In this document: positions 1-64,000 of the stretch, piece by piece
Layout of the letters: each line of letters opens with the position of its first letter
Numbering within the stretch: position 1 is the stretch's first letter
Sequence record: PZ445488.1
Direction: 5' to 3' (one strand)
Source: a phage
DNA length: 64,000 bases
Notes under the pieces: generated by a model
What the model saw: the letters and a program-made list of their open reading frames with translations, nothing else
Database searches by the model: none
Told to the model about the DNA's origin: nothing
Position numbers and translations under genes: made by a program

Positions 1-398
1 GCATACGTTGCAATAATCATTGCTTCTTCACGCGTCCAGTAATTAGAGTATTGGTCAATAAAGCCTTGGTCGTCACCACAAACTTGTTGCGAGACTAATT
101 GAGGACCAACTATATCAAGTACTTCAGCCATATCTTTAGAGTAATGACGAACTCCAGGAATAACCAGAGTTCCACCGCTCTTCAATTTAAACCTATTAGC
201 TGCACATACTATAACACGTTGAACTTTTTGGTCATTGTTCCAATAGCACGTTTGCCAACAGATTTCAGGAACTTCATTCATTATATCATCAGCAGAATAA
301 TTATAACCGTATGACTGGAATTTTTCTGCTAGACTTTCAGGAGTCTCACGAGACAAGGCCAAATCTAATAGCTCTAAACGTTCTTTAAATGATTTCAT
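1..398 (-). CDS. hypothetical protein, N-terminal part only (gene runs off the window start)
   Basis: Minus-strand frame open from ATG (398-396) to position 1; ATG overlaps the TGA of the upstream ORF (ATGA coupling). Not in the ORF track because it has no stop in the window. Confidence 0.4.
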
Positions 399-739
399 TT
401 AAACCATTCCTTAATACGTTGCCAAATAGATTTTTGTGCTTGTTTATTTACACCAATCGAACGAATAACCGGTTGTGACTGCTGATATTCTTTATAATCT
501 TCTTTATAGATTTCGTAAGCTGCATCAACAAATGAACTGATCGCTGCCATAAAGTTTTTACGTATACCGCCAGGAGCTACTCCATTAGGGAATTCGGAAT
601 TTTCGCGAATAATTAAATATAACCCAGCTCTAACTTTAACGATAGTTCCAAGATAAGCCCCGTGGTACCAAATATCCCATCCTTCCTGAGTAGGTTCTGC
701 ACATTTACGAAGTTCGTTAATAATATTCAGCTTATTCAT
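395..739 (-). CDS. hypothetical protein (114 aa)
   Basis: Track ORF on operon strand, directly downstream of motA; no motif recognised. Confidence 0.5.
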
Positions 740-749
740 TATGTATTCC

Positions 750-1382
750 TCACAGTACGTTAGTTACAAGGGTAATGATTTCTTTAGACACATTAGGGAA
801 GTCAATGTAAGTATATTTACCACCGATCTTAATCTTAACATCATTTTCAAGAGAAGTAAACAGCTTTGATTCAGTTTCTGACATGTTGTATGCAAAGATT
901 CTAAGAGCGCCATCTCGTCGAATTTCAATTTGGCGAATGCCTAGAACTCGTTTAGCGAATCGAACTTCTAAGTTACTACGGTTTTCACCAATTTCTTTAA
1001 CTTCAACTTTATCTTTAATATTTTCAAAAACAAAGTTTGCTAATTCATGCATTTCAGGAGTAACTCCACGTGCTTTTCTGGTGTTACGTTTCTGAAGAAG
1101 TTCTGGAGCATTTTCTTGAGCAAATAGGTCTGCAGCTTTTTGGATAATATCCATTGCTTCGCCGGTTGCCACAAGTCCATCACCAGATTTTTCGACTAAA
1201 CCTTTCTTAATCAATACACCAATGTTAGAGTTAACAACTGATGCATTGTATTCTGCTTCCAGAGCTTCACGGACATTGGCAGCAGTGGTGAAGTTGTTCT
1301 TAATGATATAAACCATTATTGCAGCAGTTTTTTCATTCAGAGTGTTTTCAGAAGCTTTGATGATGTAAGTAACTTTAGACAT
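750..1382 (-). CDS. motA: MotA, activator of middle transcription
   Basis: 210 aa; N-terminus MSKVTYIIKAS...NSNIGVLIKKGLVEKSGDG...AQENAPELL matches recalled T4 MotA (211 aa); adjacent to gene 52 as in T4. Confidence 0.8.
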   Translation of the reverse strand: MSKVTYIIKASENTLNEKTAAIMVYIIKNNFTTAANVREALEAEYNASVVNSNIGVLIKKGLVEKSGDGLVATGEAMDIIQKAADLFAQENAPELLQKRNTRKARGVTPEMHELANFVFENIKDKVEVKEIGENRSNLEVRFAKRVLGIRQIEIRRDGALRIFAYNMSETESKLFTSLENDVKIKIGGKYTYIDFPNVSKEIITLVTNVL

Positions 1383-1410
1383 TTTATTTCTCCAAATTAG
1401 TATTTTTTTT

Positions 1411-1449
1411 TGATAGGTCTATAATATCATGTTTGAAGCAAAAGTAAAC
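1411..1449 (-). promoter_or_regulatory. early promoter with embedded stem-loop (PeSL-like), upstream of motA
   Basis: Plus strand tgataggtctataatatcatgtttgaagcaaaagtaaac; on minus strand reads GTTTAC(-35)-spacer-TATTAT(-10); near-identical copy at 1733-1770. Confidence 0.55.
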
Positions 1450-1486
1450 TTTATTTTGGGCTCTTTTTCAAAAGCCCTGGTAAAAT

Positions 1487-1702
1487 TTACAAACTCATTT
1501 CTTTAATAAGGCTAATAAGTTTTGCCTTTTTAGAACGAAGCTTTTCTAAATGATACCCGTTTGAACCGCGAACAACTAAAGAATTGATTTCAACTTCTAA
1601 GAAATTTAATTCTTCAACAAGTGCTTTACGGGGAGCATTCATACCAGGTTTAACTTTACCGAAACGAGTAGTTGTGTTTTGGGTTAATTTCATTTTAGAC
1701 AT
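1487..1702 (-). CDS. hypothetical protein (71 aa)
   Basis: Track ORF between 52 and motA; preceded by its own PeSL-like promoter. Confidence 0.45.
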   Translation of the reverse strand: MSKMKLTQNTTTRFGKVKPGMNAPRKALVEELNFLEVEINSLVVRGSNGYHLEKLRSKKAKLISLIKEMSL

Positions 1703-1732
1703 TTTATTTCTCCAATTTGGTTGTTTTGTTTT

Positions 1733-1770
1733 GATAGGTCTATAATATCATGTTTGAAGCACATGTAAAC
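1733..1770 (-). promoter_or_regulatory. early promoter with embedded stem-loop (PeSL-like)
   Basis: gataggtctataatatcatgtttgaagcacatgtaaac; duplicate of the 1411-1449 element. Confidence 0.55.
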
Positions 1771-1782
1771 TGTTTTGTGAGG

Positions 1783-1812
1783 AAAAATGCACAAAAGGGA
1801 GCTTCGGCTCCC
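1783..1812 (-). terminator. intrinsic terminator downstream of gene 52
   Basis: GC stem gggagc/gctccc (1797-1812) with 4-nt loop; minus-strand RNA followed by U-rich run UUUUGUGCAUUUUU. Confidence 0.5.
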
Positions 1813-1888
1813 TAATCATGTTTGTCCAACCAATACAACCAAATCACTAGTGCAGCTATTGCACTGAGAAATCCTAAGGCTAGGGCAC

Positions 1889-3214
1889 TCAAAGTGCCTC
1901 CAAGTCTTTAGTGTACTCTGTCACAACATCAGTAGACTTCCAATACTCATTTTCTTCTTTCTTAGCTTTAGCTTCTTCTGCTAGTTTACGTGCTTCATCG
2001 GAAGTGATATGGAAGATGTTAAGACCTACCAGTTTATCGACATGTTCTTTATACATTTCGATTTGTGCTAGCTCTTCGGTCAAAGCTTTACGAGTCTTGC
2101 CCTGAATCACAATTTCGCCACTGATAACTTTTTTGATGAAGTGTGCCTTAGCAAAAGCAAGTTTAAATGCTTTTTCAGATTCAAGGATTTTGTTGTCAAT
2201 ACGTTTCTGAACGTAAGTCTTACGGACTTCAACAAAATCTTTGATTAAGTCCACTACGTTATCGTAGACTGCTAATTTACCCTTTTCATTAATCACTGTG
2301 ATGTTTTGTGAACGACGTTCGATGAGACTAAAATCTTTCATGATTTTTTCATGACGTAGATCTTCATCATCAGGAAGCGAGTACTCTTTACGGAACTTCA
2401 CCTTAAACCCAAAGCCGTGTTCACCACAATCATCTTCCCATGAGATTAGACCTTTGTCTTCCAACGGGTCAAGAACCTTACTCACATACGTTTCACGGTC
2501 GAATTTATATGGGATTTCAGTTATCTGCATTTGAGTACGAGATGTGAACTTGTATGTTCCGTGAATCTCATAACGCCCATCAACTTCATGCACTTCACCA
2601 CGGAATTCCGGGAATTCAACTTTTGGCTTAGTGACATTTTTACCTTGAAGAGCTTGTAATACAGCCTTTTTGACTGATTTAAAACTATGAGGCAGAATAT
2701 TTGTTGCGTAACCGGTTGCAATACCAGAGACGCCATTCAAAAGAACTGTCGGAATAATAGGAAGATAGAATTTTGGTGGAACGTGTTCTTTATCTTCGTG
2801 AGCTGGAGCATATTCAGTATCTTTATATACGTTATAGAAATTTTTACTTACACGAGCAAAAATATAACGAGATGCTGCAGCTTTTTGGACTGTTCTAGAA
2901 CCAAAGTTGCCTTGGCCATCTAACAGTGGATAATTGTTGTTCCATGTGTTAGCCATTAATGCACCTGCATCTTGTGCAGAAGATTCACCATGGTGATAAC
3001 CTAAATCTGCAACACCGCCTGCAATTGACGCAAGTTTATGAAATTTTTCTTTATTACCACGAGCCAAATCTAATGCACGATGAACCACAAAACGTTGAAC
3101 CGGCTTAAATCCATCAATCATGTTTGGGATTGCACGGTTTTCAACGGTGTACATAGCATATGCTAAGGCTTCGTTATCAATAATACTTTTTAGATTACGA
3201 GAATTCAATTGCAT
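1889..3214 (-). CDS. 52: DNA topoisomerase II medium subunit (GyrA-like)
   Basis: 441 aa (T4 gp52 is 442 aa); GyrA/ParC-like breakage-reunion region; position beside motA. Confidence 0.85.
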   Translation of the reverse strand: MQLNSRNLKSIIDNEALAYAMYTVENRAIPNMIDGFKPVQRFVVHRALDLARGNKEKFHKLASIAGGVADLGYHHGESSAQDAGALMANTWNNNYPLLDGQGNFGSRTVQKAAASRYIFARVSKNFYNVYKDTEYAPAHEDKEHVPPKFYLPIIPTVLLNGVSGIATGYATNILPHSFKSVKKAVLQALQGKNVTKPKVEFPEFRGEVHEVDGRYEIHGTYKFTSRTQMQITEIPYKFDRETYVSKVLDPLEDKGLISWEDDCGEHGFGFKVKFRKEYSLPDDEDLRHEKIMKDFSLIERRSQNITVINEKGKLAVYDNVVDLIKDFVEVRKTYVQKRIDNKILESEKAFKLAFAKAHFIKKVISGEIVIQGKTRKALTEELAQIEMYKEHVDKLVGLNIFHITSDEARKLAEEAKAKKEENEYWKSTDVVTEYTKDLEAL

Positions 3215-3218
3215 ATTT

Positions 3219-3359
3219 TCACCATATTAATGAACGAATAACCATTATAACATCTGAAATGAAAAGCACTACTTGGATTAGTCCAAACATCACACCATAG
3301 TACAGAACCGTAAGCAACAACAAGAGCCCGAAGGCTCCTGCTAAGATTTTCTTAATCAT
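3219..3359 (-). CDS. small hydrophobic peptide (46 aa)
   Basis: Hand-translated MIKKILAGAFGLLLLLTVLYYGV...; start overlaps stop of next small ORF (TAATG); but contains a GAGCC-UUCG-GGCUC hairpin, so could be terminator sequence rather than coding. Confidence 0.3.
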   Translation of the reverse strand: MIKKILAGAFGLLLLLTVLYYGVMFGLIQVVLFISDVIMVIRSLIW

Positions 3360-3505
3360 TACTCGCCTTTTAATACGTTAAGAAGAGCTAAGACCGCTAA
3401 GGTACCTTGTGATACAGCCTGTTGAAATACTGTTGTTTCGCCTGTAACTAAAGTGTTAACGAATAAAAACGACCAACACAGCAATGCAATAATCCATGCT
3501 ACCAT
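3359..3505 (-). CDS. small membrane peptide (48 aa)
   Basis: Hand-translated MVAWIIALLCWSFLFVNTLVTGE...; GAGG Shine-Dalgarno 7 nt upstream; at the T4 ac/stp-equivalent position. Confidence 0.3.
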   Translation of the reverse strand: MVAWIIALLCWSFLFVNTLVTGETTVFQQAVSQGTLAVLALLNVLKGE

Positions 3506-3557
3506 TTTAATTACCTCAAAAATAAATTAAAGGCCTAACTTAATAGGCCTGTATAAA

Positions 3558-4004
3558 TTAGTAACTCTGCAGAATAAATTTGAAATTATCGGCCAGAAGA
3601 CGGTTCATTTCAGTGAGTGTTTGATATTCTGATGTATGGTTGCGAGTGAACGCTAGAGCCAATTGTCCTTTACCATAACCGGTAGTTAGGGGTTTCATGT
3701 TCTTAGCTGAAACAAAGATTACATCATATTCAATATTATTAGTGCCCATGGTACGGGCGAGTTGTGAGCGGCCTTGACGAATGTGAGAAAGAATTGCATC
3801 CAACCCTTGTTTAGAACGTTGACGTCCTACAAAGAATCGTGCTGCTACTTGTCGCCAATCAGATGAACCTTTAACAAAGAAGTAAAAACCTTCACGAGAA
3901 CGAAACTCTTTAGAAACTTCAGAACCGTATTCACCATTACGAACTACTGCAACAACTTCACCGCCAACTGCCAGAAGGTCTTTACGAGTTAAATATTTGG
4001 ACAT
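3558..4004 (-). CDS. ndd: nucleoid disruption protein Ndd-like
   Basis: 148 aa (T4 Ndd 151 aa); C-terminal block [13 protein letters not shown]...[39 protein letters not shown] matches recalled Ndd; between rIIB and 52 as in T4. Confidence 0.55.
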
Positions 4005-4042
4005 GCTAATTTCCTCAATTGATTAATGTTTTTGTAATCCAT

Positions 4043-4078
4043 GAGAGCATTATACTCTGCTCTCAAGAGTTTGTACAA
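4043..4078 (-). promoter_or_regulatory. early promoter upstream of ndd
   Basis: Minus strand TGTACA(-35)-17 nt-TATAAT(-10) (plus attata 4049-4054); same element repeated at 48952-48986. Confidence 0.5.
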
Positions 4079-4080
4079 TT

Positions 4081-4281
4081 TTATTCGGTTATATCAGAAC
4101 GTTCAAAAAGCTCTTCAACAGTTAAACATTCAGTGTCATCCTCAATAAAGAATCGAGTCCAACACGTTGGGGCGATACAGTTATGAGTTTGTCCGGTGAT
4201 AGAAGCTACACGAATAAGCTGCTGACCATTATTCAGAACAAATTTTTCACCAATTTCAACATCTTTAAAAAGCTTAGCCAT
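4081..4281 (-). CDS. hypothetical protein (66 aa)
   Basis: Track ORF with own PeSL-like promoter. Confidence 0.45.
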   Translation of the reverse strand: MAKLFKDVEIGEKFVLNNGQQLIRVASITGQTHNCIAPTCWTRFFIEDDTECLTVEELFERSDITE

Positions 4282-4300
4282 TTTGTGTTCCTCATGTTTT

Positions 4301-4339
4301 GATAGGACTACTATACCATAATCCTATCGTGATGTAAAC
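4301..4339 (-). promoter_or_regulatory. early promoter with embedded stem-loop (PeSL-like)
   Basis: gataggactactataccataatcctatcgtgatgtaaac; stem gatagga/tcctatc; GTTTAC on minus strand. Confidence 0.5.
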
Positions 4340-4531
4340 AATTAAATTACATTAAAATATGTTAAAGCCAGCCATGTTCCAGTGAACGAACATGCAATGT
4401 AAAAACCCGTATCACAAATTGTTCTTAGTACAATAAGAAGTGCATTTTTCATAAGTACCTCAACACAATTGAAAATATTATACAAATCATTGGGATACTA
4501 AGCAACCATATTCCTATCCACATTTTAGAGC

Positions 4532-4795
4532 TCATATCTCAACTTCCGCGAGTTCCATATATCCTTTGTTGATAACCTCTTTAAGGTCTTTAGAAAGAAT
4601 AACACCAAAATGGTCGTTCATATGTCCATTAACTAAACGAGTTATTTCGGCTTCAGATGACATATAAGGCACGTCTGAGTCCCAATGAGATAGACCCAAA
4701 TGGGTATAAATCATCCCTTCGTCATCTGCAGTGTTGTACATTGAAACAAATTCGCCTGTTACTTTATGTTTTGCGTAGAAAAATTTAAATTTCAT
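4532..4795 (-). CDS. hypothetical protein (87 aa)
   Basis: Track ORF with own PeSL-like promoter. Confidence 0.45.
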   Translation of the reverse strand: MKFKFFYAKHKVTGEFVSMYNTADDEGMIYTHLGLSHWDSDVPYMSSEAEITRLVNGHMNDHFGVILSKDLKEVINKGYMELAEVEI

Positions 4796-4812
4796 GATGT
4801 TATCCTCTTTTA

Positions 4813-4851
4813 GATAGGACTACTATATCATAGTCCTACTTAGTTGTAAAC
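4813..4851 (-). promoter_or_regulatory. early promoter with embedded stem-loop (PeSL-like)
   Basis: gataggactactatatcatagtcctacttagttgtaaac; stem aggacta/tagtcct. Confidence 0.5.
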
Positions 4852-4863
4852 ACTTTTGTGAAA

Positions 4864-5484
4864 TTAAAGATGAAGATACCACCCGTTGTAGTTGCTCTTG
4901 CGGACGATTTTCTTTAGGTCTTCATGGTCTCCCACGAACTTTATAGAATAAGAGAAGACGTCAGGTGAGGTTTCTTTGACATCTAATATAATAATGCAAT
5001 CTGCGACTCGATGGTTCAAGAAGGGCCCTATATTGATTCCATTACCACCCGGATAATCACCACTGTATCCTGTGGTAACCGAAATCCATTTCGAATCCAT
5101 CTGATGGGTCTTTACTTCTACGCGTAGACCACAGTACTTAGGATGAGCTAAAACGTCCCATGCATACGTGTACGGGTCTTCTACGTCTTCATTACCTTTA
5201 TTAACATATCCGTCTAGCCAATTTGCTACTACATACTCTGCAAAGACTGCAACCTTACAACGTCGAACAACGTCTTCTTTTATTTGACCTGGATCTTGTT
5301 TCAACGAGTACCGAGCAGTATCAGCGATCTTAACCTTCATTTCGCTAGTCAAAAACTCATTCGACAGGATAAATGTCGGAAGACTCTTCAGCCTCAACAG
5401 TCCCAAGTTCGTCTTTACCATAGATACCTCTAATGTGTAGTTCGCCAAAATAAATGCGGTCACCTTCTTCAAGATATTCTGCAT
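4864..5484 (-). CDS. hypothetical protein at the denB-syntenic position (start uncertain; 159-206 aa)
   Basis: Track ORF; the 5' end overlaps the upstream ORF in another frame, so an internal Met (5421 or 5340) is the likelier start. Identity with endonuclease IV not established. Confidence 0.4.
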   Translation of the reverse strand: MQNILKKVTAFILANYTLEVSMVKTNLGLLRLKSLPTFILSNEFLTSEMKVKIADTARYSLKQDPGQIKEDVVRRCKVAVFAEYVVANWLDGYVNKGNEDVEDPYTYAWDVLAHPKYCGLRVEVKTHQMDSKWISVTTGYSGDYPGGNGINIGPFLNHRVADCIIILDVKETSPDVFSYSIKFVGDHEDLKKIVRKSNYNGWYLHL

Positions 5485-5644
5485 CTACCGGTGGGATTTC
5501 AATAACAACTTCGTCACATTCTAACCAGCCATAGTGTGCATCACCTGGGTGTTTTACCAATTTAGCGCAATACACTGATTTACATTTATGATGGCCACGA
5601 AGATTAGCGATTTTGGATTCTGATACGTCAAATGGATGAATCAT
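5357..5644 (-). CDS. hypothetical protein (95 aa)
   Basis: Track ORF 5357-5683 trimmed to the Met at 5644 because the first 13 codons are the rIIB terminator hairpin. Confidence 0.4.
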   Translation of the reverse strand: MIHPFDVSESKIANLRGHHKCKSVYCAKLVKHPGDAHYGWLECDEVVIEIPPVDAEYLEEGDRIYFGELHIRGIYGKDELGTVEAEESSDIYPVE

Positions 5645-5654
5645 AATTACCCCT

Positions 5655-5681
5655 AAAGAAAAAAAGGGGACCGAAGTCCCC
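5655..5681 (-). terminator. intrinsic terminator downstream of rIIB
   Basis: Minus-strand RNA GGGGAC-UUCG-GUCCCC followed by UUUUUUUCUUU. Confidence 0.65.
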
Positions 5682-5686
5682 AATTA

Positions 5687-6622
5687 TTATTCTGCAAATA
5701 ATTCAGTAACGTCTGAAATTACTTCATAACGACAAGTACGCATCTTAGCATCACCATAGTCAACTGGGATGGATACAACATCACGTGGATGAACTTTAAC
5801 CTTCACAACTTTATCTGAGCTTGAACCAAAGTGGCGAATATAAGATTTAGCACAAACGTGGAGACCGCGAGAACAGGTTTGAGTATCATCGTCGTTAACT
5901 CGAGTACGAGGCATTGAAACAACTTTACCTGGGGAGTTATCAAATGTACCACTATAGCAGTCTAAATAGTCCTTACGAACTACTTTCCACGCATAGAAAT
6001 GACCATCTTCAGTGATTTCAATATCATTTGCAACCAAGAAGTCGAATAAACGTTGTACAGCTTTTTCGCTTGGGTTTTCTAACAGGTTTTCAAGGAACGG
6101 CAGATAGAATTTAAAGTCTTCGCCTTTTTCCATGGAATCAATAATACGATTAACCAAGCCAGAACGAATCTCTATACCTTGATAAAATAAACTACCACCT
6201 TCAATAACAACATTACCGTCAACAAACTTACTAATAGCTTTCTTGATGTTAATAAGTTCGACAGCTTTACTAAGGTTTCCTGCGACCAGATTAGCTTTAA
6301 TTTCTTCAAAATTTGCATGACTTGATGGGGTCGCATTGTATGCTACGCGTCCTTCAATAATTGAAATAAATTTAGATGACGCGTTCCATACTATTTCAGG
6401 ACGATGTCCGCCGATAATAGGTTCATTATTTTCTTGGACCTGTTCTTCGTCTTCAAATTCAGCTGCTTTCTCTTCAGCTTTAAAGTTCTTAACAATCTTA
6501 CGAAGAGTGTCAGTGGAAATATTGAAGTAATCAGCAATTTCCCGACGGGTCCATTGGCCTGATTTAACCAGACCGTAAGCTTCTAACTGTTCTTCTTGAG
6601 ACAAGCATTTAATATTGTACAT
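5687..6622 (-). CDS. rIIB: rIIB rapid-lysis/membrane integrity protein
   Basis: 311 aa (T4 rIIB 312 aa), immediately downstream of rIIA. Confidence 0.75.
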   Translation of the reverse strand: MYNIKCLSQEEQLEAYGLVKSGQWTRREIADYFNISTDTLRKIVKNFKAEEKAAEFEDEEQVQENNEPIIGGHRPEIVWNASSKFISIIEGRVAYNATPSSHANFEEIKANLVAGNLSKAVELINIKKAISKFVDGNVVIEGGSLFYQGIEIRSGLVNRIIDSMEKGEDFKFYLPFLENLLENPSEKAVQRLFDFLVANDIEITEDGHFYAWKVVRKDYLDCYSGTFDNSPGKVVSMPRTRVNDDDTQTCSRGLHVCAKSYIRHFGSSSDKVVKVKVHPRDVVSIPVDYGDAKMRTCRYEVISDVTELFAE

Positions 6623-6631
6623 AATGTTTCC

Positions 6632-8845
6632 TTATTTGGCTGCTTCCACAGCCTTCATGAATTTAACGATTTGAGCGACTTGTTCTTTAGAAAGAGTACC
6701 ACGTCGTCCCATGTAGTCTGACACAATATGATAATTGGTTTCGAATTCAATAACCATTTTATCATCATTATCGTAAGCATTATCTTTAAGCTTATCGAAA
6801 ATTTTAGCACACAATTCTAACTTCTTATTCAGGTCTGTATTAGTAGCACCTGCGAATCGATTCCATCCCCAACGATTATTTACTGTTGAGAGTTTTGCAA
6901 AGTCTTTACTGATTTCTTTGTTCTTAGAGCTAAAATACTTACTAAGGAAGTTAAGCTCTTCATTACGAGTAATATGATTCAAATAAGGCTGTGCTCTACG
7001 ACTTGGTGATACATACTCATCATAATCTACTTTATCGATTAGCGTAATATAGTCATTAATTGATTTTTCGAACAAGCATTCTACTTCACCAAGTTTACGA
7101 ACTTTCTTAGCAATCTGTGGACGAACTACAGTGAACTCTTTAATACCTGACAAATCAGCAATACGGGTCAAGAAATTGGAGTCATAGTTCAACCAACCTT
7201 TATCTGCGTCAAGACATTCAGCATTAGAACGATTACGAACTATAGCATAACCTTGGATTTCATCTGCTTCACTTGCCGGAATAAAGAGGTCTTCTGATAC
7301 CCAAACATCGTTTTCATTCTTAAAGAATCGATGAGCACTTGGGGATTTAGGACGAGGCTCATTAGTCCGTTTCCTGACTTCAATCCATGGCTTAACGATT
7401 TGTAAAAGCTCTGAAGTCTTGTACATGTTAATGTTGTCGCCATCAAAGATAACTTTAAGGCGTTCCAGAAGTTTCATTGCATCTTCGTCTGTAGGGTCAA
7501 CGAATAGTACGCTTTTACCAAAACCGCGTGGAACTTTACCGGTTAATTTAACCTCGTCTTTAGACATTTCAATTGAATTAAGAGCTCGCATTAATGGAAC
7601 GCGTCCCTTAACGTCGTCAATAACAATTTCAACGTTTTTAATGTTAATGCCAATCAGGCTGTTAATTGAAATAGTTGATGATGAGCTACCACTTTCACGA
7701 ATACGACGAAGACGAGGGGATTCAACGATATCGTATACGACGCCAAGATTACACCACTCAGGCCCCATTTTAAAACGTTTGTACAACTCAGAATAAGTTA
7801 GTTGTTCTTTAGAGTATTTCAGTGATTCAATATTAGACCCGGCCTTTTCCATGTATTTACGAGCGGTATAGCCAAGAGAATCAATTTCACGGAACACATG
7901 ACGTGGGTATTTACAATCAATCCATTTCTTAGAATCTTCAGCGAACAATTTAGCATCGATTTCTGCAACGCGTTTATGGATATTTGCTACCGTACGTTTA
8001 TCAAATGACAATGCTTCACGAGACGGAGCTACATCTAGTTCACCCATAGGGAATTTAATATAAGCTGTAGTGCATCGTGTCATCATCCATGTTTGTTCTT
8101 TAATAACACTTCCGATTGGATATACAATACCACCGTAAACAGCCATGATATTACCGCGTTCACCCCATGGAGCTTCCTTGGCCAAATATACATCATCAAA
8201 TTCAGGGAAGTATTTAATATCTTTAACACCACGAACTTCTGCAATATCACCTAGAGGACGCATAACATATGCAATTTCGGATGCGAACTTTTCAAAATCT
8301 TCCGGGTTAACCGGTACGACTACTTCTACACCAGTACGGTCATCAGGACCCATCTTATCTACAAAGGTCGGCTTAATTTGTGGACCCGTATCATCTTGGT
8401 AGATTACGTAACCACGAACTTCGCCGTTGTGATAAGACGTAAGGTTAAACGTATCGGTATATGCTAGCGGAGCTTTAGAGCCGAGTCCGAATCCACCGAT
8501 GAAATCGTTACTCGATGTTTTAGTTGAAGCAAAATATGAGTTATAGATTCCTGGCTCTTCGTCATTACCTCGAATGGTGAAATCGCTCATACCAGGACCA
8601 AAGTCTCGAACTACAAAACGTGGGTCTAAACGACCTGGAGCCTGAACAATAAACTTATCAGTGCAACCGTTAAGAATTTGTCCATCGATACAGTTTGTAA
8701 TTAATTCACGTACACAAGCCAATTCTTTGTTTGTATAAAGGTCATTAGACAAAATCTTATAAACTTTGCTATTGCCTTGAATAGTGAATGCTGTGCTCTT
8801 ACCACCGGAACCAATAATCGTTTCTTTAGCAGTTTCAATAATCAT
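6632..8845 (-). CDS. rIIA: rIIA rapid-lysis/membrane integrity protein
   Basis: 737 aa (T4 rIIA 725 aa); N-terminal ATPase-like region; synteny with rIIB and topoisomerase genes. Confidence 0.8.
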   Translation of the reverse strand: MIIETAKETIIGSGGKSTAFTIQGNSKVYKILSNDLYTNKELACVRELITNCIDGQILNGCTDKFIVQAPGRLDPRFVVRDFGPGMSDFTIRGNDEEPGIYNSYFASTKTSSNDFIGGFGLGSKAPLAYTDTFNLTSYHNGEVRGYVIYQDDTGPQIKPTFVDKMGPDDRTGVEVVVPVNPEDFEKFASEIAYVMRPLGDIAEVRGVKDIKYFPEFDDVYLAKEAPWGERGNIMAVYGGIVYPIGSVIKEQTWMMTRCTTAYIKFPMGELDVAPSREALSFDKRTVANIHKRVAEIDAKLFAEDSKKWIDCKYPRHVFREIDSLGYTARKYMEKAGSNIESLKYSKEQLTYSELYKRFKMGPEWCNLGVVYDIVESPRLRRIRESGSSSSTISINSLIGINIKNVEIVIDDVKGRVPLMRALNSIEMSKDEVKLTGKVPRGFGKSVLFVDPTDEDAMKLLERLKVIFDGDNINMYKTSELLQIVKPWIEVRKRTNEPRPKSPSAHRFFKNENDVWVSEDLFIPASEADEIQGYAIVRNRSNAECLDADKGWLNYDSNFLTRIADLSGIKEFTVVRPQIAKKVRKLGEVECLFEKSINDYITLIDKVDYDEYVSPSRRAQPYLNHITRNEELNFLSKYFSSKNKEISKDFAKLSTVNNRWGWNRFAGATNTDLNKKLELCAKIFDKLKDNAYDNDDKMVIEFETNYHIVSDYMGRRGTLSKEQVAQIVKFMKAVEAAK

Positions 8846-8857
8846 ATTTTTCTCTCA

Positions 8858-9058
8858 TCACAAGTTACGTTTAAAAATTTCTGCTACTTCAAGAAGTTCT
8901 TCTTTAGTAGCTGTATCGGTTTGTATTTTATATCGAATTTCTTTAAAGCGTTCTTTAAAGGACTCTGCTGACTCTATATCAAAAAATCTTTGGATAAGCC
9001 GGAATTCCCGGAGCACTGCTTTATCAAAAAGTTCCAAGTCCACGTTATATGTTCTCAT
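8858..9058 (-). CDS. hypothetical protein (66 aa), rIIA.1-like position
   Basis: Track ORF immediately upstream of rIIA. Confidence 0.45.
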   Translation of the reverse strand: MRTYNVDLELFDKAVLREFRLIQRFFDIESAESFKERFKEIRYKIQTDTATKEELLEVAEIFKRNL

Positions 9059-9150
9059 AATATTCTCTTCAGTAGATTCCTAGGGCACTATTACTAAAGA
9101 CCATATAATCTATCATCTTATGGGTAATAGTGCCTCAGGCGATTCAGGAT

Positions 9151-10251
9151 TTACGCTGTGAAGATTTTATCCCACATCGCAACAACTGCATCTCGGTTAT
9201 ACTTCTTCCATACTGCTTCAGCACGTTTAACTCGAGCTTCGTATGTGTCAGTGAATTCTAATACAGCTTTTGCGTAAAGCGCAACTACTTCTTTCTTAGG
9301 AGTAGAGGAATCAATTTCTACACGCACAGTATCTGGGTCATATTCGAATGTCGCGTGCGGATAATCCTTAAAAACTAACTGAATTACAGGGACACCTTTA
9401 GAGATGGCTTCAATAGAACTATTCTCTACCGTACCCGTGTCAGGACACGTATTGATAAGTGCTTTAGCTGTTTTAAGACGTTCCATGATTTCACTGTGTG
9501 GAGCATCAATAATAACAGGATACTTAGCCGGTGGTGCCCATTTACTAGGACAGTATCCTACACCATTTTCGCCTAGTGCTTTAATCGCTTCAAGAGCAAC
9601 ATCAGTACGACGCATTTTAGTGTCATAACGTTGTGCACTAATAATCAGATCAGTCGCCGGAAGAACTTCAGGTTTATCATTCAAACAAATAACCGGATAA
9701 TCTTCGGCTTCAAACAACGGATTTGCTCGCCAATAATCATAATCAATTTTGTCAGTCAGACCTGAAGTCATATAACAATATTTGCGTTCAAATTCACGGA
9801 AGGCTTTAGTAGGAGCATAACTCTTACCACCGTTCTTATGAATTTGAATAGTCTGGTCCCAAATTTGAACAATGCCACGAGATACCGGTTCAAATGGTGT
9901 TGCCATAAAATTCTTATGAACTTTAGAGAGACCCGCGTCTTTAATTGCCTGAACGGTTAGTTTGGTCGGTTCCATAGTAACAACAAAATCGTATTCATGG
10001 ATGCCGGCTAGTTCAACAATCTTACGAGCCATAGTATAACTCATACCTAGACTGAATTTAGTCAGATGACCAACAGGATGATGATTAACCTTCCAATCAC
10101 CAAATGTGTCATTATCAAAGCCGATATAATCAATATCAGCACCGATAGAAACTAAATATTTCAACACATTTAAATGTACTGCTTCAAGACCACCTTGTAC
10201 ACGTTCTGGGTTAAATGGGACTGCGCGAGATGGGATAAACATAACTTTCAT
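9151..10251 (-). CDS. GT-B fold glycosyltransferase (GT4-like)
   Basis: 366 aa; C-terminal ENSSIEAISKGVPVI fits the GT4 E-x7-E / G-x-P-V-I donor-binding motif; N-terminal MKVMFIPS...GGLE Rossmann start. Confidence 0.6.
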   Translation of the reverse strand: MKVMFIPSRAVPFNPERVQGGLEAVHLNVLKYLVSIGADIDYIGFDNDTFGDWKVNHHPVGHLTKFSLGMSYTMARKIVELAGIHEYDFVVTMEPTKLTVQAIKDAGLSKVHKNFMATPFEPVSRGIVQIWDQTIQIHKNGGKSYAPTKAFREFERKYCYMTSGLTDKIDYDYWRANPLFEAEDYPVICLNDKPEVLPATDLIISAQRYDTKMRRTDVALEAIKALGENGVGYCPSKWAPPAKYPVIIDAPHSEIMERLKTAKALINTCPDTGTVENSSIEAISKGVPVIQLVFKDYPHATFEYDPDTVRVEIDSSTPKKEVVALYAKAVLEFTDTYEARVKRAEAVWKKYNRDAVVAMWDKIFTA

Positions 10252-10260
10252 AATTAAGCC

Positions 10261-10294
10261 TTATTAAAATTAAAATGAAGCTCCCGAAGGAGCT
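10261..10294 (-). terminator. stem-loop terminator downstream of the topoisomerase gene
   Basis: agctcc-cgaa-ggagct hairpin (10279-10294) then U-rich UCAUUUUAAUUUU on the minus-strand RNA. Confidence 0.45.
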
Positions 10295-12129
10295 TAGGAC
10301 ATCCATTCTTTACGAAGTTCTGAATCATCACCCAACAACATTTCAAAGAGTTCTTTCCAATTTTCAGGAAGTTTAACTACGTCGTACACAGGGTTCTGAA
10401 TCATTTCACGATACTCTGACTTTTCAAGGGAGCCCAATCCCTTGATGTATCGAATACTATGCTTAGGCAGCGTATCTTTAACTTCTTCATACTCAGCTAC
10501 AGTATAAAACCATTTTTGAGTTTTGCCAATTTGTGCAATAATTACAGGTGTTTTAACAAAGCGAATACGTCCTTGTTCAAACAATTCAGGCCAATTACTA
10601 AAGAAAGCAAGCAAAGCAGGATAAATACTTCCAAGGCCGTCATGATCGGCATCGGTCATAATTGCAATATTACGATAGTTCGTATTCTCTGCCTTTTCAC
10701 CAAGAATAAGACCTGTGATAGCACAGATATCAAAGAGCTCTTTGTTCTTCATCATATCAGCATATGACATACCCCAGCTATTCATCACCTTACCACGTAA
10801 TGGGAATCCGCCGTGTAGTTCACGGTCACGAACATCAATGAGATAACCAATTGCCGAATCACCTTCTGTTAAGAACAATGTCGTATCTGCATCTTTACCA
10901 CATTGGTTAGCTTTAATATGCTTATGAACCTTAGCTTTAGTTGCCTTTTTAGCTGCTTTAGTTTCTGCGGCCTTTTCTGCTGCCAATTTACGAGCTAATG
11001 CTGCTTCAATTATAGGCATTAAAACTGCTTCAGAATTCAAAATATTTTTTGCCAATTTTTTGGTATCTAATTTAATATGCGTCCGAATTTCGCCATAAGG
11101 ACTTGTTAAACGCTCTTTGGTTTGGGAATCAAAACGAAGGTTCTTCATTCCACGAACGAACATTAAGAGAGTGAGACATTCCTTGATGCGCGCTTTAGTC
11201 ACGTCGATTTTATATTTGCGTTTAATAGCCGGAATTAATTCTTCGCAAATGTCGTCCATCACACATTCAATGTGATGACCGCCATTTTTGGTATGGATGT
11301 TATTAACATAAGTTAAATGACGGAAGCCATCTGGTGACCGACCAATGGCAATAGAGCATCCATCTTGTTCTTGAATGACGGTCTCTTCATCAAATTGTTT
11401 AGCAAACTTCTTAAAGTTACCTTTAATCCTTTTGCCATTAAATTTAAATTCAATACCAGGATAAACGACTGCCAATGTTTGGAGCCGGTCTATAGTAATA
11501 TCTTGGTATATTTTTTCAAATTGATTCATTTCAAAATGAGAGAAATCAGGAATAAACTCGACCTTAGTCCCGTTGTTTTTAGACGGCTTAGATTTCCAAG
11601 AAATATTATCAGCATTATTAGAACAATTAACTGTCAATTCGTTTTTACCATCTGAAGTAGTGCCAACAAAAGAGACAGAAAAAATATTTGTTAATGAAGA
11701 ACCGACACCGTTTTGTCCACCCGTAACACGTTCTTTGTCGTCACCAAAGTTGCCACCAGCTTTTGTACGTGTCCACGCCGCAACTGGTCCTGGAATTTCT
11801 TCTCCTTCAGGAGTAATAACTGTTTCTTGAGGAATACCTCGTCCATTATCTTCAACAGTCACTTTATTAGAATTTAAATCAATACTAACAGAAATTTTAT
11901 TAGCATATTTGAAATTGGTTCGAATAGCTTCATCTACCGAGTTGTCAATAATTTCATCAATTAATTTGAGAACACCTGCAACATATTTAACCTTTTTAAA
12001 TTCACCGAATAGGAAACGTTCTTGTTCTTCATTGGCAACACTTCCAATATACATGCCAGGACGCTTCAAACAATGCTCTTTATCAGATAGCATTTCAATT
12101 TTATTATCAATCATTAGATTTTCTCTCAA
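10294..12129 (-). CDS. 39: DNA topoisomerase II large subunit, GyrB-like ATPase + Toprim (single fused 39/60-type gene)
   Basis: 611 aa continuous ORF with GyrB-like ATPase N-terminus; in T4 this function is split into genes 39 and 60. Confidence 0.85.
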   Translation of the reverse strand: MRENLMIDNKIEMLSDKEHCLKRPGMYIGSVANEEQERFLFGEFKKVKYVAGVLKLIDEIIDNSVDEAIRTNFKYANKISVSIDLNSNKVTVEDNGRGIPQETVITPEGEEIPGPVAAWTRTKAGGNFGDDKERVTGGQNGVGSSLTNIFSVSFVGTTSDGKNELTVNCSNNADNISWKSKPSKNNGTKVEFIPDFSHFEMNQFEKIYQDITIDRLQTLAVVYPGIEFKFNGKRIKGNFKKFAKQFDEETVIQEQDGCSIAIGRSPDGFRHLTYVNNIHTKNGGHHIECVMDDICEELIPAIKRKYKIDVTKARIKECLTLLMFVRGMKNLRFDSQTKERLTSPYGEIRTHIKLDTKKLAKNILNSEAVLMPIIEAALARKLAAEKAAETKAAKKATKAKVHKHIKANQCGKDADTTLFLTEGDSAIGYLIDVRDRELHGGFPLRGKVMNSWGMSYADMMKNKELFDICAITGLILGEKAENTNYRNIAIMTDADHDGLGSIYPALLAFFSNWPELFEQGRIRFVKTPVIIAQIGKTQKWFYTVAEYEEVKDTLPKHSIRYIKGLGSLEKSEYREMIQNPVYDVVKLPENWKELFEMLLGDDSELRKEWMS

Positions 12130-12790
12130 ATTGCATGACTATATTTTTGTATGAACCTTCCGGAAATCCACGTTTAACGCTTTCTTTAGCAAATTTACCG
12201 ACCTTTGGTTTATCCAATTCTAACCATAATTTATATAAAGAAGATTCATATTCCCATACAGGACTTTTACGATTTTTAAGCCCACACTTTATAAGCGCTT
12301 CCTTTGTATGTTTCTTATTATAAAATGGATTGTTTTTGCCACTCATTGCTTTAGAATGTTCAGGGCGCTTAATTCCATACATCGGATTAAGATCGCCTTT
12401 CTTGATAATTGATTGTAGTTCAATAGTTTCTTCAGAGTGATTGTGTCCATAAAATGGATTTAACTCTTTTGAAACATCCATACCAAAGCACCCATCGACT
12501 GTGGCATAAGACATGTTGAAAAATTTTTCAGATTTAACCACATTATGCAATTTCTGGTAATACAACTCACAAAACGTCGCTTCTTCACGTGTATCAAATT
12601 CGCCAATAATACATGAATCAAATAAATGAGGATTATCTTTTATCTCTTTATCATAAATTTGTTTATATTTTTTCGACTTTACCGTACCATGATAGTAACT
12701 GTTTGTATGTTTATCAAGATAAGTAGACCCTATATAAAACGGTGGCAACTTATCGCCTGTGTATATTGTTAAGTATGTTATGTATTTCAT
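12107..12790 (-). CDS. GIY-YIG homing endonuclease (Seg-like) with NUMOD3 repeats
   Basis: 227 aa; YITYLTIYTGDKLPPFYIGST...YHG GIY-YIG core plus three NPxYG..HSEET-type repeats; 3' end overlaps the first 23 nt of gene 39. Confidence 0.75.
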   Translation of the reverse strand: MKYITYLTIYTGDKLPPFYIGSTYLDKHTNSYYHGTVKSKKYKQIYDKEIKDNPHLFDSCIIGEFDTREEATFCELYYQKLHNVVKSEKFFNMSYATVDGCFGMDVSKELNPFYGHNHSEETIELQSIIKKGDLNPMYGIKRPEHSKAMSGKNNPFYNKKHTKEALIKCGLKNRKSPVWEYESSLYKLWLELDKPKVGKFAKESVKRGFPEGSYKNIVMQFERKSND

Positions 12791-12824
12791 AAAGGTATTC
12801 TATCATCCGAAATCTAAAGCAAAA
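12791..12824 (-). promoter_or_regulatory. putative MotA-dependent middle promoter
   Basis: Minus strand TGCTTTA (MotA box) - 12 nt - TAGAAT; the same GCTTTA...CGGATGATAGAAT block recurs upstream of gene 47. Confidence 0.4.
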
Positions 12825-12838
12825 AGGGCCGAAGCCCT
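12811..12838 (-). terminator. stem-loop terminator
   Basis: agggc-cgaa-gccct hairpin then UUUUUGCUUU on the minus-strand RNA. Confidence 0.45.
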
Positions 12839-13260
12839 TATTTAAATTTAATTTTCTGAAGTGCATCAATTGCAGCCAGACGCCCTTGTTCACTTTTAAC
12901 TGTAATGACCACATCACCTGATACGATCACCGAACCATCAACAAATTCTATAGAGCCTTTTTTGAAATCAACTGACGTAGGTTCCGGAACTTCTTCAAAG
13001 AATTTAAATTCTGCACCATAAAGCAGAATATCACCTTGCATACTATGAATAGTTCGGCCATAATCGCCTACGGCTTCTACAGCAATAACCGAAACGCCGT
13101 AACCAATCATCTCTTCCACAATAAAATCTTTGGACAATAAAGTAGTATGCAGATTAGTATTAAGACGTTTACCAGTCGTATTAAGAATTCTCAAGAAATT
13201 ATCTTCTTGTCCTTTGATAATACGATATTTCTTACCAACTTCAAAACCTTTAAAAGCCAT
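12838..13260 (-). CDS. hypothetical protein (140 aa)
   Basis: Track ORF, operon strand. Confidence 0.45.
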   Translation of the reverse strand: MAFKGFEVGKKYRIIKGQEDNFLRILNTTGKRLNTNLHTTLLSKDFIVEEMIGYGVSVIAVEAVGDYGRTIHSMQGDILLYGAEFKFFEEVPEPTSVDFKKGSIEFVDGSVIVSGDVVITVKSEQGRLAAIDALQKIKFK

Positions 13261-13262
13261 AA

Positions 13263-13442
13263 TTAACCCTTTTTAAGTAAGTCGTAAAAACCACCGTTCA
13301 CATGTTTAGGAGCAGAAACCCGACGAGTAGACAGACGATGACATTCAGGGCAAACATCGTTTTCTCGTTCAGAAATTCTTTTAATTTTTTCATATTCATG
13401 GCCGCAATCTTCAGATTGGCATTTATAGTCGTATAACGGCAT
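13263..13442 (-). CDS. small zinc-ribbon protein (FmdB-like CxxC...CxxC), 59 aa
   Basis: Hand-translated MPLYDYKCQSEDCGHEYE...CPEC; below the 60-aa track cut-off. Confidence 0.4.
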   Translation of the reverse strand: MPLYDYKCQSEDCGHEYEKIKRISERENDVCPECHRLSTRRVSAPKHVNGGFYDLLKKG

Positions 13443-13447
13443 TATTA

Positions 13448-13876
13448 TTATTCCTTAAAATGTGCTTTCAACATTTGATACAAAGACCATGCCTGGTCGT
13501 TATTTTTGATAGTAATCGTCATCACCGGAAATTCAGACAATTCGTCAAGTTCACCAGAATCTTGCTCTTCGGACGCTTGATACGGATTTCCAACTTCATC
13601 AAAAAACTCTGCTTCATTCGTGGAGAGCCAGATAAAGTTTTCATCAAGGATATCACCACCTGTCGCGTATCCAACCATGCCAGTAGATGTCACAATTTTA
13701 GTAGGACGACCAAGATGGTCAACATCTAATACTTTAAATGGTTCCATGCCAAGACGTCGTGCATAAATCCCATTATCGGTGTGGTCCTTAATAAACTCTT
13801 CTTGGGCACGTTTATCTTTAAATTGGTACCACGAGTTAACGCGGAATTTATTAGCCATTAGTAAGTTTCCTTCCAA
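13448..13876 (-). CDS. hypothetical protein (142 aa)
   Basis: Track ORF, operon strand. Confidence 0.45.
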
Positions 13877-14130
13877 TAAGTTGTACCGTTTTCAGTGATT
13901 TCACGGAAGATACCGTAGATAGGCATTTCATCACCGAGTTTTTCGTAAACGTAAACCACTTCAGTGTAGCATAAAAATCCGGTCCAGTTTTTCTGTACAA
14001 CAACTAAATCAGGATTAAACAGAACATCTTCAAACTCATCGATGTTTGAATCAGTAGTTACGTTTTTAATGATTTGACGTTTCATAATATTCTCCTCTTG
14101 TTTTGATAGGTCTATAGTATCATAGACCAT
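13858..14130 (-). CDS. hypothetical protein (90 aa)
   Basis: Track ORF with own PeSL-like promoter and GAGGAG RBS. Confidence 0.45.
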
Positions 14131-14144
14131 AGTTGTTGTACATC
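14105..14144 (-). promoter_or_regulatory. early promoter with embedded stem-loop (PeSL-like)
   Basis: gataggtctatagtatcatagaccatagttgttgtacatc; stem ggtctat/atagacc. Confidence 0.5.
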
Positions 14145-14667
14145 ATTTTAGCAAAATAAAATCAACTTGTTCTGCCAATGAACGTCTAAACATTAATTGA
14201 CAACTTCCGAGGATGAAATCAGGTGCTTCATAGACCGCGATGTAGTATCCTTTAGCTTTCAAGAGTTCAACATCCACCTGGTCATCAAACCATGCATAAA
14301 CCGCGTCAACGCTTTCAAATCCAAAATAGAACCCTTGAGCCCAATCTTCACTCAATTCAAATGTGTACTCAATTCTATGGTATCTTAAGATATTTTGTTC
14401 AAGAAGTTTGTCTTCATTTACTGTAGGACGATTAGGGACATTATAGTTGTCGCCGTGATGGTAGAAGTTACCTGAGAGTATTCCATGCTTATCAAGGAAC
14501 TCCCATGTTTCTTCAGAGTTGTCAGTGCCAGACCAACCGTAAGGTGAGCGAGGTTCTTTATTCCAAGAGGTTTCCCAAATTCTGACGGCTTTACCGTCTT
14601 CGATAACAATTCCTGGTAATGATTCACGTTGAGTACAAAAACTACGTTCTACGCGGTAAACTAACAT
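14143..14667 (-). CDS. hypothetical protein (174 aa)
   Basis: Track ORF with own PeSL-like promoter. Confidence 0.45.
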   Translation of the reverse strand: MLVYRVERSFCTQRESLPGIVIEDGKAVRIWETSWNKEPRSPYGWSGTDNSEETWEFLDKHGILSGNFYHHGDNYNVPNRPTVNEDKLLEQNILRYHRIEYTFELSEDWAQGFYFGFESVDAVYAWFDDQVDVELLKAKGYYIAVYEAPDFILGSCQLMFRRSLAEQVDFILLK

Positions 14668-14672
14668 ATTAT

Positions 14673-14722
14673 TCTCCTCTGGTTGATATGGTTATAATAT
14701 CAAAACCAGAGGAGAAGTAAAC
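14673..14722 (-). promoter_or_regulatory. early promoter with embedded stem-loop (PeSL-like)
   Basis: 12-bp stem tctcctctggtt/aaccagaggaga around a loop containing tataat; GTTTAC at 14717-14722 on minus strand; the distal stem arm doubles as the GAGGAG RBS. Confidence 0.55.
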
Positions 14723-14726
14723 AACT

Positions 14727-15146
14727 TTATGCGAAAGCAGCTGGGCTATATTTTTTAATTTGGAATTCAGGAACTACCATGAACTGACCAGCGAAAACGA
14801 TGTTATAAAGCTTAACACCATCTTCTACCCAACGGTCGCTAATAAATCCGGCGATTTGCTTAGTTTTCCATGGCGTTCCATCAGTTGCCGCAGCAATAGT
14901 GAATTCATGGTCTTTTTCAACAGAAACTGATCTGCATAGTCCCCATTTGAACGCTTTTTCTTCTGGCTCAATGAACTGGCTTGAGACGTAGCCAATATTA
15001 CCATTAGCATCACGAACTTTAACTTGGTTACGACCAAAAACCGGATCACTCACAGAAAGAACTTCAACCAACTTCCCGGCAACTTTAGAGCGAGAAGCAA
15101 CAGATACATATACGTAATCACCTGTAGAGAGATTTACAATATTCAT
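14727..15146 (-). CDS. paralog family protein A (139 aa)
   Basis: C-terminal GFISDRWVEDGVKLYNIVF shared with the next two ORFs. Confidence 0.5.
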   Translation of the reverse strand: MNIVNLSTGDYVYVSVASRSKVAGKLVEVLSVSDPVFGRNQVKVRDANGNIGYVSSQFIEPEEKAFKWGLCRSVSVEKDHEFTIAAATDGTPWKTKQIAGFISDRWVEDGVKLYNIVFAGQFMVVPEFQIKKYSPAAFA

Positions 15147-15155
15147 AATAATTCC

Positions 15156-15641
15156 TTAAGCTTTACGAGGAGACACATAGCGAGTGATTTCAGATTCTTT
15201 AACAACTCTGAAGTCACCTAAGAATATGATATTGTATAACTTTTCACCATCTTCAACCCATTGGTCACTAATGAAGCCGCACATAGTATCAGTTTTGCTT
15301 GGATAACCGTATTCATCGATGAAGTCAAATTCTTTATCAGTCTGGAATTCAACGCCTTTGCAAAGGGCCCATTTGAACTGTACATTATGCTCTGTGGATT
15401 CAACTTTTTCTCTTGAAGCAAAAGCACTACTCACAGGCGTTTCCAAGAACTTTGCACGAACATAAGCAAATTTGGTTTCCTGTGTCCCAAAACTAGGAAT
15501 AATACGAACTTTTACCTCAGAATCTTCATCTTTAACGCCTTCTTTAAGTTGAATACTTACAACTTCGACCAATTTTCCTGCGGCTTTAGAACGAGATTTG
15601 TTAGATACGCGAACGATTTCACCAATAATACCAAGATTCAT
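15156..15641 (-). CDS. paralog family protein B (about 162 aa from internal Met)
   Basis: Track ORF 15156-15704 trimmed to MNLGIIGEIV...; shares SRSKAAGKLVEV and GFISDQWVEDGEKLYNIIF with neighbours. Confidence 0.5.
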   Translation of the reverse strand: MNLGIIGEIVRVSNKSRSKAAGKLVEVVSIQLKEGVKDEDSEVKVRIIPSFGTQETKFAYVRAKFLETPVSSAFASREKVESTEHNVQFKWALCKGVEFQTDKEFDFIDEYGYPSKTDTMCGFISDQWVEDGEKLYNIIFLGDFRVVKESEITRYVSPRKA

Positions 15642-15703
15642 AATTTCTCTCTCTTTGTTTAAATTGAATTCATTATACTCCATCCATCCTTGGATATACA
15701 ACA

Positions 15704-16198
15704 TTAATTAAGGATATTAACCACAGCACTACGTGGAACTACACTAAAATCACCTGCATGAACAACGTTCAGAAGTTCAACACCGTCTTCAATCCACTGG
15801 TCAGTTACCCATCCATTTACTGGACCTGCGAACGGGCGTCGAATTGAAACATATTTACACAGCAAATCAGTAGGCTCAATAGGCTTAATCAGAGTACCGT
15901 ACATACAAGCGATATCCATATCAATACAGATGTCTTTAACGGGTTCTACTTCTTCAATCAACAGTTCAAAGTCTGTGCTTGGAAGGGCGGTAGTAGAAAT
16001 TGTACCATATGAATTTTTAATTTCTAAGAATAACCAAGGGCCTTCAGCTTGTTTGATGAAGTTAACAATAGTGAAACTATTGCCTTGAGTGGCACCTAAA
16101 ATTTCACAAAACTTTTCGTAAGCTCGCACTGAAGCACTGTACCAGTTGATTTGTTTTTCGTCTTTCAGGATGTAAGTAGCCGTAGTATTGATATTCAT
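15704..16198 (-). CDS. paralog family protein C (164 aa)
   Basis: C-terminal GWVTDQWIEDGVELLNVV motif. Confidence 0.45.
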   Translation of the reverse strand: MNINTTATYILKDEKQINWYSASVRAYEKFCEILGATQGNSFTIVNFIKQAEGPWLFLEIKNSYGTISTTALPSTDFELLIEEVEPVKDICIDMDIACMYGTLIKPIEPTDLLCKYVSIRRPFAGPVNGWVTDQWIEDGVELLNVVHAGDFSVVPRSAVVNILN

Positions 16199-16228
16199 AA
16201 TGTTTTTCCTGTTTGGTTAAGATAGAAA

Positions 16229-16259
16229 GATTATACTCCAACCATCCTTGGTTGTAAAC
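16229..16259 (-). promoter_or_regulatory. early promoter, hairpin-in-spacer type
   Basis: attatactccaaccatccttggttgtaaac = minus GTTTAC-18 nt-TATAAT; spacer holds the caacca/tggttg hairpin; repeated at 57174 and 58193. Confidence 0.55.
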
Positions 16260-16264
16260 TGGTT

Positions 16265-16942
16265 TTATCGCTGTTTTACACTTATCGGGTCAGGATTCTC
16301 AGGGACATCTTCAAGGCCAAGCGCATAACGCTGAGCATATTTTAACATCAAAATATCTTTAGCACAATCGTGAATACTATCATGGGCAACGAATCCTTTT
16401 AGCGTACCCATCGGTAATGGACACATACTTAATCCTCGTGTCAACGAGTAAGCTTCGATTGCCGTACGAATATCACGTTGAGCCCAGAATTTAACAGGTT
16501 CTAATTTATCGGTATCAATATCTGGTTCAAGAACACCTTCATCACGATAGAGGTCACGAATCAAATCGACCAAGATCGGGAAGTCAAAGCTCATACCACG
16601 GCACCACATCTGTGATTTCCATTGGTCAACTTTATTAGCTCGACAATAATCTAAAAAGATTTTAATGCCTTCAAGCGTAGTGACATCGTCTTCAGACGGA
16701 GCCAGGTTTTTACGTGCTTCTGCTGATTGTTCTTTCCACCATTTCATAGTGGATTTAGCGAAAACTCGCTTCCCTTTTTGAGAAGCTAAATTAAATTTAA
16801 TTCGCTTACCTCGTTGAACAAGTTCTTCAAATGTTTCAACAACTTCAGGGTCGGAATTATATGCAATAACCGCAAGGTCAATAACAGCCGCTTTTGATGT
16901 ATTGCCGAATGTTTCAAAATCTATAATAACATCAGTGCTCAT
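16265..16942 (-). CDS. dexA: exonuclease A (DEDD 3'-5' exonuclease)
   Basis: 225 aa (T4 DexA 227 aa); N-terminal DFETFG exonuclease motif; adjacent to dda. Confidence 0.7.
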   Translation of the reverse strand: MSTDVIIDFETFGNTSKAAVIDLAVIAYNSDPEVVETFEELVQRGKRIKFNLASQKGKRVFAKSTMKWWKEQSAEARKNLAPSEDDVTTLEGIKIFLDYCRANKVDQWKSQMWCRGMSFDFPILVDLIRDLYRDEGVLEPDIDTDKLEPVKFWAQRDIRTAIEAYSLTRGLSMCPLPMGTLKGFVAHDSIHDCAKDILMLKYAQRYALGLEDVPENPDPISVKQR

Positions 16943-16951
16943 AATTTTCTC

Positions 16952-18265
16952 TCAAATAAAATGGACGTCAAAACGACCGCGAGTTGTGCCGACATACAAT
17001 AACTGTTTAGCTAATTCTGAATCAGCATAATGGATACACGGTGTATAAACAAAGGCCGTGTCAACAGACATACCCTGGGCCTTATGGAAGGTTGATACTG
17101 GTAGTGCCTTCACCTTAGTGAACATACGTTTAGCATCCCAGAATTCACTCCATGGAGCTTTACCACCTTTATTCCAGAATTTGTATGTTTCTGCTGTCTT
17201 AGCCAAAAACAAATTGAATTTATAAAGCTCTTCTTCAGAAGAAATAACCTTTATATCCTCGCGGACGTATTCTTCATCATCCACATATGTTTCTACTGTA
17301 AGATTCCAATATCGTATCATATACTCGCCTGAAACACCACGTGCTTTAACGAATGTAGACGTTTCTACAGCATCTCGAATACGAACGAATTGCCCGTTAT
17401 TGAAAAGCATTTCGGTCATATTTTTGCCATCTAGCTTATACGTCTTGGTAAACGGCTCTTGTAGAACAATGACCTCGTCTTTAATAAATGGTTTTTCTGT
17501 TTCGAGAAGTTTTCGGCGAATAATTGAATTCAACTTATCTACTGACTTATTTGTGAATGCCATCATTCGATTTTCGAAAAGGTCTTCAGGAGTTTTAACG
17601 ACGTTAAAATAGTTCATCATATACGATTTAAGGTCTGTATATCCATGAACACCGTGCCCATCAACTACTTTATCGTAAATCCATTTGCCATTACGAATAT
17701 CAGTCGCAACATCAATAATTGGTGCATTGCTACGTTTAACTTCTGTAAGGTTGCATTGCACGAAGTCTTTGTGAGTGAAGAAAGGACTTAGATACGCAGT
17801 TGATTCGCCTGGGTCTACCGGTCGAATTTGACATCGGTCGCCGATTCCAATTACTGTGCACCATTTAGGGATACTAGCTAACATTATTTTAAACAGAGAA
17901 CGGTCACACATTGACGCTTCATCAAATAACAGTACACGACACAAGGCTAAGTCGGGAACCTTTTTCTGTTCAAATAATACGTTTTCTTCGTATGTAGTTG
18001 GGTTGATTTTAAGAATGCTATGAATAGTCGATGCTTCTTGACCTGCAAGTTTGCTTAGAACCTTTTTAGCAGCGTGTGTAGGGGCTGCTAAAATAATACC
18101 TGATTCTCCAGAAGAAATAAGGGCTTCAACGATGAATCTAGTAAGGGTTGTTTTACCTGTACCAGCAGGCCCATTAATAGTTACGTGATGTTTCTTTTCT
18201 TTAATAGCTTTCATAACAACGTTGAAGGCGTTTTTCTGGCCTTCGGTCAAATCGTCAAATGTCAT
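16952..18265 (-). CDS. dda: Dda SF1 DNA helicase
   Basis: 437 aa (T4 Dda 439 aa); Walker A GPAGTGKTT; synteny. Confidence 0.8.
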   Translation of the reverse strand: MTFDDLTEGQKNAFNVVMKAIKEKKHHVTINGPAGTGKTTLTRFIVEALISSGESGIILAAPTHAAKKVLSKLAGQEASTIHSILKINPTTYEENVLFEQKKVPDLALCRVLLFDEASMCDRSLFKIMLASIPKWCTVIGIGDRCQIRPVDPGESTAYLSPFFTHKDFVQCNLTEVKRSNAPIIDVATDIRNGKWIYDKVVDGHGVHGYTDLKSYMMNYFNVVKTPEDLFENRMMAFTNKSVDKLNSIIRRKLLETEKPFIKDEVIVLQEPFTKTYKLDGKNMTEMLFNNGQFVRIRDAVETSTFVKARGVSGEYMIRYWNLTVETYVDDEEYVREDIKVISSEEELYKFNLFLAKTAETYKFWNKGGKAPWSEFWDAKRMFTKVKALPVSTFHKAQGMSVDTAFVYTPCIHYADSELAKQLLYVGTTRGRFDVHFI

Positions 18266-18573
18266 CGTAAAGTCCCTGCAATTGGAATACTAACAATACG
18301 ACCCGTGTCCAGGATTCGTTGATATAATCTTTGCGTCTCCGCATCTAGTTTAACGTGTTTCATTTCAAGCTTATTAAACCAGAACTTACGCGGAGTTTCG
18401 ACCATTCTTAGAACTCCCATTTTTAAATCTGTTTTATACTGTGTTTTCAAAGTATCGAAAACTTTATCTGCAATATCCTTTCTAAAAAATACTGCAGGAC
18501 GATGTTCATCAAGTGGAACCGGGACAGTAAATCCTTCCATATCTCGATAAACTATTGCATATACATAAACCAT
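18262..18573 (-). CDS. hypothetical protein (103 aa), dda.1-like position
   Basis: Track ORF overlapping the dda start by 4 nt. Confidence 0.45.
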   Translation of the reverse strand: MVYVYAIVYRDMEGFTVPVPLDEHRPAVFFRKDIADKVFDTLKTQYKTDLKMGVLRMVETPRKFWFNKLEMKHVKLDAETQRLYQRILDTGRIVSIPIAGTLR

Positions 18574-18575
18574 AA

Positions 18576-19324
18576 TTAACCTTTAATCAGTTGGAATAAT
18601 GATGCGCTAAGTGGTAAGCCACGTTTCAATTTTAATTTACCAATGAAACCAATCTTTTCAAAACGTTGCAGACCTTGGATAACTTTATCATATGTATCGA
18701 AAAGCGATTCAGCGTCAGTTAATTTAGTTTTAGTTTTCCAGTCAGAGCCTTTAAGAAGAACATTGAGTTTAGTAAGTTCATGTCCTTCCGCTTGATGTGA
18801 ACCATTAATGCGTGCTTTCAAAGCAACAATTCTAAGTTTAGATTCGTTAGATAAAGGTTGATTTTTCATCATGTTCGCCATATGCTTAACACGATTTTCA
18901 CGTTTTGCTCGGATTTTTAAAATAGTACCATAAACCTTTTTAATTTGGGCCCATTTCTTCTCGTCGAGATTAAGTTTCTCTACTTTACGGACAGAAGGAT
19001 TAGCGATACGTCTTGCAATGGCATCACGTTTCTCAATAAGTTCTTCTAATGTTAAATCAGAACGAGCCGTGTTATATTTTTTCTTAACTGGGATAACATT
19101 ACCTTTAATGTATCCTATATCGTTATTAAAACGTTCTAAGGATAATTTCTCACCTTCAACAGAGTTATTGAAAGATTCACCTGAGTAAGCGCAGACCTTT
19201 TGATCAAGAATGTTTTTAAGGTAATTAAAGTCTAAGTTAAAATCCTTAGAGCGTCTCTTCGCAGAAGCTCTGGTGTGGTAAAGACGACGATTGATTTTTT
19301 TTTAATTTTATTATTTGATAACAT
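18576..19324 (-). pseudogene. srd: srd-like gene interrupted by a 1-nt frame change in an A9 run (or sequencing error / slippage site)
   Basis: ATG at 19324 with AGGA RBS gives only 30 codons; shifting frame in the A9 tract (plus T9 at 19295-19303) joins a stop-free frame running into track ORF 18576-18881, about 250 aa in total (T4 Srd 247 aa). Confidence 0.45.
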
Positions 19325-19477
19325 AATATTTTCCTCTGTCTTACGGACGTTAAGGTCATTTAGCTGATAAGCTTATAATATCATGCCCTCAGGTAGTGTA
19401 CACTCTTTTTTCATAAAATGCTTTAATTTTTTATGTGTTATAATGGTTTTGAGTTCCATCCGGTTATTCCAATCCAG

Positions 19478-20086
19478 TCAGTAACCGACAATAGACAGAT
19501 TCCAGATTGTATAACGTCCATCTTGAATAATAGAATCTACACGCAGTGTAGTCCCTATAGGGAGCATAAATTCACATTCGTCAGATATAAGTCTAGCATT
19601 AGACCGTCTTGTCGCTTCAGGGAAAGCTCCATTGAACTCACAAGATGGCGCAGCCAGAATCATGTTAAGCATATGTTCACGGAAGTTGAAAGCAAATGGT
19701 GCATCTTTGATGCAGAACATATTAAATGTTCCATAAAAATTATATGAAGCGAAGTTACGTGCTACACCGAACACTGGACTAAAGCTCATTACTCTGTCAA
19801 ATTTAATAATACTACCAATGCCTTTATCAACAAGTGTGGCCATAGTTTTCTTAGAGATTCCACGATACATTGTCTCAGGAACTGAAGACGTCCAATTTCT
19901 ACGAACAATTGCACTTAAATCTTGTTGAATGCTATCAGGCTTGTTTTCCATACACTGCCATAGTACACTTTGTTCAATGTCGCTGAATTGCTCATCGATT
20001 TTGTACTGAAGCATATCTTGATAATCCGGGCATTGAGCACGACGAACCATTTCTTCAATTTCACACTCGTTATACGGCATAAACAT
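19478..20086 (-). CDS. ADP-ribosyltransferase, ModA/ModB-like
   Basis: 202 aa; ordered YRG ... SFS ... E-x-E motifs consistent with the R-S-E ADP-ribosyltransferase triad; at the modA/modB position. Confidence 0.5.
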   Translation of the reverse strand: MFMPYNECEIEEMVRRAQCPDYQDMLQYKIDEQFSDIEQSVLWQCMENKPDSIQQDLSAIVRRNWTSSVPETMYRGISKKTMATLVDKGIGSIIKFDRVMSFSPVFGVARNFASYNFYGTFNMFCIKDAPFAFNFREHMLNMILAAPSCEFNGAFPEATRRSNARLISDECEFMLPIGTTLRVDSIIQDGRYTIWNLSIVGY

Positions 20087-20143
20087 TTAGGTTTCTCCTG
20101 TGGTTGATAAAGGTATAGTATCATCATCGGAAGAGTTTGTACA

Positions 20144-20725
20144 CTAAAAATTCAACATTTTCAAATGAATGATTTTGTATAACCGAGATAAAGGGTCATA
20201 TTCTAAGTCTTCAATTTCTACAATCTCAAATCTAGAGATACCTGAGACCATATATTCTTGTTCAGATTCAATCATATCTAGGACGTCAACACGTTTTTCT
20301 TCCATAACATGCTTAGGGTTCTTTCCGGCGAGTACAATGTTAATCATGTTTTGGTAGTAATCAAAAATGAATGGAGCATTCCTGAGACTAAGAATAGTGT
20401 ACGTCTGATATTCCCAACTCCCAGAGAACTGTCTGGCCGTACCAAAGTCTGTTGTAAACGATGTTACTCGTCCAGGAGACCAATGGCATCCAACAGAAAG
20501 AAGGGAAAGACGTTCTACTTCTTCTGGAGTTACACCACGATAGAGTTCTACTGGTACTGTAGAAGTCATATGCTTACGAACAAGATGGTCTAATTCATAG
20601 TGGAAATCTGGGTCTTCCTTATAATCAGTGCAAGCCCAGAGAATGTTTTGTTCTTGTTTAGTGAATTTATCATCAATTAGTGCTGCGAGATATTCGCGTT
20701 CTTGAAGTTCAGATTGACATGTCAT
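20144..20725 (-). CDS. ADP-ribosyltransferase, ModA/ModB-like paralog
   Basis: 193 aa; LYRG ... SFTT ... ESEQEYMV motifs; tandem to the previous gene. Confidence 0.45.
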   Translation of the reverse strand: MTCQSELQEREYLAALIDDKFTKQEQNILWACTDYKEDPDFHYELDHLVRKHMTSTVPVELYRGVTPEEVERLSLLSVGCHWSPGRVTSFTTDFGTARQFSGSWEYQTYTILSLRNAPFIFDYYQNMINIVLAGKNPKHVMEEKRVDVLDMIESEQEYMVSGISRFEIVEIEDLEYDPLSRLYKIIHLKMLNF

Positions 20726-20743
20726 GATAGACCTCCATTTAAA

Positions 20744-20781
20744 GATAAGCCTATCATAACACGAGAGGAGGGAATGTAAAC
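20744..20781 (-). promoter_or_regulatory. early promoter
   Basis: Minus strand GTTTAC-17 nt-TATGAT upstream of the 193-aa gene. Confidence 0.45.
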
Positions 20782-20941
20782 TACTTTTTAAGCTTTCCTA
20801 CTAAAGGTCCATCAGGGCCAGGTTGTTCTAACATGAATAACGATGCTTTAAAAAGCAATGTCAACCCTTTCACCATTCGATACCATGTCTCAAAGTCTTT
20901 TTCCTTGATTTCTAGTAAGAATTTCTCTTTAAATTTCTCTT

Positions 20942-21130
20942 TCATTTCCAAGGACTCCATGGTGGAGGGTCGTCATAATAAGAGGCAAGGTCTTTCAGGG
21001 CTTCAACAGGTAAACTAAAGCCGTGTCGTTGTATAATACTATCTAGTTCATCGACAAGTTCACTACGATGCACTTTAGGAGCCTTGACTTCAGGCTCATC
21101 AAACATACTCATAAGGTCCATATTATTCAC
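20942..21130 (-). CDS. hypothetical protein (62 aa)
   Basis: Track ORF, operon strand. Confidence 0.4.
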   Translation of the reverse strand: MNNMDLMSMFDEPEVKAPKVHRSELVDELDSIIQRHGFSLPVEALKDLASYYDDPPPWSPWK

Positions 21131-21587
21131 CTAAATAAAAACTAGCAGGTTCAGAGAATGTTTCTAGTGCTACACCTTTTGTCTTAAAAAATTTCCAAAT
21201 AGCTCGTTGCAAATGGATTAAATCTGCTAATGATGTAATAAAGTATTTTTTGGCAAAATATGTATGGTCTCGCTTTTCAAACAGGTCTAAACGCTTTTCA
21301 GGATTCACATAAACAGCATTTTCTGTAGATTCATACCCTAAGTCCTTTATGCCTTCTTCAAGACTAAACGGAGAATTTTTAGAATGAGTAATAGCTCCAA
21401 CTCGCTCTACACGAATTTTGTAACCTTTAGGAATCTGCAATTTGCAGAATTCTTCTACGATATATTGCGGATTATTTAGACTTTTGTTAATGAGAATAGC
21501 TATTTCTAGTGGAGTCTTATCTTCTACTGGTATATGTTTAAATGACTTGGCTTCAAGCAAATACATTTTAAATAACATAGCATCCAT
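21123..21587 (-). CDS. hypothetical protein (154 aa)
   Basis: Track ORF, operon strand. Confidence 0.45.
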   Translation of the reverse strand: MDAMLFKMYLLEAKSFKHIPVEDKTPLEIAILINKSLNNPQYIVEEFCKLQIPKGYKIRVERVGAITHSKNSPFSLEEGIKDLGYESTENAVYVNPEKRLDLFEKRDHTYFAKKYFITSLADLIHLQRAIWKFFKTKGVALETFSEPASFYLGE

Positions 21588-21762
21588 TATAATTTCCTCG
21601 ATGGTTCACCCATATAAAGTTTTACAATACGTTCGCCTTCATCTTCGACGAGCTTTTCTTCATGTTTCTGGAATTCTTTAGCCATATTCTCTTCAAGAAC
21701 ATCCAGCCAATCTTCTGGACCGACACCATCATTCCAGCTTTTAAACCATTTTACTATTCTGT

Positions 21763-21951
21763 TCATTCGCAGCTCCCTGAGTCCGAACTACAATCGGAAT
21801 AACTTGAACCAGAATCTCCAGACCAGGATGATACGTAAGAATGATTATAACTTGAAGAGTTTGAAGCAGACTTAGGACGAATAACTTCTTCCATCATGAC
21901 GTCACCAATATATTCCCAACTTTTTTCATGTGTATCAGGAATAGGCATCAT
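21763..21951 (-). CDS. hypothetical Ser-rich small protein (about 62 aa)
   Basis: Track ORF 21763-22074 trimmed to an internal Met to avoid overlap; C-terminal low-complexity SSWSGDSGSSYSDCSSDSGS. Confidence 0.35.
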   Translation of the reverse strand: MMPIPDTHEKSWEYIGDVMMEEVIRPKSASNSSSYNHSYVSSWSGDSGSSYSDCSSDSGSCE

Positions 21952-21964
21952 ACCTTCGCCTGGT

Positions 21965-22192
21965 TTAACAACAAATAACTTCTTCAGCATCGTAAGCATT
22001 AATTGTTCCTCGAACAAAACGAACACCACCATCATCCCAACGGATTTCGGCATTAAATTTGACGTCTTCACCATCCATCATGAATGAGTGTACGACTACG
22101 TCATCATAATATCCAAGACCGTATTTCAGCGAAACTTCTTGTGCAATCAAAGCGCCTAATGTGTTATTAGGTTTAATCCAACGATTTAACAT
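21965..22192 (-). CDS. hypothetical protein (75 aa)
   Basis: Track ORF with GTTTAC early promoter about 55 nt upstream. Confidence 0.4.
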   Translation of the reverse strand: MLNRWIKPNNTLGALIAQEVSLKYGLGYYDDVVVHSFMMDGEDVKFNAEIRWDDGGVRFVRGTINAYDAEEVICC

Positions 22193-22254
22193 AATGTTCT
22201 CCTCTTGAGTAAGTAAGAATATCTTAACATAGTTTTTAGTGGATGTAAACTCTA

Positions 22255-22285
22255 GAAACGAAAAAAGGAATCCCGAAGGATTCCT
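22255..22285 (-). terminator. intrinsic terminator downstream of soc
   Basis: Minus-strand RNA AGGAAUCC-UUCG-GGAUUCCU followed by UUUUUU. Confidence 0.65.
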
Positions 22286-22293
22286 TAAATTAT

Positions 22294-22530
22294 TTAACCA
22301 CTTACTGGTGTAGGGGTAAACATTGCAGCGTTCTTAGTTTTCCAAGTTGCTGCATCAGAAACGACATCAGAATAAGCTGCCTTTTCTGATGGAAAGATTT
22401 GGTAATGAGAATCTGCAATCCGATGTTCGTTTGAATAAATCTCAAACGGTACAGAAACTTCCATACCTTTAACTTCTTTACCTTCACCCGCAGGATGCGT
22501 AAAGGTTTTGATGTTTACATAACCACCCAT
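22294..22530 (-). CDS. soc: small outer capsid protein Soc
   Basis: 78 aa; GYVNIKTF and HYQIFPSEKAAYS match recalled T4 Soc; TATAAATA late promoter 33 nt upstream. Confidence 0.7.
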   Translation of the reverse strand: MGGYVNIKTFTHPAGEGKEVKGMEVSVPFEIYSNEHRIADSHYQIFPSEKAAYSDVVSDAATWKTKNAAMFTPTPVSG

Positions 22531-22562
22531 AATTAACTCCTTTGTTGTTTAATTACAGGTGT

Positions 22563-22570
22563 ATTTATAA
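22563..22570 (-). promoter_or_regulatory. T4-type late promoter TATAAATA for soc
   Basis: Plus tatttata = minus TATAAATA, about 30 nt upstream of the soc ATG. Confidence 0.65.
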
Positions 22571-22575
22571 CTTAA

Positions 22576-23094
22576 TTAGTAACCATTATCCTGACGTTCA
22601 AAGTTGTGTTGGTTTTTCAAGTAGTAAAGTTTAAAGATTTCTTCAGCCGAAAGACCTAGACCTTGGAACATATTTAGAACGAAATGCAGAATATCAATCA
22701 TTTCAAATTTAATTTCAAGCTGGTCTTCAGGAGACAGTTCATCAATACGACGATTTCGATATTCAGCATGTTGTGCCTTCCACGGCTTCCATACACTGCT
22801 GGCGGCTTTTTCACCATTGCTCATACCACCAAGTGAAGTCAGCAGTTCACGGAATTCATCATCAATATAATCTTTCTGATTACGCAGCCAATCAACAACA
22901 TCACCAGCAGTGGCCAATTCATCAGGATGTTTGTTATGTTCAGGCTTGTCATTTGCCAGACGAACCTGTAAAGATTTTTGCATATCAAGCATTACCTGCA
23001 GTGGGTCTTTATCTTCGTGAATCAGAGCATTAAAATAAGCTTCTTCTGCTTTATCAACACCAGAAATAAGTTGTGAACATTCATTAAAGTGCGC
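22576..23094 (-). CDS. 56: dCTP pyrophosphatase (dCTPase/dUTPase)
   Basis: 172 aa from the second ATG (first ATG lies in the AAAGGAAA RBS); MAHFNEC...DPLQVMLDMQ...ELLTSLG...SPEDQLEIKFE...EEIFKLYYLKN matches recalled T4 gp56. Confidence 0.75.
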   Translation of the reverse strand, partial: AHFNECSQLISGVDKAEEAYFNALIHEDKDPLQVMLDMQKSLQVRLANDKPEHNKHPDELATAGDVVDWLRNQKDYIDDEFRELLTSLGGMSNGEKAASSVWKPWKAQHAEYRNRRIDELSPEDQLEIKFEMIDILHFVLNMFQGLGLSAEEIFKLYYLKNQHNFERQDNGY

Positions 23095-23185
23095 CATTAT
23101 TTTTCCTTTCAATTCAGTATAAGAGAGTTAATTCTAACATTAATTTTATAAAGCGTAATAAATAATAGGTAACCAAGGAGATATT

Positions 23186-23383
23186 ATGTTTAAACTTCCA
23201 TCGTTAATCAACGCTATTAAAGGCAATAAAAAGAAAACTGCTATCGCTGCAATAGTTGTAGGCGGCATTATTTCATGGAACTTCGGGATTGCACCATTGT
23301 TAGTTGCCCATGGTATTATAGTTCCTTCTGTTCCATTGGATACTGTAGTTGATTTGGCCTTTGCTATTATAGGACTTGTTTAA
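23186..23383 (+). CDS. small two-helix membrane protein (65 aa), opposite strand to the operon
   Basis: AAGGAG RBS 7 nt upstream of ATG; hydrophobic AIAAIVVGGIISW...LAFAIIGLV; lies in the 56-61 intergenic gap, convergent with gene 61. Confidence 0.35.
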   Translation: MFKLPSLINAIKGNKKKTAIAAIVVGGIISWNFGIAPLLVAHGIIVPSVPLDTVVDLAFAIIGLV

Positions 23384-24402
23384 ATCTTCGAATAACGAGA
23401 TAATCTCATTTTAGCATGCAACCCACTTGAAATATTCTGTTTCATATATTCTAAAATTTCTTGTGGTGTTGCATTTTCTTTCATTACCATATCATTCACA
23501 TCCTTTGAACTCCATGGAGCTCGGTCCCAGAACATAACACGTTCGCCTGCATCTACTAATCGCTTCATACGAGCTATAGTATCCGGATGCCTAGGTTCAT
23601 TATCCATTACCCATACCCGACGTTCTTTAAATGGTACCACATCTAAATCTATTGAGCCGCCTGTAATAGCGATTGCGTTTGGTATGAATAAACTATCAAT
23701 AGGACCTTCCATTACCCAGACGTCTCCTTCCTTAACACGTTCAACACCATAAATTTTTGTTGCAGACTCAAAAGCTTTAATAGTGATATATTTCTGAGGA
23801 GCATCTTTGCGAAGTGCACGTCCTTGAAATGACTCAGCCTTCCCGTCTTTATTAAAAATAGGAATCACTAAACGCGGTTCTGGAATCTCTTTCTTATACG
23901 TGCCTGGTTGAATCTTGTTGACCAATTTAGGCCATTCTAATGTGAACCATAATCTGTTCCATGATTCTTTAGGAATACACCGGGACTTAACATATTTCAC
24001 AATAGGATGCTCTTCAGGCAACTTGTCCAGACGAGAACAAGACGGCAAAGAATTTATAGTCTTTTTCTCCGGTTCTGGTTTATGTTCAGGAACCTTTTCA
24101 ATCTTTGGTTCCATTCTAGCTTTTTCTTTACGAACTTCCATTAGATATTCACGATAAAGCTCTTCGTCATACTCTTTTAAGTATCCGGAAATTGTATTAT
24201 GATATTGACAGTTATAGCAATGCACATTACCTGGAGTACCGCCATAATACCATCCGCGAGCTTTCATTGCATCTGTCTGGGAGTCGCCACAAACCGGGCA
24301 TCGAAATGTTAATTTAAATGTGCTTGAATTATTGATTTGTCTAAAACGAGGTAGGTGAGAAAACGCACGATAAGCAAATTCATTATCTATCCATTCAGCC
24401 AT
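23380..24402 (-). CDS. 61: DNA primase
   Basis: 340 aa (T4 gp61 342 aa); N-terminal zinc ribbon CPVCGDS...CYNC followed by Toprim-like region. Confidence 0.8.
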   Translation of the reverse strand: MAEWIDNEFAYRAFSHLPRFRQINNSSTFKLTFRCPVCGDSQTDAMKARGWYYGGTPGNVHCYNCQYHNTISGYLKEYDEELYREYLMEVRKEKARMEPKIEKVPEHKPEPEKKTINSLPSCSRLDKLPEEHPIVKYVKSRCIPKESWNRLWFTLEWPKLVNKIQPGTYKKEIPEPRLVIPIFNKDGKAESFQGRALRKDAPQKYITIKAFESATKIYGVERVKEGDVWVMEGPIDSLFIPNAIAITGGSIDLDVVPFKERRVWVMDNEPRHPDTIARMKRLVDAGERVMFWDRAPWSSKDVNDMVMKENATPQEILEYMKQNISSGLHAKMRLSRYSKI

Positions 24403-24441
24403 AGTATTCTCCAGAGGCCTTAAATTAATAAGGCCATCATA

Positions 24442-24936
24442 TCACAACTTATTAATATTTACTTTAATTCGCTTTCTTTTCTTGGAAGGAATTTGTTCTG
24501 GACCTTTATTTACGACTGCACCTGTAGTTGTTCCTGATGCAATAGCTTGAGGACTGCCACCTGAATCACCAGCAACCATATCCTCAAATAAAGGGAGTTC
24601 TTTAAATATTTCTTTCTGTTGTTCTTCAGTAATGTTATAGCGTGAAGCTACAGCACTCCAGGCAGACATCATTGAGGCCATTCCATTAAGACCTGGAACA
24701 GTACTCATCATTCGCTTCATTGAACGAACTGAAGCATGAAAAGGTGTATAAGCCGCTTTCTCTTCGGGAGTAGAAGGACGTTTAAGAACACTTCCACGTT
24801 CGTCGATTATTTTGGCTTCGTACGCTTTCCATTCGGTAAAAGGTTTTTGCATTAGTCGAATAAACTTATATGCGTAAACAGAATCTATTGCAGTGTTAAT
24901 AATACCCATAGGTACCTCCTGAGTATATTTAATCAA
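24442..24936 (-). CDS. hypothetical protein (164 aa)
   Basis: Track ORF in the 61.x-equivalent block. Confidence 0.45.
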   Translation of the reverse strand: MIKYTQEVPMGIINTAIDSVYAYKFIRLMQKPFTEWKAYEAKIIDERGSVLKRPSTPEEKAAYTPFHASVRSMKRMMSTVPGLNGMASMMSAWSAVASRYNITEEQQKEIFKELPLFEDMVAGDSGGSPQAIASGTTTGAVVNKGPEQIPSKKRKRIKVNINKL

Positions 24937-25126
24937 TCACAAAGATCGCTTTATCACCGTTCGCATCTGTGACTTCATATGTAGTGTCTTCATAGTGTGG
25001 AATATTCCAAATTACACCATCATTAGCTTTTACGCTAATATGGTATTGGTGTTTTGAAACAACTTCATAATCTTCAAAACTTGTAAAAACACTAATTTTA
25101 GAACCAGTGCAAATTGCAGTAGTCAT
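24929..25126 (-). CDS. hypothetical protein (65 aa)
   Basis: Track ORF, operon strand. Confidence 0.4.
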   Translation of the reverse strand: MTTAICTGSKISVFTSFEDYEVVSKHQYHISVKANDGVIWNIPHYEDTTYEVTDANGDKAIFVID

Positions 25127-25127
25127 T

Positions 25128-25787
25128 TTAACCTCGATTCATAAATGCATTAAATATTTGGTCATCAACAGAAATTTCTAATTCGACTTCAATTGTTTCA
25201 GCCTTTTCTTCAGGTGGTAATTCGTATCCACACACTACAATTTTTTCATCGATATCAAAATATACAGAAGCAATACGATTAATGTTACTTTCAGTTAAGT
25301 CTAAATCAACATCAACATCTTTTTGACCTACACTTAAAGGATAACTAATACGAGTTATTTTATTATCTTTAACAAAGAGTCCACCAACATACTCTGTACT
25401 ACGTTTGAAGTTTACACGTTTCCGAATTGAAAGATATGATACATCTTTACCGTGAGCTCGGCTCATAGGACATAATGAATAACTAGAATAAGAGATGTCA
25501 AATCCTACGCCTTCAACATGTGCTAGAGTATCATGAGTAAACCAATTATAGTCGTATGCCAAATCCATTAAATTATAATATGTGAAAGGCACTGGATTAA
25601 CATCATATGTTGTACCTTTAAAATCTGCCCAGGCAACGATTTCGTTATCTTTAACAATTACAAAAATTACACCAATATGGTATCCGTTATTATTTTCATT
25701 CGGCGTTATATTATAACATTGTGCATTAGGAAATTTACCATATTTAAATGGCGCGTTTTTGTGCATGTAATAAATCATATTATTCAC
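25128..25787 (-). CDS. hypothetical protein (219 aa)
   Basis: Track ORF in the 61.2-equivalent position. Confidence 0.45.
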   Translation of the reverse strand: MNNMIYYMHKNAPFKYGKFPNAQCYNITPNENNNGYHIGVIFVIVKDNEIVAWADFKGTTYDVNPVPFTYYNLMDLAYDYNWFTHDTLAHVEGVGFDISYSSYSLCPMSRAHGKDVSYLSIRKRVNFKRSTEYVGGLFVKDNKITRISYPLSVGQKDVDVDLDLTESNINRIASVYFDIDEKIVVCGYELPPEEKAETIEVELEISVDDQIFNAFMNRG

Positions 25788-26073
25788 CTGTGATTTCGGT
25801 TACGATATCTTTGTTATCGAAATTAGGGTCACAATACAAAACATAGTTGTACTGCATGATACCGCCAGACTTAAGTTGTTCAACAACTTTATTAACCATA
25901 TTAGGACGGTCTCGTTTAGTGATGTTCATGATATCAGAGAAGATTTGTTGTTCAACATCTTCTTGATTTGCAGTCATTGACCACTCACAGAGGTCTTTAT
26001 CATAACCTGCTGTAACTGGAGCTGGTGCACATGATACTGCAAGTAAGATTGCTGCCAATGATAACTTTTTCAT
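25780..26073 (-). CDS. sp: Spackle-like periplasmic protein (lysozyme inhibitor / superinfection exclusion)
   Basis: 97 aa with signal peptide MKKLSLAAILLAVSCAPAPVTA; GYDKDLCEWSM...GGIMQYNYVLYCD matches recalled T4 Sp (97 aa); between 61 and 41 as in T4. Confidence 0.6.
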   Translation of the reverse strand: MKKLSLAAILLAVSCAPAPVTAGYDKDLCEWSMTANQEDVEQQIFSDIMNITKRDRPNMVNKVVEQLKSGGIMQYNYVLYCDPNFDNKDIVTEITGE

Positions 26074-26093
26074 TTTAACTCCTTAGTTGATTT

Positions 26094-26132
26094 GATAGGA
26101 CTACTATACTATAGTCCATCTATAATGTAAAC
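26094..26132 (-). promoter_or_regulatory. early promoter with embedded stem-loop (PeSL-like)
   Basis: gataggactactatactatagtccatctataatgtaaac. Confidence 0.5.
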
Positions 26133-26136
26133 AAGT

Positions 26137-26385
26137 TTATTCTTTTTCGCGAATAATAATTACTTGTTGAGGCTGCTGAGCAGATTTCTTTTCGGCAACG
26201 ATAGACCAAATTAAAGTTCCAATCCAACCAATCATCGTCCAGTTAAAGAGTAAAGATACAAAGAAGATTGCTGTTGTGCTTTTTGTGCCACGAATAAGTG
26301 CGATTACCCAAGGCAACATGTAAATGATGATTGAACCAATACCTGCGATTAAAACTGCTACTGAACTAGCTACGAATAATTCCAT
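26137..26385 (-). CDS. small two-helix inner-membrane protein (82 aa), possible immunity-type
   Basis: Two hydrophobic segments (SSVAVLIAGIGSIIIYML / LLFNWTMIGWIGTLIWSIV); own promoter and AGAGGAAA RBS. Confidence 0.5.
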   Translation of the reverse strand: MELFVASSVAVLIAGIGSIIIYMLPWVIALIRGTKSTTAIFFVSLLFNWTMIGWIGTLIWSIVAEKKSAQQPQQVIIIREKE

Positions 26386-26410
26386 GTTAATTTCCTCTTG
26401 ATTTGTTATG

Positions 26411-26443
26411 TTTATAGTATCTTATTTTAACTTTGGTGTAAAC
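26411..26443 (-). promoter_or_regulatory. early promoter
   Basis: Minus strand GTTTAC-18 nt-TACTAT. Confidence 0.45.
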
Positions 26444-26446
26444 CGA

Positions 26447-26815
26447 TTAATTAAATTTGTTTAAACGTTCAATACACTGGACATAGTTATTCGCGATTTG
26501 TTTCTGGGAAGGCTCTTTACCAGTTGTTTCAACATAGCGAATGAATGCGATTTCAGTAGCCTGTAGACAATGTTCTTTAACGCGTTGTTCTTTTGACAAT
26601 GCTACAGTATCAGAATCACGATAACGTTGAGCATGAGCATCAGCTTTAATCATTCGATTACCTACAGTAACCGGGTCTTCCACTTCAACTTTAGGTTGGT
26701 CATACTGTTTAACATTCGGATTGTAAATCAATTGGCCAACGTTATTAGGGATAAAGCCATGAGCACCACATCCGGTTAATCCAAATACCATTGCTAAAGT
26801 GATTAATTTTTTCAT
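26447..26815 (-). CDS. predicted lipoprotein (122 aa)
   Basis: Signal peptide ending in lipobox LTGC (MKKLITLAMVFGLTGC). Confidence 0.55.
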   Translation of the reverse strand: MKKLITLAMVFGLTGCGAHGFIPNNVGQLIYNPNVKQYDQPKVEVEDPVTVGNRMIKADAHAQRYRDSDTVALSKEQRVKEHCLQATEIAFIRYVETTGKEPSQKQIANNYVQCIERLNKFN

Positions 26816-26834
26816 TTCAATTTCCTCTGTAGTT

Positions 26835-26873
26835 GATAGAAAGATAGTAACGCAGTATGTGGTGCTTGTAAAC
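26835..26873 (-). promoter_or_regulatory. early promoter
   Basis: gatagaaagatagtaacgcagtatgtggtgcttgtaaac; GTTTAC on minus strand. Confidence 0.45.
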
Positions 26874-26885
26874 AGTTATTTAAAA

Positions 26886-27074
26886 TTATTGAAAATCTGC
26901 TTCGAAAACTTTCTCGTCATTAACAAATGCTTTAACTAATGCGTTGTTCACTTCGGCAAGTTGTACCGTAACCCACTCGATTTCTTCGCGATCACCTGAT
27001 AACATGATATCTTTAGTGAACATCTCACCGCTTTTAAACCAACCGATAAAAGTAACTTTAGTTAATTTGCCCAT
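26886..27074 (-). CDS. dmd: Dmd-like antitoxin (discriminator of mRNA degradation)
   Basis: About 62 aa from the second Met; VTFIGWFKSGEMFTKDIML...AEVNNALVKAFVNDEKV resembles recalled T4 Dmd (60 aa); adjacent to gene 41 as in T4. Confidence 0.5.
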   Translation of the reverse strand: MGKLTKVTFIGWFKSGEMFTKDIMLSGDREEIEWVTVQLAEVNNALVKAFVNDEKVFEADFQ

Positions 27075-27388
27075 ATTTCCTCGCAAAATGCCCATTCAGC
27101 GTGATAAACTGTAGCACCTTTAGTATCATTCATTTGAACTACGTCTACTGGAGAAATTACTCGATAGAGACGTGGTTCACCTCCATAAGAGCGTGCTGCT
27201 CGTCCTGCATAAATCTTTGCTAAACCGATATCTTCAGTAAAGAATACACGATTCAAGTTTTTCTTACGTCCAGTTTCAGACAGAACTCCTGTTTCTTCAG
27301 GAGGACAAAGCATGTTTTCGATGTTAGCTGAACTACTTGAACCGTGATAAAAAATCTTAAATTCTGCTTTGCAATCGATGGTTTCCAT
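27062..27388 (-). CDS. hypothetical protein (108 aa)
   Basis: Track ORF with own early promoter (27410-27448). Confidence 0.45.
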   Translation of the reverse strand: METIDCKAEFKIFYHGSSSSANIENMLCPPEETGVLSETGRKKNLNRVFFTEDIGLAKIYAGRAARSYGGEPRLYRVISPVDVVQMNDTKGATVYHAEWAFCEEIWAN

Positions 27389-27409
27389 TTTGTTCTCCTC
27401 TTGGTTGGT

Positions 27410-27448
27410 GTAAGTACATCATATCATGCCTAGAGGAAGATGTAAACC
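27410..27448 (-). promoter_or_regulatory. early promoter
   Basis: Minus strand GTTTAC-18 nt-TATGAT. Confidence 0.45.
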
Positions 27449-27454
27449 CCGAAA

Positions 27455-27478
27455 GGAGACCGAAGTCTCCTTTTTATT
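27455..27478 (-). terminator. stem-loop at the 3' end of gene 41
   Basis: ggagac-cgaa-gtctcc perfect hairpin; the T5 run lies on the plus-strand side, so polarity is ambiguous. Confidence 0.4.
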
Positions 27479-28919
27479 AAAATTTTAACTCATTGGCTAA
27501 GCTATCTAGGTCAGCACGTGTTGCTTTGGCTTTACCTACGCGTTCCGTACGATTCACCTCTGCCTGACGCATCTGAGCACCTGCGTTTTCATTTACTGTG
27601 TTAGGTGTGTTCATGCCTTCTTGCTCAATCTCAATCCATTTCTGGTTGCCTTTACGTACACCCATCAAGAACTTGTTCCACTTATTCTTATCACCGTATC
27701 GTGATTTGATTTGTTTGATAAGTTGTTGTTCAGCTTGTGCAAGTTCTTCGGTTTCAATTACGGCCAACATGAAATCTGCCGTTGCTGGTAAACCTGCTGA
27801 TTCTGCGATATCACTCATGTTCATGTCTGAAGCATCCCATGCTGCACGTCCTACTTGGGCTGCAGTCCATAGAACTGTTTCAGATTCTACTGCTAATGCA
27901 CGAAGTTCTTCTGCGATAGCTTTAACTAATGTGTAGCTATTTTCAGTGTAAACTCTGATACGACAAGACCCACAAATACCTAAGTAATCAACCATGATTA
28001 CAGATGGCACAAAGTTCTTCTTAAGTTTTAACTCATTAAGCAATGCACGGAATGTATTAGCATTAGCTCCACCAGTAGGATACTGTTTAACTACTAAACG
28101 TCCTAATGTGGATTTTGAACGCCATTTTTCCATCTTGGCTTTATATTCAGCATAAGATACGTTACCATCATCGATATCATCGAGCGATACGTCAAGCATA
28201 TTTGCATCTATACGCTTAGCACAAACTTCTTCAGCCATTTCCATGGAAATATAAAGAACATTATGTCCTGTTTGAAGATAATCTGCAGCAAGTGAACAAA
28301 GGCCTAAAGATTTACCAACGTTAACACCGGCCATTAAAACGTTCAGTGTACCTGTTTCTGCGCCACCTTTGGTGATTTTATTAAGAATGTTTAATTTGAA
28401 CGGGACCTTACGTGCTTTATTTAGATAAGAAAGCCAGCGTGCTTCATAGTCTTCCATCCAGTCATGTCCAACATAACTATCAAACGAAATTGAAAGTGCT
28501 TGACGCATAATATCAGGAATAGCTCCTACGTCAGGCATTTTCTTGTTACGTTGTTCTGGAGGTAGTTCAGCATTAGACTGAATCTCAATGATTTTGGATG
28601 TAGCATTATACATCGCTTTTTGCTGGACATATTTCTCAGTTTCTTTAACCAACCATTCGTGGTCTTCAGGAGTATCAGCCAATTTTTCAATTAGGTCTGA
28701 AGTTCCTTTATATTCGGCTTCAGTTAAAGAACTGTTATCTAAAGCCACCTTTAACGCATTGATAGATGGCATTGCATTATATTCGTTAACGTGGCTCTTT
28801 ATAATTTTAAAGACGTTTTTTGCCGGTCCACGCTCAAAATACTCAGAATCCATATAAGGCCAGACCTTAGAAAAATAAGCCTGGTCATATACTAGATGAG
28901 ACAAAATAATTTCTACCAC
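27477..28919 (-). CDS. 41: replicative DNA helicase (DnaB-like)
   Basis: 480 aa (T4 gp41 475 aa); Walker A GVNVGKS; synteny with 61 and uvsX. Confidence 0.85.
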   Translation of the reverse strand: MVEIILSHLVYDQAYFSKVWPYMDSEYFERGPAKNVFKIIKSHVNEYNAMPSINALKVALDNSSLTEAEYKGTSDLIEKLADTPEDHEWLVKETEKYVQQKAMYNATSKIIEIQSNAELPPEQRNKKMPDVGAIPDIMRQALSISFDSYVGHDWMEDYEARWLSYLNKARKVPFKLNILNKITKGGAETGTLNVLMAGVNVGKSLGLCSLAADYLQTGHNVLYISMEMAEEVCAKRIDANMLDVSLDDIDDGNVSYAEYKAKMEKWRSKSTLGRLVVKQYPTGGANANTFRALLNELKLKKNFVPSVIMVDYLGICGSCRIRVYTENSYTLVKAIAEELRALAVESETVLWTAAQVGRAAWDASDMNMSDIAESAGLPATADFMLAVIETEELAQAEQQLIKQIKSRYGDKNKWNKFLMGVRKGNQKWIEIEQEGMNTPNTVNENAGAQMRQAEVNRTERVGKAKATRADLDSLANELKF

Positions 28920-28928
28920 GATAACTCC

Positions 28929-29270
28929 TTAAAAGAATTTAAATTTTTTCTTGGTTCGTTCATTAAAAGCTTGTTGTACTTGCATTGTAACACATTTTTC
29001 AACATGTGGTGCAAGTTCTGCTTTTCTGTCCTGGTCAAGAACTGCAAAGTCCATTACGATTTTACCATCAACCCAGTCTAGTTTTGTAATATAGACTATA
29101 TGATGAGAACCATCTTCAAGTGTAATCAGAATCTCTTGAATGACATTTTCCATTGCTGAACGGATAATTTTAAGAGATTCATTAAACACTCGTTCTTTGC
29201 GAATGTCTTCCCCTTCCGAAGAAGGGGATTCATCAACGATTTCTAGATTTAAATCATCGAGATTATTCAT
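28929..29270 (-). CDS. 40: gp40-like protein (114 aa)
   Basis: Track ORF 28929-29414 trimmed to Met 29270 to remove the overlap with uvsX; length and position match T4 gp40. Confidence 0.45.
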   Translation of the reverse strand: MNNLDDLNLEIVDESPSSEGEDIRKERVFNESLKIIRSAMENVIQEILITLEDGSHHIVYITKLDWVDGKIVMDFAVLDQDRKAELAPHVEKCVTMQVQQAFNERTKKKFKFF

Positions 29271-30435
29271 CGAAATCTTCCATTTCGTCAAGGTCGTTTT
29301 CAATATCTGCTGCAGACGGAGCATCAGAAGCTTTAACAGGAACTTTAGTTGTTGCTTTGCAATTAATAAGGTCGTTAACAGCGTCATCAACTTCTTTAAT
29401 AGAAGAGATAGCACCTAGTTTATATTTAGTTTCAATTGCATCTCGGAAAGGTTTGTGTTTAAACAACGGTCCCCAGAATTCTACACAATCAGTAGCTTTA
29501 GCACGCCACGATTTCTCTTCACGAATCATTTCACCTGTTTCTTCGTCAAGGAATTCACGAGCATACCAACCAGCTTTAGGCTTAACAACAAATCCAATTT
29601 CAGTTGCCATTTCTAACAAGCCACTGAATGGATCAATACCGCCATCAAAATTAACCGTGATTGGGAAAGTAGATTTCTCTTTAACTGTACGAGATTTTTC
29701 TGCTTTCAACGTGAAGTCATAACCGGTCAATTCTGTACCTTCTTTAACCTGACGTTTAGAGATAAAGAATACAGTGTTAGCAGAGTAAAGAATACCTGTA
29801 CCACCACCCATAATCTCTTTAGGATATAGTCCGCCGATTTCCATTGCTGTATGGTTGATTGCAACACACGGAATATCTTTAATAGTCAGATAAGGAGTCA
29901 CAATGCGGAACAGAGATTTAAGTGCCTTAGCACGAGACATATCACCTACAACTTTCTCGTTCAATGCATCTTCGGTTTCTTTCTTAGATGCAGTATTACC
30001 GATTGAATCGATAAAGATAATAACTTTATCACCGCGTTCAATAGCATCAAGCTGATTAGTCATATCGACTTTAAGTTGTTCGACAGACTGAATTGGTGTA
30101 TGAACTACGCGGTCCAAATCAACACCCATTGAACGAAAATAAGATTCTGAAGCACCAAATTCAGAATCATAGAACAAACAAATTGCATCTTTATATTTCT
30201 TCATATACGCTGCAACCATAGTTAGTCCAAACAGCGTTTTAAAGTGTTTAGAAGGAGCAGCAAAAATAGTTAAGCCTGATTGCAATCCTGCATTCAGAGA
30301 ACCACCTAGTGCGATATTCAACATCGGAATACGAGTAGGGACTTCATCACGATTATTAAACAGCTTAGACTTAGTCAAGTCTGCAGTCATTTTAGAAGTA
30401 GAAGCTTTAATCAGACGAGATTTTAAATCAGACAT
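29263..30435 (-). CDS. uvsX: UvsX recombinase (RecA-like)
   Basis: 390 aa; MSDLKSRLIKASTSK...GWYAREFLDEETGEMIREEKSWRAK matches recalled T4 UvsX over most of its length. Confidence 0.9.
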   Translation of the reverse strand: MSDLKSRLIKASTSKMTADLTKSKLFNNRDEVPTRIPMLNIALGGSLNAGLQSGLTIFAAPSKHFKTLFGLTMVAAYMKKYKDAICLFYDSEFGASESYFRSMGVDLDRVVHTPIQSVEQLKVDMTNQLDAIERGDKVIIFIDSIGNTASKKETEDALNEKVVGDMSRAKALKSLFRIVTPYLTIKDIPCVAINHTAMEIGGLYPKEIMGGGTGILYSANTVFFISKRQVKEGTELTGYDFTLKAEKSRTVKEKSTFPITVNFDGGIDPFSGLLEMATEIGFVVKPKAGWYAREFLDEETGEMIREEKSWRAKATDCVEFWGPLFKHKPFRDAIETKYKLGAISSIKEVDDAVNDLINCKATTKVPVKASDAPSAADIENDLDEMEDFDE

Positions 30436-30533
30436 TGTATTTTTCCATAGGCATCATTATATTTTACTCATGTTTAAAAGATAAGATGATTATATACTAA
30501 GGGTTATACAGCATTTAAAACTTTAAATGGCTC

Positions 30534-31082
30534 TTAACGAGCCCATTTGATGATTTCTGTAATCAAACCATTACGTTCGCTTGCATTAAATCCTATAACT
30601 TTGTTAGCACCATCATGATTAAGTAATTGATATGTTTGGATTTTGTTATGAATTGCAAACTCTTCAAAATGTGAAATGACTGTATTAAAACCGAATGAAG
30701 ACAAAGTAATAAGGTCGTCTTCAAAACTTTCAGTCATTTCGTTACGTGTTAAAATAATTGTGAACACATCATGGTTTTGGCAAAGACGAACATAATCCTG
30801 CTCATAAACATCAAGAACAGAGTCCGCATCTTGACGAATACGTCCATAAACCCAGTTACTAATATATCCACGGTCTAACAGATAAATCTTAGTAGGGTCT
30901 AAATAATTCAACATCGTTTCGAAACAGCCAACTTCATTTCGAGACTTAACATCGAAACGTCCATCAACTGTTCGTTTAGGGAAATCAATCTTTACATATC
31001 TTTCACTAATTTCCATTATGTCATTAATGAAAGTTGTTTTACCGGCATTATCCGGGCCATCTACTAAAATAATTTTAGCCAT
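30534..31082 (-). CDS. P-loop nucleotide kinase, thymidylate-kinase-like
   Basis: 182 aa; Walker A DGPDNAGKTT and DRGYIS (DRY-type) motif; start overlaps stop of the upstream gene. Confidence 0.5.
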   Translation of the reverse strand: MAKIILVDGPDNAGKTTFINDIMEISERYVKIDFPKRTVDGRFDVKSRNEVGCFETMLNYLDPTKIYLLDRGYISNWVYGRIRQDADSVLDVYEQDYVRLCQNHDVFTIILTRNEMTESFEDDLITLSSFGFNTVISHFEEFAIHNKIQTYQLLNHDGANKVIGFNASERNGLITEIIKWAR

Positions 31083-31083
31083 T

Positions 31084-31983
31084 TTATTCCTCGATTACGA
31101 CATCTTCGTATTTAGGTATATTATACGGCGAAGAAATTAAAGCGTTAAAGTAGATGAACTCACCAAGACCTGGATGGAATACTTCTTCAGGATTTTCGAA
31201 ATATTGAATCTTCGGGCGTCCTTTAAGAATTTTATAGTACTCAGTTTTAGTTGGTTTAAAAATTCGAATCAGCGCTTCTTCAGGATACTTATTTCTGTCG
31301 AAGCTATTATTTGGATCGGTTATATAAAGCGGTTGGCCTAATTGAATTGCACATTCAACCACTTGTTCAAAACGATAGCACGGGTCACTAATTCGAAATG
31401 GATGAAAAATACCATCTAGATGAATAGGAGCCAAATCACCTACAAGACGCTGCATGATGGAAGGACGTATAACTTTCTGAGTTACGATAATCTTATTACC
31501 ATCTGCACCGGCGTTAACCAGCACTTCTTTTTGACGTTCATTCAACACAGTAGTTTGAAGTGAACGATTAACCGACAACATATCGGTTTTTAAGAATTCG
31601 TCAATATAAAAACGTGGTTTATTAGGGTCTGCCGTGATATTGAAATTGAATTCTACATCAAAAGCGCCGTCATATCCAGTGATATCTGTTATTAGAAAAT
31701 CACAATCATAATAAGCAATTAATGAATCAACCACAAATTCATTTTCAGACCAGAAATATTTACGAGTGTTATACGCGTTATCTTTATACCATAATGGAAC
31801 AAACTTAAATTCCGGGAAAAGACGTTCACATTCTTTAATATCAGATGCATTACGTGGATATGTAATCACATCACCTGGATTAGCACGGTGCAAATGAAGT
31901 TGGAAGTTGCCATCCTTAAGGATAGCATACTGTCCAGTTTCATAAGACCGCATACTCAAGATTGGTACGCGGAAAATAGCCAT
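31084..31983 (-). CDS. hypothetical protein (299 aa), candidate hmC sugar transferase
   Basis: Sits where T4 carries beta-gt; its ATG overlaps the stop of gene 42 (ATGA). No catalytic motif recognised; the functional call is by position only. Confidence 0.4.
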   Translation of the reverse strand: MAIFRVPILSMRSYETGQYAILKDGNFQLHLHRANPGDVITYPRNASDIKECERLFPEFKFVPLWYKDNAYNTRKYFWSENEFVVDSLIAYYDCDFLITDITGYDGAFDVEFNFNITADPNKPRFYIDEFLKTDMLSVNRSLQTTVLNERQKEVLVNAGADGNKIIVTQKVIRPSIMQRLVGDLAPIHLDGIFHPFRISDPCYRFEQVVECAIQLGQPLYITDPNNSFDRNKYPEEALIRIFKPTKTEYYKILKGRPKIQYFENPEEVFHPGLGEFIYFNALISSPYNIPKYEDVVIEE

Positions 31984-32699
31984 TAGTCAAGGAATCCTTT
32001 AACATAATCAAAATCACGTTCAAACACATGGGCACTTACCATGGTATGAGTATAATCACCAACTTCTACACCGCATTCGTTAGCGATATAATGAAGTAAT
32101 TTTCCTTGGAGATAAAAATCCAACTGCATAACAACAGCACAGTTCTGAGAACGCATATGACAGTGGGTATAAAGCTTACCATCACGAATATAATAAGTTA
32201 CTGAGTCAGTACATGGATATTCAAGTGTTTCGTCCGAATCAAGCAAAGCCTGATCAGAACTTTCTAGAATTTGGAACACAACTCTTCGAGAGTTAGGTTT
32301 TTCTTTAAGTTCTTTTAGAAGAGTTGGTAATTGGGCCGCAATGCGAGGACCATAGAAAGTGTTGAAGTTCGCCGGCAAAACATCTGATTTTGGTTTAGAA
32401 ATAAATTTAGCGACATTAGGATATGCCTTAAACGCTTCTTCTGCGTTGGTACCACCAGAAATCATAAACTTCCAGAAGTCTTCGGCATATTCATAAGAGA
32501 TGCGGTTAATACGTGGGTCGGTCATTTTGAATGATGATGGAGTGTCAACAACTACTGTCATAGACCCAATTTCATTACAACGTCCAATACGAGAATCAGT
32601 TACGAATTCCGGGTTTTCTAAAATTTCACGATTGACTGCTTTAAATGCGGTTTGAAAATCTGCGGCTTTGATATATTTCATTGTGTTATGTTTTCCCAT
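31983..32699 (-). CDS. 42: dCMP hydroxymethylase (thymidylate-synthase fold)
   Basis: 238 aa (T4 gp42 246 aa); NSRR and YPCTD motifs at the positions of the recalled T4 gp42 blocks; synteny. Confidence 0.8.
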   Translation of the reverse strand: MGKHNTMKYIKAADFQTAFKAVNREILENPEFVTDSRIGRCNEIGSMTVVVDTPSSFKMTDPRINRISYEYAEDFWKFMISGGTNAEEAFKAYPNVAKFISKPKSDVLPANFNTFYGPRIAAQLPTLLKELKEKPNSRRVVFQILESSDQALLDSDETLEYPCTDSVTYYIRDGKLYTHCHMRSQNCAVVMQLDFYLQGKLLHYIANECGVEVGDYTHTMVSAHVFERDFDYVKGFLD

Positions 32700-32741
32700 G
32701 TTTACCTCAATACAATTTATTATATACTCAATTCATAAAGC

Positions 32742-32981
32742 TTATTTGAATTTCTTGGCAATGTTGATATAACGTAAAGCTTCAGAATCTATACTTCCAA
32801 GAACACTATGAAGAAATGCATCAGCGTAGTATTCCAATTGAACAGGTTCTTTAATCACTTTAGCCGCTTTGGTTTCAAACAGGCCCATCAGGGCCTTTTT
32901 AAGAATTTGTTCGTTAGTGTTCAGTTTCATAGTCAAAATCTCTTCGTTAAGTTTATAATTAAAACTTTTTCTAGAAATCAT
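32742..32981 (-). CDS. hypothetical protein (79 aa)
   Basis: Track ORF overlapping the stop of the 386-aa gene. Confidence 0.4.
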   Translation of the reverse strand: MISRKSFNYKLNEEILTMKLNTNEQILKKALMGLFETKAAKVIKEPVQLEYYADAFLHSVLGSIDSEALRYINIAKKFK

Positions 32982-34138
32982 TCCGGGTACCTCAAAGCGT
33001 CATCAGAGCTAGTTATATCAATAATAGATATGGAGTTTTCTGCTAACCCGTTTTTAGATAATTGACGTTTATAATATCTTTCACAATATGTACACGTCGT
33101 CCCGCAGATTTCATTAGCACAATCGAAATCTGGATGTCTGAACCACCTTTTTTCTAAAAAGCCATCTAACAAAGAGGTTTCAATATTTACTGTATGTGAA
33201 AACTCAGTTTCGTTTTCAAGAGTGAAAATAGTCTCTAAAGGCTTCCACAGTTCTAACAAATTACCTTCAAACTTTTCAGAAGCGTATGCTTCAAGAACTT
33301 TCAAAATGTAGTCTGTGCTACCTGTACGTCCTGAAACTTTGAATTGAGTGATACCAATATCATTATAAAGTTTCAAATCTTGAGGACGAACAAAACGAGT
33401 TCTCAGCCAGTTAAATGGGTCTGTATCACGAGCTTTAATACAGTGTTGCATTGGATATCCATTTAAGGATTTAGCATCATCAGCGGTAACATCAGTACTA
33501 TGGAAAATATAGCAAGAGTCACGATAGCTACAATGTGTTGTATACCCTTTACCAGCATTAGAACAGAACTCATTTACAAGAACTTCAAATATTATATTGT
33601 TCTTATTGCAAAACTCTGCTGCACGCTTCAGGAAAGAAACTGAACGGTTCTTATGAATTCCGCAGCAGACCTTTTTGATATTATATTGGTCATGCAAGTA
33701 TTTGATTTGAGTTACAGCATCGACATGTAGAATTGTTGAAACTTCAATCTCAATATCTTTATTGACTTCACGAACAATTTCCATAACAACAGGGTTAGCG
33801 ATAGTAATACGCCATACGCCTATTGACCAAAGATACTGAACATAATCCTGAATAGCTTTCTTCTTCCACTCAACTAGTTCTCTTTTTGAACCAGGATTTA
33901 TCGTGTTGAGTGTATAGTTAAAGCAAATACCTAATTCGTTACAACGTTTAACGTAATCTTCTAACATCTTTTTGTCAACGTCAGGAAGCCTAAAATCAGG
34001 TCTGGCTGCTACAAAAGCCATTTCTCTTGTAGAGCCGTATACTTCGTTTATCAAGCTATTAGGATAAGTTTTATTGAGCTCTACGATTTTATCAAGAAGA
34101 GCTAAATCAAAATTCGTTCCGATTTTAAAAGTATTCAT
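32978..34138 (-). CDS. hypothetical Cys-rich protein (386 aa), possible Fe-S / U32-like enzyme
   Basis: Cys clusters EFCSNAGKGYTTHCSYRDSCYIFHS and C-terminal CANEICGTTCTYC (Cx4Cx3Cx2C); not the radical-SAM CxxxCxxC layout; fold unassigned. Confidence 0.4.
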   Translation of the reverse strand: MNTFKIGTNFDLALLDKIVELNKTYPNSLINEVYGSTREMAFVAARPDFRLPDVDKKMLEDYVKRCNELGICFNYTLNTINPGSKRELVEWKKKAIQDYVQYLWSIGVWRITIANPVVMEIVREVNKDIEIEVSTILHVDAVTQIKYLHDQYNIKKVCCGIHKNRSVSFLKRAAEFCNKNNIIFEVLVNEFCSNAGKGYTTHCSYRDSCYIFHSTDVTADDAKSLNGYPMQHCIKARDTDPFNWLRTRFVRPQDLKLYNDIGITQFKVSGRTGSTDYILKVLEAYASEKFEGNLLELWKPLETIFTLENETEFSHTVNIETSLLDGFLEKRWFRHPDFDCANEICGTTCTYCERYYKRQLSKNGLAENSISIIDITSSDDALRYPE

Positions 34139-34195
34139 TTTTTTTGCATCTCACGTTAATTGATGCGATGGTTTTTGCAGGTCTTACTTAAATTA

Positions 34196-34597
34196 TTATA
34201 GATTAGGTTTATATGATTTAAATGTTTCGAATTCGCCTTTATTCATAAGAGCTTTGAATTCGTCAGGACGCATAGCTTTGTCGTCGATAATCCAATCATA
34301 TACTGGTTTATGTGTTAGCAAATTATGGTACTTCAAGCCAATGTTTGCCAAGTTCTGAATCAGACTTGGGAGAATGTCAATTGCTATACGACCAGGACCT
34401 ACTGACTTCATACCACGAGCCGTGTAAAGCGTTATGGTATGCCCTGCATCATACAGGGCATTAATGGCAGACACCATTTCGACGTCTGGTTTGAAGTTCA
34501 CGTAATCACGATTGTTATTCCATTCCGTGATGCAATCATCGATATCAAAACAAAGATTAAGCATGTTTTCTACATGGTGCATTAGATTCGTTCCCAT
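34196..34597 (-). CDS. HAD-like phosphatase (small)
   Basis: Ordered motifs FDIDDCIT (I), ITLYTARG (II), THKP (III), DWIIDD (IV); likely starts at Met 34582, overlapping the upstream stop. Confidence 0.45.
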   Translation of the reverse strand: MGTNLMHHVENMLNLCFDIDDCITEWNNNRDYVNFKPDVEMVSAINALYDAGHTITLYTARGMKSVGPGRIAIDILPSLIQNLANIGLKYHNLLTHKPVYDWIIDDKAMRPDEFKALMNKGEFETFKSYKPNL

Positions 34598-36270
34598 TGA
34601 TGAGTGATATCGCCACCGATTGGACGATAGGAAACACCAGTTTCTTTATCAGTTAGTACCCATTTACCAGGATTTTTTGTAATCAGAGTAGCCGTTACAG
34701 GTTCTGCTACGTCATAACTAATAGAGCCGTCTTGAAGTACACGGCCCATGTTATGTAATTGCTTAGTCAGAAGTTCCATACCTTTATAATATGCGGCCAC
34801 CGCTTTAAGTGGATTATTCTTGAAATAACCACCTAATGCAATCCAGATAATTGCTACTGCCAAATGATGATACTCATTAAACGAACTCATCTTTCCATAT
34901 TTGTAAACTAATGGATTGATGTTAATAGTCACATTACAAGTTGTTTCATCAATAGTAAACTGACCCCAGGTCGGATTAGCATTGAATTCATCATAACCTG
35001 AAACAGCATAAAGCACTTTAGCTTCATCGTACAATTTTGGCCCGTAAATCTTGGTTTCACCAAAATATCCACGAGGGTCGATAAACTTGACTTCACCATT
35101 ATCAGTAATCATAGTATTACTGAAGTTCGGGTCGCCGTGAATAACAGAGTACTGTCCCTGAGAACGGTTATGATAACGAATAAGATGTTCTAAAGCTTGT
35201 TTCAACATTGGCTTCAGACGTCCAATCTTAGTGTAGTTCACGTGTGTGATTTTACCAAATGAATCAATCAATGGCTGAATGCTTTCACAACGATCAATAA
35301 CTTTCGTATAGAACTCTTTAGTGAAATCACGGCGAACAGTTTCAGGACTTACAAAATAAGTGTCTGTGCTGAATTTCAGTGCATCTAAAATTGCATCAAC
35401 AATTTGTGGACGAGCAAGACTTGATTTGGATTTAATATATTCAAATGCCGGCTTACCTTTAATGCGTTCCATAATAAAGTGGCCGCCAGGATGATAACTT
35501 ACAATCCGTGGAACTGAATCTGATTTAACTTTCTTATACCAATTGACTTCATCTTTTTGAAGTGCAACGCCCTGTTCTGTTAAAGCAATCTTTGTTACCG
35601 TTTCTTCGCCAATTTCAACTGCATTAAAACTACGATTAAGTTCACGAACTTCATGAGCTTTTTCAAGTTTAGGCATATCACCTAAATCAATTAGATTCAT
35701 AAGCTCTGATTTATTGAATGCACTACCGTAAAGGAATTCTACGAAATCACGTCCTTTGCAGTATTCGTGAATTTCCTCATCAGTAGAACCCATGTAGAAT
35801 TCCCAGTCTTTGAACTGATAAATTCCTACAACATTACCACCTGTTGAACCTACGTTAGTGATATTTTCACCATCGAAATTATATCGACATTCATCACCCT
35901 TAACATAGATTGCGTTAACATTCCAAGACCATGAACCAAAGTCAGGAATAATATCACACCAGTTAACAATTACGTTATGGCCATCTAAATCTTTGTATAA
36001 TTTAGCAAGAGCATAAGCAGAACCATACGCTTCATCAACTGTACGAATAGTCACATTGAACCCTTCTTGCTCGCAATAAGCTCGAACAGTTTCAGCAAAT
36101 TTTGAATGAACTACTACAATAATTTCATCTGCGCCAAGGTCAGAATAAATTGTATACAAATTGCTCAGAATAGTGTCTTGTTTATAGTTAACAAGCACCT
36201 TAGGAATATGGTGCGTTATTGGATACAAACGAGTTGCCAGTCCAGCACCAAGAATAACAGCTTTTTTCAT
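34582..36270 (-). CDS. bifunctional sugar-1-phosphate nucleotidyltransferase (RmlA/GlmU-like) + anomeric sugar kinase (APH/choline-kinase fold)
   Basis: 562 aa; N-terminus AVILGAGLATRLYPIT (G-x-G-T-R-L-x-P-x-T); C-terminal half has HGDPNFSN (Brenner HGDxxxxN) and FIDPRG (DFG-like). Confidence 0.7.
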   Translation of the reverse strand: MKKAVILGAGLATRLYPITHHIPKVLVNYKQDTILSNLYTIYSDLGADEIIVVVHSKFAETVRAYCEQEGFNVTIRTVDEAYGSAYALAKLYKDLDGHNVIVNWCDIIPDFGSWSWNVNAIYVKGDECRYNFDGENITNVGSTGGNVVGIYQFKDWEFYMGSTDEEIHEYCKGRDFVEFLYGSAFNKSELMNLIDLGDMPKLEKAHEVRELNRSFNAVEIGEETVTKIALTEQGVALQKDEVNWYKKVKSDSVPRIVSYHPGGHFIMERIKGKPAFEYIKSKSSLARPQIVDAILDALKFSTDTYFVSPETVRRDFTKEFYTKVIDRCESIQPLIDSFGKITHVNYTKIGRLKPMLKQALEHLIRYHNRSQGQYSVIHGDPNFSNTMITDNGEVKFIDPRGYFGETKIYGPKLYDEAKVLYAVSGYDEFNANPTWGQFTIDETTCNVTININPLVYKYGKMSSFNEYHHLAVAIIWIALGGYFKNNPLKAVAAYYKGMELLTKQLHNMGRVLQDGSISYDVAEPVTATLITKNPGKWVLTDKETGVSYRPIGGDITHQWERI

Positions 36271-36308
36271 GTTGTGGTCCTCATTGGTAAGTAGGTGTAT
36301 TGTACACT

Positions 36309-36455
36309 ATTCTAGTTAAAGCATTCATACTTTGCTTGTAGTCCAATCATAATCCATCCGATTATAAGAGTCGGAATCATTACTGGAGCCGTTAAGCTCC
36401 AGTAGATAGTCATGACAAGCATCAATAGTAAAAGTCCTATTGTTATTGCTTTCAT
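36309..36455 (-). CDS. small membrane peptide (48 aa)
   Basis: Hand-translated MKAITIGLLLLMLVMTIYWSLTAPVMIPTLIIGWIM...; ATG overlaps the TGA of the isomerase gene. Confidence 0.3.
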
Positions 36456-37087
36456 TGTTCGCCTCGTAACATGGCACCTAGTGCACCACCAGGGTGGAAC
36501 TTAAGGAAGTCATTAGAGGTAAATCCGCGTTCAGACGAAAGGTTGATAGCGAACGTATCGATAAGCGCTAACAACAATGTAGTGGACATTGTAGGAGCCA
36601 GAGAATTCTCATCAACCTCTACCGCGATACCGGTACAGAATGTATAATCAAAAAGAGCTTCGTATTCTTGTGGAATGTCCGGGTTACAATGCAACAGAAT
36701 CTGTTTGACATTTGGACGAATCATTTTAAGATGCTTAGCCACGCCTATCATTTCTTCAGTCTTACCAGAACGACTAATATGAATCAACACATCATTAGGC
36801 GCAATGAATCCTGCATCACCGTGAGAATAATGCCCAGTGTTCAAGTACATACTCGGGATACCGAGCGAAGCAAATGTCTCAGAAGCTTTAGTTGCAATAT
36901 TAGCATTCTTACCAACACCTGTAATAATTACTCGGCTTTCATAATTACTAAGTCCAGGGCGTCGAAGAGTTTCTAGAATAGCATTATAACGAGCAGGGTT
37001 TTGACTAATTACTTTGGCCATAGCGGCCAAAGAAGAAGCTTGTTTTATGATTGCGTCAATAGCGATAGTAATAGGAGTAGTTTTCAT
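36452..37087 (-). CDS. SIS-domain sugar-phosphate isomerase, KdsD/GutQ-like arabinose-5-phosphate isomerase (no CBS domains)
   Basis: 211 aa; TGVGKNANIATKASETFASLGIPS...HGDAGF...ISRSGKTEE...LAPTMSTT...RGFT.NDF..HPGGALG aligns block-for-block with recalled E. coli KdsD SIS domain. Confidence 0.7.
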   Translation of the reverse strand: MKTTPITIAIDAIIKQASSLAAMAKVISQNPARYNAILETLRRPGLSNYESRVIITGVGKNANIATKASETFASLGIPSMYLNTGHYSHGDAGFIAPNDVLIHISRSGKTEEMIGVAKHLKMIRPNVKQILLHCNPDIPQEYEALFDYTFCTGIAVEVDENSLAPTMSTTLLLALIDTFAINLSSERGFTSNDFLKFHPGGALGAMLRGEQ

Positions 37088-37127
37088 ATTTCTCTCATTT
37101 AATTAGTTTACCGTCCATGACATTATA

Positions 37128-39839
37128 TCAAAAATCGAACATATCGAACAGAGATGCTTTCTTCTCGTAATCGAGTTTCGCTGCTGATGTGAATCCTTCA
37201 AGTGGTTTAATAAATGTCTTCTCAAGGAGAACAGTGTAGTCCATCCAATGAAGTACGTCGTCTTTAATTAAATCTGTGATTTCAGTACCAGAAGGCCATG
37301 CGATACATTTATCACCGAATGGGTTTCCATCACGTAAAGGCAGAACGTATACCTTTTCGCCTTCTACAACTTGTGGAGCATCAATATTACCTTTGATAGC
37401 TCTGTTATATGTCAGAATTCCACGAATATGGAACGGGCATTTAGGACCAGGGAATCCACCAACGTCATATTTAGCAATGTTATTCGCAGAAGATACCGAC
37501 GCGATGCTAATATAATTCAATTGACGGAATTCTTTTTCAAACTCTTTAAAATATTCTTGTAATGATTCTTCACCTTCTTGAAGCATACGACGAATACATT
37601 CTTTAAGAGCTTTCTGTACTGCTTTAGGGGTCGAAGATTTCTGTGTTTCGAGACCCATGATTTTGAGTTTAGGCTCAGCGTATCTGGTTCCTTCCATATC
37701 CCACACGTTTAATGCATAACGTTTCTTACCAGTCCAGAATCCACCAATACCTTTAGAACCGAGTGGAGGACCAGCAATAGCTTCTCGGTCCATGAACATC
37801 AAATGTTGCTTATTATTCATGTATTCACACATTTCACGGAAACCTCTATCAATAGCCGGTTCCATACGTTCACGAGCAAACTTATCTAAGAAGTCTACCC
37901 AATGGTTGGTATCACGGAATTTAGATTCACCAACCTTATCGATAATTTTATCAGCAGATACGTAAATAGAGTCTGTATCACCATAAAGAACGAAAGCTTC
38001 ACCTTCTGTACCACAAACTTCATTCAGATATTCATTAACTTTACGTTCAATCCACTGTAAAGCCATTTGCCCGAATGTTGTGATTGCAGTAGCATTACGC
38101 AAATCATAATAACGGAACCAAACGTTACCAAGTGCACCATAAAGCGAGTTGATGAGCAATTTACGGTTAATTTGTGCAGTCATACCTGCAACTTCAGTAC
38201 GTTGAGCTCTAAACAACATTTCATTAAGAGATTTAGCAGACAACTTTTTAATCTTTTCTTTAATCTCGTCAGTGAAGTCGAAACGATAATCAACATCTAA
38301 TGGTTCGTCAACAGAAAGATTAGGATTATGTAACGCCTCTTTAATTATTTCACCATTACGTTGAGCCGCAAGCATATAACCTTTATGTTCTTTACGTTGA
38401 TTAAAGACCTTAGTGATTTCAGTTGGAACTACACCATCACGGTCTTTATAATACATCATGCCGTTAGGAGAGCAACTGTACACATCTGAAGGACGTTCAG
38501 CGATTGCGTTAATATAATCATGCAATGGAGCTACTTTAAACGTTCCTGCTATTGTTTCTGGGCTAATATTCACTTGGCGAATAATACTTGGATACAGAGA
38601 TGTAAGGTCGAAACTCATTACATATTTGTATCGATTTGGAATAGGTTCCTTAACAAAAGCGCCAGGATAAGGTTGAACCGGGTGAGAACGACCTTGTGGA
38701 ATCACCTTGTTCTGCTCTTTAAGGCTATTAAAAATAATAGCATCCCATGTTTTAATTGGGCTGAACACAGATTGAATCTGTATCTTAGCATAATAACCCA
38801 TGTCCAAACTCAAGTTGATGAACTGGCGCTTAGCATCAATTTGCAATACACGATACACGTCGATAATGTTATAAGAAATATATCGTTGGTGATTGCTTTC
38901 ACGAAGCTTAGAAATAGGGCCGTCATATTTCAGTTTACCGACATTCAATTCAAATTCTGAAATGTAATCCAGAGAATACGACGGTTGGTTTGTGAAAGAG
39001 AATTTTTTGTAAAGGTCAATGTAATCAAGAACAGAAATACCGAACAATGTAATGATTTCACGAGAACCATACATGTTTTCGATAACTTTAACACGAGTTT
39101 TACGATGTGGTGATAAACGTTTCGCAGTAGATTCGCCAAAAATATTCTTGATTCGGTTATACACATATGGAATATCAAATGACTCAACGTTCCATCCGGT
39201 TAAAATGACAGGAGTTTTCTGTTGCCAGAAGTTGAGATATTCCATCAACAATTCTTTTTCGTTATCGAACGGCATATAAATGATTTTATCGATAATTTCG
39301 GATGGAACTTCATCACCACCTTGTTCTTGAAGCTTAGCCGCAATTTCGATAGACCATTCTTCTACATTACCATATGGAGAATTCAAAAGGTCGAATACGT
39401 AGAACCTGTCGTCAATTGAGTCATAATGGGTGATAGCATCAATCGGATGTTTTGCTTGTGACGGCTCAGGGAACCCATCCGGAGATGTTACTTCGATATC
39501 GAAGTTAGCCACACGAATTTTTGTATGGTCGTATTTGATTTCATAGTTATAAGTGTCAGACAAATACGACAATTTGAAATCGTCCATACCTAATGCTTCA
39601 AGACCGATATCTTCCATGCGTTTAATCCATTGGGAGGCATCACGCATATTAGCGAACAACTTACGAGTACACGGCTTACCGTAGATATCGAAATATTTCG
39701 TAGCCTGACTTTCTGGACAATGAGCAAACAATGATGGTTTATATTCTACTTCACGAGTACGTTCACGGCCATTAGAATCGATGTAACGTTCAAAAATTGA
39801 ATCACCAATCTGTTCAACCGTTAAGTAAAATTCTTTCAT
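37128..39839 (-). CDS. 43: DNA polymerase (family B) with 3'-5' exonuclease
   Basis: 903 aa (T4 gp43 898 aa); YGDTDS polymerase motif C and SLYPS motif A; uninterrupted. Confidence 0.9.
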   Translation of the reverse strand: MKEFYLTVEQIGDSIFERYIDSNGRERTREVEYKPSLFAHCPESQATKYFDIYGKPCTRKLFANMRDASQWIKRMEDIGLEALGMDDFKLSYLSDTYNYEIKYDHTKIRVANFDIEVTSPDGFPEPSQAKHPIDAITHYDSIDDRFYVFDLLNSPYGNVEEWSIEIAAKLQEQGGDEVPSEIIDKIIYMPFDNEKELLMEYLNFWQQKTPVILTGWNVESFDIPYVYNRIKNIFGESTAKRLSPHRKTRVKVIENMYGSREIITLFGISVLDYIDLYKKFSFTNQPSYSLDYISEFELNVGKLKYDGPISKLRESNHQRYISYNIIDVYRVLQIDAKRQFINLSLDMGYYAKIQIQSVFSPIKTWDAIIFNSLKEQNKVIPQGRSHPVQPYPGAFVKEPIPNRYKYVMSFDLTSLYPSIIRQVNISPETIAGTFKVAPLHDYINAIAERPSDVYSCSPNGMMYYKDRDGVVPTEITKVFNQRKEHKGYMLAAQRNGEIIKEALHNPNLSVDEPLDVDYRFDFTDEIKEKIKKLSAKSLNEMLFRAQRTEVAGMTAQINRKLLINSLYGALGNVWFRYYDLRNATAITTFGQMALQWIERKVNEYLNEVCGTEGEAFVLYGDTDSIYVSADKIIDKVGESKFRDTNHWVDFLDKFARERMEPAIDRGFREMCEYMNNKQHLMFMDREAIAGPPLGSKGIGGFWTGKKRYALNVWDMEGTRYAEPKLKIMGLETQKSSTPKAVQKALKECIRRMLQEGEESLQEYFKEFEKEFRQLNYISIASVSSANNIAKYDVGGFPGPKCPFHIRGILTYNRAIKGNIDAPQVVEGEKVYVLPLRDGNPFGDKCIAWPSGTEITDLIKDDVLHWMDYTVLLEKTFIKPLEGFTSAAKLDYEKKASLFDMFDF

Positions 39840-39886
39840 TATTTTTCCTTTAGACGAGTTATTGTCTTTTGTTTGTTGATGAACTT

Positions 39887-39915
39887 ATTATACTCCAAAT
39901 GGGACCGAAGTCCCA
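39887..39915 (-). promoter_or_regulatory. regA-43 intergenic stem-loop with adjacent -10-like box
   Basis: tgggac-cgaa-gtccca hairpin 5 nt after the regA stop; minus-strand TATAAT immediately downstream, about 50 nt before the gene 43 ATG. Confidence 0.4.
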
Positions 39916-39920
39916 TTGCT

Positions 39921-40298
39921 TTAATTACCAATTGTATATTTTGCTTTCAAAGTCCAGTCATCTTTCTGTTTAAAAGAGATAACACGGAAGTTATTAGTCA
40001 GGCCAAACAGATCTTCACGAGCAGAGTCTTCAATAACAATCAAGCCCCAGTCTTCAAGCAACTGAGCAATCGAATCACGACGCTGATAGTCTTCACCATC
40101 AATATCAACCTGACGTCCATCCATACGCAACATTTCTTTAAAGTGGACAATATAGTACTTACCTTGCTTTTGGAGGATATGACAAGACTGGTAAAGGACT
40201 TTATCTTTGTTATTAGCGATGCCCATACGGGTTAGAGTCTCTTTGACTTTCAGAAAATCTTCAGGGTTCTTCAATTTAATTTCAATCATTTTTACCAT
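39921..40298 (-). CDS. regA: RegA translational repressor
   Basis: 125 aa; [28 protein letters not shown]...[15 protein letters not shown]...[11 protein letters not shown] matches recalled T4 RegA. Confidence 0.8.
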
Positions 40299-40855
40299 TC
40301 CAATGCTAATTTTTTAAATTGTTTTTGTTCTTTTACGTTTTTAGTAACTTCTTTGAGAAATTCATCAGTGACCATGGCCTTCAGTTCTTTAAGGACTATT
40401 GGCAACTTGTTATTTTTTTCAAGGAGCCGCTTATACTCGGTAGCATCATTCATGTTGATTGTGTAATGTTTCATCAACAGTTTGATAACTAGTAACTCTG
40501 AAGTGTCTTCGACTAGTTTAGCCCATTTAGAGAATCGACGACCACGCGGAATTGCCGCCATCATATAGTTGAAGTGCGCTTCATCACTTAATTCAGAACC
40601 GACTAAGTTCATCATGTAAACGGCTGGCATACATTCTGGAAACTGTGATAATGAGTTCTCAACCATAAATTTTGAGTAGTCGACCTGAGCAATTGACATA
40701 GATTTCTTTTCATTAATAGCATTAATGATTTTAAAGAATTCATTCTCAGGTTTTTCTTTAAACATATCAGCACATTTTTGAATCGCATCAGCGTCATTAG
40801 ACTTCCATGCAATTTGGTGCTCGTTAAGCTGGACGTCATCATCGAATAAGTTCAT
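40292..40855 (-). CDS. 62: clamp loader small subunit
   Basis: 187 aa (T4 gp62 187 aa); between regA and 44. Confidence 0.75.
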
Positions 40856-40856
40856 A

Positions 40857-41819
40857 TTATTTCCAAGTCAGTTCGCAGGTCAGTTGAAGAAGCATATACA
40901 TAACATGTAATTCAATATTACATGCTAGTCCATGAAACTTATTATTTTCGCCTGCAATTTCGTAAAGCGAAATAATACTTTTACCGGGTGCAACTTGGTC
41001 ATAACATTCTGAAACTAATTTATCGATGAACCATGAATAATCTGCAGCATATTTTGGAGCTAATGCACGAAGCTGTTTGATATCTTTGTTCTTCATTGCT
41101 TCGATAACATCAGAGACTGTGCCACGGTCATTAGTTACGATAGACAGAATACCTGCATCAAGAACACCTTTAGACGAGTACTGGTCTAATTGGCCAATTG
41201 TGCGACGAAAGTCTGGGAAGTTCTTTTTAACCAGAGCTGCAACAACTTTCATATCAGCGATTTCGATATTTTCGTTCTTACAGATTTCAACCATACGATG
41301 AATCATTTTCTTCATCATCGAGATTTTATCTTCTTCAGTCGGACGACCGAATTCGATAACTCGACAACGACTACGTAATGGTTCAATAATTCCATCAATA
41401 TTGTTAGCAGTGATAATAATAGAGCAGTTACTAGAGAATTCTTCCATAAACGTACGAAGGTGACGTTGTGATTCGGCAAGGCCACTACGGTCAAATTCGT
41501 CAATAACAATAACTTTAGGCTTGCCTTCCATTGAGACTGAACGAGCGAATGCAGTTAACGGACCACGCACAAAATCAATCTTACAATCAGAACCGTTGAC
41601 GAACATCATTTCGGCATTGATATCATTACATAATGCTTTTGCTACGGTTGTTTTACCTGTACCAGGAGAAGGAGAGTGCAAAATAATATGAGGAAGTTTT
41701 CCTTTAGATACTAAAGACTTGAATATTTCATGGTCATACGCAGGCAGAATACATTCGTCAATGGAAGAAGGACGATATTTCTGTTCTAGAATGTGTTCTT
41801 TGGAATTGATAGTAATCAT
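40857..41819 (-). CDS. 44: clamp loader large subunit (AAA+)
   Basis: 320 aa; Walker [11 protein letters not shown], Walker B VIVIDEFD. Confidence 0.85.
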
Positions 41820-41894
41820 GTAATTTTCCTCATTATCATTAAACTGGAGGATTTCTCCTCCATAATCGTACTACATTAAACGTAAAGCTTTGAC

Positions 41895-42581
41895 TTAGAA
41901 GTCGTGAGTAGAATCGGCTTCCATTGCAATAACATAACTTACTTGAGAGCTTTCAAACTTGGCTGCAACTTTATCACCAGCTCCCCACAACATTACTTTA
42001 TAGTTACCTGGCTGGATTTTCATATTAGCCATGTTGATTACGAAGTTAAAGTTGTTAGAACCATCATAATCGGTAAGAGTCAAAGAATACTTAGGACGAG
42101 TCAAGCCAGAATCTTCAACTTTATTGTAACCATTGATAACAATTTTACCATCTTTATTTGTAATAGCAATTGTATCAATCTGAAGACCACGTGAAACTCG
42201 AAGCAATTGTTGAAGGTCTTCGGCTTTAATTTCAGTAATCACAGAAGCCACTGGGAATTGAATTGGCTTATTAGGAAAAACAATGGTGCTCTTGTCGGCA
42301 GCAGGCCAATAAACTGTGGAACGTGTATCTGCAATTTTAATATTGCCATCAGTGTGCATTGAAATTTCAGCATCATCAGACACTAGACTCAAAATGCTTA
42401 AGAAGCTATTCAAATCATAAAGTGCTACGTCAAAATCAATTTCATCAGAGATATTTGCTTCTGCATAAGTGGTGCCATTAACTGCACGAGTCATAATAAA
42501 TTTACCTTGACTCAGCAGAATACCGGAGTTAATAGAGGCAAAGTTTTTCAGAATAGCGATAGTATCTTTAGACAGTTTCAT
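41895..42581 (-). CDS. 45: sliding clamp
   Basis: Track ORF 41895-42596 trimmed to MKLSKDT...; 228 aa; matches recalled T4 gp45 along its length. Confidence 0.85.
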   Translation of the reverse strand: MKLSKDTIAILKNFASINSGILLSQGKFIMTRAVNGTTYAEANISDEIDFDVALYDLNSFLSILSLVSDDAEISMHTDGNIKIADTRSTVYWPAADKSTIVFPNKPIQFPVASVITEIKAEDLQQLLRVSRGLQIDTIAITNKDGKIVINGYNKVEDSGLTRPKYSLTLTDYDGSNNFNFVINMANMKIQPGNYKVMLWGAGDKVAAKFESSQVSYVIAMEADSTHDF

Positions 42582-42623
42582 TTTATTTCCTTTCAAGACA
42601 ATTCAAAGTTTATAACAAATTTA

Positions 42624-43040
42624 TTATGCATCAACCATCTGCTTTTTAATAGCTTCAGGCAGTGATTCAATATATTCTGGAATTTTAGAAGCAACAATTT
42701 CGCCAGCTGCAATTAATTGTTCGTCTGCATCAACACAGTAGAAATCTTCCAGACGCTCAGAACCGTCTTTATCAAGAACGATTTTTCCACCGGCTTCAAT
42801 AGAATCTTTATAGTGCTTACGCATCAGATGAATCCACATATCAGATACATCGTTATCAATAAAACCATAAATCATAAAACGAGTTTCTTGTGGCAAAGAT
42901 TGAAGCTTTTTAGCACTTGCGTCATCACAATGCAGGACCCATGCTTTACGAACACGATTATGGTTATGCGGGTTAGCGTCAGTACGGATAGAAGTAACTT
43001 TCAGATCAGCAGCAGTGAAACCTTTAGCAGTAGTAAACAT
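42624..43040 (-). CDS. rpbA: RNA polymerase binding protein RpbA-like
   Basis: 138 aa at the rpbA position between 45 and 46; assignment by synteny. Confidence 0.45.
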   Translation of the reverse strand: MFTTAKGFTAADLKVTSIRTDANPHNHNRVRKAWVLHCDDASAKKLQSLPQETRFMIYGFIDNDVSDMWIHLMRKHYKDSIEAGGKIVLDKDGSERLEDFYCVDADEQLIAAGEIVASKIPEYIESLPEAIKKQMVDA

Positions 43041-43052
43041 ATTATTTCTCTC

Positions 43053-43253
43053 TTATTCGTAGAAGTCAGTAACTGTCCATGCGGAATTGCGATTAGACAT
43101 TATTTTATTATACTCATCTTTAAAAGCAGATTTGAGCATTTGTTCAGTAACAATATGTTCTTCACCTGAAAACGTATTGGTCAAAACATATTTTTTAATT
43201 TCAGGGACAACGAGAAGATGTTGTCCGGTTGAATACTCCATGTTGTTCTCCAT
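43053..43253 (-). CDS. hypothetical protein (66 aa)
   Basis: Track ORF between 46 and rpbA. Confidence 0.4.
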   Translation of the reverse strand: MENNMEYSTGQHLLVVPEIKKYVLTNTFSGEEHIVTEQMLKSAFKDEYNKIMSNRNSAWTVTDFYE

Positions 43254-43295
43254 TTAATTTGATGTGGTCATTATAACCACATCGTGTTAAAGCGT

Positions 43296-44984
43296 TTATG
43301 AAACAGTCATTACCGTAAATCGTCCAACTTTGCTCATCTGAAGATGTTGTCCATAACGTTGAGGGTCATGGTCTCGATGAGAGATAATGAACACATTAGT
43401 ATTTTGTAAACTTCCAAGAATGGTATCTATAGCCTTAACAGCCTCAGAATCGACAGCACCATCAAAAACCTCATCAAGAATCAGAGTGTTGATTTTAACG
43501 CCAGAGACCTTTTCAGCAATATCTCGCCATGTAAACAACAATGCGATATCGATACGTGCCTTTTCACCTTGACTAAATGAAGCATAACTGAACTCTTCAC
43601 GGCCACGTGATTTTATAGATTCATTGAATTCTTCGTCAATAGAAAACACGTAATCAGCTTCCATGATTTTAAGATAGTGGTTAATCTGCTTGTTGAACAG
43701 AGGCACATATTTTTTAATGATAGCACCTTTAATACCAGAATCTTTTAACATATCTGTGATAATACCACGATGGTATTTTTCAAGAACGATATCCGATTTT
43801 GTTTTAATGATTTTATCAAGTTCTTTTTGAAGCAAAGCTATCTCATCGGCGTGGTCGATAAATTCCGCCGAGGCTTGCTCTATTGCAGCTTTAACTTTCT
43901 TAGCTTTATCAATAGTGGCAATCATTGCTTGTTTCTTGGTACGGATATCGGATGCAAGGTCCTGTTTAGTCTTAACATTAGCTCGATATTCGTCCACTAG
44001 GACACTCAGATTATCTCTGTGGCAGGTAAGTTGCTCGAATGAGTGATTACATTCATGAAGCTTATCGGTAATCTTAGAGACAATAGGGTCACCCTGGTGC
44101 AACTGTGATGCGCAAGTAGGACATGTACCGCCATCATGATACATCTTAATAACTTTGTTATATGAGTCAATTTTAGATTTAATCAAGAATGCTTCTTGTC
44201 CGATCTTGTTGAATGCCTCAGTAGGGTCTTCGTCAAGAACGATATTAAGTAGACGCTCGTTAGCTTCTTCAATTTCTGCTTTTAATGAACGAGCTTCTTT
44301 GGCTAGGTCGTCATACATATTCTGTAGACGCGCTACATTATCGCCAGATAATTTCTTTTGACGTTCGATATTCTCGTTATAAATCTTAATTTGTTGGATA
44401 ATACCATCTTTCTTGGCATCGAGAACTTGTCCCTGGGAATTAAGTTCTCGAACTTGAGACTTATTGATTTTATCCATTTCAGCTAGTGTTCCAACTTCTA
44501 ATAAGTCTTCAACAAGCTTTCTGCGAGCAGGGGTGCTAAGAGCCATGAAAGGGGTATACCCTGCCGTCCCAAGCACAACGATCTGTTTAAAAGACGCGTA
44601 TGACATTCTGATGCTACGTTCAAATTCTTCTTGGAAGTCACGACTGCTGGCAGATTCATCAAGACGAACACCGTCAACGGAGATTTCGAAAATATTAGGC
44701 TTTTGGCCTCGTTTAATGAAGTATTTTTTATCATCGAATTCCATCCAAAGCTCAACTAAGAGCTCTTTCTTGTTCGTGCTATTAATGATTTGTCCTTTCT
44801 TAACATCACGAAATGGTTTACCGAAAAGTCCGAAAGTAATGGCTTCTAACATCGTAGATTTACCACCGCCATTTTTACCAGTGATTAATGTCTTTTGGAC
44901 TTTATCTAATTGGATATCAATAGGATTCCCACCTACCGACATGATGTTTTGATAACGAACACGATTTAATTTAAATGATTTCAT
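43296..44984 (-). CDS. 46: recombination endonuclease subunit (SbcC/Rad50-like)
   Basis: 562 aa (T4 gp46 560 aa); Walker A GKNGGGKST, coiled-coil middle, C-terminal LILDEVFD Walker B. Confidence 0.85.
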   Translation of the reverse strand: MKSFKLNRVRYQNIMSVGGNPIDIQLDKVQKTLITGKNGGGKSTMLEAITFGLFGKPFRDVKKGQIINSTNKKELLVELWMEFDDKKYFIKRGQKPNIFEISVDGVRLDESASSRDFQEEFERSIRMSYASFKQIVVLGTAGYTPFMALSTPARRKLVEDLLEVGTLAEMDKINKSQVRELNSQGQVLDAKKDGIIQQIKIYNENIERQKKLSGDNVARLQNMYDDLAKEARSLKAEIEEANERLLNIVLDEDPTEAFNKIGQEAFLIKSKIDSYNKVIKMYHDGGTCPTCASQLHQGDPIVSKITDKLHECNHSFEQLTCHRDNLSVLVDEYRANVKTKQDLASDIRTKKQAMIATIDKAKKVKAAIEQASAEFIDHADEIALLQKELDKIIKTKSDIVLEKYHRGIITDMLKDSGIKGAIIKKYVPLFNKQINHYLKIMEADYVFSIDEEFNESIKSRGREEFSYASFSQGEKARIDIALLFTWRDIAEKVSGVKINTLILDEVFDGAVDSEAVKAIDTILGSLQNTNVFIISHRDHDPQRYGQHLQMSKVGRFTVMTVS

Positions 44985-45235
44985 ATGTATTCTCTTCGAA
45001 TGAAGTCCTCTACATATTTTAACATGTCATCCCTATCAGCAAAATATTCATCTAGTTCTGCATACATAACAACACCTGGGGCGTACTCACAGGTAACATA
45101 CATTGTTCCAAAGAAACGAGGAGTTGATTCCTCGTAATTCTCAGTCCATTCAACTATACCAATATAACCGTCACCAACACTAAATTCATGACGATGGATT
45201 TCATAATCAGTCTTCGTCATTATACGCATCCTCAA
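44981..45235 (-). CDS. hypothetical protein (84 aa)
   Basis: Track ORF between 47 and 46. Confidence 0.4.
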   Translation of the reverse strand: MRMRIMTKTDYEIHRHEFSVGDGYIGIVEWTENYEESTPRFFGTMYVTCEYAPGVVMYAELDEYFADRDDMLKYVEDFIRREYI

Positions 45236-45464
45236 TACACGCTTCAGCCATTTTAAGAATAGAGCCAGGAGTATCGTTGTCCATTATATTAAAGCTAAAT
45301 TCAATAGCCCAGTCGGTACAGACATGAACGGCTTTAACTTCATTGCCTTCAACGCGTAATGGCTCAATCCAATACTTGATAGTGTTCTCGAATCCATCAT
45401 CATCTTTAACGTCTATTTCAACTTCAAGCCCGAGCCCAGCATTGTTAAATTCATCTAAAGTCAT
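45207..45464 (-). CDS. hypothetical protein (85 aa)
   Basis: Track ORF between 47 and 46. Confidence 0.4.
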   Translation of the reverse strand: MTLDEFNNAGLGLEVEIDVKDDDGFENTIKYWIEPLRVEGNEVKAVHVCTDWAIEFSFNIMDNDTPGSILKMAEACIEDAYNDED

Positions 45465-46480
45465 TGTGTTGCCTCAATATAAAGTTCGTTGGAATATTTG
45501 ACCAGCGCTTCTCTGTCTTCGTCTGAGATATCTGGAATCGCGTCAATATATTCTTTAATGATATCTTGAAGTGATTTAATCTCGATTTCCTGGTCGTCAT
45601 CAGATTCAACACTGTTATCAACTTTAGAAACCATACGAAGAGAGTGAACTACTTTTTCAAGTTCAGATTCAAACTTAGTCAACTCTGAATCAATTTCTGA
45701 TACTATAACACGTACGGCTAGATTAGTATAATCAGAATAATTAATTTTGCCTTTAAACGGATAAGTGATTCGTCGATGCCATGTTGTTTCATTAGGAATA
45801 AATTCCATACGTTCAACATCAGTGTCAAATACCCAGAATCCGCGCGGATCGTTCTCATCACCTGCAGTAAGGGTCCATGGTGTCCCAATATATTTGACGT
45901 TAGCAGCTTCAGAGATTGTGTGGAAGTGGCCAGACCAGACTTGTTTATAGGTCTTTAAGAAATCAGGTTCAAGCCCATGAGACTTCATTCCTTTATAGAA
46001 ATAAAAACCGTTCAGTTCCCAGTGACCAACACAATACGCAGCAGAAGAAGTCTTGATGTGCTCTAAGATTTCACCTGTATTTTCTTCACACATCCACGGA
46101 ACGATATCGATCAGACATCCGTCAAAATCTACAGTAGTTGGATGTTCGTAAATAGTAAAGTTTTCAAATTGAGTTAACAATTCAGAAACAGTGTTAGGTG
46201 TTATTGTATTCTTAAACGCCATGTCATGGTTTCCTATCGTGACATGAACGTGAATGCCTGCCTTAGAAATCATATCAACGATTTCACGATTGAATTCCAT
46301 TGTACGATGTGTTATTGCTTTACGGACGTCGAACCAATCACCGTACTGAATCCAAGTTTTAATCCCGTGTTTCTTAGAGTATTCAATTGCTTGACGAATA
46401 CCATCGCGTTGAATATCTTGAACCCATGGGTCGTCTTGTTTGACTCCAATATGGAAGTCGCCTAAGTGCAAAATTTTCAT
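45461..46480 (-). CDS. 47: recombination endonuclease subunit (SbcD/Mre11-like phosphoesterase)
   Basis: 339 aa (T4 gp47 339 aa); N-terminal MKILHLGDFH metallophosphatase motif. Confidence 0.85.
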   Translation of the reverse strand: MKILHLGDFHIGVKQDDPWVQDIQRDGIRQAIEYSKKHGIKTWIQYGDWFDVRKAITHRTMEFNREIVDMISKAGIHVHVTIGNHDMAFKNTITPNTVSELLTQFENFTIYEHPTTVDFDGCLIDIVPWMCEENTGEILEHIKTSSAAYCVGHWELNGFYFYKGMKSHGLEPDFLKTYKQVWSGHFHTISEAANVKYIGTPWTLTAGDENDPRGFWVFDTDVERMEFIPNETTWHRRITYPFKGKINYSDYTNLAVRVIVSEIDSELTKFESELEKVVHSLRMVSKVDNSVESDDDQEIEIKSLQDIIKEYIDAIPDISDEDREALVKYSNELYIEATQ

Positions 46481-46497
46481 ATTATTTCCTCATTAGT

Positions 46498-46530
46498 TAA
46501 TTCATTCTATCATCCGTTTATAAAGCAAAA
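46498..46530 (-). promoter_or_regulatory. putative MotA-dependent middle promoter for 47/46
   Basis: Minus strand TGCTTTA - 12 nt - TAGAAT, 22 nt upstream of the gene 47 ATG with GAGGAAA RBS. Confidence 0.5.
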
Positions 46531-46550
46531 AAGGAACTCCGAAGAGTTCC
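46519..46550 (-). terminator. intrinsic terminator
   Basis: Minus-strand RNA AGGAACUC-UUCG-GAGUUCCU followed by UUUUUUGCUUU. Confidence 0.6.
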
Positions 46551-46762
46551 TATCCACATAGTACACCATACAGAGGCTCATTTGAACTTTTAAATCGAAT
46601 GGGCTTGTATGTAATAGTTCCTTCGGCTTTAGCTTTATCATAAGACTCTTTAAAACGTCTCATTCTTTCTGCTTTGCCTTTACGGATTTTATCGAAATTT
46701 TCAGAAGTCGGGATGTTCGTCATGCATAATCACCTCTCAGAAAATACCTAAATCGATTTCTC

Positions 46763-46984
46763 TCATCGTTTCCACCATTTCTTAACTTGAAATGAATCAA
46801 CCCACACGAGTTGTTTTGGGTCTGCCTTTACAATAGGCGGACAAATTTCTGTAATAGAACCGTCGTGATATTCCTTTTCAGAAATTTTAACACAAAGAGG
46901 ACCTCCCAATTTAAGGGTGAACCCTGCATTCAGCTTCAGACGTTTAAACTTTGTTTGAACTAGCGCCATTAATGATGTCCTCAA
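46763..46984 (-). CDS. hypothetical protein (73 aa)
   Basis: Track ORF in the interval where T4 carries alpha-gt. Confidence 0.4.
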   Translation of the reverse strand: MRTSLMALVQTKFKRLKLNAGFTLKLGGPLCVKISEKEYHDGSITEICPPIVKADPKQLVWVDSFQVKKWWKR

Positions 46985-47267
46985 TAGCCTGACGAGTAGT
47001 AACCCACTGGATTTTAATTAACTTGTCATTATATGGTTGTCGTAGAATATCCCGAGATTTCTTAATAGCATATTCGTAAGCTTCGAAGTTGTTTTGAATT
47101 GCTGCTTCTTGAGCATGAGCATAAAGACGGTTTAGTTCAAAACGATTCTTTTTAAGAATCTTTTCGGATTTTTTACGTGCTTCAGCTTCATTTTTCTTTT
47201 GGATTTCTTGTAGCATTTTAGCTACTGCATCTTCTGCTTCTTTATTTTCAATAATCTCGGTAGTCAT
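46944..47267 (-). CDS. hypothetical protein (107 aa)
   Basis: Track ORF, operon strand. Confidence 0.4.
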   Translation of the reverse strand: MTTEIIENKEAEDAVAKMLQEIQKKNEAEARKKSEKILKKNRFELNRLYAHAQEAAIQNNFEAYEYAIKKSRDILRQPYNDKLIKIQWVTTRQAIEDIINGASSNKV

Positions 47268-47268
47268 A

Positions 47269-47478
47269 TTATCTCATTAAATTAAAATAAAAACGTCCAT
47301 CCTCTTCAATACAGAACTCATACTCAACCGGAGTCCCATTTATCGAAAATGACACGTCATGTGGGTTCAAAGGGTCGATGTCAAAATTAATTTTAAATTC
47401 ACGACCCAACAGTTTTACCAAATAAGGGATTGCTTCGTCAAAAGGTTCTTCTAAGTAGTTAGAGATGTCAATTGTCAT
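47269..47478 (-). CDS. hypothetical protein (about 69 aa)
   Basis: Track ORF 47269-47562 trimmed to an internal Met to limit overlap with gene 55. Confidence 0.35.
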
Positions 47479-48025
47479 CCTCATATAAAAAATCCAAACT
47501 AGGCGAATCGCTAACAACTTCCTTCTTTTCAGCCCCAGGAGCTTTATAAGCGGATTCTTCATAATGCGTCATTTTATCGTAGATGTCTTGAATAAACGTT
47601 TCATCTACCAACGCTACCATATCATCGTCATGACTGTCGTAGACATTATGAACGAAGTAACTATATTTCTTTGCAACTTCCTTACGTTCTTTTTTGATAC
47701 GTTGGACAAAAGCATTAAAACAAGCTCGAGTTATGTATGCATGTGGGTTATTGTACTTAGTTTCGTCGAAATTATGAAGTCCCTTAATAGAGGCTTCAAT
47801 CCCATCTGCAATCATCTCCTGCTTCCAAGACTGGGTATATCCTGAAAAGTTGAAACGTTTGGACAGGCCTTCGGCAATAAGCATAATTGCTAAACCGATG
47901 GTATCATTCTGACGAATAATTTTGTTTGGGTCTTTATTATTTAAGAGCTCCTTTTTCCACTCGATTATAGCGGCGAGAAGCTCTTTATTATTCACATAGT
48001 TATTTTTAGGTTTTTGTTCAGTCAT
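47468..48025 (-). CDS. 55: late-transcription sigma factor
   Basis: 185 aa from [17 protein letters not shown]...; [59 protein letters not shown] matches recalled T4 gp55. Confidence 0.85.
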
Positions 48026-48046
48026 AAGTACCTCTTGGCTCAATTC

Positions 48047-48090
48047 ATAGGTCTATTATATCATAATATTTAGAGACCTATCTTAAAGCA
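48047..48090 (-). promoter_or_regulatory. stem-loop element with MotA-box-like motif upstream of gene 55
   Basis: ataggtct...agacctat hairpin (PeSL type-1 core) and minus-strand TGCTTTA. Confidence 0.35.
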
Positions 48091-48097
48091 CGAGATA

Positions 48098-48367
48098 CTA
48101 TCGGAGCAAACAATAAGCCTGAAACACTTTTTCCATTAAACGTTTGAACTCATGTATATCAATATAAAGCTCAGTAAGACCGGCATTATAAAGAAAATCT
48201 AAAAAGTTCTCATGTGTTTCGTTATAGTCGCCTTCATTTAATTGAGATACATGAGTTTCCCAAAAACCAACACCTTTAACGAATGGAAAATACGTGACTT
48301 TCATGTATTCGTCAACATAAAATTCGCCCAGCTTTTCTTCAGTTATACTGATTCGAGTTAATTTCAT
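48098..48367 (-). CDS. hypothetical protein (89 aa)
   Basis: Track ORF, operon strand. Confidence 0.4.
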   Translation of the reverse strand: MKLTRISITEEKLGEFYVDEYMKVTYFPFVKGVGFWETHVSQLNEGDYNETHENFLDFLYNAGLTELYIDIHEFKRLMEKVFQAYCLLR

Positions 48368-48591
48368 TCTAGTTCCTTTGCTGCTTCAAGAGCAGCATCA
48401 AGCGAATCAAATTGGTCAACGAAATCAATATTCAACGCATCGTCAACCGTAGCATATAGCCACCATTGTTTAAATTCATATTCTAGAATAAATCCAGGAC
48501 CTTCGATCTGAGGAAGACCTAGACTATTTGTACCAACTTCGTAACCAGCTAGACGCAGATCATTAATCAAAGTTTCTGTTAGTACGCTCAT
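48364..48591 (-). CDS. hypothetical protein (75 aa)
   Basis: Track ORF with 4-nt overlap to neighbour. Confidence 0.4.
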   Translation of the reverse strand: MSVLTETLINDLRLAGYEVGTNSLGLPQIEGPGFILEYEFKQWWLYATVDDALNIDFVDQFDSLDAALEAAKELE

Positions 48592-48920
48592 TTTACCGCC
48601 TTAACAATTTTCAAGTCAGCGAATTTTTTCTTACGTTGATTTTTCATACGACGGATAGTTTTTTCAGAGATTTCATGTTTCTGATAAGCTTTAGATTCAA
48701 CACCAAATGCAGCAACGTCAAATTCAGAAAGAATATATTGTACTAGAATTTCGCGAATAGAATTACGTCCAATTTTCTGGTCGTGTTTTTGCATGATTTC
48801 ATAAAGACGGAATTCCCACGCGTCAAGAACTTGAGGAGTAACAATACCACCTTTTTCTAGAAGACTAACAACTTTATCGAAAGCGAAAGAGTTCACTACG
48901 TTTTTGATTTTAGTAGACAT
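48588..48920 (-). CDS. hypothetical protein (about 110 aa)
   Basis: Track ORF 48588-48959 trimmed to Met 48920 (AGAGGAAAA RBS) because the first ATG lies inside the promoter -10. Confidence 0.4.
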   Translation of the reverse strand: MSTKIKNVVNSFAFDKVVSLLEKGGIVTPQVLDAWEFRLYEIMQKHDQKIGRNSIREILVQYILSEFDVAAFGVESKAYQKHEISEKTIRRMKNQRKKKFADLKIVKAVK

Positions 48921-48951
48921 ATTATTTTCCTCTGTTATTTTATTATCCAAC

Positions 48952-48986
48952 GAGAGCATTATACTCTGCTCTCAAGAGTTTGTGCG
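48952..48986 (-). promoter_or_regulatory. early promoter (copy of the ndd promoter)
   Basis: gagagcattatactctgctctcaagagtttgtgcg, near-identical to 4043-4078. Confidence 0.45.
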
Positions 48987-49226
48987 TTATTTCGTGATAA
49001 GATAATGTAAATAGTTTGCTTGACGAACACTGATATCAACACCCATATCAAAGATACCTTTATAGAACGGGTATTTGTTTTCAGTAGAATCTAGACTAAA
49101 AGCCTTTCCGCCACAACTAACGGTAATAGCATCAGTTAAAGTGTCATATGCAAACTTAATAGTTGAGCCGTTCACTACGACTTCAAGACGTTTTTTCGAT
49201 GTAATAATGTCTAATTCTTGTTCCAT
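48987..49226 (-). CDS. hypothetical protein (79 aa)
   Basis: Track ORF, operon strand. Confidence 0.4.
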   Translation of the reverse strand: MEQELDIITSKKRLEVVVNGSTIKFAYDTLTDAITVSCGGKAFSLDSTENKYPFYKGIFDMGVDISVRQANYLHYLITK

Positions 49227-49286
49227 GATATTTTCCTCATTTTAAGACGATAGGAAGATAACACTTCTTCCTACCATCGTAAACTA

Positions 49287-49499
49287 TTAACCGAACTTTT
49301 TAGCGCCTTTCCAGCCTTCGTACATAATTGCGCAAGTCAATAGCACAGCATGTTGGCATTCTTTGTATTTGTAAATCCAGAACCAGCGTAAAAAGTCTTC
49401 ATCCTCAACACCGTTGAGTTTCATATTGGCAAAGAATTCGGCACGTTCTTCACGAAGTTGCCATGACACAATATTTTCAGGATTCATTTTGTGTTCCAC
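49287..49499 (-). CDS. hypothetical protein (70 aa)
   Basis: Track ORF, operon strand. Confidence 0.4.
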   Translation of the reverse strand: MEHKMNPENIVSWQLREERAEFFANMKLNGVEDEDFLRWFWIYKYKECQHAVLLTCAIMYEGWKGAKKFG

Positions 49500-49711
49500 G
49501 CCCCATTTTCATCGATGAACTTAATCCAGTCATTTACAGACCATTTAGTTGTATCACCCTTTGGATTAACATTTAAAGTATATAATCCCTGCTTAAAAAG
49601 CATTCGTTTGATATTCATAATTTCCTCAACTGTAACGATAACATTCGTTAGCTTTACGTTTGGCTTCAGTATGAGAAGTATTATAATCATACTCTTCTTT
49701 ACTGTAAACAT
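49484..49711 (-). CDS. hypothetical protein (up to 75 aa; start uncertain)
   Basis: Track ORF; 5' part overlaps the upstream ORF in another frame. Confidence 0.3.
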   Translation of the reverse strand: MFTVKKSMIIILLILKPNVKLTNVIVTVEEIMNIKRMLFKQGLYTLNVNPKGDTTKWSVNDWIKFIDENGAWNTK

Positions 49712-49949
49712 CTTTTTTCAACTTACGAACCTCTTTGCGGAGTTGTCGATTCATTTCATTCTTGACTTCAGAATCAACACCTTTCATACGTTTCCATTTA
49801 TCTGAGCGGAAGATGTTTTCAACCATGTCTTTGTGGCTAACACCGTCAGGAGCTTTACGCTTACCAAAATAGTCGTAATCGCGAACTTTCAAATCTTTAC
49901 GACGATATGTTTTACCCATAAGTACCTCAGAGGTTGATTGATACGACAC
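49626..49949 (-). CDS. hypothetical basic protein (107 aa)
   Basis: Track ORF, Lys/Arg-rich. Confidence 0.4.
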   Translation of the reverse strand: MSYQSTSEVLMGKTYRRKDLKVRDYDYFGKRKAPDGVSHKDMVENIFRSDKWKRMKGVDSEVKNEMNRQLRKEVRKLKKDVYSKEEYDYNTSHTEAKRKANECYRYS

Positions 49950-50175
49950 GTTTGATAAAATTCACTTCACTTACTGAAAGGTCTTTGAGACCGATTGATT
50001 CTAAACGCTGAGTAAGCGTCAACATCGGGATATAATCCCATTGTGTTTTAGTCGTTTGATAAGTACGGACGCCATTAGCAATTTCAACATGTAAATCGGA
50101 AATGGTAATGAATACCAGTCGCTCGTCATTAACTTTAAGGGTTAGAACAACTTTCTTTGAATCTAAACTAATCAT
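49927..50175 (-). CDS. hypothetical protein (82 aa)
   Basis: Track ORF, operon strand. Confidence 0.4.
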   Translation of the reverse strand: MISLDSKKVVLTLKVNDERLVFITISDLHVEIANGVRTYQTTKTQWDYIPMLTLTQRLESIGLKDLSVSEVNFIKRVVSINL

Positions 50176-50474
50176 GGCTTAATTTCCTTCGCAATTGAAC
50201 AGAAGATACCACGGTCACAAAGCATTTCACCAATTTCTGGATATTTGATTGAACGGTACCAAACATCCAGGCTTGAAACTCTGGTTATCTGTACTGCATT
50301 ACCGTTGACAGAATAATACTGGTCAACCTTAATTTCTTTATCTTCAATTGTCATTTTATTTTCCTCTATAGTAGATGGTTTAATCTTAACACATCTATTG
50401 AGGATGTAAACTGTTTTATGAAAATATTTTTGATTTGAGAGGGGCACAAGGAGATAGTGAAGTGAGGATTCCAA
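50172..50474 (-). CDS. hypothetical protein (100 aa)
   Basis: Track ORF, operon strand. Confidence 0.4.
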   Translation of the reverse strand: MESSLHYLLVPLSNQKYFHKTVYILNRCVKIKPSTIEENKMTIEDKEIKVDQYYSVNGNAVQITRVSSLDVWYRSIKYPEIGEMLCDRGIFCSIAKEIKP

Positions 50475-50489
50475 TAGATTATATTAGAA

Positions 50490-50521
50490 ATGGGATAAAG
50501 AAGACCAGGCGGCACCTGGTC
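50490..50521 (-). terminator. stem-loop terminator downstream of the nrdH-like gene
   Basis: gaccagg-cggca-cctggtc hairpin followed by UUCUUUAUCCC on the minus-strand RNA. Confidence 0.4.
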
Positions 50522-50843
50522 AATCTTCTATGATATCAGAGTCGTATCCTAATGAAATCAAGGACTTTTTAAACTCTGCAATATTCTTTTGTTTCTTATC
50601 ATTTAAAAATATGACAGGATAACGAATATTAAGTGAAGTGAATCCTGCACGTTTAGCAAGAGATACGATTAAAGGACGATCATATTCAATCTTACCATTA
50701 TTAGTGAGGACTTTATAAAATGTATAAGGAGCATTGAGCTCCTTTAAAAGTTTTGTAACAGTATAACATCCTGGACAACGACCTACTTCTTCAGGGATGC
50801 CATAAATTTCAATCTTGTTCTTTAAGTTCGAGTTTTGTTCCAC
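50520..50843 (-). CDS. nrdH: glutaredoxin-like protein (NrdH-like)
   Basis: CPGC redox motif; likely GTG start at 50843 with AAGGAA RBS (about 107 aa); the longer track ORF 50520-50972 overlaps the upstream gene. Confidence 0.5.
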   Translation of the reverse strand: MEQNSNLKNKIEIYGIPEEVGRCPGCYTVTKLLKELNAPYTFYKVLTNNGKIEYDRPLIVSLAKRAGFTSLNIRYPVIFLNDKKQKNIAEFKKSLISLGYDSDIIED

Positions 50844-51126
50844 GAGAAATAATTCCTTGATAAGCCCAATAAGGAGGATTAACAGAATCATCACCAGAGT
50901 TTTCTTCAGGAAAATAAACCTGGATAACAAATCCAGATGCATCAAATGTAAAATAAACTGTAGGCAGTTCACCTAACAATTCGACACGAGCATTAATTTC
51001 TTCGAGATCTCGTTCGCGTTCAGCCCAAAAACTAGGATTTAGATTACATTCGTAAAAATAATAGTCATTACCGAACATATCAAACCCATTCCAACTCTCT
51101 ACCACGTACCGCTCAAAACTAATCAT
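50809..51126 (-). CDS. hypothetical protein (105 aa)
   Basis: Track ORF, operon strand. Confidence 0.4.
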   Translation of the reverse strand: MISFERYVVESWNGFDMFGNDYYFYECNLNPSFWAERERDLEEINARVELLGELPTVYFTFDASGFVIQVYFPEENSGDDSVNPPYWAYQGIISRGTKLELKEQD

Positions 51127-51128
51127 AA

Positions 51129-51344
51129 TTAAGCCTTTTTATCAAGAACAGAATTCAGTCTGTTAGTAATTTTATCCAGACGCTCATTGAACTCATTAGA
51201 AGATAAGCCCTTTTCTGGAGAAATTAAACTAATCACGAAAAATACACCAGTAAAAGGAATAAGAAAAATAGCTCCAACTGCCATAAACAAAAAGAACGTT
51301 ACAGTTGTAAGAAAATCAGCTAAACCTTTACGAAATTTATACAT
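51129..51344 (-). CDS. small membrane protein (71 aa)
   Basis: One long hydrophobic segment TTVTFFLFMAVGAIFLIPFTGVFFVISLI. Confidence 0.4.
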   Translation of the reverse strand: MYKFRKGLADFLTTVTFFLFMAVGAIFLIPFTGVFFVISLISPEKGLSSNEFNERLDKITNRLNSVLDKKA

Positions 51345-51458
51345 ATTTACCCTTAATTAATTAACCAAGCATTGATAAGCACTAAACCATATTGCGAATA
51401 AAATTCTGGACCAAAATGAAAAATCATATCATTTATAGTATCCATAATGTAATTCAAT

Positions 51459-51929
51459 TTAATCATGTTTCCACACCCCATCGGTATTTGACCAAAGTCG
51501 CTGATTATCTGATCCTCGCCACAGCTTTTTGGTCGGAAGATTTTTCTCATACTTCCCATCAATAATAACATCAACATATTTAAGCATTTCTAGCTGTTTA
51601 ATATCTTCAAACTTATATCCTGTCCACAACCAAATGCTTTTATTGGGATAAAGATTTTTTACTGTTTGAACAATGTAATGAATAACATCTCGGTTATCAG
51701 GATAGAGAGGGTCTCCTCCGGTTATAGTTAATCCTTCTATATAATCATTATTCAAACATTCAATTAATTGTTCTAGTGTTTCACCAGTGAATGGAATACC
51801 ATTTCTAGCGTTCCATGTTGATTTATTATAACACCCTTCGCATTTATGCAAACAACCTGTAACGAAAAGAACGACCCTACAACCAGGGCCATTCACAAAA
51901 TCGCAAGGATAAAATCTATCATAATTCAT
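51459..51929 (-). CDS. nrdG: anaerobic ribonucleotide reductase activating protein (radical SAM)
   Basis: 156 aa (T4 NrdG 156 aa); CLHKCEGC = CxxxCxxC cluster. Confidence 0.8.
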   Translation of the reverse strand: MNYDRFYPCDFVNGPGCRVVLFVTGCLHKCEGCYNKSTWNARNGIPFTGETLEQLIECLNNDYIEGLTITGGDPLYPDNRDVIHYIVQTVKNLYPNKSIWLWTGYKFEDIKQLEMLKYVDVIIDGKYEKNLPTKKLWRGSDNQRLWSNTDGVWKHD

Positions 51930-53743
51930 TGGTGTTTAACCCTATGCATGATTTCTTTATTTTTACCGAGATTAAATCCGCGTTCGTTCGGATTTCCAAG
52001 ATAACCGCATGTTCTTCTTATGGTGTTCATCTTTTTAGGATCAGTTTCTCCACAAACTGAACAAACAAATCCGTTTTCAGTAGGAGTCATTTCATGGGTA
52101 CTTCCACACGTAAAACATTTATCTACTGGCATATTAACACCAAAATAATCTAAATGTTGTGCAGCATAATCCCACACAGCCTCAAGACCTTTTAGGTTAT
52201 TTTTCATATCAGGAAGTTCAACATAAGAAATGTGACCACCTGTCGCAATGAAATGATATGGCGCTTCACGAGAAATCTTTTCAAACGGAGTAATATTTTC
52301 TTCTACTGAAACATGGAAACTATTAGTGTACCAGCCTTTATCAGTGACATCCTTTACACTTCCATATTTTTCTGTATCAAGTTTACAGAAACGATAACAC
52401 AAGTTTTCAGCAGGAGTAGAATATAAACTAAAAGCAAATCCAGTTCTTTCAGTCCACTGTTTAAGATGAGCATTCATTTTAGTTAAAATTTCTTGTCCAA
52501 TATCACGACCAACAAGAATATTCAATTCATGAATACCAATATATCCTAAAGACACTGAACTTCTACCGTTTTTAAATAACTCAATTATATCATCGTCGGG
52601 TTTAAGACGAACACCAAATGCACCTTCTTGGTAAAGAATAGGAGCAACAGTAGCTTTAACTCCTTTTAAGGAACTAATTCTACACATCAAGGCTTCAAAG
52701 CACAGATCCATTCGTTCATTAAATAACTCAACAAATTTCTGTTCATTGAACTGTGTTCCAATATAAGAATCTAACGCGATGCGAGGAAGATTCAGTGTTA
52801 CAACACCGAGATTATTACGTCCATCAAGAATTTCATTACCAGTCGAATCTTTCCATACACTCAAGAAACTACGGCAGCCCATTGGAGAAACAGGAATAGA
52901 TGAGCCGGTGATAGCTTTATTATTCTTAACAGAAATAATGTCAGGATACATTCTTTTGCTTGCACACTCTAGAGCGAGTTGCTTAATATCATAGTTCGGA
53001 TCGTCTTTATAAAGATTAACACCCTCTTCGACAAACATAACAAGTTTAGGGAAAATAGGAGTTATTCCATCACGACCAAGACCTTTAATCCGATTTTTCA
53101 GAATTGCTTTCTGAATCATTCGTTCGGTCCAATCAGTTCCAGTACCAAATGTAATTGTTACAAAAGGCGTTTGCCCGTTTGAACTAAAAAGAGTATTTAC
53201 CTCATACTCATAAGCTTGAAATGCGTCATATACATCTTTTTCTGTTTTAGATTGAGCATAATTCAGAATGTCTGGTATTTGCCATTTTTCTGCATCTTCA
53301 ACATGTTTAGCGTATGTACGTTTAACATAAGGAGAAAGAACTTTATCGACATTCGCAAATGTAGTTCCGCCGTACTGATGTGAAGCAACTTGTGCAGTAA
53401 TTTGTGCCATAATTGCAGTAGCAACACCAATCGATTTAGGCGTTTCAATTTGAGCATTGCCCAATTTAAATCCGTTCTCAAGCATCCCCTTTAAATCGAC
53501 TAAACAGCAATTGGTAAACGGAAGAGCAGGAGAATAATCAATATCATGCATGTGGATAATTCCACTTTCATGCGCATTCATAATAAAAGACGGGACCATA
53601 TTTTTGGCAATGTGCTTAGACACAATACCAGCCATAAGGTCCCGTTGAGTTGGAAAAACACGAGAATCTTTATTAGCATTCTCGTTCAAAAGATCTTTAT
53701 TAGTTTTATAAATTAATCCTTCAATTTCTTTTTCAATTTTCAT
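51926..53743 (-). CDS. nrdD: anaerobic ribonucleoside-triphosphate reductase
   Basis: 605 aa, uninterrupted; C-terminal glycyl-radical motif RRTCGYLG and CxxC zinc site. Confidence 0.85.
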   Translation of the reverse strand: MKIEKEIEGLIYKTNKDLLNENANKDSRVFPTQRDLMAGIVSKHIAKNMVPSFIMNAHESGIIHMHDIDYSPALPFTNCCLVDLKGMLENGFKLGNAQIETPKSIGVATAIMAQITAQVASHQYGGTTFANVDKVLSPYVKRTYAKHVEDAEKWQIPDILNYAQSKTEKDVYDAFQAYEYEVNTLFSSNGQTPFVTITFGTGTDWTERMIQKAILKNRIKGLGRDGITPIFPKLVMFVEEGVNLYKDDPNYDIKQLALECASKRMYPDIISVKNNKAITGSSIPVSPMGCRSFLSVWKDSTGNEILDGRNNLGVVTLNLPRIALDSYIGTQFNEQKFVELFNERMDLCFEALMCRISSLKGVKATVAPILYQEGAFGVRLKPDDDIIELFKNGRSSVSLGYIGIHELNILVGRDIGQEILTKMNAHLKQWTERTGFAFSLYSTPAENLCYRFCKLDTEKYGSVKDVTDKGWYTNSFHVSVEENITPFEKISREAPYHFIATGGHISYVELPDMKNNLKGLEAVWDYAAQHLDYFGVNMPVDKCFTCGSTHEMTPTENGFVCSVCGETDPKKMNTIRRTCGYLGNPNERGFNLGKNKEIMHRVKHQ

Positions 53744-54213
53744 TTTAAACTCTTTCTAAGCTGCTTTTTGAATGAAGCTATTAATTGTGTTTTAGTATCA
53801 GATTCATTATATTCAAATCCTCTTTGAAGCATCTCAGTCATCATTTCCTCTTTACCTAGTCTTGAGAACTCTTTAGTTTTGTCTGGAACAAAATTAGGAT
53901 GGATATTATTATCAGAATAATCTTGTTTCAAATAAGCAAGAAGAGCTTCAAGCCATTCGAGGTAGTCGACATCACGACCTTTAAGACCAGAACGGTTGAA
54001 CTTATGCTTCATTTGGCCTTCTGCTGCGTTGCACAGATTACAGAGTAATCCACGAACTCTACCGGCTTTTGGCCCGTTTAACTCGTGGTCGTGGTCAAGA
54101 TGGTTACCTTGAACATCAGGGTCTAATTCACGGTGGCAAATAGGACACTTACCGTTCTGTGCATCATAAAATTTTTGTTTTTCTTCTTTATATTTTGCGC
54201 CTGATAATAACAT
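53740..54213 (-). CDS. 49: endonuclease VII (Holliday junction resolvase)
   Basis: 157 aa (T4 EndoVII 157 aa); CPICHREL...HLDHDH His-Me finger; TATAAATA late promoter 30 nt upstream. Confidence 0.8.
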   Translation of the reverse strand: MLLSGAKYKEEKQKFYDAQNGKCPICHRELDPDVQGNHLDHDHELNGPKAGRVRGLLCNLCNAAEGQMKHKFNRSGLKGRDVDYLEWLEALLAYLKQDYSDNNIHPNFVPDKTKEFSRLGKEEMMTEMLQRGFEYNESDTKTQLIASFKKQLRKSLK

Positions 54214-54242
54214 GATAAACCCTTACCTTAAATAGATAAGGG

Positions 54243-54250
54243 TATTTATA
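54243..54250 (-). promoter_or_regulatory. T4-type late promoter TATAAATA for gene 49
   Basis: Plus tatttata = minus TATAAATA, 30 nt upstream of the ATG. Confidence 0.6.
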
Positions 54251-54252
54251 AT

Positions 54253-54450
54253 TTAGTAAATGTTATAAAAGTTACGATGAGAACGTTTAGCTTTGCGAAG
54301 CTGACGTTTAGTAGGACGAACTGTAAATGGTTGTCCAGAGAAAAAATTCGGATCGGTTTTAATAAGCAAATACCAATCACGCTTGCCATTTTTTAATAAA
54401 CGGTACAATAATTTAACTTGCATAATAATCTCTTCCCATTTCCATATCAA
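54253..54450 (-). CDS. hypothetical protein (65 aa)
   Basis: Track ORF, operon strand. Confidence 0.35.
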   Translation of the reverse strand: MIWKWEEIIMQVKLLYRLLKNGKRDWYLLIKTDPNFFSGQPFTVRPTKRQLRKAKRSHRNFYNIY

Positions 54451-54551
54451 TTAATTCATTTATTGAAGGTTCATCATAACATGGTTCTTCGTCGTTGTAA
54501 ACCGTTTCGACGTCTGGCTCGACAGTCTCCCATCGAGCCGAATACCATGGT

Positions 54552-54908
54552 TTAACCCCGGAGTTTATTGAGCTCTTCATAATCAATCCAGGATTCTAGC
54601 CCTGATGGCAGGTCACATTCAATGTTCCACAGAAGCTCTTCAATGGCTTGCAGGCGATTATATTCTTCAACGGTAATGGTAACCATTGGTGCAACCGGTT
54701 CTGCCTTTTTAACCATCATGTCGTTCATCAGGACGTAAAGGTCATCACGAACGACAGTGTCGTTCCAACCCCATGATTTGGCTTCGTAAGCTAATGATGA
54801 AGGGAGCACATTTAAAACTTCAATAATAGTTGGAGCATCAGGACCAAGTTCATTGGCACAAACTTCGTATACATCTTGGAAATCTTTAAGATTTAATGAA
54901 TATGTCAT
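54552..54908 (-). CDS. hypothetical protein (118 aa)
   Basis: Track ORF, operon strand. Confidence 0.4.
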   Translation of the reverse strand: MTYSLNLKDFQDVYEVCANELGPDAPTIIEVLNVLPSSLAYEAKSWGWNDTVVRDDLYVLMNDMMVKKAEPVAPMVTITVEEYNRLQAIEELLWNIECDLPSGLESWIDYEELNKLRG

Positions 54909-54926
54909 TTAAAATATTCTCGCAGT

Positions 54927-55223
54927 TTATTGTTCTACCCAGGCACAGGAAACTTCGAAATCAGGACCACCGTATTCCCAGTGATATTCACCAACAGGAA
55001 TCCAGTCACCGTGCTCGTTTTCTTCATAGTCCTCAGCCTCAAGGCCAACGAATCGCCATTGGACACCGATGATTCGATTACCCATTAATATATGAAATTC
55101 ACCCCATGGATTATCGATAGCATATTGGATATCGTTCTTAGCACGAGAACACATTTCTTGATATAACAAAGCTTCTAATTCGCCCTGATCATAAGGGCCC
55201 GGGAAAGTTAAATCAATACTCAT
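54927..55223 (-). CDS. hypothetical protein (98 aa)
   Basis: Track ORF, operon strand. Confidence 0.4.
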   Translation of the reverse strand: MSIDLTFPGPYDQGELEALLYQEMCSRAKNDIQYAIDNPWGEFHILMGNRIIGVQWRFVGLEAEDYEENEHGDWIPVGEYHWEYGGPDFEVSCAWVEQ

Positions 55224-55483
55224 TTAAAATATTCTCGTAGTTGGTCAAATCCACCAATATGACTTCCATCAGGAGCAAATACTTGAGGCATAGTCAATCC
55301 AACTTGTGATTCACGTCCAAGCTTAACCAGAAGCTCAGCAATTTTCTCATCATCAAAAACACCTTTTTCTGGCATAACATTAATGAATTCGAATGGCTGT
55401 TTCTTAACAGTCAGCAATCGTTTCGCATTATCACAATAAATGCATTTATGAATAGTAGAGTCATACCCGTACACTTTAAACAT
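55220..55483 (-). CDS. nrdC: thioredoxin/glutaredoxin NrdC
   Basis: 87 aa from MFKVYGYDS...; CIYC redox motif; matches recalled T4 NrdC. Confidence 0.7.
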   Translation of the reverse strand: MFKVYGYDSTIHKCIYCDNAKRLLTVKKQPFEFINVMPEKGVFDDEKIAELLVKLGRESQVGLTMPQVFAPDGSHIGGFDQLREYFK

Positions 55484-55889
55484 TATTTTTCCTTTCATCG
55501 ATTAAATATGCAATGCCAAATACAATACATGTAATAAAACCTGTGATACAGATAGAAACCAACAACACTGTACCAAAGAACCAAATCAAGTTATTTTTAG
55601 TAGTTTGTTTGATATCCATCTCACGAATTTCTATAGCTATCGTATCACCTTTATTCAGAAGCGTATAAAACGACGGTGATACACGCCTGTCAAAAACTCG
55701 TCCTTGCTCATCTTTATAGACTGCAATAAATTCTAATTTAGAATATTTTCCTGTAGATTGGCCTGAGATTAATTCCACTACCTCCACAGGAATTACTTTA
55801 GTTTCCATGTAAGTATTCTGACTGTTCCAAATGAATGGAATAATGGCAAAAACTAAAGCTGCGATAAAACAACGAAGGCTATATCTCAT
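55476..55889 (-). CDS. membrane protein (137 aa)
   Basis: N- and C-terminal hydrophobic helices. Confidence 0.4.
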   Translation of the reverse strand: MRYSLRCFIAALVFAIIPFIWNSQNTYMETKVIPVEVVELISGQSTGKYSKLEFIAVYKDEQGRVFDRRVSPSFYTLLNKGDTIAIEIREMDIKQTTKNNLIWFFGTVLLVSICITGFITCIVFGIAYLIDERKNNV

Positions 55890-56194
55890 TATAATATTCT
55901 CTCAAATTTGTGGAAGCATTTACGGCATTTCAATTTCAAGTTATCAGTGGTCCAGTTAACCAGTTGGACTTGGATAGTTCCACATTCCGGGCATGGATGT
56001 TTTGCTGCTGATTTGGCAGCATTTTCACGTCGTTCAACCATTTTCATTATTTCGTTCCATGCCGGAGGAACGAACTCTTCTTCACCGTGGATTTTATCTC
56101 GCTGAACAAATTCAATCTTTGAACTATCGTCAATAAACTTAACCAAGCAGTGGTTAGTGTTCATATCAATATCCTCTAAAAGACGTAGTTTCAT
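55889..56194 (-). CDS. zinc-ribbon protein (101 aa)
   Basis: C-terminal CPECG...CRKC. Confidence 0.4.
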   Translation of the reverse strand: MKLRLLEDIDMNTNHCLVKFIDDSSKIEFVQRDKIHGEEEFVPPAWNEIMKMVERRENAAKSAAKHPCPECGTIQVQLVNWTTDNLKLKCRKCFHKFERIL

Positions 56195-57144
56195 TATAAC
56201 ACCTCAATGGCATTTCGTAAACCATCCGCTTTTGCATTCAGAGCTTTTAATGATTTAGTTTGTTCTGCAATCTGGGCTTCGACTTCTTTCAGACGTGATT
56301 TGAGGTATTCACGTTCTTCGCTCAGGTTATCAACCTTTTCTGCTTTAGGTTCTTTAATAGGCTTAGACTTAAACACATTAGGATTCTTCAGCTTAATTCG
56401 GGTGCGAGAACTATATAACATTGAACCGTTATCTTCGGATTCGTCGAACGTTTCAACAACATCCATAGTCTCTAACAATGTAATAAGTTTATAAGACAAT
56501 GAACGAACGGTTTTGTTATGCTTATTAATTTCTTCAGCTTTCATGGTACCGAGATTACGTGAGTAGTAATAAGGAACCTGGATATCAATTGATAATGATG
56601 CGTTACCATTACCGGTTGGTTTGAATACTGCAGTAACCCAATCTTTAACATGAACTTTATTTGTACGGCCATCACCGCCAGTGAATAATTTACGAGAATG
56701 TTTAAAAAGCATATTCACTTGGTTATTGAATTCACAAGCAAATTTATCAGCAAATTTAGTTTCAGGAATGGTAGATAACCAATCAGCCAAATGAGTCTTT
56801 TTAACATCATTAACAATAGTGAATTCAACCAAATCGGTTTTAGATGTCACAGATTTAATAAAGCTCGGCTTCATAAAGTTTTTAATGTTATCGCGAGCTA
56901 CAGTAGAAGATAATAAACGAGAACGTTTGAACCATTGAAGCAGTGTCCCTAATGAATGAGAATACGCATTCTGAGTATCTTTACAGATATGATTTTCTTG
57001 ACCTGTGTATGTACCAAAATCGCGAAGAATACCACTTACTACATCTCGGTGTGGAACATCAAATCCTAGTGCACCAACAGCGCGCTTGGCATGAACGTTA
57101 GCGATAAGACCGGCAAAGTATTCAATGTAATGTGAACGTGTCAT
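56194..57144 (-). CDS. hypothetical protein with C-terminal coiled coil (316 aa)
   Basis: Heptad-like C-terminus LSEEREYLKSRLKEVEAQIAEQTKSLKALNAK; own hairpin-in-spacer promoter. Confidence 0.45.
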   Translation of the reverse strand: MTRSHYIEYFAGLIANVHAKRAVGALGFDVPHRDVVSGILRDFGTYTGQENHICKDTQNAYSHSLGTLLQWFKRSRLLSSTVARDNIKNFMKPSFIKSVTSKTDLVEFTIVNDVKKTHLADWLSTIPETKFADKFACEFNNQVNMLFKHSRKLFTGGDGRTNKVHVKDWVTAVFKPTGNGNASLSIDIQVPYYYSRNLGTMKAEEINKHNKTVRSLSYKLITLLETMDVVETFDESEDNGSMLYSSRTRIKLKNPNVFKSKPIKEPKAEKVDNLSEEREYLKSRLKEVEAQIAEQTKSLKALNAKADGLRNAIEVL

Positions 57145-57173
57145 AATATTTTCCTCTCGTTAAGATAGATTCA

Positions 57174-57203
57174 TTATACTCCAACCATCCTTGGTTGTAA
57201 ACC
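57174..57203 (-). promoter_or_regulatory. early promoter, hairpin-in-spacer type
   Basis: attatactccaaccatccttggttgtaaac, exact copy of 16229-16259. Confidence 0.55.
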
Positions 57204-57206
57204 GTT

Positions 57207-58166
57207 TTATGATTTTAATGCATTCATTGCATTAAAAAGTTTAGAATACTGCAACTGGAGATTCGTTACAACACTTTGAGCATCACGAAGCTTAGCTTGT
57301 GCTTTGTCAAGTTCAACGGACAGTTGGTCCATAGTGGCCTTGATTTGATTGTAATGGTAATCTTCGACCGGAAGAAGGTCATTAGAAACATTTAGTTTTA
57401 CTGCAGACAGTTTGCACACATTTGGCAAACCTTTAAACATTGATTTACCCGAAGTAGAATATGAACCTAGAACTTCAGCATTACCAATTGGGGTTGCAGT
57501 AATTGACGCTTCAAATGTTGCATTTTCCTTTTTAAGATTTTGATAGTATTCAGAGTCTTTGTGCCACCATGGCGCAGGAACCTTTTTACCAATAGATACA
57601 CGAGCCTGGATAGCGATATGGCCCTTATTCTTGATAGGGTCGATAATATTAAGCTCACGAGAATAAATTGCTTTAATCTGGTGGATATTATCACCTAAAA
57701 CTTCCAACGCTTGGTGGAATACACGAGCAACGTTATCATTCTTAGGTTTATACGTAAGAGTGAACTCGTTCTCACTGATAACCATGATTTCCAACTTATC
57801 GTAAGTATATTTCAAATGTTTCATGTTAATTGCTTGAGGACGAATACGAGAAGCAATGGCCATCAGATTGTTAAGGTTATTCCGGAACTGCTTAGCGAAA
57901 TATTGTCCTTCACCGCCAATACAAAAATTACGAAGTTTCTGTTTGGCTAATAAACGGCTGAACTCACCATTTTTAATGAACTCTTTAACGGGCGTGTTAG
58001 TAACACATTCAAATTGAGTAAACATACGAGAAGTAATCCCATAATACGAACAGACTTCCTCAATCTCTTCAGGAGTTTTTACAGGCATACGGATAGGATT
58101 AGGTCCTGGAGTATATGCGTTCGAGGTAAATTCTTTGATAAGTTCTCTACGTGTAATAAAAGCCAT
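57207..58166 (-). CDS. hypothetical protein with C-terminal coiled coil (319 aa)
   Basis: C-terminal MDQLSVELDKAQAKLRDAQSVVTNLQLQYSKL; own hairpin-in-spacer promoter. Confidence 0.45.
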   Translation of the reverse strand: MAFITRRELIKEFTSNAYTPGPNPIRMPVKTPEEIEEVCSYYGITSRMFTQFECVTNTPVKEFIKNGEFSRLLAKQKLRNFCIGGEGQYFAKQFRNNLNNLMAIASRIRPQAINMKHLKYTYDKLEIMVISENEFTLTYKPKNDNVARVFHQALEVLGDNIHQIKAIYSRELNIIDPIKNKGHIAIQARVSIGKKVPAPWWHKDSEYYQNLKKENATFEASITATPIGNAEVLGSYSTSGKSMFKGLPNVCKLSAVKLNVSNDLLPVEDYHYNQIKATMDQLSVELDKAQAKLRDAQSVVTNLQLQYSKLFNAMNALKS

Positions 58167-58192
58167 TTTATATTCCTCATGTTGAAAAATTT

Positions 58193-58223
58193 ATTATACT
58201 CCAACCATCCTTGGTTGTACATC
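58193..58223 (-). promoter_or_regulatory. early promoter, hairpin-in-spacer type (variant -35)
   Basis: attatactccaaccatccttggttgtacatc. Confidence 0.5.
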
Positions 58224-59217
58224 ATTCCTTAAGAAGTTTTACTACTTGAATAAGATTAGCTCGTTCTGTTTTATTTTTACCATTTAAGCCTGCTAATCGT
58301 GAGATTTCATCGTCAGTCTGTTGAATAGTTACATTAAGTTCGTTAATCAAAGCTTCAAAGTATTTGATTTGCTCAGCATGTTTTGATTCAAATTTCTGAA
58401 CCGGAATAACGTCTTGGTTCAGTTCATCAATAAGGTCTTTAAGAGCATCTTCTTGGTTGATATCATATTCAACTTCTTTTATTTCTTCAACGAGCTCGTC
58501 TTTATATCTAACGTCTTTTAGTCCTGGAGCTGGTCCTGAAATCTCTTCTTTAAGAGTACAAACATACCCAATACGGTATCCAATGCCGTCTCGCTTGATA
58601 TCAACTTCGTCGATAAATCCACAATGTTTAAGACCAGAGCCGATTATGTCAAAATATCCTTGACGTCGTCCTTCAAACGTTACACGAACTACTAAGACAG
58701 TTTTACCACCAACCTTTTGAAGCTCACATTTATAAAAGTCTGTTGAACCTGAATAACGTGGATGAGTTTTAAAGTTCATCTGACGATCTAGGCCCATTTG
58801 TAAACGTGCTGTTACGGCCATAAAACGTGTTTGGTTCTCGTTAAGATGAGCAACAATCCATTTCAAAGGCATTTTACACTGTTCACGACCGAACAAATCA
58901 GTACGTCCTAGATTACGCAGGATATTGTTAGAGTTAATCATCGACAGAACGTTAAGTTTATTCAGCGCGCTGAAGATTCCATCAGCCATTGATTTTCCAT
59001 AACCTTTACACGCTTTAATAAGTGCTCGCGGCAGATTAGTATAGATTTCAGACGGCATATGAAAATCAAATTTACTAGTCAGTAATTGATGAACTTGGAT
59101 AGCAATTTGCTCATAATTAAGTGCTCTGCGATCGTTATGGTCTTTAAACCACACTTTAATCTGTGAAGCACATAAACCGTTAATTTCATGTTTTACCGCA
59201 TCAGATGTAATACTCAT
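58222..59217 (-). CDS. hypothetical protein with C-terminal coiled coil (331 aa)
   Basis: C-terminal EQIKYFEALINELNVTIQQTDDEISRLAG. Confidence 0.45.
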   Translation of the reverse strand: MSITSDAVKHEINGLCASQIKVWFKDHNDRRALNYEQIAIQVHQLLTSKFDFHMPSEIYTNLPRALIKACKGYGKSMADGIFSALNKLNVLSMINSNNILRNLGRTDLFGREQCKMPLKWIVAHLNENQTRFMAVTARLQMGLDRQMNFKTHPRYSGSTDFYKCELQKVGGKTVLVVRVTFEGRRQGYFDIIGSGLKHCGFIDEVDIKRDGIGYRIGYVCTLKEEISGPAPGLKDVRYKDELVEEIKEVEYDINQEDALKDLIDELNQDVIPVQKFESKHAEQIKYFEALINELNVTIQQTDDEISRLAGLNGKNKTERANLIQVVKLLKE

Positions 59218-59279
59218 AACTATTTCCTCAGATTGAATTGGAACTCAAAACCATTATAACCCGTCCTTGGGTAAAGCGT

Positions 59280-59807
59280 TTATGCGTGAACCGTCTTTAA
59301 ACGTTCTTCAAATTTCCGAAGAGTACTAATACGTTCTGCTTTCTGTTTTGTATAGTTTGCAATACGTTCTGAAGTGAGAGCGTATCGTTCGTTTACTGTT
59401 TCTTTCATGAAGTCAGGGATTTCACGAGAAGCTTTAATTTCATCAAACTTGTCGAGTACTGCCTGGTCTTCAGCGATTAAATTTTCATACATCTCGATAT
59501 CTTTCTTGATAAACTCGATATCTTCCTGAGTTACTTTGGATAAACGAGATGCTTTATCCTTTTTGTACTGCTCGTTAGTTTCACGAGACCAGAATAATGT
59601 ACGTTTTTTGTTAGTGTTTTTGTAGACTTCCACAATTCCAACTGAATCGATGATAACAATCCAATTCCAGCGAGATTTGAAAATCTGACCTCCATCCACG
59701 GTAATCTCGTTACCATAAGCAACGTCATTAAAGAACTTGCTCTGTGCTTCAGATTTAAATTTACCGTCGTTATAATTTACCAGGTTGAAAATATCTTTAG
59801 CGTTCAT
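59280..59807 (-). CDS. hypothetical protein (175 aa)
   Basis: Track ORF with PeSL-like promoter. Confidence 0.45.
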   Translation of the reverse strand: MNAKDIFNLVNYNDGKFKSEAQSKFFNDVAYGNEITVDGGQIFKSRWNWIVIIDSVGIVEVYKNTNKKRTLFWSRETNEQYKKDKASRLSKVTQEDIEFIKKDIEMYENLIAEDQAVLDKFDEIKASREIPDFMKETVNERYALTSERIANYTKQKAERISTLRKFEERLKTVHA

Positions 59808-59825
59808 GTTTTACCTCCAGTAGTT

Positions 59826-59863
59826 GATAGGTCTATAATAACATAACCATAGACCTTGTAAAC
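59826..59863 (-). promoter_or_regulatory. early promoter with embedded stem-loop (PeSL-like)
   Basis: gataggtctataataacataaccatagaccttgtaaac. Confidence 0.55.
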
Positions 59864-59865
59864 AA

Positions 59866-60153
59866 CTAAAAGAAACTTTTTTCGGTATTTTTTCCACTGA
59901 ACCAAACAGACTTCGGGATTTTTTGTAATTTTTCAGATTTAAGTTTCTCTTCCTGTTCTTTCTTATATACACTCTTGTCGTACTGGAGCATCTCTATGGC
60001 ATTCTTTTGCAAATGATCTAAGGTAATTAAGGCTTTAGTTTTTCCTTTCAAGGAAGAGTCCTGGCGAACTTCCTCGCTATATTGCATCGTAGAACTAACC
60101 ATACGATGTGCATAGAGTTCGACTGCGGCTTTAATTTTTTGCATAAAATCCAT
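59866..60153 (-). CDS. hypothetical protein (95 aa)
   Basis: Track ORF, operon strand. Confidence 0.4.
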   Translation of the reverse strand: MDFMQKIKAAVELYAHRMVSSTMQYSEEVRQDSSLKGKTKALITLDHLQKNAIEMLQYDKSVYKKEQEEKLKSEKLQKIPKSVWFSGKNTEKSFF

Positions 60154-60290
60154 AACATATCCTCTTTGATTTGTACATCATTATTTTAAATATTTCTATG
60201 CCCTCAGTAGGTTCCTGGTGTCCTTCTTTGAGGTAAGCCATATGATTATTCATCTTTATGGCTTTTGTTACCTCAGGACTTCCTGTAAGC

Positions 60291-61292
60291 TTATTTCAGT
60301 AAAGTTACTTCAGAGATTTCCTCCCAACCATCTTTATCAGTTGAAATAAAATCTGCTACATAAAGAGCCGTACGTAATGATACATTGCGAAGACGAGATA
60401 CGTTAGCCTTCATCCAGGACAATGCTTTGTACGTTTCAGCATCAGTCAAGCCACGTTTCTGCATCATGTCAGTAGATAATATTACATCTTCAACTCGAAC
60501 CATAATCTCTTCATTAGAGTGTACTCCAAGGTCCAAATACACTGAACGAGATACTAAAGCTTGAAGGTGTGGAGCAAGTTTCGAACCGCGTTCTAACTCT
60601 TTATCAATATCAACGTTTGTAATGAAAACGATAGTACCTTCAAACTCAAATTCTTTATCGATACCCTTATCCTCGAGATAAGATGACGCAGTGCTCCAAC
60701 AAACTTTGCGTTTATCTCCGGTATCTAATGCTGCTTTAAGAAGGTTCAGGATGTCCATATCTGAGAATACGTCAACGTCATCGATTAAGAGAACGCTGTC
60801 TTCATCACGGTTGAGCCAAAGTTGTTCGTAAAGGCCAATACCGGAGATTTTACCATTAATGCTTTTGTATTTGATGAAACCATTATCATTAGCATTATTA
60901 AGTGCTTTATCCAGAGAATACGTCTTACCAATACCAGCTGCACCTGAAATAATGAGTGAACGAATTTTGCCATCAATAATGCCATTCGTCATCATGTTCA
61001 TTACTTTAAAGCGTTTGTTGATACGAGTTTTCATATCTTCAGTGCTTTCAACAACTGCAACTGGTGACGTCTCAACTCCTTCCATTACGATGTCTGATTT
61101 GAAGACCCATACTCCACGTTCAGAACCATCAATCATAACGAAAATTTTACCGTCACCTAAGTGGGAACATTCAGGATTAAGCTTTGCCGGGAACCATGTC
61201 TTTGTGGCAACATAAGAACCAGAGATTTCGTTATTACGATAGATACCTTTTTTGATTTGAACGTTGAACATTTTATTCTCCAATTTACTCAT
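60291..61292 (-). CDS. P-loop NTPase (AAA-like) of unknown function (333 aa)
   Basis: Walker A SGAAGIGKTY and Walker B VLLIDDVD after a roughly 110-aa N-terminal domain. Confidence 0.5.
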   Translation of the reverse strand: MSKLENKMFNVQIKKGIYRNNEISGSYVATKTWFPAKLNPECSHLGDGKIFVMIDGSERGVWVFKSDIVMEGVETSPVAVVESTEDMKTRINKRFKVMNMMTNGIIDGKIRSLIISGAAGIGKTYSLDKALNNANDNGFIKYKSINGKISGIGLYEQLWLNRDEDSVLLIDDVDVFSDMDILNLLKAALDTGDKRKVCWSTASSYLEDKGIDKEFEFEGTIVFITNVDIDKELERGSKLAPHLQALVSRSVYLDLGVHSNEEIMVRVEDVILSTDMMQKRGLTDAETYKALSWMKANVSRLRNVSLRTALYVADFISTDKDGWEEISEVTLLK

Positions 61293-61300
61293 TTCGTTTC

Positions 61301-61338
61301 GATAGGTCTATAGTATCATATCCTAAAAGCATGTACAC
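61301..61338 (-). promoter_or_regulatory. early promoter with embedded stem-loop (PeSL-like)
   Basis: gataggtctatagtatcatatcctaaaagcatgtacac. Confidence 0.45.
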
Positions 61339-61344
61339 TACTTT

Positions 61345-61385
61345 TTAAAAATATTTTAACCCCCTAAGGGGACCCGAAGGTCCCC
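61345..61385 (-). terminator. stem-loop terminator
   Basis: ggggacc-cgaa-ggtcccc hairpin right after the stop of the 88-aa gene, followed by a U-rich stretch. Confidence 0.45.
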
Positions 61386-61389
61386 ACAT

Positions 61390-61656
61390 TTACTTATCAC
61401 ACTTAGCAACATAATTAGGCATATCACAGAATACAGAGCGAGTAACTACTCGTCCCTTTGACCATGCTTCAGTTGCTTGTCCGGCCGTGCTATTAATATA
61501 GCTTGATTTAATGTTCTCAATACCCTGAGAATGTGATGCATTTACCGAACCGTTAGAAGGCGCAGGAGCCGGTGGTAACCAGTCTCCTGCGCCCGTGGTA
61601 GCACCAACAGAGAATGCCATCATTACTGCGAATAAACCAATTACTAATTTTTTCAT
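61390..61656 (-). CDS. secreted/periplasmic small protein (88 aa)
   Basis: Signal peptide MKKLVIGLFAVMMAFSVGA; TATAAATA late promoter 29 nt upstream. Confidence 0.5.
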   Translation of the reverse strand: MKKLVIGLFAVMMAFSVGATTGAGDWLPPAPAPSNGSVNASHSQGIENIKSSYINSTAGQATEAWSKGRVVTRSVFCDMPNYVAKCDK

Positions 61657-61683
61657 ATTTACCTCAAGTTAATGGTTATTTAT

Positions 61684-62673
61684 CTATTTATAGTAAGAAT
61701 TATGATTTTCGAGATAGACTTGCTCAAGGAAATCATCCCAGAAACTCATATCTACTTTTTGTTGCATACCATTCTTGGCAGCTTGTTCTGACGCATGTTC
61801 AACTTGGTCAACGATATCTTCTAGGAATTCTTGTACAGTTTTAAACGTATGTTTACCAAGCTTAACATCGAGAATAAATGGAGCATCTTGAAGTGGGTAA
61901 ACCAGGTCGCCGGTTTTGTAAATTTCCAATAATTGAAGTCCACCACGACATGCATGACTCAATGCTTTCCAGTCAATACCTTCGTTAGCTTCTGCCTTAC
62001 GAGCACGTTCACCATAGTTCTCTTCCAGTTTAACCAGGATGGCATTGAACTCTTTATTGGTTAACGTGTCTTGGAATTTACGGTCTAACAGATTATAGAA
62101 TGTTTGCTTACCTGTTTTCTCGTTTTCGGTTTCAACCCACGAAGCAAATTCACCTACAGGCAGAACATTCTTCATATGTGATAAACGAATTACTGCACCA
62201 TTATCAAAGTATTGTCCCCATTCATTAGAACGTTTAAGGGCTTGACGAAGAACAGCCAGTCGAGAACCCTTGACACCGTATTTAGAAGCTTGCTTACGGA
62301 CATACCCTAAATAAGATTTCATGTTAGTGGTATAGAAACGAGACCTGTTATCTTGAATATACTTCCATACATCAGGCAAATCAGATTTAACTACTAGACT
62401 TGGTGGAGTGTGAAGCATATCTAATGCGACGGTTTCACCATCCGCAGCTAGTTTAAAGAAATATTTGAGACTATACAACTCATGGTCTACGTCGTCTTTT
62501 GTGTTCTTAGAAGATGTGTTATTCGTGTTCTTGCTCATGTGTTCTTTAACGTTACCGGTCAAGATATCACGAGCATGAGGGACATAAATTTCTTTAAAAT
62601 CGACGTCAGATTCAGGAGTAGACGTTCCATAAAGGTGGCTACCAAAGTAGCTTTTCATAATTGTTTTCATCAT
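61684..62673 (-). CDS. Pol-beta-type nucleotidyltransferase-fold protein (329 aa)
   Basis: N-terminal FGSHLYGTSTPESDVDF = G-S-x9-D-x-D minimal NTase signature. Confidence 0.5.
   Translation of the reverse strand: MMKTIMKSYFGSHLYGTSTPESDVDFKEIYVPHARDILTGNVKEHMSKNTNNTSSKNTKDDVDHELYSLKYFFKLAADGETVALDMLHTPPSLVVKSDLPDVWKYIQDNRSRFYTTNMKSYLGYVRKQASKYGVKGSRLAVLRQALKRSNEWGQYFDNGAVIRLSHMKNVLPVGEFASWVETENEKTGKQTFYNLLDRKFQDTLTNKEFNAILVKLEENYGERARKAEANEGIDWKALSHACRGGLQLLEIYKTGDLVYPLQDAPFILDVKLGKHTFKTVQEFLEDIVDQVEHASEQAAKNGMQQKVDMSFWDDFLEQVYLENHNSYYK
61685..61692 (-). promoter_or_regulatory. T4-type late promoter TATAAATA
   Basis: Plus tatttata = minus TATAAATA; overlaps the stop codon of the upstream gene. 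Confidence 0.55.
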
Positions 62674-63143
62674 TTAGCCTTATATTCAAGAGTAGGACAG
62701 ACTTTTTCTTTACGAGCTTTAAGGTATTCACCTATTAATGATTTCTTACGTTCAATAGGCTCAAGTCCATTTTTAATTCGTTCTTGGTTTTGCGCAATGA
62801 GCTCAATTTCTTTATAATATTTTCTGTCGTTATATTTGTCTAACAACCAAGACGGACCAATTACCAACCCGGTAGCAATAAAAGCCATGACTGCTACAAT
62901 TAAAATGCCTACACCAATTGAGGCTGGAACTAATGTCCATAGACTGCTAAAAACAAAGAATTTAGTTAAAATTTCCTGGCCAATGATTGTGACTGCTGCT
63001 AAAATCGCAAATCCAATAATTGAAACAGCCAATACCGGGATTAACGTTTTCCAAAAATAAGCACATAATGTTTTCGGACGATTCCACGTACTATTGAACG
63101 CGGCATAAATTTTAAAGTGCCAAGAGTTTTCATTGATAATCAT
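62670..63143 (-). CDS. membrane protein (157 aa)
   Basis: Several hydrophobic helices (LIPVLAVSIIGFAILAAVTII; LVPASIGVGILIVAVMAFIATGLVI). Confidence 0.45.
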   Translation of the reverse strand: MIINENSWHFKIYAAFNSTWNRPKTLCAYFWKTLIPVLAVSIIGFAILAAVTIIGQEILTKFFVFSSLWTLVPASIGVGILIVAVMAFIATGLVIGPSWLLDKYNDRKYYKEIELIAQNQERIKNGLEPIERKKSLIGEYLKARKEKVCPTLEYKAK

Positions 63144-63152
63144 AATAATTCC

Positions 63153-63695
63153 TTATTTCAAAGTCGGGATAATAGAATCGAGATAAGCTTTAAGAGCAAC
63201 TGCTTCATCTTTGTCTAATGTAACGATATGTTGACGAAGGTCATCAATTTGGCGAATAACTACGACATCACCGTCTTCATAAGAAGGATTAACGCCTAGG
63301 ACCGTTGTATAGTCAGGGCGGTCCTGATTTGTAATAAAAGCATTACGGCATTTAGCCCATTGAAGTTTGGCTTTTTTGACTGTTTCAGATTCCATGAATT
63401 CTTTCACCTTAGTGACAAATGTTTTCCAATTATTAATAGAAAAACATTTGTCTTCAGTTTCGATATTAACCCCACTATAAAGTCCGTGATAAAAACGAAC
63501 TTGAAGGTCTTCATCAATGTTAATTACAGATGCATGGCCGGGTGGATTGAGTTTCAAAATCTTGTCCAGTTCCATAGGAAGAATAGTAACAGCATCATCT
63601 TCTTGTGTCAGAACGTAAGCATAACCACGTTTTTCGATACATAAATCACCAAACAACTCGGTTGTTTCAATTACAATTTTCATATTATTCACCAA
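63153..63695 (-). CDS. hypothetical protein (about 176-180 aa)
   Basis: Track ORF begins with TTG; the ATG four codons in (63683) is the likelier start. Confidence 0.4.
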   Translation of the reverse strand: MVNNMKIVIETTELFGDLCIEKRGYAYVLTQEDDAVTILPMELDKILKLNPPGHASVINIDEDLQVRFYHGLYSGVNIETEDKCFSINNWKTFVTKVKEFMESETVKKAKLQWAKCRNAFITNQDRPDYTTVLGVNPSYEDGDVVVIRQIDDLRQHIVTLDKDEAVALKAYLDSIIPTLK

Positions 63696-63864
63696 TTAAA
63701 GTTTCAACAAAATTCACCAAAGCATTCTGGCACGCATCAACCTGATTTTCATAAAAGTCTCCGTTATCATTTACCGCGTGATAAGCTACATCATTCAAAT
63801 CTGAATCGGCTTCACGTAGGTCACGGATAAGGCCCATCAATTTATTAGCTTGTTCACGGGTCAT
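63685..63864 (-). CDS. hypothetical small protein (59 aa)
   Basis: Hand-translated MTREQANKLMGLIRDLREADSDLN...; below the track cut-off. Confidence 0.3.
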   Translation of the reverse strand: MTREQANKLMGLIRDLREADSDLNDVAYHAVNDNGDFYENQVDACQNALVNFVETLIGE

Positions 63865-64000
63865 TTTACCATACTCGTTTCAATAAGATTCACTATGCCG
63901 TTTACCATGTTATAAGTAAACATCGGATAATTGTATTGTACTACAACATAAGCGATAAGCAAAAGTTTCATTTTGTTCTCCGTTCATTTTGGTAGGACTA

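Follow-up and report, generated by a model that had tools for sequence, protein, structure and literature searches.

Three small genes on the minus strand, sp, imm and imm.1, occupy positions 25780–26815 of the window (the whole stretch of phage DNA analyzed, 64,000 nucleotides, sequence record PZ445488.1). The window is that of a T4-like, RB69-like Mosigvirus and displays 100% identity with Escherichia phage CEV1. The identities of the three genes are close to certain and nothing contradicts them. The best explanation, taken as a whole, is that sp, imm and imm.1 very likely constitute an early envelope cassette of an RB69-like T-even phage. The third gene encodes a predicted lipoprotein orthologous to T4 Imm.1. 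A published comparison (PMC5885020) lists Imm.1 as a protein that only the T4 group has and the RB69 group lacks. Contrary to this listing, on the evidence of sequence comparison the RB69 group has an Imm.1 ortholog, which is divergent and relocated. The reported difference in imm.1 gene content between the T4 and RB69 groups is thus an artefact, because sequence divergence hides the ortholog of the RB69 group.

The initial annotation described three envelope-targeted genes lying side by side, each with its own early promoter. The arrangement is confirmed, and the promoters hold as a prediction, with the pattern GTTTACA-N17-TAnnnT ahead of each gene (Table 1). An AGGAG or GAGGA ribosome-binding site (Shine-Dalgarno) also precedes each of the three open reading frames.

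Table 1. Genes and predicted early promoters of the sp–imm–imm.1 region (positions in the window).
Feature	Position	Strand	Description
gene 61.2 ortholog, AdfA (anti-DarT factor A)	25128..25787	-	downstream flank; Pfam PF23813 AdfA, 2.2e-118
sp	25780..26073	-	97 aa, T4 gene 61.3 ortholog
predicted T4-type early promoter of sp	26103..26132	-	GTTTACA-17-TATAGT
imm	26137..26385	-	82 aa, inner-membrane superinfection immunity protein
predicted T4-type early promoter of imm	26414..26443	-	GTTTACA-17-TACTAT
imm.1 ortholog	26447..26815	-	122 aa predicted lipoprotein (DUF5481 / phrog_1754)
predicted T4-type early promoter of imm.1	26844..26873	-	GTTTACA-17-TACTAT
dmd (antitoxin against RnlA/LsoA)	26886..27095	-	upstream flank; Pfam Dmd 1.3e-19, 54% identity to T4 Dmd

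The early-promoter pattern is found 11 times in the 64-kb window where 0.26 matches are expected, a 40-fold enrichment. Every one of the 11 matches lies on the coding strand (minus), with four of them inside positions 26103–27447. A generic sigma-70 scan of the region displays no such enrichment, with 21 sites found and 17.5 expected in shuffles, and this result is what would be seen if the open reading frames, or their signal and lipobox features, had arisen by chance in AT-rich phage DNA. The probability of a chance origin is however negligible. It is refuted by the enrichment and strand specificity of the early-promoter pattern, by the strong Pfam and PHROG matches of the encoded proteins, by the presence of the lipobox in every phage-genome homolog inspected and by conservation across six genera.

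The neighborhood is a mosaic of host-conflict genes: the dmd antitoxin gene, AdfA and an open reading frame similar to ADP-ribosyltransferases. The dmd gene is annotated as 62 aa in relatives, and the window AdfA shows 65% identity to T4 61.2. An NCBIfam scan of Sp, Imm, Imm.1 and the ADP-ribosyltransferase-like open reading frame gave no match.

Sp matches the Pfam family T4_Spackle (PF25676) over profile positions 1–96 of 96, with an E-value of 1.1e-42 and a score of 145 bits (cut-off 27), and matches phrog_1586 at 2.9e-42. A BLAST search against T4 proteins shows 66% identity to T4 Sp, and the PDB matches are 6x6o (1e-39) and 7cn6 (1e-33). Residues 23–97 of the window Sp align with 7cn6_A, the solved chain of mature Spackle (75 aa), and the N-terminus of the window Sp is hydrophobic (Kyte-Doolittle). 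The 97 aa sequence is predicted to be a precursor with a signal peptide; the mature form would begin at residue 23, be about 75 aa long and reside in the periplasm. The Pfam match and the 7cn6_A alignment bear out the Sp-like, signal-peptide protein of the initial annotation. In comparison with PMC7677548, the disulfide cysteines Cys29 and Cys81 are retained, as are the residues that contact the gp5 lysozyme, S32–A35, Q37 and N76. Inhibition of the gp5 lysozyme is established for T4 Sp (PMC7677548). By orthology, the window Sp would be exported to the periplasm, where its target would be the lysozyme domain in the gp5 tail spike of any phage arriving later; it would bind and inhibit this domain. 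Because of this inhibition, the incoming tail could not pass the cell wall.

Imm displays 65% identity to T4 Imm over its full length (83 aligned residues, E-value = 3e-36, BLAST). It matches Pfam PF14373 Imm_superinfect at 1.5e-15 (57.2 bits, cut-off 27.9) and phrog_1039, "immunity to superinfection", at 1e-30; a PDB sequence search with Imm gave nothing meaningful. There are two hydrophobic stretches at approximately residues 1–31 and 37–62 (Kyte-Doolittle, 19-residue mean >1.2). The protein had been described previously as an 82 aa inner-membrane protein with two helices; the two hydrophobic stretches agree with that description, but the identity of the protein as Imm itself was missed. Residues R33 and W50 of T4 Imm matter for its function (bioRxiv 10.64898/2026.03.06.709160), and both are kept in the window Imm as R32 and W49. 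T4 Imm binds the tape-measure protein gp29 and thereby prevents the DNA conduit from forming, according to the same 2026 preprint. By orthology, the window Imm would be located in the inner membrane and bind gp29 of the incoming phage, and formation of the DNA conduit would then be blocked.

The sp and imm genes are the two experimentally established, classical T4 exclusion genes. The proposal of superinfection exclusion made for the cluster therefore stands for sp and imm, as orthologs of these genes, i.e. for two of the three genes only. This part of the reading is textbook knowledge and involves no new inference. At ≥95% nucleotide identity, the sp/imm/imm.1 cluster is kept in over 150 genomes of Mosigvirus, and the same three genes are annotated in close Mosigvirus records. 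The impact on annotation is small, since sp and imm are textbook genes and over 150 genomes of RB69-like phages already have the cluster annotated.

The 122 aa lipoprotein with an LTGC lipobox was correctly recognized in the initial annotation; the statement that it has no T4 counterpart is wrong. It corresponds to T4 imm.1 (T4p046), which lies upstream of imm and has the lipobox LAGC. Identity to T4 Imm.1 is 32% by BLAST (E-value = 3e-18), and 32%–35% over the comparisons made. The window Imm.1 matches Pfam PF17578 DUF5481 at 2.5e-9 (37.9 bits, cut-off 27) and phrog_1754 at 5.9e-28 over residues 2–120. Full-length matches to phrog_1754 are found in T4 (6e-43), Dhakavirus (2e-52), Gaprivervirus (5e-47), Karamvirus (4e-35) and Jiaodavirus (2e-15), and the family is conserved at the protein level across six genera. 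By tblastn, Imm.1 is present in 657 phage records. In some RefSeq records, members of the family carry a wrong label, "iduronate sulfatase" or "immunity protein"; the label "iduronate sulfatase" is without support. The literature search on Imm.1 returned one incidental mention and no functional study.

The DUF5481 core family is very narrow at HMMER sensitivity, since word-indexed homolog searches with the window Imm.1 and with T4 Imm.1 gave three matches each and only six clusters emerged when 1.84 billion representatives were searched exhaustively with a profile. The wider family was reached via synteny and phrog_1754 only. A first hhalign comparison of the DUF5481 set with the extended set aligned the N-terminal 48 columns only, which could be a signal-peptide artefact; repeated on mature sequences, it gave a probability of 94% and an E-value of 1e-7. 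That the two sets belong to a common family is settled by the full-length phrog_1754 matches. A weak Pfam match of the Jiaodavirus lipoprotein to T7 gp14 (E-value = 0.076) was dismissed as chance.

The lipobox cysteine of the window Imm.1 is Cys16, where lipidation is predicted, and Gly is at the +2 position. Each of the eight phage-genome homologs inspected has the motif L[TSA]GC, and none of these has Asp at +2. In one metagenomic homolog, P0002, the lipobox Cys is replaced by Phe, thus lipidation is not universal in the family. In E. coli, the Lol sorting rule states that Asp at +2 retains a lipoprotein in the inner membrane. Since Imm.1 lacks Asp at +2, by this rule the inner leaflet of the outer membrane is the expected location. 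Imm.1 is accordingly drawn here as a predicted lipoprotein of that leaflet, with a disulfide-stapled helical domain that would extend into the periplasm. In the model, the mature protein has at its N-terminus a flexible linker, which contains the motif YNPNVKQY, followed by a C-terminal three-helix domain. Cys83 and Cys114 are invariant in both family alignments and are a putative disulfide pair; in the AF2 model, which is of moderate confidence only (mean pLDDT 61), they are on the adjacent helices 75–98 and 104–120. A Foldseek search of the PDB with this model gave no informative fold (best E-value 3.5), and a search of BFVD returned only Imm.1 itself and T4-type Imm.1. A PDB sequence search with the Imm.1 profile gave nothing meaningful, the best match being a de novo TIM-barrel design (E-value = 0.022).

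The gene order in the T4 annotation is 43 - imm.1 - imm - 42. In Mosigvirus the imm.1-imm pair is found between dmd and sp, in the slot of T4 gene 61.4, and no homolog of gene 61.4 is present in the cluster. Overall the phrog_1754 lipoprotein adjoins imm in eight of nine lineages examined; adjacency is seen in T4, T2, T6, Mosigvirus, Jiaodavirus, Dhakavirus, Gaprivervirus and three metagenomic lineages. It spans three neighborhoods (43/42, dmd/sp and after a frd.3-like gene) and both gene orders. The gap between imm.1 and imm is 7–14 bp in the metagenomic lineages and 61 bp in the window. Karamvirus KMB20 has the lipoprotein, and Imm was not detected there (best HMM match 10.6 bits, E-value = 0.04). 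The pair is downstream of gene 43 in T4 and in most other genera examined. Because this is the commoner position, the Mosigvirus position appears to be the result of a relocation, a direction that is unrooted. As the pair is located at dmd/sp, all three genes come together, each with its own predicted early promoter. The window contains no second copy of sp, imm or imm.1 and no imm or imm.1 remnant at the 43/42 site; the matches obtained were at chance level (E-value ≥ 0.07).

Because adjacency to imm has survived genomic moves, Imm.1 may contribute to the same early envelope program as imm. The synteny might alternatively result from a common timing of expression or from co-transfer, without a shared function. 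An action of Imm.1 in exclusion or entry blocking is a tentative proposal, which we hold to be possible but somewhat short of an even balance. The probable target would be the cell envelope or a conserved portion of the incoming tail that is exposed to the periplasm, and the action would probably be independent of Imm.

The question of independence concerns a different explanation, an obligate partnership in which Imm.1 would serve Imm either as an assembly or stability factor or as the outer-membrane half of an Imm complex that spans the envelope. Adjacency to imm is kept through relocations and order swaps in eight of the nine lineages, and the gaps, often of just 7–14 bp, suggest co-transcription. 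However, Imm expressed alone from a plasmid is enough to exclude T4, and it co-purifies with gp29 when Imm.1 is absent (bioRxiv 10.64898/2026.03.06.709160). Imm.1 is thus dispensable for Imm action. In addition, the KMB20 genome keeps the lipoprotein without a detectable Imm, and in the window imm.1 and imm, 61 bp apart, have separate predicted promoters. An obligate partnership is therefore improbable.

The persistence of the lipoprotein without Imm in a Karamvirus is also consistent with an envelope function that is unrelated to secondary phages, such as lysis timing or inhibition, envelope stability, or the countering of an envelope-associated host defense or a colicin. The varied targets of the surrounding host-conflict genes (dmd, AdfA and the ADP-ribosyltransferase-like open reading frame) point in the same direction. 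On the other hand, imm is the one early gene with which imm.1 has repeatedly co-migrated, for which a related role is the simplest explanation, and searches of Pfam, PHROG and NCBIfam revealed no resemblance to spanins, to the RI antiholin or to any known anti-defense family. An unrelated envelope function is a minority possibility, on the unlikely side.

Receptor masking had also been suggested for the cluster and is not favored for the lipoprotein. Here Imm.1 would be of the T5 Llp or phi80 Cor type; anchored in the outer membrane, it would bind the phage's outer-membrane receptor at the periplasmic face and inactivate it. As with Llp (PMC9586334; 10.64898/2026.03.26.714494), Imm.1 is small, predicted to be expressed early and predicted to be an outer-membrane lipoprotein. 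Divergence between the T4 and RB69 groups is also faster for Imm.1 (32%–35% identity) than for Imm and Sp (65%–66%). However, the Imm.1 sequences of T2, T4 and T6 are 97.6%–98.4% identical. These three phages use different primary receptors: OmpF/FadL, OmpC/LPS and Tsx, respectively. Near identity of Imm.1 in the face of different receptors disfavors masking. Furthermore, Pfam, PDB-sequence and Foldseek searches detected no resemblance to Llp or Cor in sequence or in fold, and the gene tracks imm and gene 43 rather than the tail-fiber adhesin genes. Receptor masking is thus very unlikely.

Returning to exclusion, the gene for this predicted outer-membrane lipoprotein accompanies imm in at least six genera of the Tevenvirinae. 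Structural mechanisms are available for Sp (2020) and for Imm (2026 preprint), and Imm.1 is the obvious candidate if T-even exclusion has a further component. In its most specific form the proposal is that Imm.1 is a third T-even exclusion factor, a periplasmic lipoprotein anchored in the outer membrane that would form, with periplasmic Sp and inner-membrane Imm, a three-layer barrier to the tail of a secondary phage. As such it might engage, for example, the tip of the tail tube as it emerges, or the tape-measure protein, at a stage before the inner membrane is reached. This form of the proposal is speculative and rather doubtful. If it is true, imm.1-imm would represent a mobile two-gene exclusion module of the Tevenvirinae.

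The closest known systems are the T4 proteins themselves. T4 Spackle (gp61.3; PF25676; PDB 6X6O, 6XC0, 6XC1, 7CN6, 7CN7) has the same length as the window Sp (97 aa). Cleavage of the signal peptide before Gly23, a prediction for the window Sp, and a site beside gene 61.2 are common to both. They differ by ordinary orthologous divergence only, and in the upstream neighbor, which is imm in the window and gene 61.4 in T4. T4 Imm (PF14373; UniProt P08986) and the window Imm both display two hydrophobic segments and a C-terminal VIIIREKE tail. The genes differ in location, since imm is between dmd and sp in the window and between genes 43 and 42 in T4; the window imm has its own predicted early promoter and starts 61 bp downstream of imm.1, whereas the gap in T4 is 11 bp. 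T4 Imm.1 (T4p046, NP_049661; PF17578; phrog_1754) is 125 aa in length compared with 122 aa for the window protein. Both have a lipobox (LAGC in T4), a YNPNVK.Y motif, a Y-R-x-S motif and two C-terminal cysteines, and both genes are directly upstream of imm. Unlike T4 Imm.1, the window Imm.1 lacks an extra cysteine pair, C33 and C44.

Among phage lipoproteins, T5 Llp and Cor of phi80 and N15 are outer-membrane proteins that inactivate FhuA; Imm.1 differs in that it does not follow the receptor specificities of T2, T4 and T6. Ltp of Streptococcus phage TP-J34 offers a possible analogy, as a phage lipoprotein which acts in exclusion at the DNA-entry step (PMC3952083). However, TP-J34 is a temperate phage of a Gram-positive host and the sequence of Ltp is unrelated to that of Imm.1.

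The segment at 25780–26815 of the window contains three open reading frames without overlap, and these match the description of three small envelope-targeted proteins in the initial annotation. Genes on either side have the same orientation as the cluster. The cluster is a T-even early envelope/exclusion cassette in an arrangement typical of RB69-like phages. A 2.5-kb query around it displays 100% identity to Escherichia phage CEV1 (KM389390) and 97.7–98.4% identity to ~155 complete genomes (Straboviridae, Tevenvirinae, Mosigvirus, i.e. the RB69 group). Many GenBank records already annotate the sp-imm-imm.1 order, and sp and imm can be found in textbooks; as stated, the finding is thus not new. 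In the RB69 group, imm.1 is a divergent and relocated ortholog of the T4 gene.

Features in the window and in comparison phage loci (L-numbers, with coordinates local to each locus)
Feature	Position	Strand	Remarks
Promoter	16230–16259	−	
164-aa ORF	24442–24936	−	downstream of cluster
65-aa ORF			downstream of cluster
219-aa ORF, T4 61.2 ortholog	25128–25787	−	directly downstream of sp; Pfam AdfA (anti-DarT factor A), 2e-118
sp	25780–26073	−	97 aa
imm	26137–26385	−	82 aa
imm.1	26447–26815	−	122 aa
dmd	26886–27095	−	upstream of cluster by transcription
ADP-ribosyltransferase-like ORF, 108 aa	27062–27388	−	upstream of cluster by transcription
Site of missing ~430-bp segment	about 27389–27476		
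Early promoter of ADP-ribosyltransferase-like ORF	27418–27447		
Gene 41 helicase	27477–28919	−	upstream of cluster by transcription
Gene 42	31983–32699		
Genes at the T4 imm.1-imm site	32742–37087	−	
Gene 43	37128–39839		
Promoter	57173–57202	−	
Comparison locus for the ~430-bp segment, phage ATK47	L002, 3446–3820		
T4 imm.1 (NC_000866)	L003, 9137–9514		
47-aa ORF, Shigella phage SP18	L009, 2347–2490		phrog_3610
47-aa ORF, phage UPEC07	L004, 2740–2883		phrog_3610

Because the 61.2 ortholog matches AdfA, the cluster lies between two anti-toxin/anti-defence genes, dmd and adfA. The interval between dmd and sp is occupied by imm.1-imm in the window, whereas T4 has the unrelated gene 61.4 there. 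The rest of the window has neither a second imm or imm.1 nor a remnant of either. The site of imm.1-imm in T4, between genes 43 and 42, has other genes in the window, i.e. those of a SIS-domain protein (211 aa), a nucleotidyltransferase (562 aa), a 133-aa ORF, a peptidase-U32-like protein (386 aa) and a 79-aa ORF. These probably resemble the sugar-nucleotide genes tied to arabinosyl-hydroxymethylcytosine DNA modification in RB69.

The ADP-ribosyltransferase-like reading frame overlaps the start of dmd and has a separate early promoter. It matches phrog_2110 (1e-59) and, weakly and below threshold, the rifampin ADP-ribosyltransferase Arr-ms (E 0.089). It is labelled “putative ADP-ribosyl transferase” in one relative, and T4 has no gene at that position. 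Between this gene and gene 41, most close Mosigvirus relatives have an additional segment (~430 bp) that includes a hypothetical ORF of 124 aa (compared in ATK47). The segment is missing from the window and from phage 348Ecol098PP and thus is an indel polymorphism within Mosigvirus. Downstream of the cluster, the 164-aa ORF ends in 48 residues that share 69% identity with complete T4 gp61.1 (54 aa), and nothing in T4 61.1 corresponds to the N-terminal ~110 residues (phrog_2086); the gene is therefore extended or fused relative to T4.

The 97-aa protein, initially described as a signal-peptide Sp-like protein, is by sequence Spackle itself. It matches the whole Pfam T4_Spackle profile (145 bits, 1.1e-42), phrog_1586 “spackle periplasmic” and the structures 6X6O and 7CN6 solved for Spackle, and shares 66% identity with T4 Sp. 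Its residues 23–97 align with the mature chain in 7CN6 (75 residues), thus signal-peptide cleavage is predicted after Ala22. T4 Spackle has a Cys29–Cys81 disulfide and touches the gp5 lysozyme with the main chain of S32-M33-T34-A35 and the side chains of Q37 and N76 (PMC7677548). The window Sp has every one of these residues, and by orthology its activity would be the same as that of T4 Sp.

The 82-aa protein displays two long hydrophobic stretches, in keeping with the two-helix inner-membrane protein first described, and can now be named. Its identity to T4 Imm is 65% across the entire length (E 3e-36), and its family matches are Pfam Imm_superinfect (57 bits) and phrog_1039 “immunity to superinfection” (1e-30). 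In T4, a construct of the tape-measure protein gp29 co-purifies with Imm, a cryo-EM map places Imm against the helical-bundle domain of gp29, mutation of R33 or W50 abolishes exclusion activity, and plasmid-expressed Imm alone lowers T4 plating (2026 preprint, bioRxiv 10.64898/2026.03.06.709160). The two residues are conserved in the window protein as R32 and W49, which together with the T4 identity and family matches makes it the classical superinfection immunity protein.

The 122-aa protein starts with MKKLITLAMVFGLTGC, a standard lipobox, as had been noted. It matches Pfam DUF5481 (37.9 bits, cut-off 27) and phrog_1754 (5.9e-28), and tblastn against the phage collection gives matches in 657 records, ~155 at ≥95% identity (Mosigvirus) and ~500 at 32–34% (T4, T2, T6 and other Tequatroviruses). 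Reading frames of the latter group are labelled imm.1, “putative membrane protein”, “immunity protein” or “iduronate sulfatase”. In the T4 reference annotation imm.1 (T4p046, 125 aa) precedes imm by 11 bp, and the pair is flanked by genes 43 and 42. Direct comparison of T4 Imm.1 with the window protein gives 32% identity (E 3e-18), and the T4 protein also starts with a lipobox, LAGC. Judged by these alignments the gene is the ortholog of T4 imm.1, and, contrary to the initial statement, the lipoprotein thus does have a counterpart in T4. The RefSeq name “iduronate sulfatase”, carried by T4 Imm.1 and by orthologs in several phage records, finds no support in Pfam, PHROG, NCBIfam or structure searches and so appears to be an annotation error that has spread between records.

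All three genes have a Shine-Dalgarno sequence in front (AAGGAG, GAGGAA and GAGGAA) and, 30–40 nt upstream of it, GTTTACA-N17-TA(T/C)(A/T)(G/A)T, the form of T4 early promoters. GTTTACA-N17-TAnnnT occurs 11 times in the 64 kb against 0.26 expected, a count reached in none of 100 shuffles. All 11 sites are on the minus strand, four of them within 1.35 kb (26103–27447). This enrichment supports, at the sequence level, the earlier proposal of a separate early promoter for each gene. A generic sigma-70 scan of the region shows no enrichment (21 found, 17.5 expected from shuffles), and no intrinsic terminator is predicted between the three genes. Two early promoters elsewhere in the window, at 16230 and 57173, are identical over 30 nt (GTTTACAACCAAGGATGGTTGGAGTATAAT); their flanks are alike for ~10–15 nt and the wider DNA is unrelated. 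Such identity points to duplication of a promoter cassette or else to very strong constraint.

Only six clusters came out of an exhaustive HMMER search with the profile against 1.84 billion representative proteins, which makes the DUF5481 core a very narrow one. In more distant T4-like genera, a 147–176-aa lipoprotein gene was found beside imm or its site in every one inspected: 43-lipoprotein-imm-42 in Jiaodavirus, 43-imm-lipoprotein in Dhakavirus, 43-imm-47-aa membrane ORF-lipoprotein in Gaprivervirus and 43-74-aa ORF-lipoprotein-42 in Karamvirus. These lipoproteins all have L[TSA]GC, none has Asp at +2, and all display G-[DE]-[IV]-V-x-A-x-[ED]-[VI]-G-[KQ]-x-[RK] right behind the cysteine and two or more cysteines towards the C-terminus. 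Profile-profile comparison with the DUF5481 set gives 98% probability over the N-terminal 48 columns only, and still 94% (E 1e-7) after removal of signal peptide and lipobox. phrog_1754 covers every one of these lipoproteins at full length, with E between 2e-15 and 2e-52. The 47-aa ORF of Gapriverviruses is strongly hydrophobic and may add one more small membrane protein to the imm module.

Three divergent metagenomic homologs are 30–45% identical to the window Imm.1, and each is followed within 7–14 bp by an Imm_superinfect gene; two of the pairs are between genes 43 and 42 and one is after a frd.3-like gene. One metagenomic homolog (P0002) has LAGF-SAHA where the lipobox cysteine is expected and presumably is a soluble periplasmic variant. 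In a sample, not a census, of nine lineages, imm and the lipoprotein gene are adjacent in eight, in three genomic neighbourhoods and both gene orders. This is good evidence that imm.1 and imm have been inherited and moved as a unit.

Such linkage could suggest that Imm.1 is an obligate partner of Imm, which is improbable. The Karamvirus KMB20 (Enterobacter phage, loci L014–L017) has the lipoprotein, but Imm was undetected across its whole 174-kb genome with an HMM from five diverse Imm proteins (best match 10.6 bits, E 0.04), and plasmid-expressed Imm alone suffices for exclusion. Imm and Imm.1 can thus each do without the other. In KMB20 the lipoprotein is between genes 43 and 42, with a 74-aa soluble ORF at the expected imm site; a weak Sp-like ORF (4e-5) is near gene 41.

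The AlphaFold2 model of Imm.1 (six-sequence alignment, mean pLDDT 61) is disordered at residues 1–47, the signal peptide and linker, and shows three helices at 48–70, 75–98 and 104–120, with pLDDT 75–89 from residue 70 on. The flexible linker contains an invariant Y31-N-P-N-V-K-x-Y38 motif. The invariant C83 and C114 are on helices 2 and 3 of the model, positions compatible with, though not proof of, a periplasmic disulfide. Foldseek with the model gave no PDB match (best E 3.5), and its BFVD matches were all Imm.1 proteins; a PDB sequence search was empty.

Superinfection exclusion, as initially proposed, holds for Sp and Imm as T4 orthologs; for Imm.1, a predicted outer-membrane lipoprotein, we infer both localisation and role. 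With orthology from this analysis and the Sp and Imm mechanisms shown in T4 by others, Sp would block the gp5 lysozyme in the periplasm and Imm the gp29 conduit in the inner membrane. The most likely reading of Imm.1, held tentatively, is that it would contribute independently to early envelope sealing against secondary phages by acting on a conserved periplasm-exposed element, not a receptor. Identity between T4 and the RB69 group is 32–35% for Imm.1 against 65–66% for Imm and Sp, thus Imm.1 evolves faster than its neighbours; this would fit interaction with a diverging phage component but is not diagnostic. That Imm.1 has an unrelated envelope function is possible, though less likely.

No papers on Imm.1 or DUF5481 were found in the searchable literature library. 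Its function is a modest, testable question, made sharper by the structures and mechanisms of Sp and Imm. Receptor masking, the other role first proposed, is probably not that of Imm.1 and appears very unlikely. T2, T4 and T6 use different outer-membrane receptors, and imm.1 goes along with imm and gene 43 rather than with tail-fibre genes. Masking of the T5 Llp type demands specificity for the receptor of the phage, whereas Imm.1 is 97.6–98.4% identical among T2, T4 and T6.

Follow-up and report, generated by a model that had tools for sequence, protein, structure and literature searches.

A predicted arabinosyl-5-hydroxycytosine DNA hypermodification cluster in a Mosigvirus and a candidate U32-family hydroxylase within it

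The genes between uvsX and the DNA polymerase gene at positions 30534-37087 of the window (the whole 64,000-nucleotide stretch of phage DNA analysed here, from record PZ445488.1) are, judged by orthology, very probably the arabinosyl-5-hydroxycytosine DNA hypermodification cluster of RB69/HY126-type phages (Mosigvirus). The pathway and most of its enzymology are already known from published RB69/HY126 work. Work by others on close orthologs has demonstrated the hydroxylase activity and where its oxygen comes from, the activities of kinase, pyrophosphorylase and phosphatase, and the structure of the RB69 nucleoside. Mahler 2025 and He 2026 are reportedly further publications on the same pathway. 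In the virion DNA of RB69 and of Mosigvirus NP, mono- and di-arabinosyl-5-hydroxy-dC replaces dC (PMC13326640, PMC13390438). An earlier sequence-only reading of the window had proposed an arabinose nucleotide-sugar pathway feeding RB69-type cytosine hypermodification of DNA, and this part of it holds.

Gene content and organisation

Seven ORFs of 182, 299, 238, 386, 133, 562 and 211 aa are found on the minus strand, all with the sizes given in the sequence-only reading, together with two further small ORFs of 79 and 47 aa that it had left out (Table 1). The translational coupling that it described is also present. The genes of the ThyA homolog and the 299-aa glycosyltransferase (GT) are joined by TAATG, a gap of 1 nt separates the latter from the gene of the thymidylate-kinase-like (Tmk-like) kinase, ATGA junctions connect U32 with the 79-aa ORF (orf79) and the SIS gene with the 47-aa ORF, and the NTase/kinase and HAD genes overlap by 16 nt or TAATG. 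The same interval in T4 contains uvsX-segA-beta-gt-42-imm-imm.1-43, in agreement with the claim that the block occupies the T4 imm/beta-gt slot. Scans of positions 29000-40500 for sigma-70 promoters (37 promoter-like sites against 42.6 expected) and for terminators (5 terminator-like sites against 6.5 expected) were uninformative.

Table 1. Features of the predicted hypermodification pathway in the window
Feature	Position	Strand	Basis
SIS-only arabinose-5-phosphate isomerase, predicted (RB69 gp55 ortholog)	36452..37087	-	Pfam/NCBIfam, orthology
47-aa hydrophobic mini-ORF	36312..36455	-	ATGA-coupled to SIS gene
Bifunctional NTase / APH-fold kinase (AfhE / RB69 gp52:53 ortholog)	34582..36270	-	domains, orthology
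Small HAD-type phosphatase (AfhF / RB69 gp51 ortholog)	34196..34597	-	TIGR01689, orthology
U32-family protein (RB69 gp50 ortholog)	32978..34138	-	PF01136, AF2 model
79-aa Mosigvirus-specific ORF (orf79)	32742..32981	-	in slot of chorismate mutase of other genera
dCMP 5-hydroxylase (5hodCMP synthase), ThyA superfamily (RB69 gp48 ortholog)	31983..32699	-	signature residues, orthology
GT-B glycosyltransferase, putative base-proximal arabinosyltransferase (RB69 gp46:47 ortholog)	31084..31983	-	
Thymidylate-kinase-like P-loop kinase (RB69 gp45 ortholog)	30534..31082	-	PHROG 761
Second arabinosyltransferase (RB69 ORF003c/gp3 ortholog)	9151..10251	-	between rIIA and gene 39
gp56 dCTPase homolog	22576..23112	-	PHROG 173, orthology

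The phage belongs to Mosigvirus and shares about 97% identity with RB69 and HY126. Comparison with RB69-like genomes, which the sequence-only reading had named as a check, gave a DNA identity of the block of 97.2% to RB69 and 97.1% to HY126, and at least 80% of the block is covered in 152 phage records. Gene set, order and genomic position are identical to those of RB69 gp45-gp55 plus gp3 and of the HY126 Afh cluster, and the proteins are 91-100% identical. The hydroxylase signature residues and both glycosyltransferases described for RB69 and HY126 (Thomas 2018, Lee 2026) are shared with the window, and window proteins are almost the same as those in the solved structures 9iqc and 9iqz. The differences are at the level of isolates only: the 299-aa and 562-aa ORFs are intact in the window and split in the RB69 record, reportedly by sequencing errors, and orf79 is of full length in the window and 40 aa in HY126.

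Base, sugar and transfer steps of the proposed pathway

The ThyA homolog had been read as a dCMP hydroxymethylase. It matches Pfam Thymidylat_synt (1.9e-15) and, across its full length, PDB entries 9iqc/9ir2/9iqu (2.9e-160), and it is 98.7% identical to RB69 gp48 and 97.5% identical to the HY126 hydroxylase. Alignment with E. coli ThyA and T4 gp42 gives the substitutions D169N, N177D and L143E (RSQN in the window against RSCD and RSND; LDF against PFN; E at 143), and a HMMER alignment to S. aureus ThyA gives the same ones. At the position of E. coli D169, Asp is retained in T4 gp42 but replaced by Asn in the window's protein, which is 29% identical to gp42. Hydroxylase activity, 18O2 labelling and a bound flavin have been demonstrated for RB69 gp48 (PMC13326640). 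By its signature residues and orthology, we assign the ThyA homolog as a flavin/O2-dependent dCMP 5-hydroxylase rather than a dCMP hydroxymethylase. It would hydroxylate C5 of dCMP with flavin and O2, after which a phage dNMP kinase and host NDK would yield 5-hydroxy-dCTP.

Also within the window is a homolog of gp56, which is counted among the pathway components (PMC13326640). It matches PHROG 173 (nucleoside triphosphate pyrophosphohydrolase, 1.8e-45) and is 94.4% identical to RB69 gp56. By depleting dCTP it would leave the modified nucleotide as the sole one incorporated, and the polymerase would insert 5hoC instead of C.

For the sugar branch, the SIS, HAD and kinase/NTase assignments of the sequence-only reading are upheld at fold level by Pfam, NCBIfam and PHROG, as is that of the Tmk-like kinase. 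The SIS protein matches Pfam SIS (1.7e-10) and NCBIfam KpsF/GutQ (2.2e-32) and KdsD (1.2e-30). It is without CBS domains, since the KpsF/KdsD match spans 47-202 of 328. Its identity is 99.1% to RB69 and 100% to HY126, and its isomerase function is a prediction in the published work as well (PMC13326640). The coupled 47-aa ORF is 100% identical in HY126, and Serratia LC53 has a 47-aa 'transmembrane segment' ORF in the same slot. The 562-aa protein falls within the families claimed for it, with NTP_transferase at residues 3-99 (Pfam, 1.5e-9), weak matches to APH, Fructosamin_kin (fructosamine-kinase) and EcKL at residues 238-410, and a match to the cytidylyltransferase 1jyk in PDB (2e-5). It is 99.1% identical to HY126 AfhE, whose reported activities are Ara-5-P kinase and UDP-arabinose pyrophosphorylase (PMC13326640, citing He et al. 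2026). The HAD protein matches the capsule biosynthesis phosphatase family TIGR01689 of NCBIfam (3.7e-13) and is 94.7% identical to HY126 AfhF, the mismatch being a matter of the start-codon call. AfhF of HY126 is reported to convert Ara-1,5-P2 to Ara-1-P (PMC13326640).

Together, these genes predict a phage-encoded UDP-arabinofuranose route in the window, made up of A5P isomerase, kinase/NTase and HAD phosphatase. The isomerase would convert ribulose-5-P to arabinofuranose-5-P, an activity assigned by prediction. The C-terminal kinase domain of the 562-aa enzyme would then phosphorylate C1 to give Ara-1,5-P2, the HAD phosphatase would strip the 5-phosphate, and the N-terminal NTase domain would form UDP-arabinofuranose. 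This follows the published order, in which the kinase acts first, the phosphatase second and the NTase third, from Ara-5-P through Ara-1,5-P2 and Ara-1-P to UDP-arabinofuranose without formation of free arabinose (PMC13326640, from He et al. 2026).

The 299-aa protein, rightly described as coupled to the ThyA homolog and otherwise left unassigned, is a GT-B transferase and the putative first, base-proximal, arabinosyltransferase. A second transferase, at 9151-10251, had been missed. It is 98.9% identical to RB69 gp3, and its residues 1-366 match PDB 9iqz/9ir0, 'phage HY126 glycosyltransferase' (1e-248). Both GT-B DNA arabinosyltransferases are thereby predicted in the window, the gp46:47 type in the cluster and the gp3 type next to rIIA. 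The two have no sequence similarity to each other. In hhalign, T4 beta-gt gave a probability of 0.16% against the family of the 299-aa protein, with which it has only the general GT-B fold in common. PDB sequence searches with the 299-aa transferase, the U32 protein and the Tmk-like kinase returned nothing useful. The 299-aa enzyme would place the first arabinose on the 5-hydroxyl, with DNA or the nucleotide as possible acceptor, and the 366-aa GT may add the second. Addition of a second arabinose by a gp3-type GT is a proposal in the literature (PMC6024577, PMC13326640), and single GTs were inactive on 5hoC DNA (PMC13326640).

The Tmk-like kinase matches PHROG 761 'thymidylate kinase' (5.7e-45), with weak Pfam and NCBIfam matches. 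It adjoins the GT and the ThyA homolog in every cluster examined, and we infer a role for it in the pathway.

The sequence-only reading had instead proposed a true dCMP hydroxymethylase leading to arabinosyl-hmC, and a sugar route in which Ara-5-P loses its phosphate to give free arabinose before C1 is phosphorylated. We regard this as very improbable. A 2018 HPAEC/MALDI study did propose ara-hmC in RB69 (PMC6024577), the enzyme is of the ThyA superfamily with the dCMP-specifying N177D, and a phosphatase-first wording persists in Table 1 of PMC13326640. However, the modified base of RB69 is 5-arabinosyl-5-hydroxycytosine, with an ether link straight at C5-O as determined by NMR and LC-MS, and gp48 makes 5hodC with oxygen from 18O2 (PMC13326640). 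This published nucleoside structure refutes arabinosyl-hmC for RB69, and the 2018 hmC assignment has been termed erroneous (PMC13390438). D169N and the low identity to gp42 also speak against a hydroxymethylase, and the kinase acts on Ara-5-P according to the main text of PMC13326640 (He et al. 2026). That the sugar genes serve remodelling of the host surface or of capsule/LPS (KpsF/Kdo-type) instead of DNA modification is hardly credible: KpsF/KdsD are the nearest relatives of the SIS protein, and the HAD protein falls nearest a subfamily of capsule biosynthesis phosphatases, but the genes are co-operonic with a base hydroxylase and a GT in the T4 gene 42/beta-gt slot, no Kdo synthase or CMP-Kdo synthetase was found in the block with Pfam and NCBIfam, and arabinose is present in RB69 virion DNA (PMC6024577, PMC13326640).

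The predicted arabinosyl-5-hydroxycytosine system resembles the glucosyl-hmC system of T4 (gp42, alpha-GT and beta-GT) in that a ThyA-family enzyme modifies dCMP before replication, a dCTPase clears dCTP, GT-B enzymes decorate the new hydroxyl with a UDP-sugar, and the genes lie between uvsX and gene 43. It differs in that the window would use a hydroxyl made with flavin and O2, whereas T4 uses a hydroxymethyl made with methylene-THF, and arabinofuranose made by phage enzymes where T4 takes host UDP-glucose. Neither the ThyA homolog, with its D169N, nor the 299-aa GT, which lacks sequence similarity to beta-GT, is close to its T4 counterpart. The glycosyl-5hoC clusters of Acinetobacter phage DLP3, Lazarusvirus and Rhizobium phage RL38J1 have the core of hydroxylase, GT and Tmk-like kinase in common with the window, at 43-68% identity, and the Acinetobacter phages also share the SIS, NTase/kinase and HAD genes (PMC13326640). 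They differ in having no U32 or chorismate mutase (CM) cassette and in extra GTs leading to tri-arabinosyl or hexosyl forms.

The U32-family protein and its neighbours

The 386-aa protein had been described as Cys-rich, and it does contain 13 Cys; its membership of the U32 family had not been recognised. It matches Peptidase_U32 (PF01136) at 7e-11 (42.2 bits against a cutoff of 22.4), and its AF2 model (pLDDT 91.7) has the U32 protein 5d88 as best PDB match (TM 0.70, target-normalised). In an alignment of 121 U32 homologs, C158, C177, C192, C203, C209, C233, C340, C345, C349 and C352 are fully or almost fully conserved, and the counterpart of C209 in RlhA is C176, an essential residue. U32 proteins of this kind are of iron-sulfur type, and four of the conserved Cys may be ligands of a [4Fe-4S] cluster. 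The protein is the best-conserved member of the cluster.

RlhA (ho5C2501 in 23S rRNA), TrhP (ho5U34 in tRNA) and UbiU/UbiV (anaerobic ubiquinone) are prephenate-dependent U32 hydroxylases, and the first two hydroxylate pyrimidine C5, the same position as in 5hoC. The phage protein shares with them PF01136, a TIM-barrel fold like that of 5d88, the U32-motif Cys and the K[IV]xGR motif. It likewise has further invariant Cys, some of them clustered at the C terminus, and in related phages a dedicated prephenate-forming enzyme is encoded beside it. In contrast to these likenesses, the E. coli paralogs reach no more than 15 bits against the phage family profile (TrhP 15.0, RlhA 9.2, UbiU 6.0, UbiV -1.4), which is too low for ranking, and the phage proteins form a separate phage-rich subfamily. 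The proposed deoxynucleotide or DNA substrate is also without precedent; we know of no U32 enzyme acting on deoxynucleotides or DNA.

A chorismate mutase gene lies directly downstream of U32 in 51 related phages and is coupled to it (CM_2 at 40.9 and 32.8 bits, cutoff 27). Beside U32 in the window, no recognisable chorismate mutase was found with Pfam or hhalign. We considered orf79 as an AroQ chorismate mutase (CM_2, PF01817) and rejected it, as no Pfam/NCBIfam match was obtained at E<=10 and hhalign against phage CMs gave 0.25%. Homologs of orf79 are Mosigvirus-like only, and many are truncated or frameshifted, including the HY126 copy; it is probably dispensable. The remote U32 homologs have enzymes of deoxynucleotide metabolism as neighbours, not RNA or protease genes, and in huge phages related U32 genes adjoin dCMP deaminase. 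For a gene of 248-254 aa coupled to U32 in huge-phage contigs, the idea of a transferase of the 299-aa type found no support (hhalign 0.4%, weak Pfam epimerase matches).

U32 is absent from phages of strict aerobes, a correlation that rests on few independent clades. The pathway cluster occurs without U32 in Acinetobacter phages and in E. coli Dhakaviruses, and the latter case means that U32 is dispensable for some phages of facultative anaerobes. In a full-text literature search, nothing relevant turned up that linked these phages with U32 or with chorismate mutase; Mahler 2025 and He 2026 may discuss the U32 gene.

Two accounts of the U32 protein have to be weighed. We give about an even chance to its not being a DNA-related hydroxylase but a sugar or heterocycle reductase, a collagenase-type peptidase, or a tRNA/rRNA hydroxylase that is in the operon by chance. 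RB69 gp50 was labelled 'sugar or heterocycle reductase' by Lee et al. (PMC13326640, Table 1), 5d88 carries a peptidase annotation, the characterised U32 hydroxylases target RNA or quinones (PMC5727448, PMC6599085, PMC10990095), and the phages mentioned above run the pathway without U32. However, the way from ribulose-5-P to UDP-Araf requires no reduction step, no peptidase mechanism is known in U32 (PMC5727448), the remote homologs keep company with deoxynucleotide enzymes, and the coupling of U32 to genes for chorismate mutase and the C5 hydroxylase, seen in many genera, is what a prephenate-based reaction at C5 would lead one to expect.

The other account, which we put forward tentatively as somewhat the less probable, is that the U32 protein may be an accessory prephenate-dependent, O2-independent C5 hydroxylase acting on deoxycytidylate or DNA. 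Several points weigh against it: Pfam and hhalign gave no recognisable chorismate mutase in the window, Dhakaviruses of E. coli keep the cluster without U32, the correlation with host range comes from few clades, gp50 bears the reductase label of Lee et al., and in vitro hydroxylation has so far been shown for no U32 enzyme (PMC10990095). An accessory hydroxylase of this kind would sustain the 5hoC supply in hosts growing without oxygen, giving each phage two 5-hydroxycytosine routes, one with flavin and O2 and one through anaerobic U32. Such dual routes have parallels in TrhO/TrhP for tRNA and NrdAB/NrdDG for dNTPs. Mosigviruses would then have lost the partner chorismate mutase found in most genera, and the U32 hydroxylase would in them rely on host PheA/TyrA.

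Significance for phages of the gut

The cluster is of interest for the protection that arabinosyl-5-hydroxycytosine gives phage DNA against restriction enzymes and CRISPR nucleases, which the predicted mono-/di-arabinosyl-5hoC product of the window would likewise block, and for the exposure to type IV systems such as BrxU that comes with it. The modification also bears on sequencing and engineering of therapeutic Mosigviruses, as has already been published.

The possible new knowledge is the cassette of U32 and chorismate mutase. The gut in which these phages multiply is largely anoxic, and their genomes encode an anaerobic ribonucleotide reductase; there is a tension between this habitat and the O2 requirement of the published hydroxylase. 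If the U32 protein is a hydroxylase as tentatively proposed, it would account for the ability of a gut phage to modify its DNA fully when oxygen is absent. DNA metabolism would gain its first U32 enzyme and its first reaction with prephenate as the donor of oxygen, and prephenate-dependent hydroxylation, so far a matter of RNA and quinones, would reach DNA precursors. U32 would then serve as a marker gene with which uncultured phages of anaerobes could be searched for new hydroxypyrimidine modifications, and the U32 genes beside dCMP deaminase in huge phages could flag further hydroxypyrimidine modifications of DNA.

The arabinose gene block and its relatives

Positions 30534-37087, between uvsX and DNA polymerase gene 43, are occupied by nine minus-strand ORFs; the corresponding interval of T4 reads uvsX-segA-beta-gt-42-imm-imm.1-43. 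The family assignments were backed by Pfam, NCBIfam and PHROG scans, and the junction sequences showed that most gene boundaries are TAATG, ATGA or short overlaps. Because ORFs, family scans, junctions and T4 gene order agree, the contiguous, translationally coupled block described in the sequence-only reading is confirmed in full.

Coordinates of the features discussed; the last three rows refer to other phage or contig loci that were compared
Feature	Coordinates	Strand	Remark
Second transferase, 366 aa	9151-10251	-	98.9% identity to RB69 gp3
gp56 dCTPase homolog	22576-23112		PHROG family scan, RB69 comparison
uvsX	29263-30435		block flank
Thymidylate-kinase-like protein, 182 aa	30534-31082	-	ninth in transcription order
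299-aa protein	31084-31983	-	eighth in transcription order
Thymidylate-synthase (ThyA) homolog, 238 aa	31983-32699	-	seventh in transcription order
79-aa ORF	32742-32981	-	sixth in transcription order
U32-family protein, 386 aa	32978-34138	-	fifth in transcription order
HAD-type protein, 133 aa	34196-34597	-	fourth in transcription order
Nucleotidyltransferase/kinase fusion, 562 aa	34582-36270	-	third in transcription order
Hydrophobic ORF, 47 aa	36312-36455	-	second in transcription order
SIS protein, 211 aa	36452-37087	-	first in transcription order
DNA polymerase gene 43	37128-39839		block flank
NrdD and NrdG region	51459-53743	-	NrdG is the activase, 156 aa
NrdD, 605 aa	51926-53743	-	PF13597, 3e-171
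Endonuclease VII	53740-54213		adjoins NrdD/NrdG
U32-homolog locus L006	6001-7939
U32-homolog locus L008	5504-7826
U32-homolog locus L007	6001-8888

The 47-aa ORF is strongly hydrophobic (MKAITIGLLLLMLVMTIYWSLTAPVMIPTLIIGWIMIGLQAKYECFN) and ATGA-coupled to the SIS gene. HY126 carries an identical copy (100%) of this membrane ORF, located between the SIS and nucleotidyltransferase/kinase genes, and at the matching position in Serratia phage LC53 there is an ORF of 47 aa labelled 'transmembrane'. Two in-frame start codons are available to the HAD phosphatase gene. With the ATG at 34597 it overlaps the upstream gene by 16 nt; with the ATG at 34582 it forms a TAATG junction, and this second start is the one annotated in HY126 and RB69 (128 aa).

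At the DNA level the block shares 97.2% identity with RB69 and 97.1% with HY126, and 152 phage records span 80% or more of it. Its individual proteins share 91-99.6% identity with those of RB69 and 94.7-100% with those of HY126. The 299-aa and 562-aa genes, each split in two in the RB69 reference record, are intact in the window and in HY126; sequencing errors were given as the cause of the splits by Thomas et al. and Lee et al. (PMC6024577, PMC13326640). The window is a Mosigvirus. Two short records of Escherichia phage CEV1 (KM389390, KM389391) show 100% protein identity to its ThyA homolog and NrdD.

The thymidylate-kinase-like gene adjoins the genes for the 299-aa glycosyltransferase and the ThyA-like hydroxylase in every cluster examined. 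The SIS isomerase gene is absent from some clusters (Klebsiella phage CP-p-KP-21072 and Dhakavirus IME341), which presumably take arabinose-5-P from host KdsD/GutQ. Several records annotate the 299-aa glycosyltransferase as 'RNA polymerase binding protein', and this looks like a propagated misannotation.

The modified base and the sugar pathway

Arabinose in RB69 DNA was reported in 2018 by Thomas et al., who named the base arabinosyl-hmC, flagged this eight-gene module and named ORF003c as a transferase (PMC6024577). By LC-MS and NMR, Lee et al. 2026 showed that mono- and di-arabinosyl-5-hydroxycytosine take the place of cytosine in RB69, with the sugar held by an ether oxygen that sits on C5 itself (PMC13326640). 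In the same study RB69 gp48, a ThyA homolog, produced 5-hydroxy-dCMP in vivo, took its oxygen from 18O2 and carried flavin. 5-ara-dC and 5-ara-ara-dC were detected independently in the DNA of Mosigvirus NP, in a study that called the hmC assignment erroneous (PMC13390438). The base is 5-hydroxy, not the hydroxymethyl form that the sequence-only reading had proposed for this block.

The assignment of the ThyA homolog as a dCMP hydroxymethylase has to be given up as well. Lee et al. use an Asn at the position of E. coli ThyA D169 as predictor of 5-hydroxy-dCMP synthases (PMC13326640). The ThyA homolog was aligned with E. coli ThyA (sequence checked against PDB) and T4 gp42, and the motif reads RSQN in the window, RSCD in ThyA and RSND in gp42, giving a D169N exchange in the window that is absent in gp42. 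N177D and L143E were likewise found in the window protein. It is 29% identical to gp42, and PDB entries 9iqc, 9ir2 and 9iqu match it over its full length (2.9e-160). The exchange, the identity to gp42 and the PDB matches therefore leave the hydroxymethylase label unsupported.

The sequence-only reading placed the phosphatase before the kinase. The order is the reverse in HY126, according to the account of He et al. 2026 cited in Lee et al. (PMC13326640): the bifunctional AfhE converts arabinose-5-P to arabinose-1,5-P2, the HAD enzyme AfhF strips off the phosphate at position 5, and UDP-arabinofuranose is then made by AfhE. As to transfer, Lee et al. proposed that gp46:47 attaches the first arabinose and gp3 the second (PMC13326640). 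The 299-aa protein had been listed without assignment as a transferase, and the second transferase had been missed. This 366-aa ORF matches PDB 9iqz ("phage HY126 glycosyltransferase") at 1e-248 and is near-identical to 9iqz/9ir0. Its gene lies between rIIA and topoisomerase gene 39, about 20 kb off the main cluster, and no sequence similarity to the 299-aa glycosyltransferase was detectable.

The sequence-only reading was right in taking the block for a phage-encoded arabinose-nucleotide pathway feeding RB69-type cytosine hypermodification. The system is real but already published, parts of the earlier interpretation are outdated, and the window is one more isolate.

The U32 protein and the chorismate mutase of related phages

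Lee et al. (PMC13326640) tag RB69 gp50 solely as "sugar or heterocycle reductase", and neither U32 nor gp50 turns up as a word in their paper. Several features of the 386-aa protein point elsewhere. It scores 42.2 bits against Peptidase_U32 of Pfam (cutoff 22.4), and its structure model is confident (pLDDT 91.7, pTM 0.90), with the U32 protein 5d88 as best PDB match. Ten cysteines are invariant or nearly so among 121 U32 homologs with identities down to about 49%, namely C158, C177, C192, C203, C209, C233 and a C-terminal C340-x4-C345-x3-C349-x2-C352. The family profile aligns "YRDSC209Y" of the window to "YSGQC176Y" of E. coli RlhA, and it also picks up K[IV]xGR, a motif shared by TrhP, RlhA and UbiU. 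In RlhA, C169, C176 and two C-terminal cysteines are essential for 5-hydroxycytidine in 23S rRNA. The U32 proteins RlhA, TrhP and UbiU/UbiV have been linked to prephenate-requiring, O2-independent hydroxylation (PMC5727448, PMC6599085, PMC10990095). Prephenate is the oxygen donor in anaerobic ubiquinone synthesis, and 5-hydroxyuridine is made by a dual route, by TrhP alongside the O2-dependent TrhO. In the comparison of the window with Serratia phage LC53, U32 shows the highest conservation of all cluster proteins (82.8%, the others 59-78%).

Chorismate mutase is the enzyme making prephenate. In Entb_45 (Enterobacter) and Thanatos-2 (Shewanella) the small gene whose reading frame overlaps the stop codon of U32 encodes a chorismate mutase, with CM_2 scores of 40.9 and 32.8 bits, respectively (cutoff 27). 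Searching with tblastn, the enzyme was matched in 51 phage records with Klebsiella, Serratia, Yersinia, Enterobacter, Edwardsiella, Erwinia, Pectobacterium, Escherichia (EcS1), Shewanella, Providencia and Morganella as host genera. Serratia phages LC53 and 92A1, both with the enzyme, are on the list of arabinosyl-5-hydroxycytosine phages of Lee et al. (PMC13326640). Six loci were inspected. The mutase gene directly follows U32 in four (Entb_45, Thanatos-2, LC53 and a Klebsiella phage), and an extra small ORF separates the two in 92A1 and a Morganella phage. The ThyA homolog comes directly after the mutase in five of the six, the exception being Thanatos-2, where the U32-mutase pair is relocated elsewhere within the cluster. 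A Klebsiella phage copy matches, along its entire length, two chorismate mutases of known structure, 1ybz and 2d8d.

The pair is an accessory cassette. It is missing from the clusters of Acinetobacter phage fHyAci03 and E. coli Dhakavirus IME341, where the hydroxylase gene has a HAD or kinase gene as its immediate neighbour. The hydroxylase homolog was found in 374 phage records, of which 57 are from Acinetobacter and 20 from Rhizobium, and U32 in 222, with both genera absent from the tally; NrdD, the anaerobic ribonucleotide reductase, has the same Acinetobacter gap.

The mutase slot of the window holds the 79-aa ORF, which is coupled to U32. As a chorismate mutase it was ruled out, giving no CM_2 match and an hhalign probability of 0.25% against phage chorismate mutases. 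Its family is confined to Mosigvirus-like sequences, and many isolates, HY126 among them, have a copy that is frameshifted or shortened to 40-58 aa. The ORF appears to be either a replacement or a gene in decay.

A possible oxygen-independent route to 5-hydroxycytosine

The phage encodes NrdD and NrdG and is therefore equipped for anoxic replication, though the published cytosine hydroxylase needs O2. We tentatively consider U32 as a prephenate-fed hydroxylase backing up the flavin enzyme. Prephenate would be supplied by the phage chorismate mutase or by host PheA/TyrA, U32 would hydroxylate cytosine at C5 without O2, and under anaerobic host growth it would stand in for the O2-dependent enzyme. 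Five points lead us to doubt this proposal somewhat more than we believe it. To our knowledge, no U32 enzyme acts on deoxynucleotides or DNA. Hydroxylation in vitro has been shown for no U32 enzyme (PMC10990095), E. coli Dhakaviruses have the cluster without U32, the correlation of U32 with host rests on few independent clades, and no recognisable chorismate mutase was found in the window.

Distant U32 homologs (50-58% identity) adjoin dCMP deaminase and a gene for DNA polymerase III on contigs resembling those of huge phages, one of them 466 kb long, and there a conserved gene of 248-254 aa is coupled to the U32 homolog. On another contig the homolog adjoins NT5C, dNK and a nucleoside deoxyribosyltransferase. 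These neighbourhoods are those of deoxynucleotide metabolism, not of sugars or proteases. The hydroxylase reading of U32 would be of high interest if true, and the distant loci may mark undiscovered hydroxypyrimidine DNA modifications.

Follow-up and report, generated by a model that had tools for sequence, protein, structure and literature searches.

Mosigvirus-type phages synthesize 5-hydroxy-dCMP (5hodCMP) and arabosylate 5-hydroxycytosine (5hoC), not hmC, by a pathway that was elucidated only in 2025-2026 (Lee et al., NAR 2026; PMC13326640). 5-Hydroxy-dCMP synthase activity was shown for the thymidylate synthase (TS) homologue RB69 gp48, a role as first arabinosyltransferase was proposed for the orthologue of the transferase gene described below, and the end product of the pathway is an ether glycoside that contains no phosphate (PMC13326640). 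As summarized in the same paper, arabinose-5-phosphate (Ara-5-P) is phosphorylated by the C-terminal domain of a bifunctional AfhE-type enzyme (He et al. 2026); the role of the HAD phosphatase AfhF is likewise taken from that summary. RB69 gp159, a homologue of T4 gp1, converts 5hodCMP to 5hodCDP (PMC13326640). RB69p045 (NP_861735.1) is annotated as 'thymidylate kinase' in RefSeq and, together with DLP3 gp78 and RL38J1 gp214, is labelled 'nucleotide kinase' in Table 1 of PMC13326640, where the kinase assignment is based on a structure match only. A preprint legend by the same authors refers to DLP3 gp78 and RB69 gp45 as 'cognate dNMP kinases' of the synthases. This conflicts with the published NAR version, in which the co-expressed kinase that converts 5hodCMP to 5hodCDP is gp159, not gp45 (PMC13326640).

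Our analysis concerns a 64,000-nucleotide stretch of phage DNA (PZ445488.1; the window) from a Mosigvirus that is 97.9% identical to SHSML-52-1. The minus strand carries, in this order, genes for a putative arabinose-5-phosphate isomerase (API), an AfhE-like protein, a HAD-type phosphatase, a U32-family protein, a 79-residue ORF, a TS homologue, a putative first arabinosyltransferase (GT1), the kinase considered here (KIN) and uvsX (Table 1). KIN shares 98.9% identity with RB69p045 over 182 residues and occupies the matching position. The gene is already known, being both annotated and listed in the literature. An earlier note on this DNA had described it as an extra enzyme of dTMP-kinase fold next to the modification genes, and this description holds. 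The ORF is exact, the Walker A motif is present, and both model and profile indicate a thymidylate kinase (TMPK) fold; KIN directly follows GT1, with the TS homologue in the same cluster; and the gp1 homologue is encoded elsewhere in the RB69 genome (gp159, PMC13326640), with none in the window.

Table 1 Positions of the kinase gene, its motifs and the neighbouring modification genes in the window
Feature	Position	Strand	Description and basis
KIN ORF	30534..31082	minus	ATG start, 182 aa, predicted thymidylate-kinase-fold P-loop kinase; RB69p045 orthologue
P-loop / Walker A GPDNAGKT, G9-T16	31035..31058	minus	Profile alignment to vaccinia and yeast TMPK P-loops
F34-P35-K36-R37 motif	30972..30983	minus	Counterpart of type-I TMPK FP(E/Q)R; aligned by HMMER with the vaccinia (2v54) and yeast (1tmk) enzymes
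D70-R71-G-Y-I-S75-N76-W-V-Y79	30846..30875	minus	DR(Y) catalytic motif and next helix
LID-like short segment T112-R113-N114...F120-E-D122-D123-L-I125	30708..30749	minus	After strand 105-111 in the model
GT1	31084..31983	minus	299 aa, putative first DNA arabinosyltransferase, RB69 gp46:47 orthologue; PHROG 3891, E 7.5e-156
TS homologue	31983..32699	minus	5-hydroxy-dCMP synthase, RB69 gp48 orthologue; Pfam Thymidylat_synt, E 1.9e-15
U32-family protein	32978..34138	minus	RB69 gp50 orthologue; Pfam Peptidase_U32, E 7.3e-11; PHROG 5757
HAD-type phosphatase	34196..34597	minus	Analogue of RB69 gp51 / AfhF; TIGR01689, E 3.7e-13; PHROG 1238
AfhE-like protein	34582..36270	minus	Bifunctional sugar-1-P nucleotidyltransferase and kinase, analogue of RB69 gp52:53 / AfhE; PHROG 4098
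API (putative)	36452..37087	minus	RB69 gp55 position; ORF map; just before DNA polymerase gene

The genes immediately around KIN are tightly packed. The stop codon of the TS homologue overlaps the start of GT1 by 1 base, KIN begins 1 base past the GT1 stop codon (TAA-A-ATG) with its GAGGA Shine-Dalgarno sequence inside the 3' end of the transferase gene, and the three genes are translationally coupled. Scanning the cluster for promoters and terminators gave no candidate exceeding the shuffle expectation. The TS homologue is 98.7% identical to RB69 gp48, and its RSQN...QLD residues correspond to the published D169N/N177D signature (N at 169, D at 177). GT1 is homologous to a glycosyltransferase of Rhizobium phage RL2RES (E 1.8e-9). 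The AfhE-like protein matches Pfam NTP_transferase in its N-terminal part and, weakly, APH-type kinases in its C-terminal part, while the API assignment follows from equal-sized and equally placed genes annotated in CAU_ECP01 and RB69. The U32 gene is missing from the Dhakavirus and Acinetobacter versions of the cluster.

KIN is a genuine, well-conserved gene and no chance ORF. The identical protein is found on 70 contigs in public databases, and 37 residues are invariant in 20 homologues with 44-72% identity to the window protein. Purifying selection acts on the gene, with dN/dS at 0.03-0.06 among Mosigvirus copies, about 0.1 in comparisons across genera and 0.03-0.12 overall.

At the level of fold and profile, KIN is predicted to be TMPK-like. 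The AF2 model (pLDDT 86.5) shows a P-loop NMP-kinase fold nearest to TMPK structures, with the yeast and human enzymes as best Foldseek matches. The family profile matches TMPKs with E-values of 1e-8 to 1e-6 and Bacillus subtilis SPbeta YorR with 1.4e-9, and KIN itself matches PHROG 761, 'thymidylate kinase', at E 5.7e-45. This relationship is visible only with profiles and structure prediction: the Pfam scan gave no match to PF02223 at E ≤ 0.1, TIGR00041 scored 16.3 bits against a cut-off of 83.25 and covered the P-loop region only, and single-sequence phmmer found no match among PDB sequences, single-sequence searches being at the level of P-loop noise. As expected of a TMPK, the sequence carries both the Walker A pattern GxxxxGK[ST] and a DR(Y/H/F) motif with its catalytic Arg.

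The phosphotransfer residues of KIN are conserved throughout the family: none of the 37 representatives deviates at G9, D11, G14, K15, D70, R71 or D122. In the P-loop, D11 corresponds to the type-I-like Asp and N12 is an Asn where type-I TMPKs carry Arg; the invariance of N12 is limited to the closer Straboviridae homologues. F34, P35 and K36 are invariant in two KIN homologue alignments (A1 and A2). The DR stretch aligns with 'DRY..S..AY' of the yeast, Aquifex and Candida enzymes, placing Y79 in the helix after DR, and S75, N76 and Y79 are conserved in 90% or more of the 37 representatives. In the LID-like segment, where pLDDT falls to ~62, R113 is the sole conserved Arg and is invariant among Straboviridae copies; D123 is at least 90% conserved across the family.

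KIN travels with cytosine-type TS homologues across many phage lineages. By tblastn, KIN is found in 344 phage records, against 378 with a TS of the 5hodCMP-synthase type, and the KIN/TS counts nearly coincide by host genus: Escherichia 177/177, Acinetobacter 57/57, Klebsiella 25/26, Shigella 15/15, Enterobacter 9/9, Serratia 9/9, Proteus 7/7 and Yersinia 6/6. The gene is present in each 5hoC Straboviridae genus sampled, and every Straboviridae locus examined, bar that of Morganella phage MP1, has KIN within a cluster containing the D169N-type TS and GT1. The coupling to the transferase that the earlier note mentions exists in the window but not everywhere. KIN is separated from the transferase in Dhakavirus, Marfavirus and Proteus phage phiP4-3, where it is flanked by the HAD phosphatase on one side and the TS homologue or U32 gene on the other; in Dhakavirus, HAD, KIN, TS and GT1 are consecutive, with a 4-nt overlap at each join.

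Outside Straboviridae, a compact TS(D169N)-GT1-KIN block occurs on seven metagenomic viral contigs (L030 and L032-L037), and contig L031 carries GT1-KIN only. No AfhE or HAD gene was found in the available flanks of L030-L037. L034 belongs to a different myovirus, in which the cassette is surrounded by tail genes. About 30 distant relatives of KIN have, no more than ~3 kb away, a TS homologue with the cytosine signature (Asp at the position equivalent to N177), and about 20 of these relatives are adjacent to or overlap the TS gene. A sub-alignment of the family served in the search for related loci. Two of the distant relatives are fusions of a MazG-like NTP-pyrophosphohydrolase to KIN, an arrangement that would bring the conversion of dCTP to dCMP together with the kinase reaction, on either side of the TS step.

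KIN is mostly the most divergent member of the cluster, with 38-73% identity where TS shows 67-82%. Across 11 non-independent genomes its identity tracks that of AfhE (Spearman 0.91). This covariation is driven by the Dhakavirus, Marfavirus and phiP4-3 layout and was left out of the argument.

The clearest departure from the linkage is Morganella phage MP1. It encodes an intact KIN with all family-invariant residues as well as a gp1 homologue, and its complete 163-kb genome contains no 5hoC-type TS, GT1, AfhE, HAD or U32 gene. The td-locus TS of this phage, gp154, was suspected of being a dCMP-modifying enzyme from an Asp aligned with N177, in an alignment for which the E. coli ThyA sequence was approximate. 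It was dismissed, scoring above the NCBIfam thymidylate-synthase equivalog threshold and sharing 57-58% identity with the TS of T5-like phages. MP1 is thus a genuine exception to the linkage between KIN and the cluster. Two further candidates were set aside. The 178-residue ORF downstream of the D169N-type TS in Tenacibaculum phage PTm5 is no relative of KIN (hhalign probability 0.2%). In Rhizobium phage RL2RES (Pootjesviridae), gp098 sits in the KIN position and was excluded from the family, with an hhalign probability of 44% and no detection by HMMER; GKDT and PR replace GK[ST] and DR in this protein.

The reading that we favour, at about an even chance, is that KIN is a cassette-borne kinase for C5-modified dCMP. 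It would be a deoxynucleoside-monophosphate kinase of the thymidylate-kinase fold and part of a mobile 'modified-cytosine' cassette, together with a TS homologue that alters C5 of dCMP and a first glycosyltransferase. KIN would catalyse ATP + 5-hydroxy-dCMP -> ADP + 5-hydroxy-dCDP, host NDP kinase would then supply 5hodCTP to the phage polymerase, and arabinosylation would follow. KIN would appear as an 'extra' kinase because the recipient, a T4-type genome, had gp1 before the cassette arrived with an enzyme of its own. We infer both what KIN phosphorylates and how it and the gp1 homologue share the work. The earlier note had proposed a modified nucleotide as one possible substrate, and this part is best backed by comparative genomics, through the co-travel with TS and the MazG-like fusions. 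That nucleotide is not hmdCMP, the substrate that the note cites for T4 gp1: Mosigvirus phages make 5-hydroxy-dCMP, and the TS homologue of the window carries the D169N/N177D signature.

Several observations count against 5hodCMP as the substrate of KIN. Since gp159 already converts 5hodCMP, KIN would be redundant on this reading, and MP1 keeps KIN without the cluster. The Dhakavirus and Marfavirus copies do not conserve the helix that should contact the base (R48-N-E-V..F54-E-T). The divergence of KIN, the marginal status of RL2RES gp098 and the missing P-loop Arg of type-I TMPKs point in the same direction.

A general auxiliary dTMP/dNMP kinase, which would raise the canonical dNTP supply and have no special link to the modified base, would account for MP1, for the bona fide dTMP kinases among the nearest structures and for the abundance of TMPK genes in phages (BFVD matches). 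We consider it unlikely. The dTMP of T4-type phages is already handled by gp1, all Straboviridae copies located apart from that of MP1 lie in the cluster, and T4-type hmC phages lack KIN. Moreover, KIN scores below the Pfam and TIGRFAM thresholds for TMPKs, and the TS homologues beside its distant relatives show the cytosine signature, not that for dUMP. A redundant dNMP kinase would be an ordinary finding. KIN might instead assist or activate the first arabinosyltransferase or a TS-GT1-KIN complex, and would then bind nucleotide for assembly or channelling, not bulk catalysis. The translational coupling, as TS-GT1-KIN in the window and KIN-TS-GT1 in Dhakavirus, and the recurrence of the TS-GT1-KIN order in Pootjesviridae and unrelated metagenomic myoviruses are consistent with such a role, as are the non-canonical P-loop and DR positions of RL2RES gp098. 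Also in its favour, DLP3 transferases purified singly were inactive on 5hoC DNA with UDP-arabinose, gp76 and gp77 working only jointly (PMC13326640). However, the strict conservation of catalytic residues favours real phosphotransfer, many distant relatives adjoin a TS homologue without GT1, MP1 has no GT1, and the identities of KIN and GT1 across genera correlate poorly in a small, non-independent sample (Spearman 0.18). This makes a purely accessory role rather improbable.

The gene order TS-GT1-KIN would also fit a three-step route in which GT1 converts 5hodCMP to arabinosyl-5-O-dCMP and KIN is the dedicated kinase of a bulky glycosylated dNMP beyond the reach of gp1. Such a route would give the phage a reason to retain KIN in addition to a gp1 homologue that accepts 5hodCMP. 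The polymerase would then incorporate pre-glycosylated dCTP, and the first arabinose would be installed before replication, contrary to the T-even rule of glycosylating only finished DNA. GT1 proteins are uniformly acidic (pI 4.8-5.7), at most a weak hint of a nucleotide substrate; UvsX is equally acidic, and charge or pI does not discriminate between DNA and nucleotide substrates. We regard this route as very unlikely, since the main genomic partner of KIN is the TS homologue and not GT1, with adjacent KIN-TS pairs that lack GT1, KIN precedes TS in Dhakavirus, and MP1 again has KIN alone. In addition, later arabinoses are added on DNA and unglycosylated 5hodC enters E. coli DNA (PMC13326640), and phage Bas46 is described as viable after deletion of an arabinosyltransferase that is not named there (PMC13216743, citing Mahler et al.). 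Least probable of all is a hydroxyl acceptor: the sugar (arabinose or its phosphate), a salvage deoxynucleoside or the 5-OH of 5hoC in DNA, for which the 5-hmdU DNA kinases of thymidine-hypermodifying phages (Lee et al. 2018) offer a parallel by analogy. The FPxR and DR motifs of the TMPK type, which hold the acceptor phosphate, are present in KIN; Pfam gave no family-level match to PF01712 (dCK/dGK/dNK); and a phosphate is absent from the ether glycoside end product. The sugar, which the earlier note had also put forward, is an unlikely substrate. The sugar route is complete without KIN, comprising API, the AfhE-type kinase/pyrophosphorylase to which the Ara-5-P step is assigned, and the HAD phosphatase, and KIN persists in cassettes (L030-L037) without sugar-activation genes in the flank.

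The role of KIN bears on why it is kept in 5hoC Straboviridae although the gp1 homologue can phosphorylate 5hodCMP. It also bears on the self-sufficiency of the cassette when it moves between phage lineages, on whether the kinase sets the specificity by which unmodified dCMP is excluded from DNA, and on the substrate, nucleotide or DNA, of the first glycosylation step. Both the enzymatic synthesis of modified dNTPs and the engineering of therapeutic phages with restriction- and CRISPR-resistant DNA would benefit from a defined kinase for 5-substituted dCMP.

Compared with known systems, KIN shows no substantive difference from RB69p045 and DLP3 gp78, and is the same gene in a sister Mosigvirus. 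With TMPKs (PF02223, TIGR00041; yeast 1tmk/3tmk, vaccinia 2v54, T. thermophilus 5x7j) it shares the predicted fold, the P-loop with a type-I-like Asp, the FPxR-like motif, and the DR(Y) motif with the following helix. The likeness to T4 gp1 (PDB 1dek/1del) and RB69 gp159 would lie in the proposed job, the phosphorylation of a C5-modified dCMP delivered by a TS homologue; KIN has no sequence or structural homology to T4 gp1. The match to YorR (PDB 2axp / 3kb2), a structural-genomics protein, spans only the N-terminal two thirds of the KIN profile. PHROG 761, whose name 'thymidylate kinase' is a predicted function, also takes in the distant relatives beside TS homologues, and is heterogeneous, comprising proteins of ~180 residues as well as longer ones that carry either a MazG-like domain at the N-terminus or a C-terminal extension of ~150 residues.

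The window comes from a Mosigvirus, an RB69-like T-even phage; across positions 30000-36500 it shares 97.9% identity with Shigella phage SHSML-52-1, and 151 phage records cover at least 80% of that region. The local genes on the minus strand are, in order, gene 41 helicase, gene 40, uvsX, the P-loop kinase gene, the putative first DNA arabinosyltransferase gene (GT1), a TS homolog, a 79-aa ORF, a U32-family protein, a HAD phosphatase, a nucleotidyltransferase-kinase fusion, arabinose-5-P isomerase and DNA polymerase. The kinase start codon lies one base past the GT1 stop codon (TAA-A-ATG), with its ribosome-binding site GAGGA inside the 3' end of GT1, and GT1 overlaps the stop of the TS homolog gene by one base. 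A promoter and terminator scan of the cluster gave no signal exceeding shuffle expectation, and the TS homolog, GT1 and the kinase are therefore read as one translationally coupled unit. The kinase is 98.9% identical to RB69p045 (RB69 gp45), named 'thymidylate kinase' in RefSeq. Public records call the GT1 ortholog 'RNA polymerase binding protein' and, in one record, the ortholog of the 79-aa ORF 'P-loop containing nucleoside triphosphate hydrolase'; both names look like annotation errors.

Coordinates of the kinase, its neighbors and related features (L-numbers are loci or contigs compared with the window)
Feature	Location	Strand	Remarks
P-loop kinase	30534-31082	minus	182 aa; ATG start; N-terminal P-loop GPDNAGKT
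GT1	31084-31983	minus	299 aa
TS homolog	31983-32699	minus	238 aa; RB69 gp48 ortholog
79-aa ORF	32742-32981	minus	PHROG 8601; conserved; 4-nt overlap with end of U32 gene
366-aa ORF	9151-10251	minus	Position of RB69 gp3, proposed second arabinosyltransferase; assigned by position only
rIIA-sized ORF	6632-8845		Flanks 366-aa ORF
Topoisomerase-sized ORF	10294-12129		Flanks 366-aa ORF
Kinase of Morganella phage MP1	L026:20500-21030		Intact; between polymerase gene and uvsX
RL2RES gp098	L024:8751-9386		211 aa; TMPK-like
Flavodoxin-like/NADPH-FMN-reductase ORF	L034:5210-5716		PF02525, E 2e-18; directly upstream of TS(D169N)-GT1-kinase
Flavodoxin-like/NADPH-FMN-reductase ORF	L037:5765-6259		PF02525, E 2e-19; directly upstream of TS(D169N)-GT1-kinase
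MazG-like/kinase-family fusion	L068:7635-8612		Directly followed by TS homolog with cytosine-type Asp177
MazG-like/kinase-family fusion	L090:7614-8615		Directly followed by TS homolog with cytosine-type Asp177

The kinase gene is real. The identical protein is present on 70 contigs in public databases, tblastn finds homologs in 344 phage records, and dN/dS amounts to 0.03-0.06 in comparisons with other Mosigviruses and to about 0.1 in those with other genera. Across 20 homologs with 44-72% identity to the window protein, 37 positions are invariant. The protein is thymidylate-kinase-like by fold and motifs, not by curated family membership: PF02223 is unmatched in Pfam, TIGR00041 scores 16 bits (cut-off 83), and phmmer against PDB sequences returned P-loop noise only. 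An AF2 model built on the homolog alignment is confident (pLDDT 86.5), and a Foldseek search with it is consistent with the TMPK fold. A profile built from 37 diverse members of the family matches YorR (E 1.4e-9) and several TMPKs (E 1e-8 to 1e-6), with the P-loop, FPKR (FPER in yeast TMPK) and DR(Y)..S..Y in register with TMPKs. Residues G9, D11, G14, K15, D70, R71 and D122 are invariant throughout the family, and R113, the Arg of a short LID-like segment, among the closer copies, whereas the P-loop Arg of type-I TMPKs is replaced by Asn. Because the catalytic residues are conserved, the phosphotransfer machinery looks intact. The family, which corresponds to PHROG 761, is small (312 representatives at E <= 1e-3 among 1.84 billion cluster representatives). 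The earlier note's observation of a thymidylate-kinase-like P-loop kinase beside modification genes is confirmed; its interpretation is partly right.

That note had reasoned from T4 and hmdCMP; the T4 scheme, hmdCMP with glucose, does not apply here. In RB69 and its relatives cytosine is replaced by arabinosylated 5-hydroxycytosine (5hoC), and RB69 gp48 is a flavin-dependent 5-hydroxy-dCMP (5hodCMP) synthase (PMC13326640). The window TS homolog is 98.7% identical to gp48 and has the published diagnostic signature RSQN...QLD (D169N and N177D). A modified nucleotide is a plausible kinase substrate, as had been suggested, but hmdCMP is the wrong one. A sugar, also suggested, is unlikely: according to PMC13326640, an isomerase, a bifunctional AfhE-type enzyme (sugar nucleotidyltransferase and kinase) and the HAD phosphatase lead to UDP-arabinofuranose, a route already complete without this kinase.

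RB69p045, DLP3 gp78 and RL38J1 gp214 are listed as 'nucleotide kinase' from structural matches alone (PMC13326640). The Figure 3 legend of the June 2025 preprint (bioRxiv 10.1101/2025.06.16.659550) identifies the co-expressed 'cognate dNMP kinases' as DLP3 gp78 and RB69 gp45, but the published legend, text and methods name the gp1 homologs DLP3 gp169 and RB69 gp159 instead (PMC13326640). According to the published text and methods, gp159 was the kinase tested; it converts 5hodCMP to 5hodCDP and enables 5hodC incorporation in E. coli (PMC13326640). We take the peer-reviewed version as authoritative, so that paper records no experiment on RB69p045. The gene is not novel, since it is already annotated and included in the published cluster listing; its interest is the modest biochemical question of why a second kinase is kept in every 5hoC phage.

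The 344 kinase records compare with 378 for the 5hoC-type TS. Counts per host genus (kinase/TS) are 177/177 for Escherichia, 57/57 for Acinetobacter, 25/26 for Klebsiella and 15/15 for Shigella, with others similarly near-matched; the surplus TS records are mostly from Rhizobium phages. The kinase lies within the cluster at all Straboviridae loci examined except MP1, in two layouts: TS-GT1-kinase-uvsX (Mosigvirus, Karamvirus, Tegunavirus, Gualtarvirus Rgz1, Acinetobacter phages and Shewanella phage Thanatos) and HAD-kinase-(U32)-TS-GT1 (Dhakavirus, Marfavirus and Proteus phage phiP4-3), successive genes overlapping by 4 nt in Dhakavirus. When 11 Straboviridae loci (L002, L003, L006, L009-L012, L018, L019, L022, L023), a small and non-independent sample, are set against the window, percent identity of the kinase to the window copy correlates with the identity of the AfhE-type enzyme (Spearman 0.91), HAD (0.79) and TS (0.78) but not with GT1 (0.18) or uvsX (-0.12), a hint of a two-block mosaic structure in the cluster. 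The uvsX gene consists of two pieces separated by about 1 kb in Yersinia phage TG1 (L012/L045), Pseudomonas phage PspYZU05 (L043) and Shewanella phage Thanatos-1 (L023); between the two pieces of Thanatos-1, the annotation places a GIY-YIG homing endonuclease.

The entire 163-kb genome of MP1 (NC_031020.1, L026-L029) lacks the 5hoC-type TS, GT1, AfhE, HAD and U32. Its relative Rgz1 carries the full 5hoC/arabinose cluster, which MP1 has lost or never acquired. The only TS of MP1, at the td locus, resembles that of T5 rather than T4, sharing 57-58% identity with Tequintavirus-type TS.

A compact TS(D169N)-GT1-kinase block occurs on seven metagenomic viral contigs, and GT1-kinase on an eighth (L031); the available flanks of these eight contain no sugar-activation genes. 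One of the seven, L034, is a different myovirus, in which the block sits among tail genes. The FMN-reductase neighbor on two contigs is consistent with the reported flavin chemistry of 5hodCMP synthase; a reductase gene of this kind is absent from the Mosigvirus cluster.

Across lineages, the constant partner of the kinase is the dCMP-modifying TS homolog rather than the transferase or the sugar pathway. The simplest mechanism, to which we give an even chance, is that the kinase phosphorylates the TS product, converting 5hodCMP to 5hodCDP. It would have entered T4-type genomes within a self-contained cassette and, because it arrived in this way, would duplicate gp1 function. Several observations speak against this role: the gp1 homolog already performs the reaction (PMC13326640), the helix presumed to contact the base is different in the copies from Dhakavirus and Marfavirus, the kinase is usually the most divergent member of the cluster, and MP1 keeps it without the 5hoC cluster. 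Retention in MP1, like the TMPK fold, would suit a general dTMP/dNMP kinase, which the restricted distribution of the gene nevertheless makes unlikely.

The translational coupling of the three genes, and the reported inactivity of individual transferases on 5hoC DNA (PMC13326640), would fit a role as accessory partner either to GT1 or to a TS-GT1-kinase complex, which we consider quite unlikely. If the mononucleotide received the first sugar, a possibility the authors of PMC13326640 leave standing, the substrate could be arabinosyl-5hodCMP; this is improbable in view of kinase and TS genes that sit side by side where GT1 is missing, of the order of the genes in Dhakavirus, and of a Bas46 transferase deletion that is viable according to PMC13216743, which cites Mahler et al. 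Most improbable is a hydroxyl-directed kinase acting on sugar, nucleoside or DNA 5-OH, against which the self-sufficient sugar route again argues.

In Rhizobium phage RL2RES (Pootjesviridae), the genes follow one another as dNMP kinase, hydrolase, TS(D169N), GT1 homolog and gp098, the last of which is only marginally related to the kinase. In gp098, GKDT replaces GK[ST] and PR replaces DR, and the protein could be degenerate or non-catalytic as a kinase. The separate annotated dNMP kinase of this cluster is gp094.

Weaker relatives of the kinase (family HMM E 1e-5 to 1e-17) lie no more than about 3 kb from a TS homolog on about 30 viral contigs, the two being adjacent or overlapping in about 20. 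Many distant family members have an uncharacterized C-terminal extension of about 150 aa, in an ORF directly upstream of the TS homolog; in two representatives it gives a weak Pfam HhH-GPD (base-excision) match. Members with the extension are the kinase-like ORFs of 294-345 aa on L056, L059, L061, L063, L066, L073, L076, L080, L084 and L093, together with P0059 and P0060. The TS homologs near the weaker relatives have Asp at positions 169 and 177 and are predicted to be cytosine-specific, not of the hydroxylase type. Two of these relatives have a MazG-like NTP pyrophosphohydrolase fused at the N-terminus, which would join the dCTP to dCMP and kinase steps in one polypeptide, beside the TS step. 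The arrangement would reproduce the gp56-gp42-gp1 logic of T4 with different proteins.
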